Positions 1 through 64,000 of a stretch of 64,000 bases of DNA are shown piece after piece. Origin of the DNA: Thermoproteota archaeon (GTDB lineage Archaea; Thermoproteota; Thermoprotei; Thermofilales; B9-G17); assembly GCA_029258885.1 (NCBI GenBank), contig JAPDJW010000019.1, positions 1-64,000 on the forward strand, written 5' to 3'. Position numbers and translations under genes: made by a program. The notes under the pieces were generated by a model that did not search any database, had not been told where the DNA came from, and saw nothing but the letters and a program-made list of their open reading frames with translations. The number at the start of each line of letters is the position of its first letter. The first letter of the stretch is position 1.

Positions 1-2324
1 TAGGGGAGTTTCTCGACGAGACTGTGCTTAGGAATGCTCCTAGGGAGTATAAGCTGTTTCAGTTGATATTGAGGAGCAACGTTGTTGAGCCCGCTAACTT
101 TAATGCATTGAAGGAGATGGATAGGGAGGAGTTCTTCGATAGGGTGGTTTCGAGGCCTCTGAGGGATCGTAGGGATGAGAACGGTAGGCTTGGCGTTAAG
201 CTTGCGTCGGTTATATGGCTTCACAGCCTCGTAGGTCTAGGTCTTCCGATGAATATGGGCGATTTTCCGACGACCGTCGACCTCATATATTCGGTTTCTC
301 CGACGGAGCTTGACGTTAAGGGTGTTTTAGGTATTCTGAGGAGTGTTTTGCCGCAGCTTGTAGTCCACGGTGATCCGGATAGTGATGTTGCTAGATGGTT
401 CTATGCGACTATACCTTCTATAGATGAGTTGATAGAGATATTGAAGAAGAACGTTACCGATGAGATGGCCAAGGGTAAGCTGGCGGAACTCATGGAGTCC
501 GGTTTATCTGGCAGGAGGGGTAGGGGGAGGCTTCCGAAGGGATATAGATCGGAGTCCATCTTCAGTAATACTGCGGTTGTTAAAGATTTGGGAAGCATAC
601 CTAATGAGGTTTTAGATTCTAGGGATCCTGCTTTAGTGGTGTGCGTTAGTAGGGTGCTTAAGGATAAGCTGGAGAATCTGTTGAAGGGTAGGAATAATCT
701 CGTTGTATTGGCGCCTTACGTTGAGGGTGTTGACGATGGGGAGGAGAAGCTTTCTCCTGAGGATATTAAGGGTATAAGGGAGCTGGCGGCCTTCGCGGGT
801 AGGAGTATCTGGGATGGACTTCTGGAGATACTGCGATACTATGTTGCGACTGAAAGCGTTAGTGAAGATCATATAAGGGCGTTTGTTGGCGAGAGGATTG
901 GTGAAGGCAGGGAGGATTACGAGATTCTTAGGGAGGATTTAATGAAGCTGTTGAAGGGGAAGGTTGATAGTAAGAGGAGCTACTTCTACAGGCATGCCTG
1001 GAACCTGATAAACAGGTGTTATCGGAGGGTATACTACTATAGGCTGGGCAGGATACGCTATGAGGATGGATTAGCGCTGGAGACTGATAAACCGATAGCT
1101 CCTATTGTCGAGGAGTTCCTTAGGGAGAAGGGGTTAATACCTCCTGAATTTAGGAAGGAGAATATTGTATCGATCTTCAGGGACTACTTGGGTAAGGATC
1201 CCGAGAAGGATCCTATAAATGTTGGTAACTTATGGAGCTTTATACGTACTACGGATAGGGCGAGTGTTCCTATAATCAGCTATAAGATGTATCTTGAGGG
1301 TGTTAAGGATCTTGTCAGGAGCATGGACTATGCAGTTAGGATTAAAGAAAGAATGCTTTGGAAGCCTATATTCGACAGTAGGAGGGAGGCTGAGGAAAAG
1401 GATGAGGGTAGAATGTTGCTCAGCTCGGTGGAGGAGAATCTGAGGAAACTTGGTGTTTCATGGGATGACGTGGAGCTTATCTACTGGGAGAACGTGTTTG
1501 ATGAGTGGAGAGAGGGAGTAATTAGGAGTGTTCCAAGGGATAAACTGCTTAAGGTTATAGATAGGAGAGGTAGAGTTCTGGATATAAGGGATATCCGCTT
1601 TGATCCTAAGAATACTATAAAGACTGGGAAGCTTTTCTATGAGAAGAGGAAGTATATCGTTGACGTGGAGCCTAAGCTGCCTGAGGAGATGTGGGAGAGG
1701 AGGGAGTATGAGGGAGTCATAGAGGTTAGTGTGGAGAACTTTAAAGAGGAGGTTGAGGTCAAGCTTTACCCAGACAGTGGGCTTATTGTCGAGCCATGCG
1801 AGTTTAAAGGCATGCCTCCGGTGTCGCGTAGGATTAAGCTGAGGGCTGAAAAGGCAGGGGACTACGCCATTAAAGTTGAGGTATATGGTAAAGGAGAGCT
1901 ACTTGATAGGAGAATTCTAAGCATATCTGTTAAGGGTGAGTGGAAGGAGGTTGAGGTGGTTATCGGCGAGGGTGAACCTATCAGGGAGGGAATGAGGGTG
2001 CTATATGTTGAAACAGGTGAGCTTCTAGGAATCCAAGACATCATTAAGTTAGCTAGGAGCCATGGAGGATTGATAGAGGGCAACATAGAGATTCTGGGTG
2101 AAGTGGATGAGGTTAGGTTTGCTCTTCGTACTAGGGATCCAAGGGCGCTTGAACTGCTGTGGAGTCCAGTAAATACCTTAGTGAGGACTATGAGGGTGAG
2201 TCGGGTAAACGTTAACGTAAGACTGTATCCCAAGGGTGAGCCGGAGCTGAATAGCATTGTGAAGCTACTCATTAATCCAAGGCTTCTTAAATTTAAGGTT
2301 AAGGAAAGGCTTGTCAGCAGGTGA
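1..2324 (+). CDS. DUF499-family AAA+ ATPase, C-terminal part (5'-truncated by window edge)
   Basis: The frame is open back to the window start (GEFLDETVLRNAP...), so the GTG at 24 is not the true start. Walker motifs would lie upstream. The KLASVIWLHSL segment and position before a small gene and a SNF2-DUF3883 helicase match DUF499 operons. Confidence 0.6.
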   Translation, partial: GEFLDETVLRNAPREYKLFQLILRSNVVEPANFNALKEMDREEFFDRVVSRPLRDRRDENGRLGVKLASVIWLHSLVGLGLPMNMGDFPTTVDLIYSVSPTELDVKGVLGILRSVLPQLVVHGDPDSDVARWFYATIPSIDELIEILKKNVTDEMAKGKLAELMESGLSGRRGRGRLPKGYRSESIFSNTAVVKDLGSIPNEVLDSRDPALVVCVSRVLKDKLENLLKGRNNLVVLAPYVEGVDDGEEKLSPEDIKGIRELAAFAGRSIWDGLLEILRYYVATESVSEDHIRAFVGERIGEGREDYEILREDLMKLLKGKVDSKRSYFYRHAWNLINRCYRRVYYYRLGRIRYEDGLALETDKPIAPIVEEFLREKGLIPPEFRKENIVSIFRDYLGKDPEKDPINVGNLWSFIRTTDRASVPIISYKMYLEGVKDLVRSMDYAVRIKERMLWKPIFDSRREAEEKDEGRMLLSSVEENLRKLGVSWDDVELIYWENVFDEWREGVIRSVPRDKLLKVIDRRGRVLDIRDIRFDPKNTIKTGKLFYEKRKYIVDVEPKLPEEMWERREYEGVIEVSVENFKEEVEVKLYPDSGLIVEPCEFKGMPPVSRRIKLRAEKAGDYAIKVEVYGKGELLDRRILSISVKGEWKEVEVVIGEGEPIREGMRVLYVETGELLGIQDIIKLARSHGGLIEGNIEILGEVDEVRFALRTRDPRALELLWSPVNTLVRTMRVSRVNVNVRLYPKGEPELNSIVKLLINPRLLKFKVKERLVSR

Positions 2325-2329
2325 TGTAG

Positions 2330-2878
2330 GTGTCCGAGGAAAGGGTGGAGTACGTATTTACGTTTAGTGTTAAGAGGAGGAGTAGACCTAACCCCAATTA
2401 TGAGGGTATTCTGAGGACTCATAGGTTCTACATAAAGTACTACAGTCTCTTAAGCGGGCAGGATCCGGTCAAAGTTGTTGGTGATGAGGATAGCTGGTTG
2501 AAGATTGCTTTTCCAGTAAGGTTTACGGGGGCTGTGCTGAGTTTCGCTAGGGAGCTGGGCGGGAATGTGGTTGAGGTACGGAAGGTTAAGCCTCCTAGGG
2601 CTGATGCCTACTATGAGAGGCCCATTGTGGTGCTTCCGAATGAGATAGCTTTTCGGAGGCATCTTCTCTTTACTCTTACTGCTTCGACTTACAGGAAGCC
2701 TGAGAGGCTTAATACTTTGAGGAATCTCGTGCTCGCCTTAAACGCCAATTTTTTGAATATGCTTACTACGATAGCTCTGGATAGGTATTCTGAATTAAGG
2801 AATTCCTCGAATCCTGCGTGGCATTGGTATATGATGCGTGTGGGTAGGGCTGTGAAGGTGCTGTATAGGATAGACTAG
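2330..2878 (+). CDS. Small accessory protein of the restriction-like system (positional equivalent of DUF3780)
   Basis: 182-aa ORF 5 bp after the DUF499-like gene and 12 bp before the helicase. Family assignment is by position only. Confidence 0.5.
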   Translation: MSEERVEYVFTFSVKRRSRPNPNYEGILRTHRFYIKYYSLLSGQDPVKVVGDEDSWLKIAFPVRFTGAVLSFARELGGNVVEVRKVKPPRADAYYERPIVVLPNEIAFRRHLLFTLTASTYRKPERLNTLRNLVLALNANFLNMLTTIALDRYSELRNSSNPAWHWYMMRVGRAVKVLYRID

Positions 2879-2890
2879 TAAGGTGGTGGT

Positions 2891-5800
2891 GTGTATACAT
2901 ATCTAGCTCCCCTGCTCTGGATAGCTAGGGGCTACCTTAGATATAATCCCTTTTTTATTTACGGTGGTAGGAACCCTCTTCTACATCAGACGGAGGTTGT
3001 TGCAAAGTCTCTTTTCATAAGGCCTACTAGGATGCTTATAGCGGATGTTATAGGTCTTGGCAAGACCATTACTGCCCTCAGGATACTTAAAACTATAGGT
3101 GGATACAGGAGGCTTAATAGGGTTCTAATAGCGGTTCCAAGCGTGCTGGTTGATCAGTGGATTGATGAAATGAGGAGTATGGGTATAAGTCCTCATGTTA
3201 TAGATAGGAGGGTGCTTGAGTTTCTCCAGAAGCATCCCGATCTGTCGTCTGGATGGTATATTGGCTCTATTGATACGCTTAAACGTCCTGAGTACATAGC
3301 TATACTTAAGAGGAATAGGTGGGATGCTATAGTTGTTGATGAAGCTCATAAGCTCGGGATTCTAGGCAGGGAACCTAACTTCCGATGGCTAAGCCTTGGC
3401 GGACTTATTAGGGATAATAGGGATGCGGTAGTTCTCCTGCTTTCGGCAACGCCGCATAGAGGTAAGGCCAACGACTATCTGGCGCGTCTGGCACTTATCG
3501 ATCCAACGCTTCTGGAGGTAACGAATGTGGGTGCCTTGGAGAGGGTTTTCGATAGGCCGGAGTTCTACCAGAGGACGCATAATATCATCGTTTTTAGGAG
3601 GAGTAAGGAGGATGTTAATAGGGTGTACGAGGGTAGGGAGGTCTTTAAGCCCTGTAATATGCTTGCGGTATTGATAGAGCCGAATGAGGAGGAGAGGCGG
3701 CTTTTGAGGGCGTTAACGGAGCTGGCTACATCGTACTTGAGCAGATATTACGGCTACCTGATGGAGAACTTCGGCTGGAAGACTGGGAGGGTTCAGGGCG
3801 TAATAGCCCTATTAAGGATGTTGCTTATAAAGAGGGGTTTATCGAGTCCTCAGGCTCTTGTGAAGACCTTTGGTAAACTTATAGAGAAGAGGGGCATGCT
3901 TATTGAACTGCTGGAGAGGGGCTATAGCCCTGAGGAGGCTGAGGAGAAGATAGCTGAAGAGCTTGAGAAGCTTAGTAGGAGGATGGACGAGATGCTTACG
4001 GGCGATATTGGAGAGTATGAGGAGGAGCTGGATGGAGAGTTCAATAGGCTGGCTTCATACCTCGATACGTTTCTTGACGAGGAATTTAAGGCTAGGCTCA
4101 GGGCTGCTGCGGAGATTGCTAAGGATATTCTATCGGGGGAGGTTAGCGATTCTAAGTTGGAAACCTTGAAAAGGATATTGAATTTAGTGTTGCGTTGTGT
4201 TCCCGAGGATTTGCCTGAGGAATTTAGGGATTTAGCTAGTGGGAAGATAATAATCTTTACTGAGTTTAAGGATACTGCCTACTATCTCTATGATAGGTTG
4301 AGTAGGTGGGCTGAGGAGGAGTTTGGGGATAGGGGTATTGTTAGGATATTTACTTCGGATAATAGGTGTGAAATTGAGGAGGTTAAGAGGTGGCTTGCTG
4401 AGGAGGGTAGGAGGATTCTTGTTACAACGGATGTTGCTGGTGAGGGGCTGAATCTACAGTATGCTAATGTGCTTGTAAACTATGAGATAACTTGGTCTCC
4501 TGTTAGGCTCGAGCAGCGTATCGGTAGGGTGTGGAGGTATGGTCAGAATAGGGTAACCTACGTCTTCAATCTGTTTCTGGCCGACGCCTTGGAGAGGGAG
4601 GTTGCTGAAATAGTTTTTGCGAAGCTTTACGGTATAACTATTTCCTTAGGTAAGCTTGAGCCTATAATAGGTGAGAAGGTTTTCCTTTCTACTATAAGGA
4701 ATGAGCTGCTGGAGCATGCCGTTGAGGAGAGGGAGGTTGTAGGCGGTTTCATACCTATTGAACTGGACTTTAAGGGCAGAAAGCTCTCATTATCTGAAAT
4801 GAGGATAATTGATTTAGTTGCGAAGGATGCTAGGGCTTTTGTTGCAGCTTTCATAAAGGCGTTGAAGAGGCTGATAAGGGAGATAAAGTATAAGAGAATA
4901 TATCCTCCATCAGTTGAGGCCGAGAGAGTGAGGAGGGAGCTTAGATACTTGACGGGATTTAGAGATACCGAGGAAGCCGTTGATTCGGCGGTTAAGCTCC
5001 TGTGTTCAATAGCATATCTGTTGGGTGCTAGTATTGAAGAGCATGATGGAAGATTTCTACTAAGGTTTAGGGATGGGAGAATCATGGAGTTTTACAGCGG
5101 CAACCCCGAGGAGCTCTTAAAGGAGTTGACAAAGTACTTTAGAAGCGAGGATTATCCAAGGTATTTCATGTATCAGGGCGGCGACGAGAGAATTGTGCTA
5201 TTGGCAGAGGCCGAGGTTTCAGTGGGCGGTGAGGTCTGTTATAGGGAGCCTATAGGTATTGTAGCCAATGTTAAGACGGGCGATATAAGTATCCTTAGAG
5301 GGAGGAGGCTTATCGAAGAGGTTTCAGATATTCTTGCGAGGTCCATTCCGGTGGATGAGATTCACGGCCTAGATGACTGCTTATCGTTTATACCCGATAT
5401 CATTGATGCTTCACATAACACCTTCTACGAGAAGGAGGTGAAGGAGGGTATCGCTGAAATAGTCTGGGCTGCAAGAGAGTATGAGGAGATTAAGAAGGGT
5501 TTGAGGGGTTTAAGTTTCTTTGAGGTAAGCGAGCCTACAGTAAACATTAAGGAGCCGGAGATTATACTTTTAAGCTCCGCATTTCTCCCCGAAGTTGAGG
5601 AGGTAGTCAGCGGGGAGGTTTGGGGATGGGCTGAGGAGGAGGCTATACCGATAGTATTTAACTATGAGGGGCTTAAGGGGAGGGAGGCAGTAAAAGTTTC
5701 AAGCTACGAACACTATGATGTTAGGAGCATTAAAAGGAATACTAGGGGCGAGATTATTGAGGAGAGGTTCATTGAGGTTAAAACCAAGATGAGGAGAAGC

Positions 5801-5995
5801 TTGAGTGTGAGGCTTACTGGGGAGGAGTCTAGGGTGGCGAGGGAGAAGGGTGATAGGTATTGGCTTTACCTAGTGTATGGCGTTAGATCTGAAAGGCCTG
5901 TGATATTAGCTATAAGGAATCCTCTTGAACGTCTACCGTTTCAAAGGAGGGTTGCTGTTGAGAAGAGGGAGGAGTACTATTTTGGTCTTGGATAG
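2891..5995 (+). CDS. SNF2/RapA-type helicase with C-terminal DUF3883 (PD-(D/E)XK-like) nuclease domain
   Basis: LIADVIGLGKT, VVDEAH, LLSATPH, TDVAGEGLNLQ and EQRIGRVWR motifs; C-terminal YDVRS..RFIEVK..LT..E..A...DRYWLYLV. Confidence 0.9.
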   Translation: MYTYLAPLLWIARGYLRYNPFFIYGGRNPLLHQTEVVAKSLFIRPTRMLIADVIGLGKTITALRILKTIGGYRRLNRVLIAVPSVLVDQWIDEMRSMGISPHVIDRRVLEFLQKHPDLSSGWYIGSIDTLKRPEYIAILKRNRWDAIVVDEAHKLGILGREPNFRWLSLGGLIRDNRDAVVLLLSATPHRGKANDYLARLALIDPTLLEVTNVGALERVFDRPEFYQRTHNIIVFRRSKEDVNRVYEGREVFKPCNMLAVLIEPNEEERRLLRALTELATSYLSRYYGYLMENFGWKTGRVQGVIALLRMLLIKRGLSSPQALVKTFGKLIEKRGMLIELLERGYSPEEAEEKIAEELEKLSRRMDEMLTGDIGEYEEELDGEFNRLASYLDTFLDEEFKARLRAAAEIAKDILSGEVSDSKLETLKRILNLVLRCVPEDLPEEFRDLASGKIIIFTEFKDTAYYLYDRLSRWAEEEFGDRGIVRIFTSDNRCEIEEVKRWLAEEGRRILVTTDVAGEGLNLQYANVLVNYEITWSPVRLEQRIGRVWRYGQNRVTYVFNLFLADALEREVAEIVFAKLYGITISLGKLEPIIGEKVFLSTIRNELLEHAVEEREVVGGFIPIELDFKGRKLSLSEMRIIDLVAKDARAFVAAFIKALKRLIREIKYKRIYPPSVEAERVRRELRYLTGFRDTEEAVDSAVKLLCSIAYLLGASIEEHDGRFLLRFRDGRIMEFYSGNPEELLKELTKYFRSEDYPRYFMYQGGDERIVLLAEAEVSVGGEVCYREPIGIVANVKTGDISILRGRRLIEEVSDILARSIPVDEIHGLDDCLSFIPDIIDASHNTFYEKEVKEGIAEIVWAAREYEEIKKGLRGLSFFEVSEPTVNIKEPEIILLSSAFLPEVEEVVSGEVWGWAEEEAIPIVFNYEGLKGREAVKVSSYEHYDVRSIKRNTRGEIIEERFIEVKTKMRRSLSVRLTGEESRVAREKGDRYWLYLVYGVRSERPVILAIRNPLERLPFQRRVAVEKREEYYFGLG

Positions 5996-6004
5996 GTTGG
6001 AGCT

Positions 6005-7252
6005 ATGAGGGTTTTTACTCAAGGTAAAACTAAGATAAGGATCTATGGAGGATTAGGTTCAATCGGCGGCAACTGCATCGTCGTCGAGTCGCCATCTACT
6101 AAGATCATGCTGGATCAAGGTGTAAACTTTACTCAGCTTAAGAGATTCTACGGCTTTTCAATACAGCCTGATAGTGTCGAGGAACTTAGGAGTATGAGGG
6201 TGCTACCTCCTAGGGAGGCCTATGACGGTATCGAGGGAATATACGTAACGCATCTCCACCTAGATCATCTAGGCAGCTTAAATGTACCGGGAGGAGTCCC
6301 TGCCTATCTGCCATCCAGGGAAATAGCGGAAGTCCTCTCTAGGTCATGGTGGTTCGGCTGGAAGCAACATCTGCTTCCGCAGACTTTATCTTTCCTAAAC
6401 TTTAAGGAAATAGAGGACAGCAGTAAAATAGAATACGCTAGAGTATCCCATAGCGCCTTTCCCTCCTATGCCTTTAGAGTGGATACTGAGGATACATTCA
6501 TACTCTATACTGGAGATCTTAGGTTAGCAGTACCACATAGCATGTTTAGTGATACGCTTGAAAACCTTAGAAAGCTTTCTGAGGACGGGGTTGACGTTCT
6601 TATTATGGAGGGTACTAACTTCGGCAGAAGGATGAACTACTTAACTCCAGCCCAGTTTAAAAACATGCTCGACGAGCTCCTCGAAAAATATGGTCGTAAG
6701 CTACTCTTCATCTCCACGCATCCATTAGATTTAGAGTCGACGTTAGCTCTCCTCGAGCTTCTCTGGAAATCCGGGTATACGCCAGTCTTTGAAAACCTGT
6801 ATTATGCTCAGCTACTCGATATAATGCTAAGCAAAATTAACTATGATGTAGAGAAGGATCTCCTATTTACACCACAATCATCTAAGATTAGGACTCTGGA
6901 GAACTTTGAGATAGCATTCCTAGAGGAACTTAAAGATGTGAAGAAGGCGGTCTTCGTCCCAATATATGCAGTTAAAAACCTAGAGACTGTAGCAAATTTC
7001 TCCGGCGAGAATACTTATGGCTTGCTTCACGTAACTGTAATAGGAGAACCTCTTAGTGAGGAGTGGATAATTGAGGAGCGAAAGATCGTTAATTGGCTTA
7101 AGCTGTTGGGGATCACAAGCTATAGAATACATTTAAGCGGCCACTATCACCCATACGAATTCGAAAAAATAATAGAAGCGATAAAACCCAAAAAGATAAT
7201 CCCGATACATACTACAGCACCAAAAACCATGCTATCTCTCTTTAAGAGCTGA
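6005..7252 (+). CDS. MBL-fold metallo-hydrolase, RNase J/beta-CASP-like
   Basis: GGLGSIGGNC, MLDQG, THLHLDH, VSHSA, YTGDLR and HLSGH motifs. Confidence 0.85.
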   Translation: MRVFTQGKTKIRIYGGLGSIGGNCIVVESPSTKIMLDQGVNFTQLKRFYGFSIQPDSVEELRSMRVLPPREAYDGIEGIYVTHLHLDHLGSLNVPGGVPAYLPSREIAEVLSRSWWFGWKQHLLPQTLSFLNFKEIEDSSKIEYARVSHSAFPSYAFRVDTEDTFILYTGDLRLAVPHSMFSDTLENLRKLSEDGVDVLIMEGTNFGRRMNYLTPAQFKNMLDELLEKYGRKLLFISTHPLDLESTLALLELLWKSGYTPVFENLYYAQLLDIMLSKINYDVEKDLLFTPQSSKIRTLENFEIAFLEELKDVKKAVFVPIYAVKNLETVANFSGENTYGLLHVTVIGEPLSEEWIIEERKIVNWLKLLGITSYRIHLSGHYHPYEFEKIIEAIKPKKIIPIHTTAPKTMLSLFKS

Positions 7253-7261
7253 TTAATAAGT

Positions 7262-8695
7262 TTAGGGGATTGTTTTACTGAAAAATTTTTTATCTATGCT
7301 TTCAGATAACCATTTTATTTGTTGCCTTATCATTATTGCGTATTCCTTTCGTACGGTTCTTATATGCATAACTCTTCTTCTTCCCAAGCTGTTTATATCA
7401 TGTAGGTAGGTCTTCAATTTTGCTTGATTGTTTCTGAAGTATTCCTTAAAAACATCCCAGTTGGCAATTATTATATTTGCATAATCCATAAAATCTGCAT
7501 AGTTTAGTAGGTCTTTCTCTGGCTCCCATCCATCTTCAATATCCATATTTTTTCTTTTTTCGCATTTTTTACGAACTTCACTGGGTATATTATCCCACCA
7601 TTTTTCTCCGTATTTTTTCTTGAGCTCCTTTCTTATTAATGTCCTTAGCTTAACTTCTAATCCAGCTATTTCAACGAAGAGTTCTGTTAGCTCCTTGATA
7701 TTCAATTTTTCCTTTGCTTTAACTTTTATTGGCATCTTTTCCTTCTTTATTAATATCTTAATGGGCTTCCCTACTTCTAATATATTATCTATCAGTGGTT
7801 TCAGCAAGCGTTTTTCCAAAAATATATTATACAAAGTGGTATTTTTTATTTCGAAAGGCTTATTTTCACTTAATATGCCAAAATAGGGAGACGTTATGTT
7901 TCTTTTATTTGCTTGATCTATTATTTGTTGTATATCTTCTTCTGTGAGGTCGTACTGCTGTAGCTTATTCCAGTATTGTTCCTTAATAGTATCCAAATCT
8001 AAATCGGAGTTTATTATATACGCGATTTCCTTTAATAGGAGGTAGATTTTAGCAATTTTCTTTTTCTCTTGGTCTAATCCTGTCTTGAAAGGAACTCCTT
8101 CTACAAGAAATGATTGTACTTCTGGGCATATTACGTAATTTAATTCTCTCAGCTCACCACCTCTTGTAGCCACGTAATAGAAAGTTTTTACACATAAGTT
8201 TTCTTTTACCAAGACATCTAATATTCTATTTCTAAGTATTTTGATGCGTGGATCTCTAAAGATTGGTTCTCTCCAGTCGTAGATGAACATTTCATCACCT
8301 ATATCAACAGGAAAGGTTAGTTTTCTGCTAAAGTAGTCAAATATTAGGAAACGTAGAGTCGTTTCAGGTATGTGGATCTTATGTTTTCTTAGAAAATCGT
8401 TGACATCTGTAAATTCTTTTAGTTTTTCTTTTACTAACATGGAGGCTAAATCTTTTCCCTTTTCTGTTGTTAGTAATAACTCATGTGAGTACCATTTATG
8501 CTCCAGTATTAGATCGTGTTCCTTTAGGATGTCTATTTCCTTGCTGTATTTTCTAAATTCAGATGTTAGAACTCCTTCTTCCCTTATATGTTGAGCTATA
8601 TAAATTTTCTTAAGTACTTCTAGAGCTTTATCATTTAAGTTAAGATTATTAAGTGATGTTTCTGTCATATCACTATTTATTAAACTCTTAGCCAT
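7262..8695 (-). CDS. Swt1-family HEPN domain protein (putative RNase toxin) with long N-terminal region
   Basis: C-terminal LEVKLRTLIR..LKKKYGEKWW...LLNYADFMDY..II..NW..F, with Rx4H motif RRRVMH. AT-rich. Confidence 0.75.
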   Translation of the reverse strand: MAKSLINSDMTETSLNNLNLNDKALEVLKKIYIAQHIREEGVLTSEFRKYSKEIDILKEHDLILEHKWYSHELLLTTEKGKDLASMLVKEKLKEFTDVNDFLRKHKIHIPETTLRFLIFDYFSRKLTFPVDIGDEMFIYDWREPIFRDPRIKILRNRILDVLVKENLCVKTFYYVATRGGELRELNYVICPEVQSFLVEGVPFKTGLDQEKKKIAKIYLLLKEIAYIINSDLDLDTIKEQYWNKLQQYDLTEEDIQQIIDQANKRNITSPYFGILSENKPFEIKNTTLYNIFLEKRLLKPLIDNILEVGKPIKILIKKEKMPIKVKAKEKLNIKELTELFVEIAGLEVKLRTLIRKELKKKYGEKWWDNIPSEVRKKCEKRKNMDIEDGWEPEKDLLNYADFMDYANIIIANWDVFKEYFRNNQAKLKTYLHDINSLGRRRVMHIRTVRKEYAIMIRQQIKWLSESIDKKFFSKTIP

Positions 8696-8889
8696 ATTAA
8701 CTTTAACTACTCTCTATTTTTTGCTTTGTATATTATTTCATAAAATAGCTTTAAGACCGTAATCTTGTTATGTATACGCAAGGATGATGGATCCACGATG
8801 GGGCTAAGCTTTTTATAGATTTTAGATATTAGTATATGCGAAAAACTAAAATTTTTCCATTCAAATATTAATATAGGTGTTGCTTTACG

Positions 8890-10464
8890 TTGGTACACGA
8901 CAGGTTTCCTAAACGTATAGAATATGCTTTAATAAAGTATATTGCTCAATTAAATAGTAGATTAGAGGCTGCATTGAAGTATTATTTCGACAAAGTGAAA
9001 GACCATGTTTTTTTAACAGAAGATTTCAGGTTAAACATAAGCGATTATCTTCCGCATGTATTGTTTCCTCTGCCACTTTTAGGAGCTTATTTATTTAATA
9101 TTGAGAAGTTATGCTTTGACGTTAAGTTGCTTAATCCCTTTAGGGAAGATATACGTATTATGTTTTCAAATAAGATGTTAGTTCCTGCTTTCTCACTCTC
9201 TATATCGTCCTTTACTACCTTACAGCGCTGGACTAGGGAACCTTTAAGAGATATACAGATAATCCCACCCTTAGGCGATAAACCGCTAGTAGTAAGGAAA
9301 GGTGATTATTCGCTTCTTAATTTTTATTACTTTAGATCCTTGGGTAAGCTGGAAATATCTAACCCGGAGTATTTAGACTTTATATTAAAGGATATTTTAA
9401 TTTTAGCGGCTTTTCCTTCTATGCCAACAATAAGAAATAAATTTGATTGTCTATTAAAATCATTGCCATTTCTTAGCATTTATGGGTCGGATGTGAGCGG
9501 TGTAGAGGCGCTAAGCGTTTCTCGATGTTTAATAAAATTTGATCGTGGGTCATTAGGAGAGGGATATTCTCAAAAAAGAGCTATTAAGAGCTTATTGTGG
9601 GGCACTCTGCCTGTATATAAGGTTAAAGGGATGGTATTGTCAAGTAGTCCATTTGGAGGAACCATTAGAAAGGAGATAATATATATTCCAGAATTCTATT
9701 ACACCAGAATCTTTGAAGAATGTTATGATTCCATACTGGTAGATTCGATTGTACTTTCCTTATTCAATATAAGAAAGAGAGATTTAATGCTTTTTAATAT
9801 CCTTGGAGTACCTCTTAATATTTTTCAATTTGAGAATAATTTAGTAATCCCAATTATACTAGACTACATAGTTGCCAATATGTGTTCCTCAAGATTTTTA
9901 GAAATGCCCGATGAACAGCCACAAATAAGTAGAATGCTTAAGGTTAATGTAGTAATTTCAGAGCAGGAAATAATTACAAGGCTAAATAATATTCTCAGAT
10001 GCTTGCAAATAAAGTCCCGTAAGTTTAACACTTCTCTAATATCCATTAAACTGTCACCTAGAAATATATTATTATCTAACATACTAAGTTACGCTTATGT
10101 TTATCTTCTCCCATTTTCGGACGAATTATCTATAAAAGTATTACATTGTGGGAAAAGTCTCTCTATATCCTGTTATTATCCTCATATCCTCTTATCCATA
10201 TTATCATTTGCCTTAGTTAAGGGGTTAGACTTTGAAACATATAGGAAATTAATGAAATGCATAGTTAAAATAGTTAAGGAAAATCCCAAAGTAGAAGATC
10301 CTCAAGTATTAATTATGGTTAAGGATAAGCTTAATGAAATATTAAAGGATGATGTACATATAGGTTATAAAGACATATGTCTTTTATTCAGAAATATCAT
10401 GCTGGCACATAAATTATATATGTGCAAACTAAAGTATTTTAAGTGGATATTAAAATACCAATAA
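8890..10464 (+). CDS. Uncharacterised 524-aa protein, first gene of the helicase operon
   Basis: Long AT-rich ORF (TTG start) ending 16 bp before the helicase. No motif recognised. Confidence 0.7.
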   Translation: MVHDRFPKRIEYALIKYIAQLNSRLEAALKYYFDKVKDHVFLTEDFRLNISDYLPHVLFPLPLLGAYLFNIEKLCFDVKLLNPFREDIRIMFSNKMLVPAFSLSISSFTTLQRWTREPLRDIQIIPPLGDKPLVVRKGDYSLLNFYYFRSLGKLEISNPEYLDFILKDILILAAFPSMPTIRNKFDCLLKSLPFLSIYGSDVSGVEALSVSRCLIKFDRGSLGEGYSQKRAIKSLLWGTLPVYKVKGMVLSSSPFGGTIRKEIIYIPEFYYTRIFEECYDSILVDSIVLSLFNIRKRDLMLFNILGVPLNIFQFENNLVIPIILDYIVANMCSSRFLEMPDEQPQISRMLKVNVVISEQEIITRLNNILRCLQIKSRKFNTSLISIKLSPRNILLSNILSYAYVYLLPFSDELSIKVLHCGKSLSISCYYPHILLSILSFALVKGLDFETYRKLMKCIVKIVKENPKVEDPQVLIMVKDKLNEILKDDVHIGYKDICLLFRNIMLAHKLYMCKLKYFKWILKYQ

Positions 10465-10480
10465 ATTCGAAGGGGATAAA

Positions 10481-13400
10481 TTGAATAGTAAACTATATGA
10501 TCAGGATGAGCTCATAATTGGTGCATATCAAGAATTATTTCTCAAAGAAATAGAGAAAGCGAGAAAACTACATAATGTATTCATATGCCATGAAGCTAAG
10601 GAGGTATTACGGTTAATAGAATCGTTCATTTCGGAGTTTAATAACTTAAAGGATAAGATTACTGCTGACGATATTTTTCGTGAATTAGTAAGAAGAGAAT
10701 TAATAGCTGTTTATCCTGATAGAAGAGTAAGAACAAGACATTTAGAATTGATACTAAGATCCATTTATTCCCGTCCATATCCTAACGCATTATCTACCCT
10801 TGAATATATCATACTAAAACCATATATTTCAGTATTGTCTTCTTTTGAGGAGCATACAGGAGAGGAATTATATGAGATAACTAAAAATTATTTAAAGCAA
10901 AAAGTGGATCAGGCATTAGCAGACGTTTTTTCGAGGATTCTAGCGATCGCTTTTATGAGAGGTATTGCAGAAAAAGAATCATTAAAAGATGGTATGTTAT
11001 CTGCATATCAGTACTCTAACCTTAACACTCTATTTAGATATATTGCTAACGACCTACCTTCTATTTCGCTACTAGCAGCTCCTACAGGAACTGGTAAAAC
11101 GTGGATTTTCATTCTATACGCTATAGCTAGAATACTGGAGGCTAAAGCAAGTGGTGAAATAAGTGGAGTAAAAGTCCTTATAATATATCCTCGAAAAGCG
11201 CTTGCACGCGACCAGGCCGAAAGAATACTAAAACTACTTCGTATCATTAACGAAGAACTCAAATGTAGAAATCTGGAAAGTTATAAAATAACTCTTGGTA
11301 TATGGGATAAAGATTCTCCATATTACTGGAAGGATGTTGAAGAAAAACGACAGAAAGGCATGGTTGAATTTAGGGGAATAAAGTGTCCTATATGTGGTAG
11401 GAAGTTGGTCTACGATATATCAGCAAAAGTTATAAGGTGTTCATCATGCAAAGGTAAATTCGATTATATAGGGGATGTAAGAGAATGGATTGTTGATACA
11501 GAGCCTGATATACTCATTACAAACTTTTGGGCTATAAACTATAGGCTCATTAGTAAACGTTTTAAGCGTTTGCTCGATGATTCTATTCGATGTATAATTA
11601 TAGATGAAGCACATGTGCTTAGAGATCTCACAGGAGCATTCGTATCTTATCTATTATGCAGAATTCTATTACGTCTAGCGATGCAATATAAGAAGCTATG
11701 TGAGAATTCTTCAGGTTCGTTGAAATTAGATCCTAAGGCTGAATATGATGCCCTTGAATGGATACGTGAGTACTTAAGAGCTAGAAACTTATCTATAATA
11801 CTCTCATCAGCTACAATCTCAACTGCACAAAAACTAAAGGAAAGATGTAAAGATGCGGAATTATTCGCAAAAAATGTTATTTATCCAAAAATTTATGAAA
11901 TCTTCACTAGTATCTGTAAAAGTAGAGGTTTCTCTCCTATAATATATCATGACTATGATGAAATCTACCAAAAACTTTATAGCGAGAAGCCGGAGCTCCA
12001 GAAATTACACAGAAAAATAAATATTGTGGTCATTATTGCTCCTCATCCATCAAGAGGTTTAGAAACAATAGCACAAACCGTAATGCTATGTAACCTTTTC
12101 TGGTCTAAAACGTTTAATCAGAAATTTCTTTTCTTTGTAAATAATAAAGAGGCAATAGAGCGTCTATATCATTTCATCCGTGATATAATAATAAGAGAAC
12201 GTGGAGAAATCTATGATCACGTTTTTCTCTCTGATAGAAATCCCGGAACAAATAGAAGCAACTACATATATAAATCATGGAAAAGTCATGAAAATGTGTT
12301 ATTAAGCAATAATTATATCTTAATCAAGGCTTTAGAAGATCCACTTTACTGGCTCTCGTTTACTTACATTTCATACTTAAGTAGTTTAATATCACAAAAT
12401 AGGAATTTAGATAAAATATTAATATCTCTGAACTCTAATCAGAATATCCACTTTAACAATCTATTAAATCTTGCAGAGGCTACGTGTAACGGTATATTTA
12501 GAAGGAATACCTCATACTTAGAGATTCATCATGCGGATCTGAATAAAGCACGACGTCAGAAAATAGAGGAAGAGCTTAAAAAGGGTAACTTGCTAGGAGT
12601 TCTTTGTACATCAACACTAGAGTTGGGAATAGATATCGACAATGTATCAACAATAATTCAGTATAAACCGCCGACAGCTGAGAGCTTTGTTCAAAGGCTT
12701 GGAAGGGCTGGTCGGAGACGAGAAACAATGTATATAGCAATAGGTTTCTTGCTTATAAGTAACTTTGATATATTATATCTCAACGAGGAATATTCGTCAA
12801 GAGAGCTATTTAACATTAGGCCAGCGTTGTTGCCTCACGATAATCATCGTATACGCGCAAATGCTATTTACTATGCTATGTTTGATCTTTTAGCATACTT
12901 TGGTCATAAGCTAAGCTACCGTAGGAGAATTAGAGATGCTGACAATATAAAAAATGAAATTCAAAGTATTTGTCATACGTTAACCAGGTACGAGAAAACC
13001 TTTAAATCAATCATAGCCAGCCTCTATGGTCTTTCGATAGAAGATGTTGAAAAAGAGTATGAAACATTTAAAAGCTATTTGCAGCTTTTGTATGCTAACA
13101 TAGAAAATATGAATATGGTACCCACATTTATTAAAAACATCATATATAATCTTTTGGGAAATATACAGTCTCTGAAGAATATATTGTCAAATATAATTCT
13201 TGACCTGCACTCAAGGGGGTTATTTAGTGAATCATCACAAAGGATAGCTCAGTTAACAATGAAACTAGATGATTTATGTGAAAAATTGTGTGAAATAGAT
13301 CTTTATTACGACGCATATCCGGATTATTTATTAAATCGTAAAAATACTACGTCAGCTAGCATTAAGGAATATAAACATATGCTAGAAGAAACGCTGAATG

Positions 13401-13567
13401 ATCTATTGAGTATAAAAATAGGCAAGTATGGTATTCTAAGTTTGAAAATCGAAAAGGCGGAGAATAAAATAAGAGAAATTATAGGTGATCTTAAGGCAGT
13501 AATTTATTTCTTGGAAACAGGACTTAATTATCTTTTTACGAATAATCTTAGGCGCATTTTGAGGTGA
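10481..13567 (+). CDS. SF2 DEAD/DEAH helicase with Zn-finger insert (DpdJ/DrmA/DruE-like N-terminal module)
   Basis: APTGTGKT, IYPRKALARDQ, CPICG..CSSC, IIDEAH, SSAT, HHADL, TSTLELGIDI and QRLGRAGR motifs all intact. Confidence 0.9.
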   Translation: MNSKLYDQDELIIGAYQELFLKEIEKARKLHNVFICHEAKEVLRLIESFISEFNNLKDKITADDIFRELVRRELIAVYPDRRVRTRHLELILRSIYSRPYPNALSTLEYIILKPYISVLSSFEEHTGEELYEITKNYLKQKVDQALADVFSRILAIAFMRGIAEKESLKDGMLSAYQYSNLNTLFRYIANDLPSISLLAAPTGTGKTWIFILYAIARILEAKASGEISGVKVLIIYPRKALARDQAERILKLLRIINEELKCRNLESYKITLGIWDKDSPYYWKDVEEKRQKGMVEFRGIKCPICGRKLVYDISAKVIRCSSCKGKFDYIGDVREWIVDTEPDILITNFWAINYRLISKRFKRLLDDSIRCIIIDEAHVLRDLTGAFVSYLLCRILLRLAMQYKKLCENSSGSLKLDPKAEYDALEWIREYLRARNLSIILSSATISTAQKLKERCKDAELFAKNVIYPKIYEIFTSICKSRGFSPIIYHDYDEIYQKLYSEKPELQKLHRKINIVVIIAPHPSRGLETIAQTVMLCNLFWSKTFNQKFLFFVNNKEAIERLYHFIRDIIIRERGEIYDHVFLSDRNPGTNRSNYIYKSWKSHENVLLSNNYILIKALEDPLYWLSFTYISYLSSLISQNRNLDKILISLNSNQNIHFNNLLNLAEATCNGIFRRNTSYLEIHHADLNKARRQKIEEELKKGNLLGVLCTSTLELGIDIDNVSTIIQYKPPTAESFVQRLGRAGRRRETMYIAIGFLLISNFDILYLNEEYSSRELFNIRPALLPHDNHRIRANAIYYAMFDLLAYFGHKLSYRRRIRDADNIKNEIQSICHTLTRYEKTFKSIIASLYGLSIEDVEKEYETFKSYLQLLYANIENMNMVPTFIKNIIYNLLGNIQSLKNILSNIILDLHSRGLFSESSQRIAQLTMKLDDLCEKLCEIDLYYDAYPDYLLNRKNTTSASIKEYKHMLEETLNDLLSIKIGKYGILSLKIEKAENKIREIIGDLKAVIYFLETGLNYLFTNNLRRILR

Positions 13568-13573
13568 ATTGTT

Positions 13574-16066
13574 ATGCAAAAAAGAGTTATTGAGTTATTT
13601 AGGTTACTTAAAGAGGGTGTATGCTTTAGGAGGCTTTCGGATCCACTACATATGGGTAGAAGTACAGTTCAAGAATGTAGACTTATAAAAAAGTACTCTG
13701 TGCACCCTGATGGACAGGAAGAAGGACCTAAATGGCCAGTAACAGACGTTTTATATACATGGCTTAGACCTTTAAATATCCGCCGACTAGAGATTCAGCA
13801 GCAAAGGCAATGGGGTATTCTACTTTCCCCATCTTATAGCCTCTATAGAGTCAGAAGGTTTGATCATAAAAGAAGGATAGTTGAAATAGAGCGGGTATGG
13901 GGATCGCGTATTTACATAGATTCCTTAGATTATCTTCCCTATAGTTGTTATCCCGATTCGTCATTTAGCTATGGGGAGAAATCGAATATCCGGCAGGCAT
14001 GCATCCCCGAATTTGTAACATATATTACTTTTAGTCTGCTTCCTGAAGCCGATAAACCTTTGCTATACATATGCGGTAGGAAGCGGGATCATGTACTAGA
14101 AGCATTGAATCTCGTATATATCTCAAGACCGATGGAGGAACTTGATAGTATACCAGTTGTATACTCATATGATTGTAGCTTTGTATGGATAGGCGTCACG
14201 TTAGAAGATTTACGTAGAATGGGTTTCAGAATACCTCCAGTAAACTATAAAATAGAGGAAATTACAAGAAAGGTTTCAAAGACTATAAGTTTTAACAGGA
14301 AGTATGCTTACGATGACCTACTAGAGAGCCAGAGTGTAAATAGGGCTATACGTTCTCATGCCGTAGTTAAAGTATACATTGATGCTCTAGATGTGAAATA
14401 TTCTTCATGGCGCCCTATATTGGATATTGAGGATCATGGTTTTTATGTTGGAATAGTGCCTAAAATATGTTTTAAGAAGGTACTTCTCGGATCACGCTTA
14501 AGAACAACCACCACAATGGCGTCTTCAACACCCATATATATTAACATGGGCACTTATCAGAGAGGACATGGGGGAGGAATAGGCGTTAGGATAGTTAATA
14601 GTGAAGGACTGGCTATACTTTTCGAAAAAGATAAATTTAGGAAGCTTATAGAAGGTATAATTCTTAGTAACATCAAACTATTAAAGACGCTGCTATTAAA
14701 ATACTTAATCTTAAGACATTGCTATGTAAAATACGTGGATTATTATGATTTTAATGCAATAATTGATTTTATTCTAGCCTTAATATTTAATGAAGATGTT
14801 GAACTTATCAAAAAATACTACGACATATTTCATGCTGGACATACAGATGAAATAATTTTTAACTTTAAGAAGATACGCTTAGATTATAATGATTTCATTA
14901 AGTATGCTACTAAAGTGGCACTTTATTCCCTAGCACAGGTATTAGCGAAAGTAATTATATCGCATGTACTCCATACGAGATTAGATAATTTCACATTATA
15001 TGTAAGTGAAGAATATAAAGTTAAAAAGGAAAATAGGGAGATTCAATGCAGCACCATAATGATCTTGGAAAATTCTCACGAGGGTCTTGGCTTCATAGAA
15101 CAGCTATATAAAATGGTTCGTACAAGTCCAGAACGGAATTTACTATCCCTTATAATAGATCCAGCTCTTCAGATGCTAGTGGATAGCAAGTCAGGAAAAG
15201 ATCTATGCTTACTATACCATGAGAGTATAAAGCAGAGAGATAGAAATCTAGTAGCTAGCTTATGTAGGAGCAGTCAAGAGCTAGATCAGATAAGAAGACA
15301 CCTACAATACTTAGTACATGAATGGAATAAGAACGTAAATACGTATTTTCCATCCGACTTCATGCGACTCCTATTATATCGCTATTTGGGCAGAGTCGAT
15401 CAAGACCTACGTCGAAAACTTAACATGGATGCGTTCCTTCGTAGTGCAATACCACAGATCTATAACGTTGAGGCACCTTTCTGCTGGGATAGTTGCCAAA
15501 GATGTGTAAGGCTAAAGAAAGCATACTTATTATCACCAATAGATCAAATATTTTACACTTCGAAGAGTCTGACAATAGGATTACTCAAAGCGTTATCAGA
15601 TATCCTTAAACCTGGTAAAAATTCATCAATAAGAACAGGCTGTGGACTAGGTCATAGTGTCTTAAACTTAATGAAGCATGCAAATAGTGAAATAAGAATA
15701 ATGAGCCCTTGGATCTCGCCGGACATAGTAAGGCAATTAATAAATTTAGCACTAGAAAAAGGATTGAAGATAAGGATAATAACACATCCGCCAAAAAGAG
15801 GAGAACCAAAACCTCACATACAAGCCATACAAATCCTAAAAAAGGCATCTAAAAGGTTAGATAAAATTAAGGTAAAATATGATGAGAAAGTACATGCAAA
15901 AGTAATAATAATAGATGATAAACTTCTTATAACAGGTTCAATGAACTTAACGAAAAGAGGAACGGAAATCAATATCGAAAGTATAACTGTATGCAGAAAT
16001 AAAGCAGAAATATACACTACTATTGCAGATTATGAAAAACTATGGATTAATTCTTTATCAGAATAA
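13574..16066 (+). CDS. DUF1998-like (MrfA/DrmB) Zn-binding protein fused to a C-terminal phospholipase D-family nuclease
   Basis: ILENSHEGLGFIEQL and CWDSCQRC; C-terminal SPWIS, HAKVIIID (single HKD) and TGSMNLT. Confidence 0.8.
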   Translation: MQKRVIELFRLLKEGVCFRRLSDPLHMGRSTVQECRLIKKYSVHPDGQEEGPKWPVTDVLYTWLRPLNIRRLEIQQQRQWGILLSPSYSLYRVRRFDHKRRIVEIERVWGSRIYIDSLDYLPYSCYPDSSFSYGEKSNIRQACIPEFVTYITFSLLPEADKPLLYICGRKRDHVLEALNLVYISRPMEELDSIPVVYSYDCSFVWIGVTLEDLRRMGFRIPPVNYKIEEITRKVSKTISFNRKYAYDDLLESQSVNRAIRSHAVVKVYIDALDVKYSSWRPILDIEDHGFYVGIVPKICFKKVLLGSRLRTTTTMASSTPIYINMGTYQRGHGGGIGVRIVNSEGLAILFEKDKFRKLIEGIILSNIKLLKTLLLKYLILRHCYVKYVDYYDFNAIIDFILALIFNEDVELIKKYYDIFHAGHTDEIIFNFKKIRLDYNDFIKYATKVALYSLAQVLAKVIISHVLHTRLDNFTLYVSEEYKVKKENREIQCSTIMILENSHEGLGFIEQLYKMVRTSPERNLLSLIIDPALQMLVDSKSGKDLCLLYHESIKQRDRNLVASLCRSSQELDQIRRHLQYLVHEWNKNVNTYFPSDFMRLLLYRYLGRVDQDLRRKLNMDAFLRSAIPQIYNVEAPFCWDSCQRCVRLKKAYLLSPIDQIFYTSKSLTIGLLKALSDILKPGKNSSIRTGCGLGHSVLNLMKHANSEIRIMSPWISPDIVRQLINLALEKGLKIRIITHPPKRGEPKPHIQAIQILKKASKRLDKIKVKYDEKVHAKVIIIDDKLLITGSMNLTKRGTEINIESITVCRNKAEIYTTIADYEKLWINSLSE

Positions 16067-16197
16067 TATAAGTAATAATATGTGCTATATGGGTAGGTAA
16101 TATGCGGGCTTGTTAAATTTCAGGCTATGCTTCATATAGTTCAATGGAATAATTGACGTTTTATGTAAGAATAGATATTGGGCGTGTTTGAGCGTTG

Positions 16198-16207
16198 TTT
16201 TTATATA
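16198..16207 (+). promoter_or_regulatory. Putative TATA box of the ATPase-nuclease operon
   Basis: TTTTTATATA about 30 bp upstream of ATG 16236, with a GGTGA SD-like motif just before the start. Confidence 0.45.
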
Positions 16208-16235
16208 TGTTTTTGGTATATTTTAGTGGTGAATT

Positions 16236-17702
16236 ATGGTTTCTGGTTTGTTGAGGTATGGTTTGAGGTTTAATCCTTTTCCTAGGGGTGAGGCTGAGCA
16301 GTATATTGATACTCCTGAGAGGTTGAATATTTTCCTGTTTGATATGGAGAGGAGGAGGCTTTGTGAATACGCTTCTGAGGTGTCGAATTCAAGTGTGAGT
16401 TTTGTAGTTACGGGTGGGTGGGGTACTGGTAAGTCTCTTTTTCTGCTGTATTTCTATAGGTTGTTGAGGGAGAAGTTTGGATCTGATAATGTTGTTTTGG
16501 TGTATGTTAAGGCTCCTAGTAGCTCGTATGATATTCTTGCTAGGATATATGACTTCTTTGCTGGGAAGGGTCTTATTAAGAGGTCTAGAAGGGAGATGTC
16601 GAGGGATGATCTTCTGGGGGTTATTAGGGATGTTTCCGCTAGGCTTGTTGATGAGGGTAGAGTTGTCTATATAGCTGTTGATCAGCTTGAGAGTGTACTG
16701 GAGTGTCTTTTGTCTTCTTCGGAGAGTGGGGAAGTTGGTAGATTAGCTGAGACTTTGCGTGGAGGTCTTTCGGCGATGTTGGGTAGAAGATATGCGTTAG
16801 GTGTTTCTGCTATTGATGTATATTGGAGGCTTTTCTCTGAAGGTTGGGAGTCCATTAGGGGTCTTGATATAATTACTTTGCGTCCTCTCCTTAGGGAGGA
16901 GGCGGCTAGGTTTATTGAAAGCTACCTTGATATTGCACGTGATAATGAATATATTAATGGTGTACCGGAACTTAGGGAGGCTATTAAAAATAATCCTCTT
17001 TATCCATTTACAATGGAGGCTGTTAATGAGCTTTGGGCTTATAGTCGTGGTGTTGAGAGATACTTGTGTAGCTGGGCTAGTAAGGCCTTGGATTTAGTCG
17101 TGGAGCAGAATATTCCCGAGATTGGTGTTGATCTCATTAGGATTGCTATTGATCAGAGATATGAGTTTTACATAACTGCTGGTAACGAGGTCTTTAGGTA
17201 TCATTATACGCGTGTTGTTCCATTGGTTAGGGAGATTATGGCCTGGTTTTCGGAGAACGTTCCGAGTGCTAATATCGTGTACTTGGGGCAGGTGGATAAT
17301 GTACTGCTTATCTCTGTTAAAGATAAGCCTGTGGCTATAATTAACATCTTTGGCTTCTTTAAATCTGACCATGTGAAGTATATTAAGGAGATTATTGATA
17401 ACGGTGTAAAGATTGGAAACCGTATATTTAAGCCTGAAAAGGTTCTTATTCTCTTGTGGGTGTCTAAACGTCTATTGCCTAGTAAGACTATGGATGTGGA
17501 GGCTAGAATGTTTTGGTATGAAAATCGAGATAAAGTTTTAATTAAAAGAATTAATCGAGACGATGTTTTAGCCTGGGGTCGTCTTGCTGCATACTATGCT
17601 ATAATAACTGGTTGTCTACCCGATTATTTATCCTCTGATAAGGAGAGAGAGGAGGAGAAGCGTGAAATCCTTAGGATCTTAGGTATTTCCGATATTATGT
17701 AG
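16236..17702 (+). CDS. P-loop/AAA+ ATPase with atypical Walker B
   Basis: N-terminal FNPFP, Walker A GGWGTGKS, Walker B IAVDQLE, and lid region YPFT.EA..LW..S.G..R. Confidence 0.8.
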   Translation: MVSGLLRYGLRFNPFPRGEAEQYIDTPERLNIFLFDMERRRLCEYASEVSNSSVSFVVTGGWGTGKSLFLLYFYRLLREKFGSDNVVLVYVKAPSSSYDILARIYDFFAGKGLIKRSRREMSRDDLLGVIRDVSARLVDEGRVVYIAVDQLESVLECLLSSSESGEVGRLAETLRGGLSAMLGRRYALGVSAIDVYWRLFSEGWESIRGLDIITLRPLLREEAARFIESYLDIARDNEYINGVPELREAIKNNPLYPFTMEAVNELWAYSRGVERYLCSWASKALDLVVEQNIPEIGVDLIRIAIDQRYEFYITAGNEVFRYHYTRVVPLVREIMAWFSENVPSANIVYLGQVDNVLLISVKDKPVAIINIFGFFKSDHVKYIKEIIDNGVKIGNRIFKPEKVLILLWVSKRLLPSKTMDVEARMFWYENRDKVLIKRINRDDVLAWGRLAAYYAIITGCLPDYLSSDKEREEEKREILRILGISDIM

Positions 17703-17720
17703 CTAGAGGGTTATATCGTC

Positions 17721-18617
17721 ATGGTTGGAAGGGAGGTGATTGAGTCTATTTACCATAGATTCAGGGAGCAAGCAGTTATTTTGGGTTATGAGTCACTGAA
17801 TTTATCTAGGTTTGGTGGCGAGCCAGACGCTATAGTAATCTCCCGTTATGGGGATGGGCTTAAGCTTGATAATTCAAAGTTTGAGTATCGGGCAATAGTT
17901 TTCGAGTTTAAAACTTCTGTTAATTACAGGGATTTGGCTCAACTTATTCGCTATAAGACTGTTTATGGTCCAACTTTTTTAGTTGTTACACGCGAAAACA
18001 GTGTTCCATATCTCTTCAGGCAAATATTATCTAGTGAGGGTATAGGTCTGATTTATTTCCGTAACGGTCAGCTTGCTTTAGAGCTTGAGGCTTGTAATGA
18101 TCCCTCTAGGGAGGTAATGCTTGGAGAGATCATGTTCTGGTATGTTGTATCTATGATAACTCATCTCATAAACTTATATTCGTCTGATAGGCGGGGATTT
18201 ACGAGAATATACGATGCTTTGAGACGTAAGATGCTTTCCTCCAGCGAAATAGAGCTGGTTAAACTATATGGGGAATTGAAAAATATGCTTTGTTGCCTGA
18301 AACCTTCCTTAGAGGTGCTGGGTGTCTGCCTTAAGGTAACTGAGGATGTCCTGAAGATATTTGATCAAGAATGTCTACCTGAAAATTTCATGGAGCTAGT
18401 TAGATACATCAATGGTAAGCTAAATATGGTGCATGTTATTAGGGAGTTGAGGGATCTTGTTGGTGATCCCGCTAAGCTTTGGGTTAGAGCTTCGAGCGGT
18501 CTCAAGTATTATTTAGGCCTTAAGCACCATCCTATAAATGCTAATAGTCTGGCTAGGTATATTGATAGCATCTATAGGAGGTTATCTATTCTAGATGAAT
18601 GTGGGCTTGAAAAATGA
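17721..18617 (+). CDS. PD-(D/E)XK superfamily endonuclease-like protein
   Basis: GEPDAIV...VFEFKT...QLIRY (PD, ExK and QxxxY motifs) in the N-terminal half; 18 bp after the ATPase. Confidence 0.7.
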   Translation: MVGREVIESIYHRFREQAVILGYESLNLSRFGGEPDAIVISRYGDGLKLDNSKFEYRAIVFEFKTSVNYRDLAQLIRYKTVYGPTFLVVTRENSVPYLFRQILSSEGIGLIYFRNGQLALELEACNDPSREVMLGEIMFWYVVSMITHLINLYSSDRRGFTRIYDALRRKMLSSSEIELVKLYGELKNMLCCLKPSLEVLGVCLKVTEDVLKIFDQECLPENFMELVRYINGKLNMVHVIRELRDLVGDPAKLWVRASSGLKYYLGLKHHPINANSLARYIDSIYRRLSILDECGLEK

Positions 18618-19496
18618 AATTGTTAATGGCTCGATTTTACCGTTTGGACTAAGCAACCAGCTTACTTTTACTTTTCCATAGTATGCTGGCGTATCTAAGC
18701 TCCTCAGATATTCCCTAAATTCGTTCCATGTGAGCTTTCTATAGTTGAGTCTTTCAAGTTTTTTATTGAGAATTTCGAAGAGCCCTTCGGTTCCCCATAT
18801 TTCCTTATTTCCTACTGCTGCTATATACCCGTATGGTGTGCCCTGCTTTAGGTGCCATCCTTTGTTTTGGCTTATTTCAATATATGTTTCCTCTAGCAAC
18901 CTGTAGAGTGTTTTAAGTTCTGGTACTTTTGTGAGCTTCTTGTACAGTTTTTCGTAGGCGTCGGGTTTTACGTTTTTTACTTTCTGGAGACTCTGCCTGT
19001 ATCCGATGATTATTCTTCTGACCGTTAGACCTAATATTTCCGCCAGTTCTGCCAGTTCTATCGGTACTACATTTGGATGTAGAAATAGAAGGTATGGGTA
19101 TACATTTAATATACCTCTTCCTCTAGATCTCTTATAGGGCTTCCATATAACTCTCGAGAGTTCTATTGAATGCTTCAGCTCTTGTGGGTTTTCTAGGTTT
19201 TCCGGATATTTCCATTTTATTATGCTTAGTATCGCGTATGTTCTATCAGTTTTCCTTCTAGCGGTATTTAATGTGCTTAATATCACTAGAATATCGTTTT
19301 TGGATGCATTCATCCATGCTTTTACTGTCTGAGGAGAGGGAGGAACTCCCCATAGATGGATGCATGAATATGAGTCTATCAAATTGTCGGGAACTAGGCC
19401 TATTATTTTCTCTATGGTTTCTCTGTCTATTCCCTCAACTATTGATCTATGTACGTTCTCGAAGCCGCCTCGTGATATATAAATATCTTTCTGCAT
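18591..19496 (-). CDS. Hypothetical protein with EVE/PUA-like N-terminal domain
   Basis: IHLWGVPP....AWMNASKNDILVI resembles the EVE-type WG..W..(G)D pattern. C-terminal half unrecognised. Confidence 0.45.
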   Translation of the reverse strand: MQKDIYISRGGFENVHRSIVEGIDRETIEKIIGLVPDNLIDSYSCIHLWGVPPSPQTVKAWMNASKNDILVILSTLNTARRKTDRTYAILSIIKWKYPENLENPQELKHSIELSRVIWKPYKRSRGRGILNVYPYLLFLHPNVVPIELAELAEILGLTVRRIIIGYRQSLQKVKNVKPDAYEKLYKKLTKVPELKTLYRLLEETYIEISQNKGWHLKQGTPYGYIAAVGNKEIWGTEGLFEILNKKLERLNYRKLTWNEFREYLRSLDTPAYYGKVKVSWLLSPNGKIEPLTISFFKPTFI

Positions 19497-19549
19497 TCTG
19501 TTTCATTTGGTATAAAGCTTATTAACATTTAAATTTATATTATTTTACA

Positions 19550-20863
19550 ATGCCAACTTTCTCAGATAAATGTTTGGACGTGTTTAAGTTTAAGCTTAGG
19601 TATTTTGGTTCTAAGCCTAGGGTATTTGAATATATTTCGAGATATTCGCAGGCTAATGATGTTGTTTTTGATCCATTTGCTGGAATGGGAACTATTACTG
19701 TTCAGGCCCTTGCGATGGAAAGGAGGGCTATATACAATGATTTGAATCCTGTCGCATATTTTGCATTTAAGACTATTGTTGAGGCGTCTTCTAGCGATCT
19801 TTGTTTTCGTGATGTTATTAGGGCTATGGGGGATGTTTTACGCTGTTTGGTTGCTACTGTCAGGGATCGACGAGAAGGGCTTACTAAGATTAATGTGGAG
19901 GATCTTTACTTGGTGAACGATATTCCAGCTAGGTTCTTTGTGTGGAATGGTTCTGAGATAGAATATGCGGTGCTTGTAGATGGGACTATTGTGAGAAGTT
20001 CTATGGGAGATTTTACTTGTAGTTTTGAGCCACTACACTATAGTCTCGCTAAGCTTTACTATGAATCTGGGGTGCCGTTCTATACTAGGAGATCTGTTGA
20101 CGATTTAGCTGAATTGTTTAGCAGGAGAAATTTCATAGCTCTAAAGGCTTTATATGAAGCTATTGAGAGGAAGAGCGAAGGTTTAGTTAGGGACTTATTG
20201 AAAGTTGCCTTTCTCTATTCGCTCTATAAATGTAGTCGTATGCAGCATTTAAGCGGCGGTAGCTGGCCTGTGCCGAAGTATTGGGTGCCTAGGAGACATA
20301 TCGAGTATAATCCTCTTATTGCCTTCAGGGAGAGCGTTAAAAGGATATTGAATGTTGTTAAATCGTTGAGGAGATATTTAGGTAAAGTATCTATAGGTGA
20401 TCTAACAGCTCTGCTTAGAGGGGAGGCCGACCTAAATATCATCAATCGTGATGCTAGATATCTCGATTTTCTTCCTGATGCTTCCGTGGATTATATAATT
20501 ACCGATCCACCCATGGTTGATGAGGTTCAATATCTTGAGTTAAGCTATTTCTATGCCGTTTGGCTTGGTTTAGATATGCCTTTTTCAAAGGAGTTTATAG
20601 TTAATCCTAAGCGTGGGCAGGATTTCGAATACTATATGCGATGTTTTCGATGTTTTATATCGGATGCGTATAGGGTTTTAAAGGATGACGGATTTTTAAC
20701 GTTAATAATTCATGATGTTAAAGGATTATACCGTATTATCCTCGATATTGCCCGTGAACATGGATTTAAACTAGTGGGGATTGATACTAAGGTAAGATTT
20801 AGAGGCATGAATGCGAGGCTTAGCATGGATAGAGAGCTTTACATCACCTTCGGTAAGCATTAG
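19550..20863 (+). CDS. DNA amino-methyltransferase (N6-A/N4-C), motif I before motif IV; catalytic motif reads DPPM
   Basis: RYFGSK, FDPFAGMGT, and YIITDPPMVDEVQYLELS (codons ACC GAT CCA CCC ATG). Confidence 0.85.
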   Translation: MPTFSDKCLDVFKFKLRYFGSKPRVFEYISRYSQANDVVFDPFAGMGTITVQALAMERRAIYNDLNPVAYFAFKTIVEASSSDLCFRDVIRAMGDVLRCLVATVRDRREGLTKINVEDLYLVNDIPARFFVWNGSEIEYAVLVDGTIVRSSMGDFTCSFEPLHYSLAKLYYESGVPFYTRRSVDDLAELFSRRNFIALKALYEAIERKSEGLVRDLLKVAFLYSLYKCSRMQHLSGGSWPVPKYWVPRRHIEYNPLIAFRESVKRILNVVKSLRRYLGKVSIGDLTALLRGEADLNIINRDARYLDFLPDASVDYIITDPPMVDEVQYLELSYFYAVWLGLDMPFSKEFIVNPKRGQDFEYYMRCFRCFISDAYRVLKDDGFLTLIIHDVKGLYRIILDIAREHGFKLVGIDTKVRFRGMNARLSMDRELYITFGKH

Positions 20864-21120
20864 CTTATGTTAAATAATGTCGCGTTATGGCGTATTTTAA
20901 TAAATAAGGCTAAAGTTGAAGTGAATGAAACTTGAGGCTTTATTGTGAATGTTATGTCTAGTAAATGGAGTATAATTATGAGGTATTGGAGGCTGTCTAC
21001 GTTTTAGCTTTTAGGATTTCGCCTGTGTTCAAGTATTTTTGTTTAGTTTGCTACTTTAGTTAGGTTGAATGTTGAGTAATATTTTTATTTGTATGGTTTT
21101 ATTGGGAAGTTGGTGGTGTT

Positions 21121-21879
21121 GTGAGGGTTAGGGTTGGTGGTAGGGTTTTTGAGGTTTGTAGGGAGGATGTGTTTAAGGCTGTTAGGGGTGTTAAGCCTGA
21201 GCCTTTGTCTGGTAGGAGGAAGTATTATGTTGAGATTGATGGGAGGAGGTATCCTATTAAGCAGGTTGTTGGTCTGCTGCTTGGTTTGCCTAGGGTGGCT
21301 TTTACGGCTATGGAAGCTTATAGGGTTCTTACGAGGCTTGGTTTTGAGGTGAAGTCGCGGGAGGATGTTAAGGTTTCCGGTGAGGTCTTGGCTGGCGAGT
21401 TGGTGGAGTGGATTTTTGATGAGTTAAGTAGGGTGTTTTCGTCTCATGATGGGCTTGAGGTTTTTGTTGTTCATAGGGCTAAGTTTGAGGGCTGGGTTAA
21501 GGTTGAGCTTGCCCGTGTTCTTGGGAGGCGTTTTAGGGATGTGGTTCCGGAGGTGGATAATATTGATCTTGTTGCTGATGGCTGGGCTATTGAGATAAAG
21601 ACTGTGAATACTAACTATAGTTTTCCCGGTGTGCTTGTGAAGCATAGGCCTATAACGAAGAATATTATGGATGTTGTGGGGGATATAAGGAAGCTTAAGG
21701 CTAAGGCTGGATATAGGTGTAGGGCTGTGTTTTTCGTGGTGTTTCCGCTGCCGGATAGGGTTATGAATCAGTGGCGTATTCATCTTAGCAAGATAAGTAG
21801 GGAGTTAAAGCATATGTATTCACGTAAATTTAAGTTTAAAAACGGTGTGCCGGGAGTAATGTACTTGGGACTAATATGA
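21121..21879 (+). CDS. Two-domain protein: SCO5918-like N-terminal domain plus PD-(D/E)XK nuclease-like domain
   Basis: VKPEP..YYVEIDGRRYPIKQV..FTA.EA.R.L..LGF, then FEGWVKVE..IDLV....AIEIKT. Confidence 0.6.
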   Translation: MRVRVGGRVFEVCREDVFKAVRGVKPEPLSGRRKYYVEIDGRRYPIKQVVGLLLGLPRVAFTAMEAYRVLTRLGFEVKSREDVKVSGEVLAGELVEWIFDELSRVFSSHDGLEVFVVHRAKFEGWVKVELARVLGRRFRDVVPEVDNIDLVADGWAIEIKTVNTNYSFPGVLVKHRPITKNIMDVVGDIRKLKAKAGYRCRAVFFVVFPLPDRVMNQWRIHLSKISRELKHMYSRKFKFKNGVPGVMYLGLI

Positions 21880-21970
21880 TCTGATATAGTTTACTTAGTC
21901 TATACGGATAATTTTGGTGTGTATCTTGGAAAGATATATACGTTTATGGTAATATATAGTTAGTGTAGCT

Positions 21971-22213
21971 GTGATTAGTGCTGTTAGGCTGGTTAATAGT
22001 TACTCCGATAGGTTTAATGAGATGGAGAGGAGAGTTGATGGGCTTTTGATGGATTTAGCTGCTGAGGTGGAGGAGGTTACTGGTTTTGCTGTAGAGATAG
22101 GTTCGTTGGATATTGATTTAAGGACTACTGTTAGTGTGCTTGAAAAGATGGGTGAGTCCTTTTATAGGAGGGCTAAGGCGGTTCTGGTTAATGAGGAGCT
22201 ATTGGTATGGTAG
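21971..22213 (+). CDS. Small acidic hypothetical protein
   Basis: 80-aa GTG-start ORF with host-like codon style; no motif. Confidence 0.45.
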   Translation: MISAVRLVNSYSDRFNEMERRVDGLLMDLAAEVEEVTGFAVEIGSLDIDLRTTVSVLEKMGESFYRRAKAVLVNEELLVW

Positions 22214-22405
22214 AATGAACCAGGTTTAGTGATCGGAGTAATGTCATGCTACTTCTATCAATATATTAGGCTGGTATTTGGTCTATTATTTTTCTTAGCT
22301 TTTTGTTCGTTTGGATTAGAAAATCCTTAAATTTTTCCCTGTCTGGTTGTATTATGAATAGTGACAGTTCGTAGCTGTTTGCCACTGACTCTAGAGATAT
22401 ACATC

Positions 22406-22961
22406 CTAGCAAGCTCCCTTGAACAAATATTCTTTTAGCGTGTTTAGGGCTTCTCTGCGTGTTAGTGTGCCGTACCTAGAAAGGTATAGGAAATCTAGTA
22501 GGGTTTTTTGAGGTCTGAATATATTAGCTCGTCTCTTTTAATAAGGCCGAACTCCGCCATCCCCTGCTTAATTTTTACGAGTTTTACTTTTTCACCTACT
22601 ATTTTTATGATTTTAGGTCTGAAGAGGGAGTAGCTTACTATGAAGATTACGTCATAGTGCTCGTGGGTTACCCCATTTAGCCTTAATGCGGTATAGAGGC
22701 CGAAGTACCATTTGTCCCCAACTTGTTCATACCTGGCGATAAAATCCTTAGAGGATTCAAGCTCTTCCTTAATTTGAACTCCTCGATAGTCTTAACATAG
22801 TAGAGGCCTCTTAGTATTCTGATCACATATCCATATCTTATAATGTGGTTCATGAAGTAGTCGGGATTTACTTTAAACCTCTCACATAAGTCAGCTATTT
22901 CAACCCTAGTTATAACCTTGTCTCCATGCCTTGATAACAGATATCTAGTTACGGCTTTCAT
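22406..22961 (-). pseudogene. Frameshifted AbiEi-like (type IV TA) antitoxin
   Basis: N-terminal wHTH (VITRVEI...IRILRGLYYV). After an apparent 1-nt deletion near 22711-22722 the next frame reads WYFGLYTALRLNGVTHE...IYSDLKKPLLDFLY to a TAG at 22406-22408. Confidence 0.75.
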
Positions 22962-23046
22962 GTAGATAGTTATATAACAACCGTCAACTTTTTTAACGCT
23001 TGTTATATAACTAACGGATTTGCGAAATTTTCTCTAATGCTAACAC

Positions 23047-23139
23047 CTATAGAGAACCTTCAGGATCTATGTTGGTGTCGATGTTGGATGTGTAGAAATA
23101 TTTCATGAAGAACTGTGTATCATAGACTTTATTCTTCAT
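23047..23139 (-). pseudogene. Truncated VapC/PIN toxin remnant
   Basis: ATG overlaps the AbrB stop (ATGA). Reads MKNKVYDTQFF (first PIN strand and Asp) and stops after 30 codons. Confidence 0.6.
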
Positions 23140-23381
23140 ATATCTTCTTCTCTCAGTTTATCTAGCATTTTCTTCATTTTCTCTGGGGTTGCTTTGCTGG
23201 CTCCTGTTCCTCCGAGGTCGAATATCGTGGGTATGGGCTTCATGATTATTTTGTTGTCTTCAAGCCATATGGCTAGTTTTCCGCCTTTCTCTAGGCCTAT
23301 TTTTCTCCTTATTTTGGCTGGTATTGTTACTTGTCCTTTTCTAGTGATGGTGACTTCCATGGTGTTTTCGCTTGTTGGCAT
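23136..23381 (-). CDS. AbrB/MazE/SpoVT-family antitoxin
   Basis: ITRKGQVTIPAKIRRKIGLEKGGKL...IIMKP. Confidence 0.9.
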   Translation of the reverse strand: MPTSENTMEVTITRKGQVTIPAKIRRKIGLEKGGKLAIWLEDNKIIMKPIPTIFDLGGTGASKATPEKMKKMLDKLREEDI

Positions 23382-23568
23382 TGCTATAATTGATGTGCTG
23401 TAATATTTAAGGATGCTGTTGGCTTTTTCTGTGCTTTAGTGCTATGATATTCTTGGGCTGGCTTTGTGGGTTTAATGGCTTTGTGTAGATATATGTATGT
23501 GTGTTTTGTTGTTATATTTGAGGATGTTGTTGTGTAGGTGTTGTTTGGGCGGGTTGTTGCGGGGTAGG

Positions 23569-24894
23569 ATGGGTGGTTTGGAGAGGTTGTTGAGGGTTTA
23601 TTGTCTGGCTAATGCTTTGGGTGGGCTTGGGGGGACTGTTTATGTGAGGAAGGATTTTGTTTTGAGGGTTGAGAGTAGGTCTAGGGGGTTGTTGCCGCTT
23701 TATAAGGGTTTTTCTGCCGACTATATGATGCAGTATTTCTTGAGGTCGTATATTGTATCGGATTTTATTGATCTGTTGTTGTTCTTTATTAAGGTTTTAG
23801 GGGATGTTAGGGTTCATGTTAAGGGTAGGGTTCAGTTGATTATGGTTGAGGATTTTTCATCTGTTTCCTTGGAGAGGGAGCCTACAAGCTATTTGGCTAA
23901 GGTGTCTCTGAGTTTTCCTGGACTATTTAGAGGTGGATGTGTGGATTTATCTGTGAGGGATTACCTTTATGCCCGTGCAATAGAGGCTGTGAGGAGGGGG
24001 CTTAGCGGGAATCTGTCTATTGAATCCTATGGTGTTCGGGGGCCTTGGAGGGGGCTTAATGGTAGGCAGGTGGGTTTTCTCGTTAGGTCTTTGAGGAACT
24101 ATTCTCTTGAGGAGCTTTACTCGATATTTGCTTCGCTTAATCCATCTAGGAGTGATTTTGAGTTGAGGGCGGGTCTGGATATATTCGAGTATGGTCGGGA
24201 TGTGGCTGAGGTTTTTCTCTCGGTGTTGGGTAGGTTTAAGGGTAGGGCCGTATGTGGGAGGCTGAATAGGGCTGTATCGGAGGTTGAGGCGGCTGTATTG
24301 GGGAATAGGGATAAGCTTAACCCAATACTGCCTGATAGGGGGTTTGTGGAATGGCTGTTGGAGTCTATCGAGCATTTATCTGAGTGGGCGAGGATTGATA
24401 GGAGCGAGTTGCGAAGGATGCTTCCGTTCCTTGATAGGAGTGTGGTTATAAGGCTGTGGGAGAGGTCTGTAGATGACCTCTTTATGGGCTTTTATGCGGG
24501 TACGTGTATTGCGCTGGATGATAGGAAGGTTATGCACGAATACATCTTTGATCCATATACTATCTTCTTTAGGATATACGTTAATGAGAAGCCTATTGGC
24601 CACGTAAAGGTATTTATCTGTAGGGATGAGGATGGAGAAGTAGTGCTACACATCGACTACATAGGCTTAGCTGGTGGGAAGTATAGGAGGCTTCACGATG
24701 CTTTAAAGCTGTACTCCCTATCAGCTGTAGTAAGGTATGCAATGTCTAAAGGCTATAGGAGGGTGTATGTTGCAAGGGATATTGTGCAACTACCTCTGAA
24801 ACCGGTTGAGAATAGGCTGGCTAAATTGGGTAGACACGTGTATTCACAGTATCTCGATAGTGATAAGTTCCTAATATGGAGTTCATCTACATAG
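23569..24894 (+). CDS. Hypothetical protein with possible GNAT-like C-terminal fold
   Basis: Likely start is ATG 23569 (MGGLERLL; the ORF track uses 23497). C-terminal RLWERSVDDLFMGFYAGTCIA...IGHVKVF...LHIDYIG. Confidence 0.6.
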   Translation: MGGLERLLRVYCLANALGGLGGTVYVRKDFVLRVESRSRGLLPLYKGFSADYMMQYFLRSYIVSDFIDLLLFFIKVLGDVRVHVKGRVQLIMVEDFSSVSLEREPTSYLAKVSLSFPGLFRGGCVDLSVRDYLYARAIEAVRRGLSGNLSIESYGVRGPWRGLNGRQVGFLVRSLRNYSLEELYSIFASLNPSRSDFELRAGLDIFEYGRDVAEVFLSVLGRFKGRAVCGRLNRAVSEVEAAVLGNRDKLNPILPDRGFVEWLLESIEHLSEWARIDRSELRRMLPFLDRSVVIRLWERSVDDLFMGFYAGTCIALDDRKVMHEYIFDPYTIFFRIYVNEKPIGHVKVFICRDEDGEVVLHIDYIGLAGGKYRRLHDALKLYSLSAVVRYAMSKGYRRVYVARDIVQLPLKPVENRLAKLGRHVYSQYLDSDKFLIWSSST

Positions 24895-24977
24895 CCTGGG
24901 CTTAATTTATTGCCTTATCGGCTTAACTAATTTTAGATCATTTCATTTCCGCTTACCGCTGGACAGGCATACTTCTT

Positions 24978-25260
24978 TTAAATGTTAATAACGCGACTAT
25001 TAAAAATTTAGAGTTTAAAATTGCTATAGAAATATTTGGATTAGGGAATGTGAAAACATTACTGTTTTGGAAAACAATCTTTCCCGGGAGTTTATGGAAT
25101 AGACATCACATATTCATCAGGAATAGTCGTTAAAGACGATATATTCGCGGAAAATGGCTTATATGTATTTATGTCTCCGGATAATATCGTTGAAAATAAT
25201 ACGTGTACTAGGTATATATTGTTTGAACGGTTTACTTTACTCCATTTTATGGTTAAATAG
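24978..25260 (+). pseudogene. NosD/CASH-type right-handed beta-helix remnant
   Basis: Across shifting frames it reads NATIKNLEFK / IWIRECENITVLENNLS / YGIDITYSSGIVVKDDIFAENGLYVFMSPDNIVENNTC. Confidence 0.55.
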
Positions 25261-25420
25261 CTACCGGTTTAATGGAGCGGACTGTATTAGTGGCGTATTG
25301 CTTCTGTGGGATAGGCTGGTTAAATAAGTGTTCTTTGGAGTAGCTTTATTGTTGGAGGTATGATTCTGGGGTATGTTTGTTGCGTTGTGGTTGGGAATGT
25401 TTATTAGGTAGTAGGGTATT

Positions 25421-25458
25421 TTACTAACGGGGTGTTAGTTTACTAACGGGGTGTTAGT
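25421..25458 (+). repeat. Perfect tandem 2 x 19-bp repeat TTACTAACGGGGTGTTAGT; each unit palindromic (ACTAAC-N5-GTTAGT)
   Basis: Units at 25421-25439 and 25440-25458, ending immediately before ATG 25459. Confidence 0.95.
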
Positions 25459-26544
25459 ATGTTCTTTGATCCTAAGCCTAAGATGTGTAGGGAGGATTTA
25501 TATGATAGGGAGAGAGAGTTGCGGGAGTTTGAGTTGGCTTTATCGTCGTCACCTTTGACTGTTGTTACGGGTATTAGAAGGCTGGGTAAGACCTCCCTTA
25601 TTCTGGTGGGTTTGAGTGGGAGGCCGAGTGTTATAGTGGATTTAAGGGGTGTTGCTCAGGCTAGGAGGGCGCTTTATAAGAGGATAGAGTTTGCATTAAA
25701 TCAGTTCTTTAGGAGTCATAGAAGCTTATGGGATAGGGTGCGTGATAAACTTAGGGTGGTTAGTGGGGTTGAGGTGCTGGGGGTGGGGGTTTATCTCTCC
25801 TGGGGTAAGGGTGAGACTGATCTCGCGGCTCTTTTTAGGAGCCTTGAGGACTATGAGGTGGTTTTGGTGTTTGATGAGGTGCAGTATATAAGGGGTCCCA
25901 TGGGGAGGGAGTTGGCGGAGACAATAGCGTATCTCTACGACTACTCCGACTTAAGGATTGTTGTTAGTGGGTCTGAGGTTGGGCTTCTCTACGATTTTCT
26001 GGGGTTAGAGAATCCTAGGGCTCCGCTCTATGGCAGATACTTTAGGGAGGTGAGGCTAGCGCCATTTACTAGGGAGCAGAGCATAGATTTCCTGAGGAGA
26101 GGTTTTGAGCAATTCAGGGTTGATGTGCCCGAGGACGTGCTGGAGGAGGCGGTTGAGAAGCTGAATGGAATAGTGGGCTGGCTGGTTTACTTCGGTCTAA
26201 GGTATATTGAGAAGCGCGGCGGAGATGGTGTAGTTGAGGAAATTGTAGAGGAGGCTGGCAGGCTAGCGCTGGAGGAGTTTATTAAGTTCACTAGGAAGCA
26301 TCTGCCAGCGGATAAGAGGATGCTAGAGGTTGCGAAAGCTATAGCTCGGGGACAGGATACTTGGACGAGTATAAAGCGGCATCTAGAGGACGTGGAGAAG
26401 AGAACTGTCCCAGATATGACGCTCAGCCGTACGTTAAAGGCACTATTAAAATCATCCTATGTAAAGAAGATTGTCGAGGGGAGAAATATTCGCTACGTTA
26501 TAGCTGACCCAACGTTAAAGTATGCGCTACAGAAACTCGGCTAA
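25459..26544 (+). CDS. Archaeal ATPase (ATPase_2/AAA) with C-terminal wHTH
   Basis: MFFDPKPK..REDLYDRERE, GIRRLGKTS, FDEVQY, SGSEVGLL, and C-terminal Y.IADP. Confidence 0.9.
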   Translation: MFFDPKPKMCREDLYDRERELREFELALSSSPLTVVTGIRRLGKTSLILVGLSGRPSVIVDLRGVAQARRALYKRIEFALNQFFRSHRSLWDRVRDKLRVVSGVEVLGVGVYLSWGKGETDLAALFRSLEDYEVVLVFDEVQYIRGPMGRELAETIAYLYDYSDLRIVVSGSEVGLLYDFLGLENPRAPLYGRYFREVRLAPFTREQSIDFLRRGFEQFRVDVPEDVLEEAVEKLNGIVGWLVYFGLRYIEKRGGDGVVEEIVEEAGRLALEEFIKFTRKHLPADKRMLEVAKAIARGQDTWTSIKRHLEDVEKRTVPDMTLSRTLKALLKSSYVKKIVEGRNIRYVIADPTLKYALQKLG

Positions 26545-26666
26545 CGTTATAGCTTCACTACAGTATAGGGACTGCTACTGTATGGCTAATAGCATGGGTG
26601 AAACTATAGGTTTTCGTAAACTATTAACTTAGTACCCTAAGTTTTCTAAAATATTAAATATTCAAG

Positions 26667-27488
26667 TTAAAGTATTTTTAATAGGGCTTCTATGGCGACG
26701 AAGATTCCTACTCCTATAATTGATAGGGCGTATGCTAGTCTTAGTAGGTAGGGTGGGGATATTTTCGTCATTTTAGCGCCGATCCACGATGCAAAGAGGG
26801 TTGGGATGCCTATTGCTAGGAAGAGTGTCCACTTCATGAAGCCGTGGTATGTTAGGACTGTGGTTCCGAGGCCGCCTGTGAATATCATTTCGGTGCTTGA
26901 GGTTCCTACTGCTACGTGGGTGGGGTATCCGAGTCCTATGAATATTGGGATGTAGTATATTCCTCCTCCGAAGCCGCATATTCCGGTGGCAAAGCCTGCT
27001 AGGAACATCAATGTGAAGAGCTTGTATCCGTGCTCTAACTCCCCTATTTCTGTAAGGCTAACTATCTTCCTCAATTTTCCCTTCATTTTTAGGGTTTTGT
27101 TGAGGACGTATATGCCTATGAGGGTGCATGCTGTGCCGAAGATGACTCTGAGTAGGAGTCTTGGAACGTATTTTGCGACGATGTAGGCTCCGATGCTTAC
27201 TCCGAGGCAGGCTGCTATAGCCGATACGATAAGCCCCTTCTTGTATACGTATTTGTTTCTGAAGTGTACTATTACGCCGGGCAGCGTCGTTAGGGCGATT
27301 ATAGCCTGATTTATACAGTAGGCTGTCTTTATCGGTACGTTGAAGAGGTATATCAGCATCGGTATTCTCAGGAAGCAGCCGCCTACTCCTAGCCATGTTG
27401 CCATAAATCCTGGAATTAATGCTGTTAGGATCACGTAGAGCCAATATAATAGGAGATCCATGAAATCACCATTTGAAAAATTTTTCAA
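26667..27488 (-). CDS. Sulfite exporter TauE/SafE family membrane protein
   Basis: GVGGCFLRIPML and GFGGGIYYIP repeats, AVGTS; hydrophobic. True start may be MDLLLYW. Confidence 0.85.
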   Translation of the reverse strand: MKNFSNGDFMDLLLYWLYVILTALIPGFMATWLGVGGCFLRIPMLIYLFNVPIKTAYCINQAIIALTTLPGVIVHFRNKYVYKKGLIVSAIAACLGVSIGAYIVAKYVPRLLLRVIFGTACTLIGIYVLNKTLKMKGKLRKIVSLTEIGELEHGYKLFTLMFLAGFATGICGFGGGIYYIPIFIGLGYPTHVAVGTSSTEMIFTGGLGTTVLTYHGFMKWTLFLAIGIPTLFASWIGAKMTKISPPYLLRLAYALSIIGVGIFVAIEALLKIL

Positions 27489-27535
27489 ATGATAATATTT
27501 AAGGTTTTCGTTACAATAAAAGTCTCGGTGAATGT

Positions 27536-27925
27536 ATGAGGGTAATCGAGATACTACGGGAAATTAACATGCCTCAGGACGTTATCGAATACTATAGGGC
27601 GGAGGGCAGATTGAATGAGGTAGTTAAGATCCCTGAGGATGAGGAGATAAGGGAAATTGTGGAGGCCTTTAAGTGTCTCTCGAATCCGATAAGGCTTAAA
27701 TTAATATTGTTGTTGAGTAAGCCGCACTGCGTATGTGTATTGGCTAGGCTGTCTGGATATGATGTAACGTTAATATCTCATCATCTTGCAAAATTAAAGA
27801 AATGTAACCTCGTCAAGGCTAAACCTGTAGCAAGAGCGAGAATATATGTGAGAAATGAGGAGTTTTTGAGGGAGCTTTTTACGAAGCTAATGGTTTTCTT
27901 CAACGTGAAAATTAGTGCTACCTAG
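27536..27925 (+). CDS. ArsR/SmtB-family transcriptional regulator
   Basis: FKCLSNPIRLKLILLL..PHCVC.L......LISHHLAKLK; divergent from tauE. Confidence 0.88.
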   Translation: MRVIEILREINMPQDVIEYYRAEGRLNEVVKIPEDEEIREIVEAFKCLSNPIRLKLILLLSKPHCVCVLARLSGYDVTLISHHLAKLKKCNLVKAKPVARARIYVRNEEFLRELFTKLMVFFNVKISAT

Positions 27926-27938
27926 GAGCGTTAAAGCC

Positions 27939-28616
27939 CTATTTTCTACGTTTCCTATGCTTCATTTTCGCGTAGCCTATGATTTTTCCAAATAGTTTTG
28001 ATATTTTTGGTATTGTCGGTAGGTAGCCTACGTCTTCGGCAGCTGCTGTCAGCATTATGGTTTTATCGAAGATATGTATCTCCGTGTAGTCTGCATCGTA
28101 TGACTCTAGATGTTCGTCTATGTCCTCCGAATACTTTATCCTCGCTTCCTCTAGTTCATCCTTCATTTTCTCGTATAGCTCCTCATCTATGTGACCTACT
28201 GCGATTAAGTTTGCGTATCCTATTAACCCCTTCATGTTTACGCCAAATGATGATACCCTCAGTTTCGAGTTTTTACATTGCTCGAAGTTTAACATTATCT
28301 CGTTTTTCTCTATATCTATGGTCATATCATTTAGGATATAGTGGCCCTTACATTCAAGTACCTCTAGCACCTTTCCTACGAGACCTTGATATAGGAAATA
28401 GTATCCTTCTATAGCTTCCAGCAATGCCAGTAACAGCCTCTCCTTTCTCGGTACATATTTATGGTTTTTCATTAGGCTTGTTAGAAAGTGTTTATCATAA
28501 CGGAACGCCTCAATCAATGATTGTATTGTTTCCTCCCACCTGTAGCCTATTTCCATGTAGAAGTCCTCTAAAGCCTCTATCTGTCTCTTAGTTAATTTTA
28601 TCGATATTTGTGTCAT
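27939..28616 (-). CDS. Hypothetical protein (possible RHH-like N-terminus)
   Basis: 225-aa AT-rich ORF starting MTQISIKLT; otherwise unrecognised. Confidence 0.6.
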   Translation of the reverse strand: MTQISIKLTKRQIEALEDFYMEIGYRWEETIQSLIEAFRYDKHFLTSLMKNHKYVPRKERLLLALLEAIEGYYFLYQGLVGKVLEVLECKGHYILNDMTIDIEKNEIMLNFEQCKNSKLRVSSFGVNMKGLIGYANLIAVGHIDEELYEKMKDELEEARIKYSEDIDEHLESYDADYTEIHIFDKTIMLTAAAEDVGYLPTIPKISKLFGKIIGYAKMKHRKRRK

Positions 28617-28744
28617 GTATAAATAAGTTCCTGCTTTGCAAATTTTTATTTTTCTATACTCATTTTACAAAACGTAGTTTAATTACCGCTTCTATCGGGA
28701 GAATTTCTTAGGAAAGAATATATTTTCTTTTATGATAGTACATT

Positions 28745-28984
28745 TTGATGCCTATTGTTAAGATTATGCCTAATTTTCAAGTTGTAATTCCCAAGGATGT
28801 TAGAGAGAAGCTTAATTTAAGGGTAGGCGACCTACTCAGGGTAGAGATTGAAGATGATAAAATAGTTTTAATTCCGATGGTCAGGCGTAAAGGTGATCCG
28901 GTAAAGGAGTTGCTTAGTCTCATAAGGGAGCCACTGGATATTGATGCTGTAAGGCTTATCGAGAAATCCTGGAATGAAGATTAA
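28745..28984 (+). CDS. AbrB/MazE/SpoVT-family antitoxin
   Basis: NFQVVIPKDVREKLNLRVGDLLRVEIEDDKIVLIP. Confidence 0.9.
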   Translation: MMPIVKIMPNFQVVIPKDVREKLNLRVGDLLRVEIEDDKIVLIPMVRRKGDPVKELLSLIREPLDIDAVRLIEKSWNED

Positions 28985-29140
28985 ATCTACGTTAATACAA
29001 ACATTTAGTAGTGCGGGAAAATATGGGAGAAATTCTACAGGAGTTTTTACGTGACATACCTCTACGTAACTAAGCCGTAGATTTTCTCTTTCCACCTGAG
29101 TAATCTAAGTATACTATGAGTATATCCGATGCCTCTCCTC
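28974..29140 (+). pseudogene. Degraded VapC/PIN toxin remnant
   Basis: ATG overlaps the antitoxin end. A shifted frame reads IYVNTNI* (IYVDTN-like) and later KYTMSISDA. Confidence 0.45.
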
Positions 29141-29159
29141 AGCTTACGGGTTTTTATAA

Positions 29160-29522
29160 TTACTTCAATATTTGATTGAATTTTTCCTGTGTTAGCTTAT
29201 TTATTGCGAATGCTACGAATACGTCCTTTGGCCTAGGCTTAGGCTCCTTAAATATCTTCTCTACCTTGAACTTTATCTTTAGCGGCCATAGGCATCTTCC
29301 TTCCTCCTTCTCTCTGGGCCATAGGGGTGTTTCATCCCTATATTTCTCGACTACTCTACCGTATCCAAGTATACCCTTCTTGCCTGTCGCGTAGAATACT
29401 ACTACGTCTCCCTCCCGGATTTTATTCCATAGTCCCTTGGCTTTTTCACTTACTCCCCATACACCTTTCTCTAATGCTATTTCCCAGTTTTCGGGTGTTC
29501 CACTTAGGAGCCAGTACTGCAT
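29160..29522 (-). CDS. EVE domain-containing protein
   Basis: MQYWLL...NWE.A...GVWG........IREGDVVVFYAT...GILGYGRV. Confidence 0.88.
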   Translation of the reverse strand: MQYWLLSGTPENWEIALEKGVWGVSEKAKGLWNKIREGDVVVFYATGKKGILGYGRVVEKYRDETPLWPREKEEGRCLWPLKIKFKVEKIFKEPKPRPKDVFVAFAINKLTQEKFNQILK

Positions 29523-29567
29523 CCTCCCACGTTGTTCATATAGTTTTTATCCTTTTATTTTTGGTGT

Positions 29568-30350
29568 TTGAAAACGTTTTATAGTAACTATGCCTCTATT
29601 TTATCTATGCACGATATCCTGCTTTGGCATCTCGATGTACCTGAGGAGCGTAGTTTCCTCGAGTCCATATATATTATAATGCTTATCCGTTTGGCTGAAG
29701 AGAAGCTTAACGTTAAGTATCGTAGGATTTTGGATGTTGCCTGTGGCGTAGGTCGGCATCATAGGTATCTTAGGGAAGCCGGCTTCAAAGTCTATGGTGT
29801 TGATGTCAATCGTAGTTTAATTGAGGAGGCTAGGAGGAGGAATCCTGGGTTTGAGGAGTGCTATGAGGTTGCCGATATGAGGGAGATTAAATATAGAGGC
29901 GAGTTCGACGTGGTCTTGAACTGGTATACATCCTTCGGCTATTTTAGCGATGAGGAGAATAGGCTGGTCTTAAGGAACTTTTATGAGGCCTTGAAGCCAG
30001 GTGGCTTGCTTATAATGGATCTCCCGGCCCGCTGGCACGAGTCCGCTAGTCTCATTGAACACGGCGAGGATTTAGTTGAGGTGATTACAAATAAGAGGAT
30101 TGACGACTATGTTTTCGATTATTGTGGTAGGCTTTATAGGAGGAGGGGTAATGATCTCGTTTATCTAGGTGAGTTGAGGCTTAGGTTGACGGTTTATCCG
30201 CCAGCTGTTCTTAAGGATATGCTGGAGGAGGCTGGCTTCAAGCTTCTCTATGCGTTTTTAAACTATAGTGTTGTTCCAGTTAGAAGCTTTAGGCCCGAGG
30301 AGATACTGGAGAGAAACGTTAGAAGAATTGCCTGGCTGGCCCATAAGTGA
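29568..30350 (+). CDS. Class I SAM-dependent methyltransferase
   Basis: ILDVACGVGRH, GVDVN, ADMR, FDVVLNWYTSFGYFSDEEN, and LKPGG motifs. Confidence 0.9.
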   Translation: MKTFYSNYASILSMHDILLWHLDVPEERSFLESIYIIMLIRLAEEKLNVKYRRILDVACGVGRHHRYLREAGFKVYGVDVNRSLIEEARRRNPGFEECYEVADMREIKYRGEFDVVLNWYTSFGYFSDEENRLVLRNFYEALKPGGLLIMDLPARWHESASLIEHGEDLVEVITNKRIDDYVFDYCGRLYRRRGNDLVYLGELRLRLTVYPPAVLKDMLEEAGFKLLYAFLNYSVVPVRSFRPEEILERNVRRIAWLAHK

Positions 30351-30394
30351 GGTTAAAATACGTCTTCAGCATACTAATATATAGGGATTATTCT

Positions 30395-30955
30395 ATGCCC
30401 ACGCTGGAGGACGTTAAGATTTTAGGCGGTATAGGAGCTTTATGTTCATTGATATCGTTTGTTCCATACGTTGGATGGCTGATATCGATTGCAGGCTTTA
30501 TTCTAGTGCTTATAGCTATCAAGTATCTCTCAGATATATTCCACGAGCCCCAGATCTTTACAAACCTTATCATTGCAATAGCCGCGTATATAGTGGGTAT
30601 AATACTCTTCTTCGTAATCATTGTTGGATCACTATTAAGCTTTATAGCATCTCTGCCCCATGAAAACAGTCCTAACCTTGCTCTACTCCTAGGGATTATC
30701 GTTGCATTCTTAGCATTCTGGGCGGCATGTATCGTTGGAGGAGTATATATTAACCGCGCCTATGGTAGGATGGCGGAGGTAACTGGTGTTGAATTGTTTA
30801 GAACCACGGGTCTAGTCTATCTGATAGGCTCTATCCTAGTGATAATCCTAATAGGCCTGCTGTTTCTGGTGATAGCCAAGATACTCGAAGCTGTATCGTT
30901 CTTCTCAATAAAAGAGGAAGCACCTCCTCCACCGCCGCCACCGCCTGTCTACTAG
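30395..30955 (+). CDS. DUF996-family membrane protein with poly-Pro tail
   Basis: Likely start is ATG 30395 (MPTLEDVKILGGIGA). TGVELFRTTGLVYLIGSIL; ends APPPPPPPPVY. Confidence 0.8.
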   Translation: MPTLEDVKILGGIGALCSLISFVPYVGWLISIAGFILVLIAIKYLSDIFHEPQIFTNLIIAIAAYIVGIILFFVIIVGSLLSFIASLPHENSPNLALLLGIIVAFLAFWAACIVGGVYINRAYGRMAEVTGVELFRTTGLVYLIGSILVIILIGLLFLVIAKILEAVSFFSIKEEAPPPPPPPPVY

Positions 30956-31003
30956 CTAAAACAATATAAATTTAAACGCAAAATGAGTATTAAGAAGTAG
31001 GGC

Positions 31004-31032
31004 AGGGGGGTATCCTGGTAAGGGGGGTATCC
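31004..31032 (+). repeat. Direct repeat 2 x AGGGGGGTATCC (17-bp period) before the start codon
   Basis: Copies at 31004-31015 and 31021-31032; TTG start at 31034. Confidence 0.9.
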
Positions 31033-31033
31033 A

Positions 31034-32143
31034 TTGACATACTTCGATTTAAGGCCTAAATCTCGCTTGGAGGACTTCTATGATAGGAGGAGAGAACTGA
31101 ATGAACTTAGATTAGGCATAGAGCGAAGAGAGCCTCTTATACTCGTCTTAGGTTTAAGAAGATACGGAAAGACTTCGCTTGTTCTAACGTGTATGGAAGA
31201 ATATAGGATACCCTATATTTATGTTAACTGCAGGCTCCTTCCGTCACCATCACCCATTAGTCCAGCAGATTTAGTTCTACTGTTTGCTGATGGTTTATCG
31301 GCGTTTTTAAATAGGAGGAGGAGCTTTTTAGAGAAAATGAGGAATATCTTAGGGAGAATCGAAGGAATTACAATAGTTGGCTTTAATGTTAGGATTAAGG
31401 CAGCGAAAGCTAGCTATGAGACTATTATCGATATATTTAACAGTATTAACATGCTTGGCAAGCATATCGTTGTAGTAGTGGATGAAGCTCAAGAGCTGAG
31501 AAGGCTTGCTAGATATAGGTTTGATTCTCTCCTTGCATACGTTTATGATCATCTGCCTAATGTTACAGTTATACTAACAGGGTCGGAAATAGGCCTGCTC
31601 TATAGGCTTATAAGGAAAGGCGACCCTGAAGCTCCACTTTATGGCAGATTCTACCGCGAGATAAAACTATCTCCTTTAAATTCGGAAAAGTCGAAGGATT
31701 TCCTTATAAAAGGTTTTAAGCAGGAGGGGCTTAATCCGCCTAACTGGTTCATAGATTTAGCTGTCGAAAAGTTGAATGGAGTTATAGGCTGGTTATCCTA
31801 CTTAGGCTATTATACGGCTGTTAAAGGCATATTCACTAGAAAGGTAGTTTACGACGTGTTAACTGAAGCTGGTAGGATAGCATTAAGTGAACTAGAAAAT
31901 TTTCTCAAACTGAGGCCTCTTGCAAGGAAAAGATATATTGCAATCCTTAAAGGCATAGCTCAGCTGGGTGAAGCTTCATGGAGCAGAATATACAGATTGG
32001 CAGAGGCTGAGGCTGGCAGAATACCTAAGCCCACCTTTAATGAAATGTTGCATAACCTTCTCGATGCGAGTTTTATACAGAAGAAAAATAGTGTATATCG
32101 GATCGCTGATCCAGTATTGCGATATGCCCTTATAAACCTATAA
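31034..32143 (+). CDS. Archaeal ATPase (ATPase_2/AAA) with C-terminal wHTH, paralog of 25459
   Basis: YFDLRPKSRLEDFYDRRREL, GLRRYGKTS, VDEAQEL, TGSEIGLL, and YRIADP. Confidence 0.9.
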   Translation: MTYFDLRPKSRLEDFYDRRRELNELRLGIERREPLILVLGLRRYGKTSLVLTCMEEYRIPYIYVNCRLLPSPSPISPADLVLLFADGLSAFLNRRRSFLEKMRNILGRIEGITIVGFNVRIKAAKASYETIIDIFNSINMLGKHIVVVVDEAQELRRLARYRFDSLLAYVYDHLPNVTVILTGSEIGLLYRLIRKGDPEAPLYGRFYREIKLSPLNSEKSKDFLIKGFKQEGLNPPNWFIDLAVEKLNGVIGWLSYLGYYTAVKGIFTRKVVYDVLTEAGRIALSELENFLKLRPLARKRYIAILKGIAQLGEASWSRIYRLAEAEAGRIPKPTFNEMLHNLLDASFIQKKNSVYRIADPVLRYALINL

Positions 32144-32262
32144 TGATCCACCTAAACTTTAACCTAAATTCTCTTAATGGTCTGTAAATGGAGTAGCTTA
32201 TTGGTGCTTCTTTGCTTCAACATAATCGGATGTATTATCCTTTCTAGTGGATGGTTTAATCG

Positions 32263-33447
32263 TTAAGGTATTGGTATTTCCTTAGGTATTACGATCGGCG
32301 ATTTTCCTATGCATATTTTCGCTAGGAATGGTGATGCAATGACGCTTATTACTGCTAGGAGTATGAATGTCGAGTATGTTTCCGGTCCTATGATACCCGT
32401 TGCAACCCCGAGTTCGGCTGCCGCTATTATCAGGCTTAACCTAGCGTTCATTGCAAAGCCCATTGAAAGGCTCTCGTATTTATTGAATCCCAGTATTTTG
32501 GCTGGTATTGATGTACCCAGTATTTTGCCCATGAATCCCGCCGCTAGCAATGCTATAAGTAGCTCGAGCTCTCCTACTCCGCTTATTAGGTATTTCAGGT
32601 TTGTACGTATCCCTACCGTGATGAAGAACGTTGGTATAAAGAATCCGTAGCCGAAGCTTAGCAGCTTCTCGAGTAAACCCTCAACTTTATCCTCCAGCTC
32701 TGATATTAATAGTCCCGCGAAGAATGATCCGATTATTGCATGTATCCCTACGTATTCAGCGAATACTGAGAGGCCAAAAATCGTTGTTAGGCTGAGCTTT
32801 ACGTCCAGGTGATGGCTTTCTAGGGATTTTACAATTCTCGTCCTCAAAGATTTACATGCCTTAACCAGCTCGGCTGCAGCTATGAGAGCTAGGAGCAGGA
32901 TCATTATGAGGAATACCTTATCTAGTGTTAGGTAGGTCTGTTCTACAATGTACATTAGGGCGAACATGCTTATTATATCCACTAGTATTGCTGCTCCAAG
33001 TATTACCTGAGCAACTTCCTTCTTCGAGGAGAACTCCTTGACTGTTGGCAGTATTACTCCCATCGAGGTGGTTGATAAAGCTAACCCTATGAAACTTGGA
33101 GATATGTTGAAGTATACTCCTATTAGATAGCCGAGGGCGAATGGGGTAAGGAATGAGCCCAGCGATATAGCCACTACCTTGAATAAGCTTTCCTTAACAT
33201 ATGATAGCTCTACCTCAAGTCCTACTATAAACATTAGGTAGATGAAGCCTATCATTGACATAAAGAGTAGCCAAGCCGATTCATGTAATAGATTGAGGAA
33301 GCTTGGACCAATTACTATTCCTATAATTATTTCAGCTACAACGACAGGTACTCTAAGGAACCTGGCTATAACTGGGGAAATTAGTATCATTAGTAGCAGT
33401 ATGAATACTTCCTGCAGAATAGTTTCCATAGCGGTATAATGAAACAC
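32263..33447 (-). CDS. Cation:proton antiporter (CPA2/KefB-like)
   Basis: About 12 TM segments; FIVGLE, LSTTSMGV, ILVDII, IGSFFAG, and NARLSL. Confidence 0.9.
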   Translation of the reverse strand: MFHYTAMETILQEVFILLLMILISPVIARFLRVPVVVAEIIIGIVIGPSFLNLLHESAWLLFMSMIGFIYLMFIVGLEVELSYVKESLFKVVAISLGSFLTPFALGYLIGVYFNISPSFIGLALSTTSMGVILPTVKEFSSKKEVAQVILGAAILVDIISMFALMYIVEQTYLTLDKVFLIMILLLALIAAAELVKACKSLRTRIVKSLESHHLDVKLSLTTIFGLSVFAEYVGIHAIIGSFFAGLLISELEDKVEGLLEKLLSFGYGFFIPTFFITVGIRTNLKYLISGVGELELLIALLAAGFMGKILGTSIPAKILGFNKYESLSMGFAMNARLSLIIAAAELGVATGIIGPETYSTFILLAVISVIASPFLAKICIGKSPIVIPKEIPIP

Positions 33448-33722
33448 TACGTATTAAATGTTGTGATAAACCATATTTTCCTAAAAATCAAGCCTCTCCT
33501 TGATGGCCATTCCTAATATTATTATTAAATGATTATATTATCAGTTTCTTCAGGTGTTTACTGCGGTATCAACCTTGGAACGCTTGGATTGGAGAGTTAT
33601 TACCAATGCTTAATGAACTATTTCCCTATAGGGAATTGTGGATGGAGACGGAACACATGTTTATGCCTAACATATAGCTTAAATTAAAACTATGCTTTAT
33701 AACCAGGAACTTTATTTTTATA

Positions 33723-34049
33723 TTGATGACTCTAACAGCGCTTCAGCTTTGGCTATTGACTGTAATTATTTCAATAGCTTTTTCCCTAAGCTACTATAGC
33801 TACCTAGCGCTGAAGAGAAGGTTCGACAGCGTATATGGGGAGAGGTTCCTGGTTAAGAGGGCTATACACGGGATAGTTTATATCCTGTTCCTTGTGCTGG
33901 CGAACGAGGCCATTAGGATCAAGGTGGCTTACGGAGAATACAGTTTGGCGCTGGAGTTTCTCCTCTACCTGCTCTTGGGCTCAATAGGTGTGCCCATCTT
34001 CATAGATATTATTTTAAGCATGTATAAGGTGCTTCATAGGGGGAGGTAG
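33723..34049 (+). CDS. Small membrane protein (3 TM)
   Basis: Hydrophobic 108-aa ORF 4 bp upstream of the permease. Confidence 0.7.
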   Translation: MMTLTALQLWLLTVIISIAFSLSYYSYLALKRRFDSVYGERFLVKRAIHGIVYILFLVLANEAIRIKVAYGEYSLALEFLLYLLLGSIGVPIFIDIILSMYKVLHRGR

Positions 34050-34053
34050 AGCC

Positions 34054-35337
34054 TTGGAACCGCAGACGACGTTCTCCATCATATTCGTGGCTATAATCCT
34101 CCTGTTAATGGCTGAGATAGAGCATAGAGCACTCGTGGCTATGCTTGCAGCATCACTATCCGTATACTTCGGCGTAGCATACGGCCTATTCGGCTTCCAC
34201 GACGTACTGGAGATGCTCAACTTCGACGTTGTACTATTCATTACCTCAGTACTAATACTCTTCGAGTCGATAAGCAGGTCCGGCCTCTTCGACTTCATAG
34301 GACTATATATGGCGCGTAAAATAGGCCGTAGGCCGTTTCTAATAGCGTTAATGCTTGTGCTCCTCACGACGATATTCTCGGGAATCTCTGCTAACATAAT
34401 GGTGGTTCTACTTATAGGTGGAATAACGCTGAGGCTTGCCAAGGCACTAGGTTTCGACGGCAGGAAGGTAATACTCCTGGAGTGTATACAGACGGATATA
34501 GGCGGCATACTGTTGCCGATAAGCTCGATTCCAGCGCTAATAATAGTATCGAAGACGGGGATGGATTTCATGAAATATGTTCAGGTGTCGTTGCCTCTCG
34601 TCGTCATCTTAACACTTCTGGCGCTGGCATATATGCCCTTCCTAAGGATCACCGGAGGAGAATCAGCGGAAGAAGTTGAGATAGATGATCCGTGGAAGGC
34701 TGTTCAGAATCCAACAGCGCTCTATAGGGCACTGGTGATATTCATACTATTCCTTCTAGCAATAATATTCTATGATAAGATAGGGCTAACGCCGGCTTAC
34801 ATAGCATTCTTTTTCGCCACTATAACCTTTATGCTGAGCGGAATAGATCCGGATGAAATATTCAGGCACGTGGACTGGAGCATACCCTTCTTCGTCGGCG
34901 GCTTTTTCGTGTTTATAGGCGGCTTAGAGAAGAGCGGGGTGCTGGAGAACATAGCGCACAATATCGCGCCCCTAATACTAAACATGAACGTACTGGTGGG
35001 CGCCCCCCTCCTGTTGCTAATATGCGCGCTCGTGTCGGCGGTCATAGACAATATACCCGTAGTGCTACTGCTATACCCTATAGTTAGAGACATAACGTTG
35101 AAGGCGGGCATAAGCCCATACCCGTTCTACTGGGCCTTAATCATAGGAGGAAATCTGGGAGGAAGGTTAACCACCTTTGGGTCGCCAGCGGTATTGACGG
35201 GGATAAGGATGCTTGAACGCAGAGGAGTAAAGGTTTCGATAGGCGAATACCTTAAATTTGGGCTACCTGTGGCACTAAGTCAGCTGGCCCTTGGAATGAT
35301 CTATTTAAGCATACTGACGATGTATGGATTAATTTAA
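34054..35337 (+). CDS. ArsB/NhaD/SLC13-family (IT superfamily) permease
   Basis: SAVIDNIPVV, GGNLGGRLTTFGSPA, and DWSIPFFVGGFFV. Confidence 0.88.
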   Translation: MEPQTTFSIIFVAIILLLMAEIEHRALVAMLAASLSVYFGVAYGLFGFHDVLEMLNFDVVLFITSVLILFESISRSGLFDFIGLYMARKIGRRPFLIALMLVLLTTIFSGISANIMVVLLIGGITLRLAKALGFDGRKVILLECIQTDIGGILLPISSIPALIIVSKTGMDFMKYVQVSLPLVVILTLLALAYMPFLRITGGESAEEVEIDDPWKAVQNPTALYRALVIFILFLLAIIFYDKIGLTPAYIAFFFATITFMLSGIDPDEIFRHVDWSIPFFVGGFFVFIGGLEKSGVLENIAHNIAPLILNMNVLVGAPLLLLICALVSAVIDNIPVVLLLYPIVRDITLKAGISPYPFYWALIIGGNLGGRLTTFGSPAVLTGIRMLERRGVKVSIGEYLKFGLPVALSQLALGMIYLSILTMYGLI

Positions 35338-35411
35338 GGGTATTTATGGGGTGCCTGGCTCAGCGGAATATTTTATAATAGTAAAGGTATATCATAAGTA
35401 GGTGGGATTAA

Positions 35412-36257
35412 ATGCAGGATATATTTTTACGTCTACTCAATGAGCTCGTTCAGATGATCATAGACTTACTGCCAAGCCTAATATTATCGATAATAATACT
35501 TGTAGTGGGATATCTTGTCGGTAAGATAACCGGCAAAGCCGTGGAGGGCGCTGTGAAGCTGATAAAGGGCGATGAAAGCTTCAGGAGTTCTGAATTAGGT
35601 AGAAGGCTGACCGAGTCTGGCTACCCGATCTCTAGAATACTTTCAATACTGGCTAGAGGCACTATATACGTGCTAACGATAACGGCTGCAATATCGGTGT
35701 TAAACATTCCAGCGCTGCAGGAATTCAGTACAACTATAGCAAACTATTTGCCAAGGCTTGTTGGTGCGGTAGTTATCTTTCTATTTGGAGCTATGTTAAT
35801 AGAGTGGTTAGCCGGATTTACCGAGGGGCTGTTAAGAGGAGGAGTACTGCCCGAGAAACTTGTGGGAATGTTCACTACAGGCATTAAATACATATTCTAC
35901 ATAGTCTTAGCCTTCATGATGTTTGAAATAGCCGATATAGCTCCTCAGGTCGTATCCTCAGTCGCCTTAGCTATATTTTCGATGATAGGTATAGGTGCGG
36001 GCTTAGCATTTGCTCTACTGGTTGGATTGGGATTAAGAGAGGAGGCGCCAATAATATTATTCGATGAGCCGAAGGAATTGAAGCCGGGAATAACTATAGA
36101 AGTCAACGGCTTAGTAGGAAAAATCAGAAAAATATCAACTTTGCTAATAGAGCTGGAAACAGAAGATGGCTTGCAGGTAATACCTAAGAGACTATTAATT
36201 AAAAATGGATACAAGATAATAAAGAATAGTCTGCATGATAAGCATGCTAGAGAATGA
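35412..36257 (+). CDS. MscS-type mechanosensitive channel, TM-helix-repeat family
   Basis: YLPRLVGAVVI repeat, ALLVGLG, and C-terminal G.TIEVNG..G.I..I....ELET. Confidence 0.8.
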   Translation: MQDIFLRLLNELVQMIIDLLPSLILSIIILVVGYLVGKITGKAVEGAVKLIKGDESFRSSELGRRLTESGYPISRILSILARGTIYVLTITAAISVLNIPALQEFSTTIANYLPRLVGAVVIFLFGAMLIEWLAGFTEGLLRGGVLPEKLVGMFTTGIKYIFYIVLAFMMFEIADIAPQVVSSVALAIFSMIGIGAGLAFALLVGLGLREEAPIILFDEPKELKPGITIEVNGLVGKIRKISTLLIELETEDGLQVIPKRLLIKNGYKIIKNSLHDKHARE

Positions 36258-36407
36258 TTCTATTTTTACTCTAAACCCAGCGCCTTTACCTAAATTTTCA
36301 TGCCGCTAGCTATGTCACGTATCCAATTAAGCCTATCTTCGATTGCACGATTTTAGCTTAGTTTCGTGGTTGTTGAAAAAGAGGGAAACTATTGGAAATT
36401 AAAGAGG

Positions 36408-37445
36408 CTAGAATGTGTATGGAATTCTTTTAAGTGTTCTCTCGATATTTTCAAGCAACTCGCTAGTAACCTTTATTCCGGTGTGCCTATACGAGATTAT
36501 TAGCGCTCCGACAACTTGAGGGAATCTAGGCTTCACTACAACAACATTCTTAAATTTCTCATAAAGATAGTTCTTAAAGGGGTCAAGTATTAAGTCTTCA
36601 ACCTCAAATACCTTGCCTACAACTGCAACCTTTATCTCCTCCAAAACTTCATCTAAATAAAGTCGCTTAATTACAGCCTCAGCCATCTCGGCGAGCGATA
36701 TAGCTGCTCTTTTGAGTATATGTCTAGCAACATGATCGCCCTCGATAGCGGCTTTAATTACGAGATCGGCGAGGGAGGAGATCCTTCCTAAATCCAGCTT
36801 CTTTTCTATATAGGCTAACCTTATCAAATCCTCCACGTTTTCAATGCCTAATTCTTTAACTATCAGCTCAGTCAACCTAGTGCTTTCACCTCTTCCATCG
36901 TACTCCCTTAGCGCAGCCCTAATAGCTTGCAGACCTATATCATAGCTACTCCCCTCATCTCCTAGCAGGTAGCCCCATCCACCACACCTAATATATCTAC
37001 CTGCTGAATCCATACCAGCAGCTATCGATCCAGTTCTGGATATGACAACGATTCCCGGCTCACCTGCAAGAGCACCTGCTAGGGCTATTTCACTATTATC
37101 CCTTAGAATAACCGTCTTGGCTGGTAGCCTGTATTTAAGCTGAGAAGAGATAAGCTCAATATCGTACCTAGTATCTAGACCCGCTAAACCCAGAGTTAGG
37201 CAGTTAATTTGCTTAAATCCAAGCCTAGACCTTATCATGGCGTCAAGTATGCTACTTCTAATAGCATTTACTGCCGCACTAATGCCGACAAAGTGATGGT
37301 TTGATGGACCTGCTATTCCATATCCCAGTATCTCTCCTTTCTCATTACTTATCAAAGCTAGAGTTCCTGAATAGTTTCCGATTAATCCCCCGAGGTACAT
37401 TTCTCCGCTCTTCTCTACAATATCCTTTTTACTCATTAACCTCAC
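36408..37445 (-). CDS. BadF/BadG/BcrA/BcrD (GlcNAc/MurNAc kinase-like) protein with degenerate phosphate loops
   Basis: AGPSN, GLAGLD, CGGWGYLLGDEGS.Y.IG, and GDHVA..IL conserved. YLGGLIGNYSGT replaces xGxDGGGT(K)T; ISRTGS replaces IAGTGS. Confidence 0.85.
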   Translation of the reverse strand: MRLMSKKDIVEKSGEMYLGGLIGNYSGTLALISNEKGEILGYGIAGPSNHHFVGISAAVNAIRSSILDAMIRSRLGFKQINCLTLGLAGLDTRYDIELISSQLKYRLPAKTVILRDNSEIALAGALAGEPGIVVISRTGSIAAGMDSAGRYIRCGGWGYLLGDEGSSYDIGLQAIRAALREYDGRGESTRLTELIVKELGIENVEDLIRLAYIEKKLDLGRISSLADLVIKAAIEGDHVARHILKRAAISLAEMAEAVIKRLYLDEVLEEIKVAVVGKVFEVEDLILDPFKNYLYEKFKNVVVVKPRFPQVVGALIISYRHTGIKVTSELLENIERTLKRIPYTF

Positions 37446-37527
37446 CTTTTAACATATAAAAATATACTGTTAGTTAGATAAGTTTCACGGAAATTCATAT
37501 GTTAAGCTCCAATAAAGTATTAGCGTT

Positions 37528-38751
37528 TTACTTCTTCTTTTTAACTTTAATATCTAGAAAGTTGTCTAACGTATAAAATTTCTTTTCCTTAATCAACCTA
37601 TCATTTAGGGGACATTCTTTATCGAGAAGTATTTTAACCATTCTGCTTTTCTCCTGTCTTGCTGGGACATATAGCTCGTCATCGCTCAAGTTAGACAATA
37701 ATCCATGGTCACTTATTATTCGATAAGCTTTTTCGAGATCTTTACCCTTAACAACATAGGCCTTGGGCTCGGCGCCTACATCGTTTAGACATCTATCTAT
37801 CACAAGCCCGTATCTATGCTGTAGCTCCTCCCTCCTCTCGTAGGCGTAGTAGAGCGTGTAGGCTAGAGCTATCATATGTATGTAGACTCTATCGTAGAGG
37901 AGGTAGCTTCCAAGCCCCACTCCCCATGTTTCAACTAGGACTTTAGCGCTGTTCTCGTAGGGTATATGTGTCCCTATGAAAGTTGCCGGCGCAACTACAT
38001 CCTCTCCCTTAGCTTGCCCTACGAAATGCCTCTTCTTTATCGGCCAGTGACCCCATCCTTCGCTCTTGACGCCCCGCTCTATCTCCTCCATAACCTTCCT
38101 CGAGATATCCTTAATGTCCTCATCAATCCAGAAATACGGCGTATCCGTGAAGGTTATCATGAATTCGCCCTCCTTATTCGGCCACTTAGGCGGATACCCG
38201 CCGCCGAAGCAGTATTCATGCATATCCAACACTATATGAGGCTTCACCTTATTCAGCATCCTATGTATTGAGCGCGTCTCCGGCTGTTTAAGGAGCAGCC
38301 AGTCCCTATTTAGATCGTAACCGTTCGAATTAACCCTAGCAATCTCTATAGGGTTATCCCATGAAGGCCTAGGATTCTCCAAATGCTTGGTGTAGTATAG
38401 CTGTGCTCCATCAGGGTTAGCTAGAGGAACTAGGGTAAGACTAACATTCTTCAGCGCTTCTCTAAGGTCTAGGCTTAGGATCCTTCCATCCTTAAGTGCA
38501 AAGTAGGTGAATAGAAGTGCAGCGTTTGTTGGAGCAGGCTCATTTCCGTGCAATCGGCATACTGCTGATACCCTTAAAGCCCCCTCCCCAACTCGTATTG
38601 AATATATATTTCTCCCCTCAATGCTTCCGCCTATGTTTTCAACCCTTGCCCCCATATCGGATAACGTTAAGAGAATATTCTTAACCTCGTCGGCTGAAAC
38701 GATATTGTAGAGTAGCTTTTTAGGAAGCTTTTCAGTCATGTTTACCACCAT
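37528..38751 (-). CDS. M14-family zinc carboxypeptidase
   Basis: LHGNE (HxxE), PLANPDGA, RVNSNGYDLNRD, and LDMHE. Confidence 0.88.
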   Translation of the reverse strand: MVVNMTEKLPKKLLYNIVSADEVKNILLTLSDMGARVENIGGSIEGRNIYSIRVGEGALRVSAVCRLHGNEPAPTNAALLFTYFALKDGRILSLDLREALKNVSLTLVPLANPDGAQLYYTKHLENPRPSWDNPIEIARVNSNGYDLNRDWLLLKQPETRSIHRMLNKVKPHIVLDMHEYCFGGGYPPKWPNKEGEFMITFTDTPYFWIDEDIKDISRKVMEEIERGVKSEGWGHWPIKKRHFVGQAKGEDVVAPATFIGTHIPYENSAKVLVETWGVGLGSYLLYDRVYIHMIALAYTLYYAYERREELQHRYGLVIDRCLNDVGAEPKAYVVKGKDLEKAYRIISDHGLLSNLSDDELYVPARQEKSRMVKILLDKECPLNDRLIKEKKFYTLDNFLDIKVKKKK

Positions 38752-38995
38752 GGCATTAAAATAGTTCTATAAATAAAATGACTTAATATTGTTTTCCTAT
38801 AAAGGACCTATTGATACAAACATATTAATTTAGACTTGAATTCGATGGGGGATCATGGAGTATCAGGGTAATCATTATAGTTGCTCTCTCAAAGCATAAG
38901 CTGTAGCTAAGGATTACTATGCTTATGGGATTTATCGTTAGTAATATTGGTAAATTGTTAAATACGATGTAAAATTCAGAATATCGGTGACATAA

Positions 38996-40288
38996 TTGAG
39001 GGTAGGCTATAGTAGATCCGTTATTACTCCACCCATAGGAACCTTTATGGCTGGCTACGCCGCTAGAACTAAGCCGTCGATAGGGGTACACGACGAGTTA
39101 TACGTCAGAGCAATATACGTTGAGGATGGGGAGGAGAAGTTTATATCGTTAGCCCTAGACATACTCGGCGTTGACGTGGAGCTAGCGTCCAGGATATCGG
39201 AGATAATAAGCAAAGAGCTTCCGATCGAACGTGAAAAGATAATGATTTCGGCAACCCATACACATGCTGGACCAGATATTCAGGGAGACTACTCTCAGAT
39301 CAGGAATTACCTTAGGGAATATATAGTTGATGCATGCTGTGGAGCGGCTATGGCCGCGTATAATAACTTAAGAGAGGTATCGGTTGTACAAGGCGTTGGC
39401 TCCGTTGAGGGAATAACCGTTAACAGGAGGAATCCGGTAAAGGGTTCCGTTGACCCAAGGCTGCACGTTATCGGATTTAGGGTCGGCAGATGTCCCTATG
39501 CGGCAATTATAAACTTTACCTGTCATGCAGTTGTTCTAGGCCATAATAACCTGTACATTAGTGCTGATTATCCAGGTACGCTGAATAAATATGTAGAGAT
39601 TTTAACTGGAGCTAAATCACTCTTCCTAAACGGCACCTGTGGCGACATTAACCCATATACTCCGGGAACAGACCTAAATAGGGTTTACGATAGAAGCGTT
39701 GGAACGTTCGACGACGTGGAATGGATGGGTAAGATACTCGCATGCGAGGCCGTGAAAACGATGTTGCTAAGGGAAGCTGAGGACGGTCGTCTATATATTA
39801 GGGCTAAGAAGCTGAGGATTGGAGTCAGGAAGCCGTATACTTTATCCGAAGCCGAGGAAATGCTCAGAAGAGCTGAGGAGAAGTACAAGGAGGCTCAGAA
39901 GAGCGGGGATTCGAAGAAGATAATTGAAGCCAGCTATGAGCGCTGGTTGGCTAGAAAAACATATGACACATTGAAGATCTACAAGGATATAGATGCAATA
40001 GAAACATGGATGGGTGCGGTAAGTTTCAGCCCGTCATGTGCCATGGTTTTCCTGCCAAGTGAAATTGTAGTTAAAGTTGGACTTGAGATTAAACGTAGAT
40101 CTCCATTTGAAAATACGGTTGTCGTTGCGTATACTAACGGGTACTTCGGCTATATTCCGATGCTCGACGAATATGAGAAAGGCGGCTATGAAACAATATT
40201 TCCTGTCTCAATAGTGGAGAAGGGCACGGGAGAAAAACTCATAGATGAGGCGATATCACTGCTAATGCATCTTAGGTCCCTCTACTAA
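38996..40288 (+). CDS. Neutral/alkaline ceramidase-like amidohydrolase
   Basis: GVHDELYVRA, SATHTHAGP, NFTCHAVV, ISADYPG, LNGTCGDINP, and GYIP...Y..GGYE. Confidence 0.85.
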   Translation: MRVGYSRSVITPPIGTFMAGYAARTKPSIGVHDELYVRAIYVEDGEEKFISLALDILGVDVELASRISEIISKELPIEREKIMISATHTHAGPDIQGDYSQIRNYLREYIVDACCGAAMAAYNNLREVSVVQGVGSVEGITVNRRNPVKGSVDPRLHVIGFRVGRCPYAAIINFTCHAVVLGHNNLYISADYPGTLNKYVEILTGAKSLFLNGTCGDINPYTPGTDLNRVYDRSVGTFDDVEWMGKILACEAVKTMLLREAEDGRLYIRAKKLRIGVRKPYTLSEAEEMLRRAEEKYKEAQKSGDSKKIIEASYERWLARKTYDTLKIYKDIDAIETWMGAVSFSPSCAMVFLPSEIVVKVGLEIKRRSPFENTVVVAYTNGYFGYIPMLDEYEKGGYETIFPVSIVEKGTGEKLIDEAISLLMHLRSLY

Positions 40289-40554
40289 ACCTCCATGGAA
40301 CGTAGTCATAGTTGATTTACCTTATACTTGGGAACTTTAATCTTTTCTCGCTTCTCCATGGCTTAGGCAATTTAGCTTCAAAATAATGTATACTTCTATT
40401 CCTTCCTTAAGTTAACTATTCCTCTATCATTAGTATCATTAGGATTGTATATCGGGTGACATTACGATTGGTTTACTATTAGACCATGCAATGATATTCT
40501 CAGCTAAATCTAAAGCTCCTAAGGTTCATTTCATGATGCCAATAAAACGAGAAG

Positions 40555-41340
40555 CTAGGAGATAATGATAGGATATCGAGTAAAATAAATAATTCCCTCA
40601 TCACTTAATAAGCTACTTAGTATAGTATCTTTTAAAAGAGTCTCTAGCGCCATTTTATTGCCATCTATTACTAATGTATTTTTAACTAATCTAACGCCGT
40701 GGCTGTAGTCGTAGTAGCTTGCCTTATGTACAATGCTTAGGGGCTGTATTGGTTTGCCATTGGGGTAATGCCAGCCGTAGATAGCAACTCTATCTGGGTG
40801 TTTTAAAAGCTTATTTGTAATGACCACGTCCTTTTTATGGCCTGCGGTTAACGCTCCTAATGGTTTACCTCTCCGCTGGTTTTCGATGAGCATTTGATGT
40901 AGGAGGAATATTAGGGGCGACGTGATATCGTATTTTCTTACGTCTATTGGCTGGGGATTTAGCTTAACTTTTGCGTGGCGCCATATATCGTCGACGATCT
41001 TTTTCGTGGGTAGTAGGCAGTTGAGTTGGTCGGCTATTCTTTGGGCTGTTTGTGGCGTCATTGGTATCCGTATGAAGTCCCTATCGGAGCCTACTGATAG
41101 ATAGTCTGGTAGAACCCAGTAGGCAACTCTATGCCTTTCCCCGTTTAAGTCGACTCCGACCGTCTCTATTTTAACGAATTTCCTGAGGAAGCTCGGAATA
41201 TTGCCGCTTATAATTTCACTGTAGATGGCTTTATCCCTCTCTTCAGGCGGCAGTGTGGCTAGGTACTTGGTGAATTCGCTTCCAGTAAGTGCCTCCTCAT
41301 CCCTAGGTGGGATTTTCAACAGTATTTTCGATGAAGCCAT
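40555..41340 (-). CDS. Conserved hypothetical protein, bacterial-type
   Basis: DYLSVGSD.DF.RIPM.P..AQ.IA, AGHKKDVV, VAIYGWH, and H...Y.DYSHG.RLV; recalled as a bacterial hypothetical family. Confidence 0.7.
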   Translation of the reverse strand: MASSKILLKIPPRDEEALTGSEFTKYLATLPPEERDKAIYSEIISGNIPSFLRKFVKIETVGVDLNGERHRVAYWVLPDYLSVGSDRDFIRIPMTPQTAQRIADQLNCLLPTKKIVDDIWRHAKVKLNPQPIDVRKYDITSPLIFLLHQMLIENQRRGKPLGALTAGHKKDVVITNKLLKHPDRVAIYGWHYPNGKPIQPLSIVHKASYYDYSHGVRLVKNTLVIDGNKMALETLLKDTILSSLLSDEGIIYFTRYPIIIS

Positions 41341-41484
41341 ACTTAAAGGAGAGAGCTAACCTATAAATTTCTCACGGCTACAACTATTGACCGGAATTAG
41401 CCGAAATAAATCAAGGCTTAAGTTAAATAATGATAAAATTAGGTTTAAAATAAGGGAGGAATAATAGCTAGGTAAAAAATTAGT

Positions 41485-42666
41485 TTATTTTATGAGTGGT
41501 CTTTCCCTTAAGACTCTCCGTATTTTGATGTCCTCTACTAGCTCTAGGAGCTTCTGGTATGCTAATATCCTTGCTATATTCTTTGATCCTAGTGGTGCCG
41601 GCCTCTTCATGTAGAAGGCGTTTATCTCGTATACTGTTCCACTTAGTCCGGCATCTAGCGCTAGCTTGCCTAGTCTGGCTAGGTCGACCATGTAGCCTGC
41701 TAGTGCTGGGCTGTCGTTTATTCTCATGTTTACTATTATCTCGTCTACTGCACCGTTGAACGACTCGTACATTATGTGCATTGCTACGAACTTCTTGTCT
41801 CCGAGGGGTTCAAGGTATCCCGTTGGCCTAATGTAGTGTGGAACATCATATCCCAGGATGTCCTGTACAACGCTTGACTTTGTGAACCTCTTTGCCCTGT
41901 TTCTACGGTCGTCGAGCAGTGCTAGGAAGTCCGTGTTTCCACCAATGTTGAACTGTGCAATCGAATATACCCTGCGAGCTCTCTCCCTTAGATGTTCTAG
42001 GAGGTCTGCTGTCAATGGTGTGGCACCCGTAGCTCCATCGTCTCCAAGTATTAATGCATCGAATTTCTTGGCCGCATCGACTATAGCTGGGCTGTTGGCT
42101 ACGGGTGTCGGTATAAGGTTTATGTAGGCGACTGGTTGAACCTCCTGTGCATACTTTAACGCTAAGTAGGCGTATACCTGTGATGGAGCCGCAGCTCCCT
42201 CTAGGACGTCCTCCTCATATTTGCTCCAGTCCTCGTATACCTCGCCTTCCTGAGTTGTGGTTACGTCGAGTATGACGTCTGGTTTAAGCCTCCTCAGCAG
42301 CTCATATACCTTGTCTAGTGCCTCCTGATAATCCTCGTCGATGTTCCTAACGGGGAATAGGTCGTCGACTAGGTTCATGCTGATTCCAGGGTAAACCCTG
42401 ACGTTCTTTAGAGTCTCTGGCACGTTATCCATCCTATAGAACTTCCTCGCCACGTCGTATATTGTCTGCCCTACCTTCCTCGCATCTACCTCTATTGTGC
42501 CGACTACCTCGACTTCATCGATACTTACGCCTAAGTCTACGTCAGCTAGTGGTACGCCGTATGGCTTTATCTCGCCTGCCTTTATCCTCTCCAATCCTAC
42601 GCTAAATGTTGTTCCAACCATACCTAAGCCTAATATGACTGTCCTAACCATAACAACCACCCCCAC
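41485..42666 (-). CDS. ino1: Myo-inositol-1-phosphate synthase
   Basis: ILGLGMVG, GDDGATGATP, QFNIGGNTDFL, GDKKF, and RINDSPALAG. Confidence 0.92.
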   Translation of the reverse strand: MGVVVMVRTVILGLGMVGTTFSVGLERIKAGEIKPYGVPLADVDLGVSIDEVEVVGTIEVDARKVGQTIYDVARKFYRMDNVPETLKNVRVYPGISMNLVDDLFPVRNIDEDYQEALDKVYELLRRLKPDVILDVTTTQEGEVYEDWSKYEEDVLEGAAAPSQVYAYLALKYAQEVQPVAYINLIPTPVANSPAIVDAAKKFDALILGDDGATGATPLTADLLEHLRERARRVYSIAQFNIGGNTDFLALLDDRRNRAKRFTKSSVVQDILGYDVPHYIRPTGYLEPLGDKKFVAMHIMYESFNGAVDEIIVNMRINDSPALAGYMVDLARLGKLALDAGLSGTVYEINAFYMKRPAPLGSKNIARILAYQKLLELVEDIKIRRVLRERPLIK

Positions 42667-43073
42667 AAGCGTGATATAATCTTAGTTTATTTATTGTATA
42701 TAATATGGAGAGAAATGTGCATAAACCAATAGCATAAATAATGTAAATACTCTTCTATATAAACTTTTCGCCAGAAAAGAGGCTAATTAGAACACTTTTT
42801 AATTTTTAGAAAGTTATAGGGTGATGGAATCTAGTTGACCTAGAGTTATTCGATGTATCGTATAAGGAAATAATCATGTTAGAGTGCTAGATAGAGGTTT
42901 ACCCTGATACCATTATACTGTGTTATTGATGCATATAGTTTGCTCACAGTTTAAAACGTTGCTATAGCTGGAATGTTGTTAGTCAGCGTAATATATATAA
43001 TGATTTGCTATATATTTTCATGAAAATGGATGATAGAAAATGAGACTAAGATTTTGTTTACCTTATTCTACAA

Positions 43074-44237
43074 TTGATGTATGGAGGTGAGATTATTAAA
43101 AGCTATGAAATAGATAATGCGCTTTTAGTCTACACTGTATTATTGTTGCTTACCCTCACCTATATTTTCTCTTCCTACAAGCCTATTATCTTTAACTCCC
43201 TTATGTTGGCCGTTATAGATGTAGCTATTGTTCTCCTATGGTTTATAAATCCTATTAGATTGAGGAGAGCTGTTCAAATGAAGTCTAGGGCTTTAAGCTA
43301 CATAGAATTTATAACGGGGAGAACCTCGAGATTCTACCTTGCTATAATCCTTATTATAGCCTTCCTAGCCTCTAGCCTAATTCGAAGCTCCCCTATAGTT
43401 GTGGTGTTCAGTTCTAGAAACTGCTCCTGTTGTGTAGAGCAGATTAACCTATTTAAGGATAAGTTTAGGGAGCTATATGTTATTGAACGTGATATATATT
43501 CTAGCTCCCTCTATGAAGATGTTTTAATGGAAATATATGGCACGTTATCTATTCAGGGATATGGCGTACCTCTTTCGATCGCTATAGTGGATTCTAGAAT
43601 TGTAGCTGTTGTTGGCTGTATAGGTAACTACAGCTTTTGGAATAGGATTTTTAATGATGAAAGCATTTATGACAGCATATTTTCTACTCAGGAGTACCGT
43701 GTGTTAGATAAGCATGTGGCTGATAGAATACTCTATCTCAGTATACTTGTTAGGGCATATGATTACGTATATCTATCCATACTAGCTCTACTACTTCTTC
43801 TTCTAGCATCTATCGTATGCGTTAAAGTAGCTCCGCTGAACTTACAGGGTTTGGTGAATATTAACTTAACCTTATTTACTGTGTTTGCTATTCAGTTTCT
43901 CGTAGGTTATCCGTTAGTTAACTATGTATCGTTAGGTGTTTTTACGCTATTCTCAATTTTCCTGATTGTTGCTGCAAGCGTTTATAGGCTCCCTGTAGAT
44001 GGTGGAGGTGTATTGAGCTTCTCGTATCCATTTCTACTACTATTTAACTATATGTTGTATACAAAGCATATTGATACTTGGCTTTTAGTGCCTTCAACAT
44101 TCTTGGTGGTTAATACAATATGGTTTACCGTAAAGTTTCTTAGCGAGAGAGTAAGTCGAGTAAACAAGATTCTACAGGTACTTGAGGTAGTAATCGGCTT
44201 AACTATAACGGATCTAGCATTATTAGTGTATTATTAG
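43074..44237 (+). CDS. Membrane protein with central thioredoxin/glutaredoxin-like CxxC domain
   Basis: N- and C-terminal TM blocks; VFSSRNCSCC...GVPLSIAIVD. Confidence 0.6.
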   Translation: MMYGGEIIKSYEIDNALLVYTVLLLLTLTYIFSSYKPIIFNSLMLAVIDVAIVLLWFINPIRLRRAVQMKSRALSYIEFITGRTSRFYLAIILIIAFLASSLIRSSPIVVVFSSRNCSCCVEQINLFKDKFRELYVIERDIYSSSLYEDVLMEIYGTLSIQGYGVPLSIAIVDSRIVAVVGCIGNYSFWNRIFNDESIYDSIFSTQEYRVLDKHVADRILYLSILVRAYDYVYLSILALLLLLLASIVCVKVAPLNLQGLVNINLTLFTVFAIQFLVGYPLVNYVSLGVFTLFSIFLIVAASVYRLPVDGGGVLSFSYPFLLLFNYMLYTKHIDTWLLVPSTFLVVNTIWFTVKFLSERVSRVNKILQVLEVVIGLTITDLALLVYY

Positions 44238-44432
44238 CAGAGCTTATAGCATCTCATATTCAAAAATGTAGTAAAGAGCAGTTATCATATCATTAATAAG
44301 GAGTGCGTAGAAAGTACTTTGTAATACTGCTAAAACCCTGAAGGTGGCATAATATTTATCGATGAACTGTATATTAACGGTAAACAGCTAACATGAGCTT
44401 TTGATATAAACATGTCCCACAAGAGAATCTAG

Positions 44433-44675
44433 GTGTATTTATCAGCTAGGAGGCTCTTTAACGACTATATGCTGTATCGATATGAAAATTGGTTGCTACC
44501 AGTCTCGACCCCAGAGAAAACGTTGCTGGATACTATATACTATAATTATCCCTTCCAGGACGAGATAGTTGATGATTTAATTAATAAGATAAGCATCCTT
44601 AAAATAAGGAATTTGCTTAAAGAGCTGCCATATCCCAAGAGGGTTAAAGAGAAAATATCTAAAATGTTAAAATAA
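44433..44675 (+). pseudogene. AbiEi-like antitoxin C-terminal fragment
   Basis: VSTPEKTLLDTIY motif; no N-terminal wHTH upstream. Confidence 0.6.
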
Positions 44676-45131
44676 AGCTGTTAGGCTGGATGTTATGCTA
44701 CACTAAGATTTCCATATATGAAGCCATTTACGTGTACCTTATGGAATACGTAATTGGCGGATAACTACTTAAATTATTTTCTTTAGGTTAGGGCTGTTGA
44801 TCTAAATGTAAATAGATTCTTATTCTGATTAACGGTTATATATTCGGGTTATAGAGGAATTATGACTTAGGTATATGATGATTAGGATTAAAGATTAATT
44901 TCACAGGAAGTTTTAATTCTATCTTGTACTCTATTCTAGGAGAATTATCTGGTGGACTTATACACTCTGAAATAACAGCACTAGTGGTTGGAAATCTGAT
45001 GAATTCTCAATACATAGTTTTAGGGAAAAATTTAAATTTACCTGTATAGTAGAAATATATGAATATATTTGTACGCTAACTTGCTTCTATGATTCATTTA
45101 TCCCAATAATTATTTAATAGGGTGATTTAAA

Positions 45132-45926
45132 ATGATGTTAGATGCTATAGTGCTTGCAGCTGGATTAAGTGAGAGGTTTAGGGAGGCTGGCTATGGATTT
45201 AAGGTAGTTGCTCCAGTTGGCTCTATACCACTCATAGTGTATCCTTTAATGAGCCTAAAGGCATCCGGTATTAGTAGGATAGTTATCGTCGCTAATCCCG
45301 AAAATAAACGCTTACTAGAGGAGGTTATTGAGGAGTGGTTCGTGGATTTAAATGTAAGGTTTATAGTCAATAATGATGTATCGAGGGAGAACGGCTACAG
45401 CCTATACTTAGCCTGCAGGAGTGTTGGAACAGATAGTTTTCTACTCTCCATGGCTGACCACCTGTATCCGCATAGTATTCCACGTAAACTTATAGAGGCT
45501 AGGGAAAACGTGGAGTGGGATATAATCGTCGCTGGGGATAGGAACCCATTATACGTGGATATTTCCGAGGCTACGCTTATAGATGCATCTAACGGCAGGG
45601 TTCTTAAGGTGGGTAAAGGGTTAAAGCGTTGGAGATATGTTGATGCAGGAGTATTTCTAATGAGGAAGAGTGTTCTTGAAGTACTTGAGAACATGGTAAG
45701 GGAGAGATACGTTGTTAAGCTCAGCGACATCCTCAATACGGCTATTAGGATGGGGTACAGTGTTCTAGTAGCTGATATAACCGGTATCCCCTGGACCGAG
45801 TTGGATTCACTTGAGGATTACCGCTCCATTCTGTATGGTGTTAGGAAAAAAGTTGTTGAGGAGGTGGTGAAGGAATGGGGAAAATTATTGGAAAACGTAC
45901 AGATGGTCCAATCTCACGCCATATAA
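45132..45926 (+). CDS. ipct: NTP transferase, CTP:inositol-1-phosphate cytidylyltransferase (IPCT)
   Basis: AIVLAAGLSERF, RENGYSL, MADH, VDAGVF, and WTELDS; adjacent to a DIPPS-type gene and near ino1. Confidence 0.8.
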   Translation: MMLDAIVLAAGLSERFREAGYGFKVVAPVGSIPLIVYPLMSLKASGISRIVIVANPENKRLLEEVIEEWFVDLNVRFIVNNDVSRENGYSLYLACRSVGTDSFLLSMADHLYPHSIPRKLIEARENVEWDIIVAGDRNPLYVDISEATLIDASNGRVLKVGKGLKRWRYVDAGVFLMRKSVLEVLENMVRERYVVKLSDILNTAIRMGYSVLVADITGIPWTELDSLEDYRSILYGVRKKVVEEVVKEWGKLLENVQMVQSHAI

Positions 45927-46507
45927 ATAGAAAGTTTTCAAGTAAAATTACTAGCTTCATACTAAGACACGATATACCGGTTACTCCAAACCAAGTTTCG
46001 CTAATAAGCTTCCTGACGGCAGTGGTAGGCGCCCTACTCTACCTGTGGCGGCTTGATCCAGTAGCGGGAATACTTGTACAGCTGGCGTCAATAGTGGATG
46101 GAGTTGATGGTGAGCTGGCGAGAGCTAGGAGTATGGCGTCGCCAGTCGGTGCATTCCTTGACTCGCTGTTGGATAGAATTGCTGATGCCTTCGTCATTTC
46201 AATGCTTACTCTCACGGCCTTCTGGATTTATGGGTGGCAGGCCTTTCTCGTAGGCATTATAGCCCTCTTCGGAAGCCTTATGGTTAGCTATATTCACGCA
46301 CAGGGTGTCACTAACCTGAAGGTGGCCGTATCGGAGATCGGTAAAGTTAGAACCTTTGCATCAAGGGATGTGAGGTTATTCATAGTCTTCCTTGGAAGCA
46401 TATTCTTTAGGCCATTGGAAACACTAATAGTTTTAGCAATTATAACTCACAGCTACTATATCCCAAAGATGATAGATGTTTATCTCTATTATAGGAAGAG
46501 GGATTAG
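45875..46507 (+). CDS. dipps: CDP-alcohol phosphatidyltransferase, di-myo-inositol-phosphate phosphate synthase (DIPPS)
   Basis: DGPISRHINRKFS, TPNQVS, DGVDGELARA, G..LDSLLDR, and ASRDVRLF. Confidence 0.8.
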   Translation: MGKIIGKRTDGPISRHINRKFSSKITSFILRHDIPVTPNQVSLISFLTAVVGALLYLWRLDPVAGILVQLASIVDGVDGELARARSMASPVGAFLDSLLDRIADAFVISMLTLTAFWIYGWQAFLVGIIALFGSLMVSYIHAQGVTNLKVAVSEIGKVRTFASRDVRLFIVFLGSIFFRPLETLIVLAIITHSYYIPKMIDVYLYYRKRD

Positions 46508-46611
46508 TGAACATTAGGAAATAATAGGCTTAATTTAGTTAGCGGAGAATATAAGCTGTAATAATAGCCGTCTAGGAAAGGCTTAAGTTTACTAAAGGAT
46601 ACACTATTGCC

Positions 46612-47583
46612 ATGGTTAAGGTAATTATCTACGAACCGGGATACGAGGAGGAGATAGTATCTCTATGGAATAAGTGTCTATATAGGGATCCTATAAATAT
46701 CGAGGTTTTCGAGAGAAAGATACTTCTCGACCCTAACTTCAGCCATGACGGGTTCTTAATAGCTATTAAAGATGGTAAACCCGTAGGTTTCGCGTATAAC
46801 GTAGTTAGGAGATATCCTCTGCTTAAGGATGAGGATGAAAGGGATAAGGATAGGGGATGGATTGTAGCCTTCGGAGTTGATCCTGCGGTTAAAGGCAGTG
46901 AAGTCGGGGATATACTAATAGAGAAATCCCTTGAATACCATAGGAAGATGGAGAGAAGAATTGTCCTTTACTCCCCCTATATACCCAACTACTTTTTCCC
47001 AGGTATCGATGTCGAGGCATACCCCCATGAATACAATATTCTATTAAGGCACGGCTTCACGGAGGTTGCTGGTGCAGAGAGTTATGCCATGGACGCCGAC
47101 CTGTGGCCCGACTTTAAATTCCCGGAGGATATACTTGAGAAGGAGAGGAGATTGAAGCTTAAGGGCATTGAAATAGTGAAGTTATCTACTAAATACATCT
47201 ATCCCTTCATGAGCTTTATGAAAAACCACATGCCAGCCGACTGGTATAGGCATGCTAGGGAATTATTGCTGCATAATCGGAAGGAGCAGATAATTATAGC
47301 TGTTAAGGACGGCGAGGTAGTTGGCTACTGTCAGTTCTGGAACGGCGAAGGATATAGCTGGCATGCTCCGGGTGCGCACTTCGGTCCCTTTGGCGTCAGG
47401 GAGGATATGAGGGGCATGGGGATAGGTTCAGTTCTGCTGTATAGGTGTCTGGTTGCTATGAGGGAATATGGTATTCATAGGGCGTTCCTCCTCTGGACGG
47501 GGGAGAGGGCCCGCAGGCTATATGAGAGGTTCGGATTTAGGGTAACACGTAGATTTAAGATCATGAGGAAGGTCCTCGGGTGA
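46612..47583 (+). CDS. Double-GNAT N-acetyltransferase (GlmA-like glucosamine acetyltransferase candidate)
   Basis: LWN...DPI...F.RKILLDPNF, PNYFFPGID, and FGPFGV....RGMGIG..LL. Confidence 0.8.
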   Translation: MVKVIIYEPGYEEEIVSLWNKCLYRDPINIEVFERKILLDPNFSHDGFLIAIKDGKPVGFAYNVVRRYPLLKDEDERDKDRGWIVAFGVDPAVKGSEVGDILIEKSLEYHRKMERRIVLYSPYIPNYFFPGIDVEAYPHEYNILLRHGFTEVAGAESYAMDADLWPDFKFPEDILEKERRLKLKGIEIVKLSTKYIYPFMSFMKNHMPADWYRHARELLLHNRKEQIIIAVKDGEVVGYCQFWNGEGYSWHAPGAHFGPFGVREDMRGMGIGSVLLYRCLVAMREYGIHRAFLLWTGERARRLYERFGFRVTRRFKIMRKVLG

Positions 47584-48293
47584 CGGTGGTGAGTTCTAGG
47601 AGGACGCTGGCTGTTGTAGGCGCCCATGTCGGCGACTGTGAGGTCATGGCTGGTGGAATTGCCGCTAAGGCTGTTGCTGAGGGATACTCCGTATACTTCA
47701 TTCACATGACCTATGGTGAGAAGGGTCATCCTAAGCTTAGTCCTGAGGAGTATTTGAGGCAGAAGAAGCTTGAGGCGGAGATATTCGCTAAAAGGCTGGG
47801 AATTAACGTACGCTTCATGGGCCTTAGGGATGGTGAGGTAGAGAATAACGTTGATGTAAGGATTAGGTTGGCCGAGCTTATAAGGAGTATAAGGCCTAGC
47901 CTCATTATAACCCACTGGAAGGGGAGCATACATAGGGACCATATAGCTACGTATCAAATAGTTATGGACTCCGTTTTCTATGCAGCCAATAGGTGGTTTA
48001 AGGTAAGGGGAGAGCCCTGCTGGGCTAGGGTGTTTTTCGCCGAGAACTGGGAGGATCACGATGGTTATCAACCTGAAATATACGTTGATATATCGGATGT
48101 CTATGATAAGTGGATTAGCGCACTACGTGAATGCGCCTTCGCACGTGGAGAAACAGGATTTAACTACATCGACTACTACTCCAGCCTAGCTAGATTGAGA
48201 GGGCTTGAATCAGGCACAACCTATGCTCAAACGCTAATGCGGCCTTGGTATCTACGTAGAATTAGGATTAAGAGAATGGATGCACTAATATAG
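47580..48293 (+). CDS. PIG-L/LmbE-family deacetylase
   Basis: VVGAHVGDCE, HMTYGEKG, and ITHW..SIHRDH; overlaps the GNAT stop. Confidence 0.85.
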   Translation: MTVVSSRRTLAVVGAHVGDCEVMAGGIAAKAVAEGYSVYFIHMTYGEKGHPKLSPEEYLRQKKLEAEIFAKRLGINVRFMGLRDGEVENNVDVRIRLAELIRSIRPSLIITHWKGSIHRDHIATYQIVMDSVFYAANRWFKVRGEPCWARVFFAENWEDHDGYQPEIYVDISDVYDKWISALRECAFARGETGFNYIDYYSSLARLRGLESGTTYAQTLMRPWYLRRIRIKRMDALI

Positions 48294-48296
48294 CTG

Positions 48297-48755
48297 CTAG
48301 CTATCTTTAATGAACTTAATCCTTGGGTTAAGGCGGTTTTCGATAAATGCTTCAATAACTTTTTCTAAATTAAGTTCTTTAGCATAGTATAGGTGGGTGG
48401 GGCAGGATCTACAGTCGAATGAACCGAATTTCCTTATGTATGGTTTAAAGCCTCTAGATAACAGCGAAAGCGATATATTGCATTCAACCCTTTCGGTGCT
48501 GTGAGCATATACTATAAGTACGGGTTTAAATAGCTGATTTACCGTGAGATAATCTATATGCCACCTAACCTTCTTACTGCTTCTGAGATGTCTGTAAATT
48601 CTAGCTCTAAGCCCTCCTGGACCCAGTGCTGAGCCAACATAATAGTAGTATCCCGGCTTGAACAGCTGGTAGGATAGGCTTCCAACCCTTAATTTAATCT
48701 TTCTATTTAGATGTAGGACTAATACGTATACTCCTTTTTCATTTGGTATTTCCAT
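48297..48755 (-). CDS. GIY-YIG nuclease, DUF123 family
   Basis: GVYVLVL, YYYVGSA.GPGGL..RI.RH, WHIDYL, and FGS.DC..C..HL. Confidence 0.88.
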   Translation of the reverse strand: MEIPNEKGVYVLVLHLNRKIKLRVGSLSYQLFKPGYYYYVGSALGPGGLRARIYRHLRSSKKVRWHIDYLTVNQLFKPVLIVYAHSTERVECNISLSLLSRGFKPYIRKFGSFDCRSCPTHLYYAKELNLEKVIEAFIENRLNPRIKFIKDS

Positions 48756-48768
48756 TGGAAAACTCAGC

Positions 48769-49728
48769 CTAGGGCAGTTTTACGTTAACCTTAACGAGGT
48801 TTTTCTTACTAAGCTTATATACTATTTTCATTGATTCATCGATTGATAGACCGCTGTATCTGGATACAAGCTCAACTAGCTCATGAAATCTTATCGATCT
48901 ACCATCTAATGCTCTACCTATTTTACCTATCTCCTTCAGTACTCTAGTCTCCTCTTTACTAAGCATTTCGCTAACCACCCTTTTAAGGAAATCCATATAC
49001 TCTCTTATCTTAGCCCCGTAGCCCACAAGAGATTCGTCCGTATATGGCGCCCTCTGCTCTATCAAGTCGAGTTTTCTCTCAGTCTCGCTAATCCATTCCT
49101 TAATCCTTGTAACTTTCTCCTTATCTTCAAGGACAGCAATTCTATCAGCTATCTGAGCTAGACTACGTAGAGAACCTAGAGATGATCTAATTTCCCTAAT
49201 TCTCTTTAGGACTAATGTACGGCAATTCCTAGTCAACATCCTGAGATCATCGCTTATAACGGCGGCAGTTGAGAGGGCTTCAGAAACCTCTAAGTTCCCT
49301 ATCTTAGTTAGGAAGGCATTATATCTACTTAAGGCTTTAAGCGCTTCACTATACAGGTATTCGTTGAGGTCCTTAGCTAGATTAGCCCAGGCCTCGAGAT
49401 CTGATGCAAGCTTATCCATGTTATCTAGACCGTTTGAAAGCTTATCCAGGTGATCGGCATACCTTATTAGCTTCTTAAGGTAGAGCTCCATATCCCTTAC
49501 GTAGTCCTCGAGGTTTCTAACGAGCGAGCCATCTATCTCGATAGGCTTAAGCTCATACTCCCTGACTATCCTCTCGACCATTGGCTTCAAGTTTCCCCTG
49601 CTAGAATAGACCTTAACAAGTGTATCAACAAGGTTCTCGATCTGTTTCTTAAGCTTCTCCGCCCTATTGAGAATATCCGTGAGAGTCTCTAAATCGGCCC
49701 TTTTAGTTACAAGCTTACCCGTCGACAC
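48769..49728 (-). CDS. Coiled-coil protein with C-terminal wHTH-like segment
   Basis: Heptad-rich 319 aa; ends ELVSRYSGLSIDESMKIVYKLSKKNLVKVNV. Confidence 0.65.
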   Translation of the reverse strand: MSTGKLVTKRADLETLTDILNRAEKLKKQIENLVDTLVKVYSSRGNLKPMVERIVREYELKPIEIDGSLVRNLEDYVRDMELYLKKLIRYADHLDKLSNGLDNMDKLASDLEAWANLAKDLNEYLYSEALKALSRYNAFLTKIGNLEVSEALSTAAVISDDLRMLTRNCRTLVLKRIREIRSSLGSLRSLAQIADRIAVLEDKEKVTRIKEWISETERKLDLIEQRAPYTDESLVGYGAKIREYMDFLKRVVSEMLSKEETRVLKEIGKIGRALDGRSIRFHELVELVSRYSGLSIDESMKIVYKLSKKNLVKVNVKLP

Positions 49729-49812
49729 GTATCATATACTCCTAGGCTTAAATTAAATAAACGTTTAAAATAGCAATCGTTCAACTATTAATGTTCAATT
49801 AATGTATCATAT

Positions 49813-50205
49813 TCAAACTCTGCTGTTGAATAGTTTTAAGCCGTAGCTCTTAAGCCTCTGAAAATGCTTTAAATTATTAGTCCACAGCATTGCCTCCCTA
49901 ACTATGGCCGTAGAAGCAATCATTAAATCCCTAGCATCTATAGGCTCACCTCTCTTCATTAATTCTGCCTCAATTTCAGCGGATTTATCAGCTATCTCCC
50001 TAGTAATTGGAAGTACCTCAATATAGTTTAGGATTAACGGTTTCAGATATGTACGCCCAGTCCTGTAGACACCAACCATGAACTCGAAGAATACTACGGC
50101 GGAGATCTTGAAGTCATAGCGCTCCATGAGGCTAATGATCTCGTTTAATGGCTTCCTCTCTATTAAATCAATGAGTACATCAGTATCTAAGTGAACCTCG
50201 ACCAT
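49813..50205 (-). CDS. vapC: VapC PIN-domain toxin (intact)
   Basis: HLDTDVLID, FEFMVG, DLMIASTA, and WTNN.KHF. Confidence 0.92.
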   Translation of the reverse strand: MVEVHLDTDVLIDLIERKPLNEIISLMERYDFKISAVVFFEFMVGVYRTGRTYLKPLILNYIEVLPITREIADKSAEIEAELMKRGEPIDARDLMIASTAIVREAMLWTNNLKHFQRLKSYGLKLFNSRV

Positions 50206-50438
50206 TTAAGCCCCCTTACCTCCTCGATAGCCCTTCTAAGTTCCTCTAGGCCGCCCTTTCTACGTATCTCCCTAACCTCTTCGGCGAATCCCAGGGCTCT
50301 CATCCGCCTCCAGTACTGGATAAGCCTGCTTATAGCATCCCCTAGACTCTTAGCGTTAAGTTCGCACTTAACTTTCTCAAGCTCCTCAACTATCTCCCTA
50401 CGTAGGGTAATTGTAGTATATCTGCCCAACCCCATCAC
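50187..50438 (-). CDS. vapB: VapB-type antitoxin
   Basis: YTTITLRREIVEEL...SLGDAI..L; overlaps the vapC start. Confidence 0.8.
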   Translation of the reverse strand: MMGLGRYTTITLRREIVEELEKVKCELNAKSLGDAISRLIQYWRRMRALGFAEEVREIRRKGGLEELRRAIEEVRGLKWSRFT

Positions 50439-50453
50439 TCGTATATTTATATA

Positions 50454-50469
50454 TTTATAAATTTATAAA
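50454..50469. promoter_or_regulatory. 16-bp palindrome TTTATAAATTTATAAA upstream of vapBC (TATA/operator candidate)
   Basis: Perfect inverted repeat between divergent vapB and tes. AT-only, so it could be chance. Confidence 0.4.
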
Positions 50470-50602
50470 TTTATCCATTAAATCCTGTTGCTCCGGCATC
50501 GAGAAGTATCCTTTTCCGAAGTTCAGCTTACATTAGCAGGTTGTAATAATGCTTTTATATGTGGAGAGACTGAATATCCTAGTTGTAAATCGTGGTGGTT
50601 CA

Positions 50603-52426
50603 ATGGATTCTCAAAAGATTGTTGAGGAGTTTCGTGTAGACTATAAGTCCCTACTCGACGCCCCTCCTGAGAAGTTTGAGGAGATAGCTAGGCAGATAAG
50701 GCCTAAGCTAATGCCTAAACCCGGGGTAGACTTCAACGTATACCTCACCGAAACCCCCGAGCTTAAGGAAGGGGAGGAGCTGGTAACGTGGACTTTAAGC
50801 CTATGCCCCTACTGTAGGTCCCTGCTTAAGGCCGTAGTATTTAAACGCGACGGTAAGGTTTGGATTAGGAAGAGGTGCCCCGAGCACGGGGAGATTGAGG
50901 AGGTCTACTGGGGGAACGCCGAGCTTTACGAGAGGTTTAGAGAGTGGCAGTACGATGGAAGAGGTATCTCAAACCCGCACCTGGATATAGTCTTCCCCTG
51001 CCCCTTCAACTGTGGATTATGTTCGAGGCATAAGTCCCATCCGGGGCTGGTGAACCTTGTAGCTACCAATAGATGTGATTTAAGCTGCTGGTACTGCTTC
51101 TTCTACGCCAGGAAGGCTGGATACGTGTATGAACCTACTCTAAACCACATCAGATATATGTTGCGGCAGGTTAGGAAGCTTAAGCCATATCCGGCGATAG
51201 CCCTCCAGATAACAGGCGGGGAACCGCTCCTAAGGGACGATATAGTTGAGATAGTTAAGATCGCTAAGGAGGAGGGATTCACGCACGTTCAGGTGAATAC
51301 TACGGGAATTAAGTTAGCCTATGAGCCGGAGCTTGCAGTAAAGCTACGTGAAGCTGGCACGAACGTTTTATACATGAGCTTCGACGGTGTATCGCCGTAT
51401 ACTAACCCTAAGAATCACTGGGAGGTCCCCTACATCCTTGAGAGCCTGAGGAAGGCTAAGCTGGGAGTAGTGCTTGTACCCACCTTGATCAATGGAGTAA
51501 ATACACGTGAACTAGGCGCCATGATAAAGTTCGGGCTTAAACACGTCGATATAGTTAGGGGCGTTAACATGCAGCCAATATCGCTTGTCGGCAGAGTGCC
51601 TAGGGAAGAGAGGCTTAAACTTAGAATAACTATCCCCGATGCTATAATAGAGATTGAGAAGCAGACCGACGGCCAGATATCCAGGTACGATTGGTATCCC
51701 GTCCCCTCGGTTACGCCGATATCCCACTTTATTGAGGCTATCACTGGTAAGCCTAAGATAGAGCTAACGACGCACTTCGCGTGCGGTGCGGCAACCTACG
51801 TCTTTAAGGAGGATAACGAGATAATACCCATAACTAGGTTCGTTGACGTCGGCGGATTTTTGAGATATCTCGAGGAGAAGGCTCAGGAGATAAATAGAGG
51901 CAGAAGTAAGTACATAGTTCTTCTAGAGACCCTAATTAAGCTGAGGAAGTTCGTCGACCTAAGCAAGGCTCCACGTAGGCTCAGAGAGAAGGGTAGACTC
52001 CTAAAGCACCTATACAGGATATTTATTAAACACGACTACCGGTCGCTGGGCGAATTCCACTATGATGCACTATTCCTGGGAATGATGCACTTCCAGGATC
52101 TCTTCAATCACGACTTGGCGAGAGTTCAGAGGTGCGACGTACACTATGTCATGCCTGATGGAAGGGAGGTGCCGTTCTGCACATTCAACGTAATACCCGA
52201 GATATATAGGGATAGGGCTCAGAAAGCCTTCTCCTTTACGATAAGGGAATGGGAAGAGCTTACCGGTAGGAGATTAATCAGCTATAAGTATAAACGCAAT
52301 ATAAAGAAGCTGATAAGCAATGAGATCTACAGGAAGGCATACGAGGGGATATTCGACGTCGACTCGGTAAGCTATGAGGAGCAGGTGAAGCTCTCCAAGA
52401 GGTTCGGAATACCCGTGGTAGAATAG
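50603..52426 (+). CDS. tes: Tetraether lipid synthase (radical SAM, MJ0619/GDGT-MAS family)
   Basis: SLCPYC..KRCPEHG, CPFNCGLC..H, TNRCDLSCWYCF, and RCDVHY..PDGR.VPFC. Likely start is ATG 50603 after a GGTGG SD. Confidence 0.88.
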   Translation: MDSQKIVEEFRVDYKSLLDAPPEKFEEIARQIRPKLMPKPGVDFNVYLTETPELKEGEELVTWTLSLCPYCRSLLKAVVFKRDGKVWIRKRCPEHGEIEEVYWGNAELYERFREWQYDGRGISNPHLDIVFPCPFNCGLCSRHKSHPGLVNLVATNRCDLSCWYCFFYARKAGYVYEPTLNHIRYMLRQVRKLKPYPAIALQITGGEPLLRDDIVEIVKIAKEEGFTHVQVNTTGIKLAYEPELAVKLREAGTNVLYMSFDGVSPYTNPKNHWEVPYILESLRKAKLGVVLVPTLINGVNTRELGAMIKFGLKHVDIVRGVNMQPISLVGRVPREERLKLRITIPDAIIEIEKQTDGQISRYDWYPVPSVTPISHFIEAITGKPKIELTTHFACGAATYVFKEDNEIIPITRFVDVGGFLRYLEEKAQEINRGRSKYIVLLETLIKLRKFVDLSKAPRRLREKGRLLKHLYRIFIKHDYRSLGEFHYDALFLGMMHFQDLFNHDLARVQRCDVHYVMPDGREVPFCTFNVIPEIYRDRAQKAFSFTIREWEELTGRRLISYKYKRNIKKLISNEIYRKAYEGIFDVDSVSYEEQVKLSKRFGIPVVE

Positions 52427-52444
52427 CCCCATAGGGGTGTTTGG

Positions 52445-52909
52445 ATGAAGATAAAGTCGTACGACTTCAAGCTGAAGCTATACGATCCAAAGAATATGGA
52501 TATCGACGTTAAGACGTTAGTCTACAGCGTTGTCGACGATGAGATCAGCGAGATAAAGGGGAGCGACGAGCCGATAACGCTTGACGACTTCATCGATTTT
52601 GACCGAGAATTCAGCAATAATATTTTAATAACCTTCACCGACGCGATACATGGAGAATTTAAGGGAGTAAGGAAGATACATGTTGTAGAGGGTAAGCCAA
52701 GGTTCATACTGAAAGTCTACCTAATACGGTTAAACGGGGAGAAGCATAGGCTGTACAGGGTACTTCGCATTAAAGACAGCGGTTTGGAGGATGTATACAT
52801 GGATAGGTTATACGAGCCTAAACCCGAGAAAACTAGAATCGAAAATGTATCTAAAATTATAGGATTGCCGCCCAGTAAGCTACCATTTAGCCTCGGAAGT
52901 AAGAGCTAG
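52445..52909 (+). CDS. Hypothetical protein
   Basis: 154-aa ORF 18 bp after tes, with GGGGTG SD. Confidence 0.7.
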   Translation: MKIKSYDFKLKLYDPKNMDIDVKTLVYSVVDDEISEIKGSDEPITLDDFIDFDREFSNNILITFTDAIHGEFKGVRKIHVVEGKPRFILKVYLIRLNGEKHRLYRVLRIKDSGLEDVYMDRLYEPKPEKTRIENVSKIIGLPPSKLPFSLGSKS

Positions 52910-53707
52910 ATCCTCAATTCCAGCTAGATATATTTTTCTTTCAAGCTCGCTGCTTTCAACCAATGCCCGTGCATAGACTCTACCGAACTCCGTCAGCTCT
53001 ATCCTCCTATGCCTCCCCCTATGGAGCTTATAGACGAGCCCCTTCCTAGTTAGGGAGTCGATTAGCCTGCTAAACCTGTTCTTAGCTGCAGCATTATACC
53101 TGGGGTTAGGCACGCCGCACCACCTCATCAACTGTATTATCGAGTTAGCCTTACCGCCCTTCTCGTAGAGTATCCGGATAATCTTCTCGGACTCCTCATC
53201 CTCGAACAACCTAACCGCACGACCCGGCAGGTCGATTATCTGAGGCTTTAATCCACGCTTATTATCCTTACTTCTAATCCAGTCCTCGAAGGTAGGTGTA
53301 TTAGGGGCTGGAATGAAATCACCCCTCTTATCGGTCGGGACTATGTAGACCTTAATGCTGGGAAACATGAGTGCAAGCATAGTTATGGCGGAGACGGCCT
53401 CCGGAGGCATATCAGTTATATCTATAAAGACATCCTTCTTCTCGCTACATTCCCTCCTTAATATAGCATAAACCTTCGAGAAAACGCTTTCAAAAGACTG
53501 CGGATTAACATCAATCATTATAGGTTTAAAGAACTGGAGTATCTGGCGAAGCTTCTCAGCGTTCCTCCTGGAGACGGCGCCGTATCTATCCCTCTTACCA
53601 TCGTAAAGTATGTATATCCTCTCGACGGGGAATTGGCGTCTCAAATAGTCAAATCCATCCAACGCTAGCGTTGGGTGAAATCCAACGTAGTTCACTATGA
53701 CGGCCAT
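52880..53707 (-). CDS. CARF-like domain plus wHTH transcriptional regulator (DUF6293/Csa3-like)
   Basis: Rossmann-like N-terminus (VGFH..., ERIYILY, VFIDITD); C-terminal wHTH (IIRILYEKGG...LIDSLTRKGLV...IELTEFG). Confidence 0.7.
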   Translation of the reverse strand: MAVIVNYVGFHPTLALDGFDYLRRQFPVERIYILYDGKRDRYGAVSRRNAEKLRQILQFFKPIMIDVNPQSFESVFSKVYAILRRECSEKKDVFIDITDMPPEAVSAITMLALMFPSIKVYIVPTDKRGDFIPAPNTPTFEDWIRSKDNKRGLKPQIIDLPGRAVRLFEDEESEKIIRILYEKGGKANSIIQLMRWCGVPNPRYNAAAKNRFSRLIDSLTRKGLVYKLHRGRHRRIELTEFGRVYARALVESSELERKIYLAGIEDLALTSEAKW

Positions 53708-53930
53708 TCCACATCAGCGATAACATCGTATATATTACGATATTATTCTGGTCAATATAATATATATAGTTTATGTATAATAACGAAGATTAACAGACAG
53801 TATCTATTTTGTGATACCATTAGCCTCAACCTCAGTATCATAAAATAGATACCATCAGCTTAAACGGATATAATCGCATTTTTATTTTATACATCTTTAA
53901 TCTTGATATTAAAGGAATTTTTATATTATT

Positions 53931-54980
53931 TTGATAAATATTTATTTTAGCCCAGTGATACGCATGCTATCGTATAAGGAGCTTGGAGTATCATTAACCG
54001 ACCTGAGAATGGTCTTAGATAGGCTTAGAAGAATCTACGAGTATAGGTCTAAGGTTATAGAGTTTACGATAACAGGCGAACCTATAGTATCCCCTTATCC
54101 AGTCCTCAAGGTGTGCGGTAGAGTAGTTAGGGGATATACCATAAGTGAATCTAGGCTAAGGTCTATTGAACCAATACCCCACAGGAAGAGGGTTTTAACC
54201 GCCGATGCATCGATGAAGACTCTATTTGACCTCGGAAACATGAAGATCGTGGTTGCAAAGGTCGCTCTTGGGGTATGGAGGGGTGTCTCGAGAATATATA
54301 CCTCTCAGCCTCTTAGGAGGCTTGCTATAGTATCCACTAGACAGGAGGCAGCTGAGTGGCTACTTAGGATAGAGCTTGAAGCGATAATGGGTAATATGCA
54401 TAGGATAGGGGTTAACGACTACTGTATTCTGGATAGGGGTTTGATGGCCGTACCAGCCTTTAGGAGTTCCACTAGAATGCTCTTTGAGAAGCTTGATGTA
54501 ATGGCATATCGACGTGGGGCGATCCTAGTTGGGATCTCTAAGTCGAGCCAGATATCGCTCAACACGGGGGAGAGTTTGATAGGATATCTCATAAGGTTTG
54601 CGTCCAAGCGGCTGCCGTATACTCCATGGTACTATTACCCGGTGTTTAGGTCAAGCAATATGCCTCCATGGTATATTGGGGAAATCTCTGTGGCTAAGTT
54701 CGACGGCTGGTCTGAGAATGCCTTTAGAGTCGATATCTCGAAGAACTCCCTTAAATCAAGGTATGTCAAGACGATTATGGGCGAGATCGCCTATATGCAG
54801 GATCCCGGTACTCCCGGCTATCCCTATCCGGTTAAGGGGGTGCATAGGGAGTCTAAGATTAGCAGGGATGAGCTTGAGGTATTGAGGATGTCGTTTCTAG
54901 AGGTTCTTAGGGAGGAGAAGCTCTACGATAAATTCACATCCGATCTGGGTACGGCGAGCTTCAGGGAGAAGTATCTCTAG
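53931..54980 (+). CDS. nurA: NurA-family nuclease
   Basis: LTADAS, ILDRGL, VGISKSS, FRVD, and GYPYPVKGVH. Confidence 0.8.
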   Translation: MINIYFSPVIRMLSYKELGVSLTDLRMVLDRLRRIYEYRSKVIEFTITGEPIVSPYPVLKVCGRVVRGYTISESRLRSIEPIPHRKRVLTADASMKTLFDLGNMKIVVAKVALGVWRGVSRIYTSQPLRRLAIVSTRQEAAEWLLRIELEAIMGNMHRIGVNDYCILDRGLMAVPAFRSSTRMLFEKLDVMAYRRGAILVGISKSSQISLNTGESLIGYLIRFASKRLPYTPWYYYPVFRSSNMPPWYIGEISVAKFDGWSENAFRVDISKNSLKSRYVKTIMGEIAYMQDPGTPGYPYPVKGVHRESKISRDELEVLRMSFLEVLREEKLYDKFTSDLGTASFREKYL

Positions 54981-56606
54981 GTGGTGTTTATGGAGATAGG
55001 AGTTGTAGTTTGGGCTGAGGGCTTAACCGTTAAATTCCGGATTAAAAGCGGAGTGTTCGTTGAGAGAGGGGAGCTGGTAAAGGTCGTAGATAGGAACGTC
55101 AAGTTCATACTTAGGGTATACGATTTCAAGCCAGAATCATTGTTGACTCCGGCTGAGATAGCTAGGCTCAGCGAGAAGAGGGAGAGGGGCGAGGAGATAG
55201 TCCTCTACGATAGAAACATCAGGCTATATGACACCGCAATCGCCACCATAGTTGCCCAGGTCGATGAGGATGGGGTAGTCAGGGGACCTACTAGTGTTCC
55301 AGCCCTCTTCACTCAAGTGGAGAGCCTTGAGGCAAAGGATCTAGCTCAATTAAACCTCGATACAGGCGACCTTCCACTGGGCTACGTTAGGGTTGGACAC
55401 AGGGCGTCAAACAAGATAGTCTCGCTTAACGGCAGAAAGGTTATACCCCACCATATACTTGTCTCGGGAGTTACTGGCGCTGGTAAAAGCAACCTCGGCA
55501 GGGTTCTAGCTGCGGCAATAATGATGGCTGAGGAGCCGATATATAGCCTCGTCCTATTCGACTGTGAAAGCGAATATTTCTCAGGGCCTACACCCGATTC
55601 AATGGGTTTAGCGCACCTGCCAGAGGCTGAGGATAGGTTATTCTACGTTACAGGCAAGGTTGTTAGGCCTTCTAAAATTGAGTTTAAGTTCGAGTTCGAG
55701 GGGGAGGAGAGGATACATAGGATTCTAGCTCACCCGCTTGAGGTAGCCTACTCCGACCTGAGTCCAGCGGACTTCTCGATGACCGGCGAGTTCAGCGGGC
55801 CTCAGGAGGAGCTTCTCTGGCTTGCTAGGAGGGTTATGAAGGAGGATTGGCTCAGCTTCCTCCTTAACACATCTGCTGAGGGAATATATAGGAGGCTTAG
55901 GGGGCTTGCCCATAAAAACACGATCAATACCGTTAAGAGGAAGCTTAGGTACCTGCTGGGAGATGGGGATATATTCAGGGAGTTCTGCGATACCTCCCTC
56001 TTTCACGCCGTTTTAAATGCTGTTGGAATGGGTAAGGTGGTCTTAATAGATATACCTCATGCCACCGAGGGTGAGGAGAAGCTGTTGTCGGTTGCCGTTA
56101 CTAGAAGAATATTTAAGACCTATGAGGAGCTTAGAAAGGTATCTCCAAGCGACTGGGAGAAGCTACCATATACTCTAATCACGGTAGAGGAGGCTCACAG
56201 GTATCTCTCCAAGACCAGCCTAACAAGCGGCGGTGAGGTAAGGGAGAATATCTTCTCAATTATAAGTAAGAGAGGCAGGAAGTATAAGGTTGGGGCACTC
56301 TACATAACTCAGATGCCCGGAGAACTAATAGAGCCCGTGGTCAGACAGACATTAACAAAAATAATATTGCCTCTGCCAACGAAACCCGACTACACTAAGA
56401 TAATTCAATACAGCCCCTTCCTCGACGAGGCTGAACAGGAAATTAAGACTCTGGATAGGGGTGAGGCTTTGATAGTATCGCCTATCTCTGGGCTTAGGTT
56501 CGCAGTCCCCGTAAGGATATTTAAGTTCGAGGATATCGCGGTTAAAAGGCTTAGAGGCGAAAGACTAGCATATAGGAGAAGCATAAGGATAACATCCATA
56601 AATTAA
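54981..56606 (+). CDS. herA: HerA-family ATPase/helicase
   Basis: HILVSGVTGAGKSN, FDCESEY, VEEAHRY, and GRKYKVG...TQMP. Confidence 0.9.
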   Translation: MVFMEIGVVVWAEGLTVKFRIKSGVFVERGELVKVVDRNVKFILRVYDFKPESLLTPAEIARLSEKRERGEEIVLYDRNIRLYDTAIATIVAQVDEDGVVRGPTSVPALFTQVESLEAKDLAQLNLDTGDLPLGYVRVGHRASNKIVSLNGRKVIPHHILVSGVTGAGKSNLGRVLAAAIMMAEEPIYSLVLFDCESEYFSGPTPDSMGLAHLPEAEDRLFYVTGKVVRPSKIEFKFEFEGEERIHRILAHPLEVAYSDLSPADFSMTGEFSGPQEELLWLARRVMKEDWLSFLLNTSAEGIYRRLRGLAHKNTINTVKRKLRYLLGDGDIFREFCDTSLFHAVLNAVGMGKVVLIDIPHATEGEEKLLSVAVTRRIFKTYEELRKVSPSDWEKLPYTLITVEEAHRYLSKTSLTSGGEVRENIFSIISKRGRKYKVGALYITQMPGELIEPVVRQTLTKIILPLPTKPDYTKIIQYSPFLDEAEQEIKTLDRGEALIVSPISGLRFAVPVRIFKFEDIAVKRLRGERLAYRRSIRITSIN

Positions 56607-56638
56607 AGCTTATATTTGACTGTAGAGAACACTTATCT

Positions 56639-57340
56639 ATGCAATTAAAGTTATCTAAAGGCGACATCTACGTACTAATAGGCTACGCGATAAGCCTTCT
56701 ACTTGCTGCATCCCTTTACCTACCTTGGGTACATATAGCGGTATCTCAAGACTATATAATAAACGTCTATGGGGGCGATCTCGCTAAAAGATATTTTGTA
56801 GTGTACCTCGTGCTGGCTCCAGTACTTATAGTATCAATACTGCCCATATTCAAGGATAAACCTGATTCTAAATCCGTATACGTGCTAATACCTCTAATCT
56901 CAGCCGTAATACCTGGGCTCGTATATCTCTACATACTTAACATAGCTGGCGATCTAGGGAACTTGACTGTAGTTCCCTTGCCAGCCAATGCCATTCTCTC
57001 AGGCTTTGGGATAGGACTAAACCTCCTGCTCGCGTCGTCCGCTGCATTCGTGGCCTCCTCGATTCTAGCGGCCGTATTCTATAAGCCGCCTATAGTGGAG
57101 GTGAAGATTAAAGAAGTAAAGAAGAAAGTTGAGGAGAAGAAGGAAAAGAAGACAGTTACAGCAGTGCCTAGGGTTAAAGTTCTAAATAGGGAGAAAAAGC
57201 TTGTTTTAAGAAAGCTTAAAAAGCTTGAACAAATGAAGAAGAGTGGGGAGATAGATAAGAAGACCTACAAGAAGCTTAAGGCTAAGTATAAGGCTAGACT
57301 AGTTAAAATAGAGGAGGAGCTGAGGAAGTTATCTACTTAA
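56639..57340 (+). CDS. Membrane protein with Lys-rich coiled-coil tail
   Basis: 4 hydrophobic segments, then a K/E-rich tail (GEIDKKTYKKLK). Confidence 0.7.
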   Translation: MQLKLSKGDIYVLIGYAISLLLAASLYLPWVHIAVSQDYIINVYGGDLAKRYFVVYLVLAPVLIVSILPIFKDKPDSKSVYVLIPLISAVIPGLVYLYILNIAGDLGNLTVVPLPANAILSGFGIGLNLLLASSAAFVASSILAAVFYKPPIVEVKIKEVKKKVEEKKEKKTVTAVPRVKVLNREKKLVLRKLKKLEQMKKSGEIDKKTYKKLKAKYKARLVKIEEELRKLST

Positions 57341-57590
57341 GCTCCTTTACGGGTTTTATCATAAGGTAGCTTATGAGTATCATTACTATAGCTATAAGGA
57401 TGCCTATAATCACCAGTATTGGCCATGCTGTGCCCCAGCCTCCTATTATCGGTATAGGACCTATAAATATCACGACAGCGCCTGAGCTTTCTCCTCCACT
57501 GAATATGGAGGCTATTATTAGGAGTATAATGCCTATAAATGATATCAGTATACCGGCTAGGAAAAGCTTAACTCCTAGAGTTTCATCCAT
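57333..57590 (-). CDS. DUF131/TIGR00304-family membrane protein
   Basis: GAVVIFIGPIPIIGG. Likely start is ATG 57590, overlapping the upstream TGA. Confidence 0.8.
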   Translation of the reverse strand: MDETLGVKLFLAGILISFIGIILLIIASIFSGGESSGAVVIFIGPIPIIGGWGTAWPILVIIGILIAIVMILISYLMIKPVKELK

Positions 57591-57841
57591 CAGCACCACC
57601 ACGTAATGATCATTAGCGCTAGAAATAACAATATTACAGATATCGTAAATATTAATGCCCACTTAACTACTTCCTTATCCGTCCCAAGTATTATCGGTAT
57701 AGGCCCTATTAGAATTACTCCGCCAGCCTTAACCTCGCCCTCAGCCCTACCCTTAATGCCTGAAATTATAGTTATAATTATGCCTATTAAAGCTAGGAGG
57801 AAACCCATTAGTATTAGCAATAGACCTATCGTCCAGAGCAT
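57590..57841 (-). CDS. DUF131/TIGR00304-family membrane protein
   Basis: AGGVILIGPIPIILGTD. Confidence 0.85.
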   Translation of the reverse strand: MLWTIGLLLILMGFLLALIGIIITIISGIKGRAEGEVKAGGVILIGPIPIILGTDKEVVKWALIFTISVILLFLALMIITWWC

Positions 57842-57858
57842 GTTCTCAACTTGTATAG

Positions 57859-58185
57859 CTAGGTTGGATATGGAGGCGGAGCGTATGCTGTTGATTTCCT
57901 CATTTCATCAACTGCCTCGTCGACTATAAACTTTACGTAGGTTGCAATAACTCCTAGTGTCATTATTATTCCGCCAATAAGACCGGTTATCGAGAGGAGG
58001 ACCATAAAGCCGCCGAGCATATCTAATACCTCGCTTGGTTGGGCACCGCTTTGGATAGCGCCCATTACCATTCCAATACTGCCTATGACCGGTAGAACTA
58101 TTATAATTGAGCCTAGTATGACCCAGAGCAGCGATACAACAAGTATTTTTAATGCTACTATGAAGCTTCTACCCCAGGATACCAT
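57859..58185 (-). CDS. Small membrane protein with PPPY-containing tail
   Basis: 2 TM segments; ends AYAPPPYPT. Confidence 0.75.
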   Translation of the reverse strand: MVSWGRSFIVALKILVVSLLWVILGSIIIVLPVIGSIGMVMGAIQSGAQPSEVLDMLGGFMVLLSITGLIGGIIMTLGVIATYVKFIVDEAVDEMRKSTAYAPPPYPT

Positions 58186-58268
58186 TACATCACCGTATAT
58201 TCTATAGATAGAAACTCCTTTTATAAATTAGCATTACTTAAAAGCATGAGAACATAACTATTATATCG

Positions 58269-59171
58269 GTGTTGCTCTTGCTCGAACTTAAGGCTGAGGA
58301 ATTCAAGAGAATGTGGAGAGAGTACGAGAGAAAACTCACGATGATGGCTGAGTCAACCATAGAAAGGATTCTAGAGGACTACCCTAAGGCTAGATTTGCA
58401 TGGAATTACATTAAAAATAACGAGTACATTAGGGGGCTTTGGGAAATGGCCGACTACATTGTAGTGAGTAAGATGAAGTATAATGCGCACGGGGACACAC
58501 ACGCCAAGGTTGTTGCGGCAAACGCATTGAAGATACTTAATATACTACTTATGAAAGGATATAAGCCGGATATAGTTAAGGATGGTATAGGCGACACCGA
58601 CGATACATTCCTCGTAGTACTACTTTCAGCCCTACTCCACGATATAGGAAACGGTGTCGAGAGAAAAAGGCATAACCACCACAGTGTGATTCTAGCCGAA
58701 CCTATCCTAATGGAACTCCTATCTCAGATCTACAGCGATAAGTTTAAGCTGGCGATGATTAAGGGCGCCATACTCCACGCAATATACACTCACATGGAGG
58801 ATGAGCGATCCTACACTATGGAGGCAAGCATAGTTAAAGTCGCGGATGGAACGGATATGACTAAGGGGCGCAGTAGGATACCCTACGACTTAGGGAACGT
58901 TAACATACACACAGTTTCAGCGATGTCGGTCGATGAGGTAGAGATAGTGGAGGGCGCGGAGAAACCTGTTGAGATCAGAGTGTATATGACTAACTCGGCG
59001 GGGGTATTTCAGGTAGAGGAGATACTCCACAAAAAGCTTATGTCCGGATGTATATCACACTTAGTCGATATCGTGGCTAAAACAATACCGGAAAAAGTCG
59101 ATACAGACGAAAGGATAGTTAGGAAGCTGGTAACGGAAGATGGGAGATTCGTACACATAAGGGAATACTAG
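58269..59171 (+). CDS. HD-domain phosphohydrolase (archaeal family)
   Basis: NAHGDTHA, LLHDIG, H, and ADGTDM..GRSRIPY. Start may be a downstream ATG. Confidence 0.88.
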   Translation: MLLLLELKAEEFKRMWREYERKLTMMAESTIERILEDYPKARFAWNYIKNNEYIRGLWEMADYIVVSKMKYNAHGDTHAKVVAANALKILNILLMKGYKPDIVKDGIGDTDDTFLVVLLSALLHDIGNGVERKRHNHHSVILAEPILMELLSQIYSDKFKLAMIKGAILHAIYTHMEDERSYTMEASIVKVADGTDMTKGRSRIPYDLGNVNIHTVSAMSVDEVEIVEGAEKPVEIRVYMTNSAGVFQVEEILHKKLMSGCISHLVDIVAKTIPEKVDTDERIVRKLVTEDGRFVHIREY

Positions 59172-59581
59172 GTAATTAATTTAATTACTCCCTTCTTTTT
59201 CCCAGCTATAACCTCCACCCTATCACCATCTGACAGTATCTTAAACGGGTTTTTATCAGGTTTATCCATGAGAGGTATTTTAGCCATGATACATCCGATA
59301 ATGATTATAGGCTCGCTTTCAATGTTCACTATGGCTTTTGGGGCAACACCATACCTCTTTAACCCGTATATCACGTAGGAGCCGACAGTGCTTCCCTTAC
59401 CATATGGATATACCAGTATCTTGCCAGCAATGCTCTTACCGTATAAGCAGTGCCCTTTCTCAGTAACTACGCCAGTTTTAACGTCAACTCCTCCATAGAA
59501 TGAGATAGGGTCCTCGGAAATCAATACCTCACCGGTAGCTCGCCCCTCAACCAGTGAACGACAATTTATAATAGTAGGCAT
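59168..59581 (-). CDS. DUF126 aconitase X swivel-domain protein (phosphomevalonate dehydratase small-subunit family)
   Basis: ISFYGGVD..TG, GKGSTVGSYV, and GCIMAKIP. Confidence 0.88.
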   Translation of the reverse strand: MPTIINCRSLVEGRATGEVLISEDPISFYGGVDVKTGVVTEKGHCLYGKSIAGKILVYPYGKGSTVGSYVIYGLKRYGVAPKAIVNIESEPIIIIGCIMAKIPLMDKPDKNPFKILSDGDRVEVIAGKKKGVIKLIT

Positions 59582-59590
59582 GCTATCTCC

Positions 59591-60607
59591 CTAGGAGCAT
59601 AAATCGGTATTGAACATATAACTGTTAGCATGTTTCTCCGAGGAATAGAGCCTGAACACCGTATCATCTCCACCATATCTGCTTGTAATTCGCTTATCCA
59701 CCTTAAGGACGATACGGTCGGCGAATGGATCATATACTATAACTCCTCTGCCGGGAGAATATAGGATGGCCTTAAGGCCAGTAAGCATCCTATCAAAGAT
59801 CATAATGGAGTAATCCCTATAGACTGCATATATGTAGGGCCTATTAAACAGCCCGAAGACAAGCCTATACCCCTTCAAATCCCTGAAAAGCTGGCGTATC
59901 CTCTTCTTTAATCTCTCGTCGATAAAACTCGATAGCACAGCCTTAAATGAAACATACCTTGAGCCAACGCTATATGCTAGATAGGTTGATTCAAGCCTAC
60001 TAACCACCCACCTATAGTCGTCCATCGATATTCTCCTAACGGACTCTATGTAGCGCCTACCCAAATCCATAGAACTACCACAATCGATTGAACATGGAGT
60101 ATGATAGATAGCCCAAAACTCTATGGGAACACGCATATCCAGACCTTTTCCTATAAGCTGCCTATGAAAACTCCTCCTAGCCCCAGCAACCCCACGCTCA
60201 ATAAACTTCTCCACACAGCACCTAGGATAACCGAGAAGCTCACCAAGCCTACGATGATCATCCACACCCTTAGTCTCTTTACTCCATAGATTGACCAGCT
60301 CAATTAATAGCTCATATTCCCTAGAAACAAGGATATCAGAAGCCTCAATATTCCAATTAACTACAGGTCTGGGTCTACGTTCAATCCTCTCTAGACCATC
60401 CCTCAGCAGAAAATTCCCATCCCCCTTCCACAAAACGTAGCCTATACTCGACCTATAACAATAGGATAAATCTAAGTCCTCGAGAAAACTTGAAATGTGA
60501 TCCCAGTACAATATATCTATGGACTCTATAATAGCCGTAGGCTTCACACCGGTGTAGACTGCCGAAAGCTGGCAGAACTGCCTATGGTTAAACAGGTGGG
60601 CTATCAT
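59591..60607 (-). CDS. DUF483-like protein
   Basis: LGELLGYPRCCVEKF and HTPCSIDC..S..LG. Confidence 0.7.
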   Translation of the reverse strand: MIAHLFNHRQFCQLSAVYTGVKPTAIIESIDILYWDHISSFLEDLDLSYCYRSSIGYVLWKGDGNFLLRDGLERIERRPRPVVNWNIEASDILVSREYELLIELVNLWSKETKGVDDHRRLGELLGYPRCCVEKFIERGVAGARRSFHRQLIGKGLDMRVPIEFWAIYHTPCSIDCGSSMDLGRRYIESVRRISMDDYRWVVSRLESTYLAYSVGSRYVSFKAVLSSFIDERLKKRIRQLFRDLKGYRLVFGLFNRPYIYAVYRDYSIMIFDRMLTGLKAILYSPGRGVIVYDPFADRIVLKVDKRITSRYGGDDTVFRLYSSEKHANSYMFNTDLCS

Positions 60608-60686
60608 CGAATATGTAAAGAAGGGCTAGGATATAAGCTGTTCGAGGGGAAAACGTTTAACTAGCGTTAATTAAATAGATAACTGC

Positions 60687-61361
60687 ATGGTCGTTATCCT
60701 GGAAATTATACGTAGACTAGAGGGTTCTCTCTCGATAGGGAAGGGGGAGTTCATAGCCTACGATGTCGCCAGAGAAACAGGTGATCCCTTCAAGATACTG
60801 GTTGCGACTATTCTATCCCAAAACACTAGCGAGGCGAACGCCTATAGAGCATACGATGAACTTAAGTCCAGGATAGGCTTAGAGGTACACTCCATATACC
60901 GTGCGAGTCTATCGGAGCTAGAGGAGTCTATAAGGAAGGCTGGGTTATGGAAGAGTAAGGCTAGAGCTATCAAGGAACTAGCTAACCTCATTGTTGAGAG
61001 ATTTAATGGTGAACCTAATGGCCTACTGAAGCTAACAGTAGATGAGCTTAGGGATATGCTCCTCAGTATCCAGGGTATAGGCGTTAAGACTATTGACGTC
61101 CTGCTTGTAAACATGGGATACGGCGTTATACCCCTCGATACACATATCCTACGGGTTTCCCGTAGGCTCGGCTTAACGGAGGCAAGGAGATACGATGACG
61201 TGCAGAGGGATTTACATAAACTAATTCCTCCCAAGCTCAGGTTGAAAGCTCATCTTCTATTAATTAAGCTGGGGAGAACATACTGTAGGGCGCGTAAGCC
61301 GCTATGCAGTGTCTGTGTATTGAACGATATCTGTCCGAAAATTGGAGTTGAAAAGGAATAA
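60687..61361 (+). CDS. nth: Endonuclease III (HhH-GPD, 4Fe-4S)
   Basis: ILSQNT, GIGVKT, PLDTH, and C-x6-C-x2-C-x5-C. Confidence 0.92.
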   Translation: MVVILEIIRRLEGSLSIGKGEFIAYDVARETGDPFKILVATILSQNTSEANAYRAYDELKSRIGLEVHSIYRASLSELEESIRKAGLWKSKARAIKELANLIVERFNGEPNGLLKLTVDELRDMLLSIQGIGVKTIDVLLVNMGYGVIPLDTHILRVSRRLGLTEARRYDDVQRDLHKLIPPKLRLKAHLLLIKLGRTYCRARKPLCSVCVLNDICPKIGVEKE

Positions 61362-61388
61362 ATAGCTGTTTCATGTTAAGTTTTACCC

Positions 61389-62156
61389 ATGATAGATAGC
61401 CACTGCCACCTTGAACAGGAGGTTTACGATGAGGATAGGGATGAAGTAGTTGAGCGTGCAAGGGCTAATGGACTTAAGGCTATAGTCTTCTCATCGTCCA
61501 GCCCAAAACACCTCGAAAAGGCTATAAAGATAGTTGAAAGGTATAAGGGGTACGTTTTCGCAACCCTCGGCTTCCACCCAGAGCTTATAGGAGACTTCCC
61601 GCTACAAGTCATCGAGGAGTACCTGAATTCCATAGCGAAACATGGGGATTCGATAGTTGAAATAGGCGAGACGGGTCTAGACTACTATTGGGTTAAAGAT
61701 GAAAAGCTTAGAAGGCTCCAGAAGGATCTACTAATTAAACACCTAGAGCTTGCGAAAAGGCTTGATCTCCCAGTAGTCATCCATTCGAGGGACGCCACTG
61801 AAGACACCTTCGACATCCTCGAATCATTCGGCTATAAACGGATACACTGGCACATGTTCGGCTTTCATGACCAGCTTAAGAGAGCCATAGACAACGGATG
61901 GTACATATCAGTTAATGCAATACTATTCAGAAGCAAGAGATACAGGAAAATAGCTAGAGACGCCCCAATAGATAGGCTTATGGTTGAAACCGATGCACCA
62001 TGGCTACTAGTAATTAGGGAGGGCAGAAACGAGCCATCAACAATAGTCGATATAGCCAGAATGATTGCCTCCATCAGAAAAACAGATTTCGAGGAAATAT
62101 GGCTTCAACTAGGACTAAACGCCAAAAAATTTTATAATCTACCCGTGGAGCTCTAG
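61389..62156 (+). CDS. tatD: TatD-family nuclease
   Basis: DSHCH, GFHP, IGETGLDY, IHSRDA, and ETDAPW. Confidence 0.93.
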   Translation: MIDSHCHLEQEVYDEDRDEVVERARANGLKAIVFSSSSPKHLEKAIKIVERYKGYVFATLGFHPELIGDFPLQVIEEYLNSIAKHGDSIVEIGETGLDYYWVKDEKLRRLQKDLLIKHLELAKRLDLPVVIHSRDATEDTFDILESFGYKRIHWHMFGFHDQLKRAIDNGWYISVNAILFRSKRYRKIARDAPIDRLMVETDAPWLLVIREGRNEPSTIVDIARMIASIRKTDFEEIWLQLGLNAKKFYNLPVEL

Positions 62157-63133
62157 ATGGGCGGAGGCGGCGGTGGAGGCGCTGGACCTAGCCTACTTAT
62201 GGCTTCATTAAGCTGTCTCCTCAGGTTTACGGGTATTATTCCGGTGATTTCTCTTTCTATCATGTATGCTTCGCCTATGACTTCGTGTTCGGGAATATCC
62301 TTTCTGTGGTGTATGTATTCGCATACTAGTATGGCTTGGATATAAGGGGTCAAGAAGGCGTAGTAGGTTATGGCTGCGGCTATGACTCCAAGTAGTATTG
62401 GTATGGGGTTTAGGGGTCCAGTTATGAAGTAGCCTGCGACGATTGCTACTCCTAGGAATGTCGCTAAAGTTACTGCGTAGTTTAGGATCATGAATATGAT
62501 GGCTATTGTTAGGAAGCTGCCCCACTTCTTCTTGACTACGGCCATTCCTATTCTGGCGTTCATCCATGCGTCGTAGTTTTCTAGGACTACCGCGACCGTT
62601 ACTACATCGAGTATGACTAGTATGAATCTATCTAGGATAGCCATAACTATTTTAGCTATAGTGCTTACGATGGGTATCCAGCTGGTGAGGAACCTTACGA
62701 GGCCCGTTAGTGTTCTAAAGAAGGCTCGTGCAACCATTCTGAATACCCAGAGGACTGAGAGGGAAAGGGCCTTGGATTTAACGATGTCGACTCCGTATCT
62801 GATTTGTGAGGTAAACGTTATTTTGGGAAAGCCTCTGGCGTAGGCTCCCATGGCGGCTATGTGTGCGCAGAATATCATGAACATTAGATATCTGTATACT
62901 AGCCTGACGACTGCGATGAGGTATAGGGGTATGCCTACAACTGTCACTAGTCTAACCCATATATTCTCTGGGAATATATCCGTGAAGAAAACTAGTGCTC
63001 CGAGCCAGAAGGCTAGGGCGACAAGTATTGCAAACAATACTGTAACGAGGATTCTCAGTAGTATGAAAGGTATGGTATTGAAGTATACTTTGAGTCCTAG
63101 AGTCATGCTTCTGCCGATGGGCAAATATTTCAC
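62153..63133 (-). CDS. Multi-pass membrane protein with poly-Pro tail
   Basis: Several TM segments; ends GPAPPPPPPPI. Confidence 0.75.
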   Translation of the reverse strand: MKYLPIGRSMTLGLKVYFNTIPFILLRILVTVLFAILVALAFWLGALVFFTDIFPENIWVRLVTVVGIPLYLIAVVRLVYRYLMFMIFCAHIAAMGAYARGFPKITFTSQIRYGVDIVKSKALSLSVLWVFRMVARAFFRTLTGLVRFLTSWIPIVSTIAKIVMAILDRFILVILDVVTVAVVLENYDAWMNARIGMAVVKKKWGSFLTIAIIFMILNYAVTLATFLGVAIVAGYFITGPLNPIPILLGVIAAAITYYAFLTPYIQAILVCEYIHHRKDIPEHEVIGEAYMIEREITGIIPVNLRRQLNEAISRLGPAPPPPPPPI

Positions 63134-63156
63134 CTAAAAATATCAATCATTTTAAA

Positions 63157-63984
63157 CTATTTTAAAACTTCCTCGACGTTAAACCCTAGTTCCTTAGCTT
63201 TAACTATAGCCTTTAACGCTTCACTCTTTCTTCCAATTCTAGCTAAAGCTAGACCTAAGGCGAACCATACCTCACCCCTCTCTCCGTTCATTTTAACTGC
63301 CTTTGATAAAACCTCGTGGGCTTCCTTAAACCTATTAACCGCCATTAGAGCTACGCCATAGTTAAATAATGTATCGGCATTATTCGGGTTGATTTTCATA
63401 GCCTTTTTAAATGCCTCCAGAGCCTCCGCGTATCTTCCGAGCTTTGTGAGTAACGTCCCTAGGTTATGCCACGATCTAAAGTCTTCGGGGTTAATCTTTA
63501 GACACCTTCTGTAGGCGTCAACAGCATCATTATACATCCCTATTCTCTCATATGCCACGCCTAGATTATACCATGCATCGTACATCTCCGGATCTCTCTT
63601 GACTGCAGCTTTAAGTTTATCAATCGCCTCCCTGTACCTGCCAATCTTACTGTACACAACCCCCAGGGCATAGAGAGCCCTAGCGTTATTCGGACTTAAT
63701 TCGATGGCCTTTAGTAGGGCTGAAGCCGCTTCGTTGTATCTACCCAAGGCATCGTATGCCATGCCTAAGTTGATCCAAGCGTCGACTACGCTATCATCTA
63801 TACTTAAGGCTCTCTTTAAAGCGTCCACGGCGTCGCTGTATTTACCGAGCTTAATATATGTAAAGCCAAGGAGAATCCATGCCTCAACATTACTAGGATT
63901 CCTTTTTAAAATAGTTTTGAGCAGTTTAACCGCATCGCTATACTTTCCATCCACTATAAGTCTACGTGCATCAGCGGGCTTCAT
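63157..63984 (-). CDS. Tetratricopeptide repeat protein
   Basis: About 7 consecutive 34-aa W..LG..Y..LG.Y..A..A repeats. Confidence 0.93.
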   Translation of the reverse strand: MKPADARRLIVDGKYSDAVKLLKTILKRNPSNVEAWILLGFTYIKLGKYSDAVDALKRALSIDDSVVDAWINLGMAYDALGRYNEAASALLKAIELSPNNARALYALGVVYSKIGRYREAIDKLKAAVKRDPEMYDAWYNLGVAYERIGMYNDAVDAYRRCLKINPEDFRSWHNLGTLLTKLGRYAEALEAFKKAMKINPNNADTLFNYGVALMAVNRFKEAHEVLSKAVKMNGERGEVWFALGLALARIGRKSEALKAIVKAKELGFNVEEVLK

Positions 63985-64000
63985 CGATGTTAAGGTAATA

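Follow-up and report, generated by a model that had tools for sequence, protein, structure and literature searches.

A seven-gene archaeal locus made of two separable, predicted DNA-cutting modules around one DNA methylase

Genes of the locus

Within the window, by which we mean the whole 64,000-nucleotide stretch analysed here (contig JAPDJW010000019.1 of a Thermoproteota archaeon from a hot environment), seven adjacent genes occupy positions 8890-20863, and all seven ORFs proved present and uninterrupted, just as the initial annotation had placed them. The first three, all on the forward strand, make up module 1, or arm 1 (8890-16066), and encode the lead protein X (524 aa; 8890-10464), a YprA-family SF2 helicase (10481-13567), and a DUF1998-PLD nuclease fusion (13574-16066). 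These are followed by module 2, also termed module B or arm 2 (16236-19496), with a P-loop ATPase (16236-17702) and a putative PD-(D/E)XK nuclease (17721-18617) on the forward strand, and a predicted modified-base reader on the reverse strand (18591-19496). Last, and again on the forward strand, comes an amino-DNA methyltransferase (MTase; 19550-20863). Six of the seven original domain calls held, and the PD-(D/E)XK call has the support of a motif. The surroundings form a defence island, with a Hma-like system, HEPN, AbiEi, and an SCO5918-like gene. An SNF2 gene in it (2891-5995) matches both DrmD and HmaA and is part of a DUF499 system, and genes of this type are absent from the other cassettes that we compared.

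Lead protein, helicase, and DUF1998-PLD fusion

X is encoded by the first, family-specific gene of a compact DISARM-like operon and matched no Pfam, PADLOC, or NCBIfam model, while its family has only 7 representatives among the 1.84 billion proteins searched. A protein Atlas query with X gave nothing usable (best score of 0.80, with recognition below the mark). In three archaeal loci (L001, L004, and L006), the gene lying between those of the MTase and the helicase encodes a protein that is 35-47% identical to X. Moreover, alignment of X with the ~500-aa lead protein (X2) of the common X2-helicase-PLD-MTase operon gave a hhalign probability of 88% (E 3e-6) over 354 collinear columns and 0.1% for the reversed control, this being the value for the broader profiles only, as the first, narrow profiles produced a weak 6%. 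Judged from these profiles, X is a remote homologue of the common operon's lead protein, and so the label of “orphan” originally given to the gene did not survive. Two other genes considered as X equivalents, a 559-aa one after the MTase in L013 and a 502-aa one upstream in L035, were rejected with hhalign probabilities of 0.1% each.

The helicase is intact, with DEAD, ResIII, and Helicase_C domains (Pfam) and all of the GTGKT, DEAH, and QRxGRxGR motifs, and has a Zn ribbon inserted in RecA1 (residues 299-324). Its relatives in the PDB are Lhr and MrfA. The sequence identity is 48-57% with cassette helicases elsewhere and 24% with the type found in L013 and L035. As for the HMMs, the best match was to the N-terminal part of DpdJ (8.9e-37; positions 22-395 of about 1480), along with partial ones to DrmA (1.6e-18 and 7e-16). 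A Pfam search of this ORF for DUF1998 found none, which bears out the earlier view that the helicase is split from a DUF1998 module that is fused instead to the PLD nuclease.

In the fusion, the single-HKD PLD domain is of the Nuc/Zucchini type and matches PLDc_2 at 1.1e-20, the DrmC model at 4.5e-15, and the Nuc fold with a Z of 15.5, with the HxK..D..GSxN motif being intact. The Pfam MZB match (E=0.15) is under the threshold for a DUF1998 call, and as MZB is detected in just one of nine fusion proteins, this call cannot rest on Pfam. A relative from L111 matches MZB at 7e-4. There was no match to the PADLOC DrmB models, and a search of PDB sequences with the fusion profile found only PLD proteins. 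Nevertheless, residues 258-675 of the structure model match MrfA (6znp_A 557-749; Z 13.2) and DrmB (7s9v_B 252-619; Z 10.5 with 247 residues aligned), the latter being the best multi-domain fold match outside the PLD proteins. In this model, the fold over CON-DUF1998 confirms the DUF1998 call, though with the N-terminal 340 residues modelled poorly (pLDDT <50 in long stretches), an OB fold is not shown. DpdJ C-terminal models also match the fusion (4.7e-4 in PADLOC and 1.5e-3 in NCBIfam), hhalign aligned its CxDGCxRC motif, and the four-Cys cluster (C545/C637/C641/C644) and H774/K776 are invariant in nine fusion homologues. In all nine of the aligned homologues, the PLD domain is fused to the DUF1998 protein. 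Our literature search found no description of a DrmB-DrmC fusion system.

Relationship to DISARM and Dpd

DISARM comprises DrmA, DrmB, and DrmC together with either DrmD and the PglX-like DrmMI or DrmE and the C5 methylase DrmMII, with DrmAB being represented by the structure 7S9V. Like in DISARM, the YprA-family helicase of our locus is encoded apart from the DUF1998 canopy, a PLD nuclease comes directly after the DUF1998 module, and a DNA methylase is linked. In contrast, the DrmB and DrmC counterparts are one polypeptide here, whereas the DrmC of DISARM is a stand-alone gene after drmB, and usually has an N-terminal 4-helix bundle. Other differences are the ~430-aa motif-I-first N6_N4 MTase, which is neither a PglX-like DrmMI nor a C5 DrmMII, an X that has no DISARM counterpart by sequence, and no cassette-linked DrmD or DrmE. 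In the literature, DISARM is distinguished as the branch of the YprA family with a consistent split between helicase and OB-CON-DUF1998, and an EVE-like domain is placed at the N-terminus of class 1 DrmA (PMC12458937). The EVE-like reader in our locus recalls this domain, but stands as a protein of its own and goes with a different ATPase-nuclease pair. The supplement text of that paper has no Thermoproteota entries.

Likeness to Dpd is seen in the DpdJ match of the helicase, in the Zn module within its RecA1, as reported for Dpd (PMC12458937), and in the PLD domain, which matches DpdK. However, the scores are far below the cut-offs (116.5 bits against 800 in NCBIfam for DpdJ; 55 against 100 bits), and DpdJ is a single, unsplit protein that has lost its four-Cys cluster, whereas our locus divides the counterpart between two genes and retains the cluster. 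A methylase also stands in place of the 7-deazaguanine genes, as originally proposed: neither dpdA-C nor queCDE was among the Pfam and NCBIfam matches of the ORFs scanned in the 1-32 kb region (those of about 100 aa and longer, excepting the 120- and 202-aa ORFs at 29160-29522 and 30347-30955). The locus is DISARM/Dpd-related, yet fits no existing model at full coverage, with the PADLOC and NCBIfam matches being partial.

ATPase, putative nuclease, and reader of module B

The ATPase has a Walker A motif (GTGK66S) and matches AAA_22, KAP, and AAA_16, of which only KAP_NTPase (20.4 bits) reaches the Pfam cut-off, and its PADLOC SspC score is 1.6e-3. The nearest Atlas clusters, taken as a lead only, are archaeal AAA_22, Orc1-like (0.94), and BrxC/BrxD-like. 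Just 4 homologues were found among 5.8 billion proteins, and 400 genomes of the phylum gave only weak matches.

For the adjoining nuclease, there was no HMM match, and profiles of its family and that of the reader gave chance-level matches with PDB sequences. Still, its P35-D36...E62-x-K64...Q74 residues (PD...ExK...QxxRYK) are invariant in four homologues, and a remote sister family (hhalign probability of 93%) has D...ExK...GQAK. Support for the PD-(D/E)XK call thus comes from this motif, with none from HMMs or fold.

The reader was modelled with a pLDDT of 86 as a free-standing EVE/YTH-like PUA domain with a C-terminal Orc/Cdc6-type winged helix (Z 8.7). Structurally, its N-terminal domain is closest to the YTH-like domain of T. 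gammatolerans McrB (6p0g_A; Z 14.2 and rmsd of 3.0 for 157 residues), and also matches the EVE domain of PH1033 (Z 11.8) and ASCH (Z 8.9), in keeping with its first description as EVE-like. A pattern scan did not find this family in GTDB species representatives, and Bell et al. 2020 (PMC7641849), whose text mentions none of DISARM, Dpd, winged/wHTH, Crenarchaeota, or KAP, offered no lead on such a setting.

The reader gene overlaps the convergent nuclease gene by 27 bp, and 53 bp separate it from the divergent MTase gene. L013, L015, and L017 all retain the tail-to-tail overlap, and of these only L013 and L017 retain the head-to-head placement. Given this placement in the window, L013, and L017, the winged helix, and the reader being the best conserved of the B proteins (mean column identity of 68%), we considered whether it senses methylation and controls transcription of the methylase in the manner of a C protein, and is not an effector subunit. 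We regard this as improbable: in L015, the MTase gene is upstream of the ATPase gene and not head-to-head with that of the reader, and in L164/L175 the reader gene is co-directional with the ATPase and nuclease genes and distal to the MTase.

Predicted neighbourhoods of an Orc/Cdc6 ATPase, REase-ASCH, and wHTH have been described by Krishnan, Burroughs & Aravind (NAR 2024, PMC10853773), and module B has similar parts in its Orc/AAA_22-like ATPase, REase-type nuclease, PUA-like reader, and winged helix. The likeness of the ATPase to their Orc/Cdc6 clade consists of weak matches, however, and in module B the reader is fused to a winged helix rather than to the REase, is EVE/YTH-like rather than ASCH (Z 14.2 versus 8.9), and has a single winged helix and not a triple one, with a constant methylase linkage. 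The combination of reader, NTPase, and PD-(D/E)XK nuclease follows the logic of McrBC as well, though here three proteins have the three functions. In fact, the close match of the reader to the m5C-binding N-terminal domain of an archaeal McrB, the resemblance of the ATPase and PD-(D/E)XK gene pair to McrB/McrC, and a GmrSD beside module B in L015 all favour a split McrBC-like Type IV system against foreign modified DNA, for which the methylase link would be incidental or serve self-avoidance only. This we consider very improbable, since the ATPase matches AAA_22, KAP_NTPase, and AAA_16 and not the McrB-type AAA+ GTPase (AAA_5), the same MTase family is adjacent at every assessable module B locus or locus of its remote B' variant, and the reader and MTase genes have the 53-bp divergent region in common.

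Methylase and distribution of the modules

The MTase (437 aa) matches N6_N4_Mtase and has its motif I (DPFAGMG) ~270 residues before motif IV (DPPM), and so the amino-MTase call stands. In our tree, it groups with the MTases of L035, L013, and L017 (support of 100/100) and apart from those of cassettes with the order MTase-X-helicase-PLD fusion (L001, L004, L006, L021 with L018, and L037). The MTases of the clade belonging to the X-helicase-PLD block itself are only 34% identical to the resident MTase. Because the latter is of a different clade than the usual MTases of this block, the locus is a recombinant mosaic, and compatibility between mark and nuclease is assumed.

X, helicase, fusion, and MTase constitute a four-gene operon that we met repeatedly in archaeal metagenomes, at dozens of loci, including those of Bathyarchaeia, Jordarchaeales, and Desulfurococcaceae MAGs. 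All four families are in the window, with the X-helicase-PLD...MTase order kept and interrupted by three genes, and its X, helicase, and PLD proteins have identities of 35-61% with those of the cassettes. At least 24 dereplicated loci have the four genes without the ATPase trio; by MTase clusters, the X2-helicase-PLD-MTase order accounts for 15 dereplicated ones and helicase-PLD-MTase without X for 5 more. As most helicase-PLD-MTase loci are without module B, arm 1 does not need it. The helicase/PLD-fusion pair is itself rare, with about 5-7 of the 400 genomes sampled from the phylum having it. A related pair is present in Halosimplex marinum XH63 (L190), a cultured organism.

Module B is likewise rare. 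The ATPase query identified it in L013, L017, and L015 and the MTase query in L164/L175, with B' in L146, L129, and L143/L189. It adjoins the same MTase family at all the assessable loci, though many of these were collected by MTase similarity and are therefore biased toward such linkage. The trio accompanies the MTase alone in L015 and L164/L175, as does B' in L146 and L129, and the surrounding ~10 kb of L015 and L175 have no helicase or PLD gene. Both modules flank one MTase in three lineages only (the window, L013/L017, and L143/L189), and with the islands of the window and L013/L017 being orthologous, only about two or three of the composites are truly independent. The PLD and MTase genes, which abut in L035, are separated in L013/L017 by precisely the three B genes.

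Hence, the seven genes are a mosaic of two modules joined around one methylase and not, as first proposed, a single conserved system, as the four-gene set and the B trio each occur separately. Both arms partner one and the same methylase family, and it is plausible that the methylase is the shared hub of both modules.

Cassette replacement in the window

DNA homology between the window and L013 (72%) ends at 7221 and begins again at 16259, and these breakpoints coincide with a step in GC. Per-gene GC is 0.32-0.35 in 7253-16235 (the HEPN gene, X, helicase, and PLD fusion), 0.39-0.41 in module B and the MTase, and 0.43-0.47 in the flanks. The flanks have protein identities of 74% and 64% with those of L013, as compared with only 24% for the helicase and PLD proteins and 30-44% for the B proteins and MTase. 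The locus is therefore orthologous to that of L013 apart from the low-GC block, which took the place of a distantly related helicase/PLD pair.

These compositional steps (0.33, 0.40, and 0.45) could also mean that two unrelated defence systems lie side by side, arm 1 having been horizontally acquired with its methylase left behind and being methylation-independent or inert, and the methylase serving arm 2 only. The 169-bp gap between the arms, which are separate transcription units, the setting in a defence island, the self-sufficiency of module B with an MTase in L015 and L175, and the relatives of arm 1 all carrying their own MTase from another clade agree with this. Even so, we find it unlikely. 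The replaced cassette, as seen in L013/L017, was also a helicase/PLD-fusion pair, despite the rarity of such pairs, L143/L189 is a third and independent composite, and in L035 the window-type MTase clade serves the helicase and PLD fusion directly. Moreover, the catalytic motifs of all three arm-1 genes are intact.

Proposed function

We favour, with a probability of roughly 60%, a recombinant defence locus around one amino-DNA methyltransferase, in which arm 1 is a DISARM/Dpd relative and arm 2 an independently mobile restriction module that travels with the same methylase family. DrmAB and MrfA suggest by analogy that the helicase would form a translocase with the CON-DUF1998 canopy encoded apart from it, and cutting would require the fused single-HKD PLD domain to dimerise. 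Arm 1 would spare DNA with the methylase's mark. Sensing of the methyl mark (m6A or m4C) is the most likely role of the reader, which would thereby gate either the ATPase-nuclease or the divergent methylase promoter. Methyl self-marking with two restriction arms, as envisaged at the outset, is plausible, and like the defence function, the ligand of the reader, the dependence of both arms on one mark, and any contact between them, it is an inference. What the analysis shows are the domain identities, the separable and recurring modules, their common methylase family, and the cassette replacement. Counting against the proposal, a nuclease governed by a reader of the self mark would require some logic of inhibition, for which this analysis offers no precedent.

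In defining the true conserved units behind a locus that resembles one seven-gene system, we arrive at a recurrent archaeal DISARM/Dpd relative missed by current defence-system models. Alongside it, the free-standing EVE/YTH-winged-helix protein, encoded next to an amino-methylase, is a candidate reader of the host's own mark in defence. More tentatively, and with considerable doubt, this could be a methylase-centred plug-and-play family of thermophilic and other archaea, where one allele is served by interchangeable modules, and composites run both arms off one mark with the reader vetoing cutting. The MTase genes of L169 and L175 have 94% DNA and 92% protein identity, with helicase-PLD genes upstream in L169 and the ATPase, nuclease, and reader genes in L175. 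This pair amounts to a natural experiment of the same methylase with two different restriction modules, and makes testable how DISARM-like systems read self.

Co-occurrence of the locus genes

The initial annotation had joined X (8890-10464), helicase P0002 (10481-13567), the DUF1998-PLD fusion P0003 (13574-16066), ATPase P0004 (16236-17702), nuclease P0005 (17721-18617), reader P0006 (18591-19496, minus strand), and methylase P0007 (19550-20863) into one seven-gene system that no existing model covers. The seven ORFs are uninterrupted at these coordinates, and both the parts list and the lack of a covering model hold, with the PD-(D/E)XK call being by motif only and that of DUF1998 under the Pfam threshold. 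The single system does not hold, as the helicase-PLD pair and the ATPase-nuclease-reader trio (module B) each occur without the other, and the best-supported reading puts the methylase at the hub of two restriction modules that are separable. Spacings are 16 bp for X and helicase, 6 bp for helicase and PLD fusion, 169 bp for PLD fusion and ATPase, and 18 bp for ATPase and nuclease; the nuclease and reader genes are convergent with a 27-bp overlap, and those of the reader and methylase divergent with 53 bp between.

Among 5.8 billion proteins, the PLD fusion has only seven close homologues, and it lies downstream of a helicase in all assessable cases. In loci L001, L004, L006, L021+L018, and L037, the unit is methylase-X-helicase-PLD in surroundings that are unrelated (short pAgo or MmeI-type R-M systems, for example), and none of them has the ATPase trio. 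In L037 (3647-8430), whose MAG bears the label Woesearchaeota, one reading frame holds X and continues through the first ~210 helicase residues, and the remainder of the helicase sits in another; the cause is a frameshift or, alternatively, a mistake in the assembly. For the ATPase, four homologues were found. Loci L013 and L017 have the order helicase-PLD-ATPase-nuclease-reader(-)-methylase, with helicase and PLD proteins just 24% identical to their window counterparts, L015 has methylase-ATPase-nuclease-reader(-) without helicase or PLD, and in L035 an L013-type helicase and PLD directly abut the methylase.

A metagenome scan with the methylase as seed gave 80 loci, which with nine earlier ones made 89, dereplicated at 90% identity to 45 methylase clusters. 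Here, X2-helicase-PLD-methylase, led by protein X2, accounts for 15 of 45, methylase-X-helicase-PLD for four, and helicase-PLD-methylase without X for five, one of which (L143) also has a gene pair from a remote module B variant (B'). Module B or B' with the methylase only was seen in three clusters, a fourth case (L164/L175) falling in the L169 cluster; three were scored as composite, one being the merged L169 and L175, and the remaining 12 are cut by contig ends. A third operon variant (L153:4217-11098, L161, L168, and relatives; 3/45 clusters) starts with a helicase of greater length (~1150-1250 aa) and ends with the methylase, and between them is an unrelated ~745-aa protein without PLD or any Pfam domain.

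The B' ATPase is 27% identical to P0004, and hhalign relates the B' nuclease family, with its D...ExK...GQAK, to P0005 (probability 93%) and the B' reader to P0006 (97%). Moreover, B' adjoins the P0007 methylase family in L146 and L129, and lies directly downstream of helicase-PLD-methylase in L143/L189.

Between X and X2, hhalign gave a probability of 88% (E 3e-6, 354 collinear columns; reversed control 0.1%), which marks the supposed orphan X as a remote homologue of X2 and makes the conserved unit a four-gene operon. This operon ranges over Thermoproteota, Bathyarchaeia, one Asgard MAG, and Desulfurococcaceae; PADLOC does not include it as a system, and our literature search found no description. 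A DUF1998-PLD fusion occurs in about 5-7 of 400 sampled genomes of the phylum. A cultured haloarchaeon, Halosimplex marinum XH63 (L190, NZ_JBLKNY010000004.1), has a related helicase and DUF1998-PLD fusion pair (24-31% identity), with a 585-aa gene before and an 851-aa gene after it in place of the P0007 methylase family.

Module exchange and mosaic origin

The methylase genes of L169 (5946-7103) and L175 (9406-10563)/L164 have a DNA identity of 94-95% and a protein identity of 92%, with the similarity ending near the gene's 5' end; upstream, L169 has helicase-PLD, whereas L175 has ATPase-nuclease-reader on the opposite strand. New here are this natural swap of modules on one methylase allele, the composite loci, and the ATPase-nuclease-reader module as a methylase partner.

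The island in the window is orthologous to the one in L013, and the two share the SNF2 helicase of a DUF499 system (74% identity) and an MBL gene (64%). Their DNA homology ends at 7221 and restarts at 16259, an interval that holds a low-GC block of HEPN gene, X, helicase, and PLD fusion in the window and a distant helicase-PLD pair in L013. In the methylase tree, P0007 groups with L035, L013, and L017 (support 100/100), outside the clade accompanying relatives of the window helicase and PLD fusion, and the window B genes are slightly nearer those of L015. The window locus is thus a mosaic. By GC, the window genes form three strata, namely 0.32-0.35 (HEPN gene to PLD fusion), 0.39-0.41 with strong GC skew (ATPase to methylase), and 0.43-0.47 (flanking genes).

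Helicase and PLD fusion

Helicase P0002 has DEAD/ResIII/Helicase_C domains, and its best model is the N-terminal part of DpdJ (PADLOC 8.9e-37, NCBIfam 8.6e-34), followed by Lhr-like helicases, BrxH, DruE, and DrmA; Lhr and MrfA/YprA are its sequence relatives in the PDB. A Zn ribbon lies inside RecA1, such a module being a reported trait of Dpd helicases (PMC12458937).

At the C-terminal end of P0003 is a PLD domain with a single HKD, whose matches are Nuc, NucT, and Zucchini (Z about 15). DUF1998 is under the Pfam threshold (E 0.15) and detected by Pfam in one of nine homologues. Nevertheless, a DrmB-like module is probably present, since DpdJ models match residues 438-604, the CxDGCxRC zinc motif aligns to housekeeping MZB helicases (hhalign, E 2e-4), four Cys are invariant in all nine homologues, distant ones included, and the AlphaFold model (pLDDT 66 overall, 75-90 across residues 340-680) has MrfA 557-749 (Z 13.2) and DrmB (Z 10.5, 247 residues) as its sole non-PLD fold matches. 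The first 340 residues are beta-rich and poorly modelled. We read P0003 as a putative DrmB::DrmC-like fusion. By analogy, the arm of X, helicase, and PLD fusion would act like DrmAB-DrmC of DISARM, as a translocase with a split canopy whose PLD nuclease would have to dimerise.

Methylase and module B

Methylase P0007 is an N6_N4 amino-methyltransferase with motif I (DPFAGMG) ~270 residues ahead of motif IV (DPPM), the Met of which is common to the whole P0007 clade and is F or H in other clades. ATPase P0004 has Walker A (GTGK66S) and Walker B (D149-Q-L-E152) motifs and matches AAA_22, KAP, and AAA_16, with only KAP_NTPase reaching the Pfam cut-off; its Atlas neighbours, taken as a lead only, are archaeal AAA_22, Orc1-like, and BrxC/D-like clusters. 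For P0005, HMM searches gave no match, and P35-D36...E62-x-K64...Q74xxRYK is invariant in this putative nuclease family.

The confident two-domain model of reader P0006 (pLDDT 86) has a PUA-like N-terminal domain and a C-terminal Orc/Cdc6-type winged helix (Z 8.7). Nearest to the former are the m5C-binding, YTH-like domain of McrB from T. gammatolerans (Z 14.2) and the EVE protein PH1033 (Z 11.8). This second arm has a reader-NTPase-nuclease logic, the nuclease being of putative PD-(D/E)XK type. In its parts list it comes nearest to the Orc/Cdc6, REase-ASCH, and wHTH gene neighbourhoods predicted in PMC10853773, and functionally it is reminiscent of McrBC. Because the arm is always methylase-linked, our preferred reading has P0006 sensing the host's own mark; less probably, the arm may be a Type IV system, or the reader a transcription controller. 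We infer that both arms would depend on one mark.

Neighbouring genes

Upstream (3-7252) are a DUF499 protein truncated where the contig begins, a 182-aa gene, the SNF2 helicase with a NOV_C nuclease-like tail (PADLOC HmaA 1.9e-60, DrmD 3.6e-57), and, starting 9 bp after it, the beta-CASP/RNase J-like MBL gene; the window has no DUF1156 methylase of this system. At 7262-8695 (minus strand), a 477-aa protein has a C-terminal Swt1-like HEPN domain (PADLOC candidate PDC-M34B, 5e-20). This gene, missing from all related loci, has a GC of 0.32, as in the imported X-helicase-PLD block, with which it may have come in.

After the methylase (21121-21879) is a gene for a 252-aa protein whose residues 1-82 match the SCO5918 family (NCBIfam 3.8e-12, under cut-off); no related locus keeps it beside the methylase. 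An AbiEi-like antitoxin sequence (22498-23033, minus strand; PADLOC AbiEi 2.3e-31) seems spread over two overlapping frames when judged against a 223-aa homologue in L037, and is possibly frameshifted. Downstream of the island, 25459-26544 and 31034-32143 encode two archaeal ATPase_2 paralogues, each carrying a winged helix of MCM_C type.
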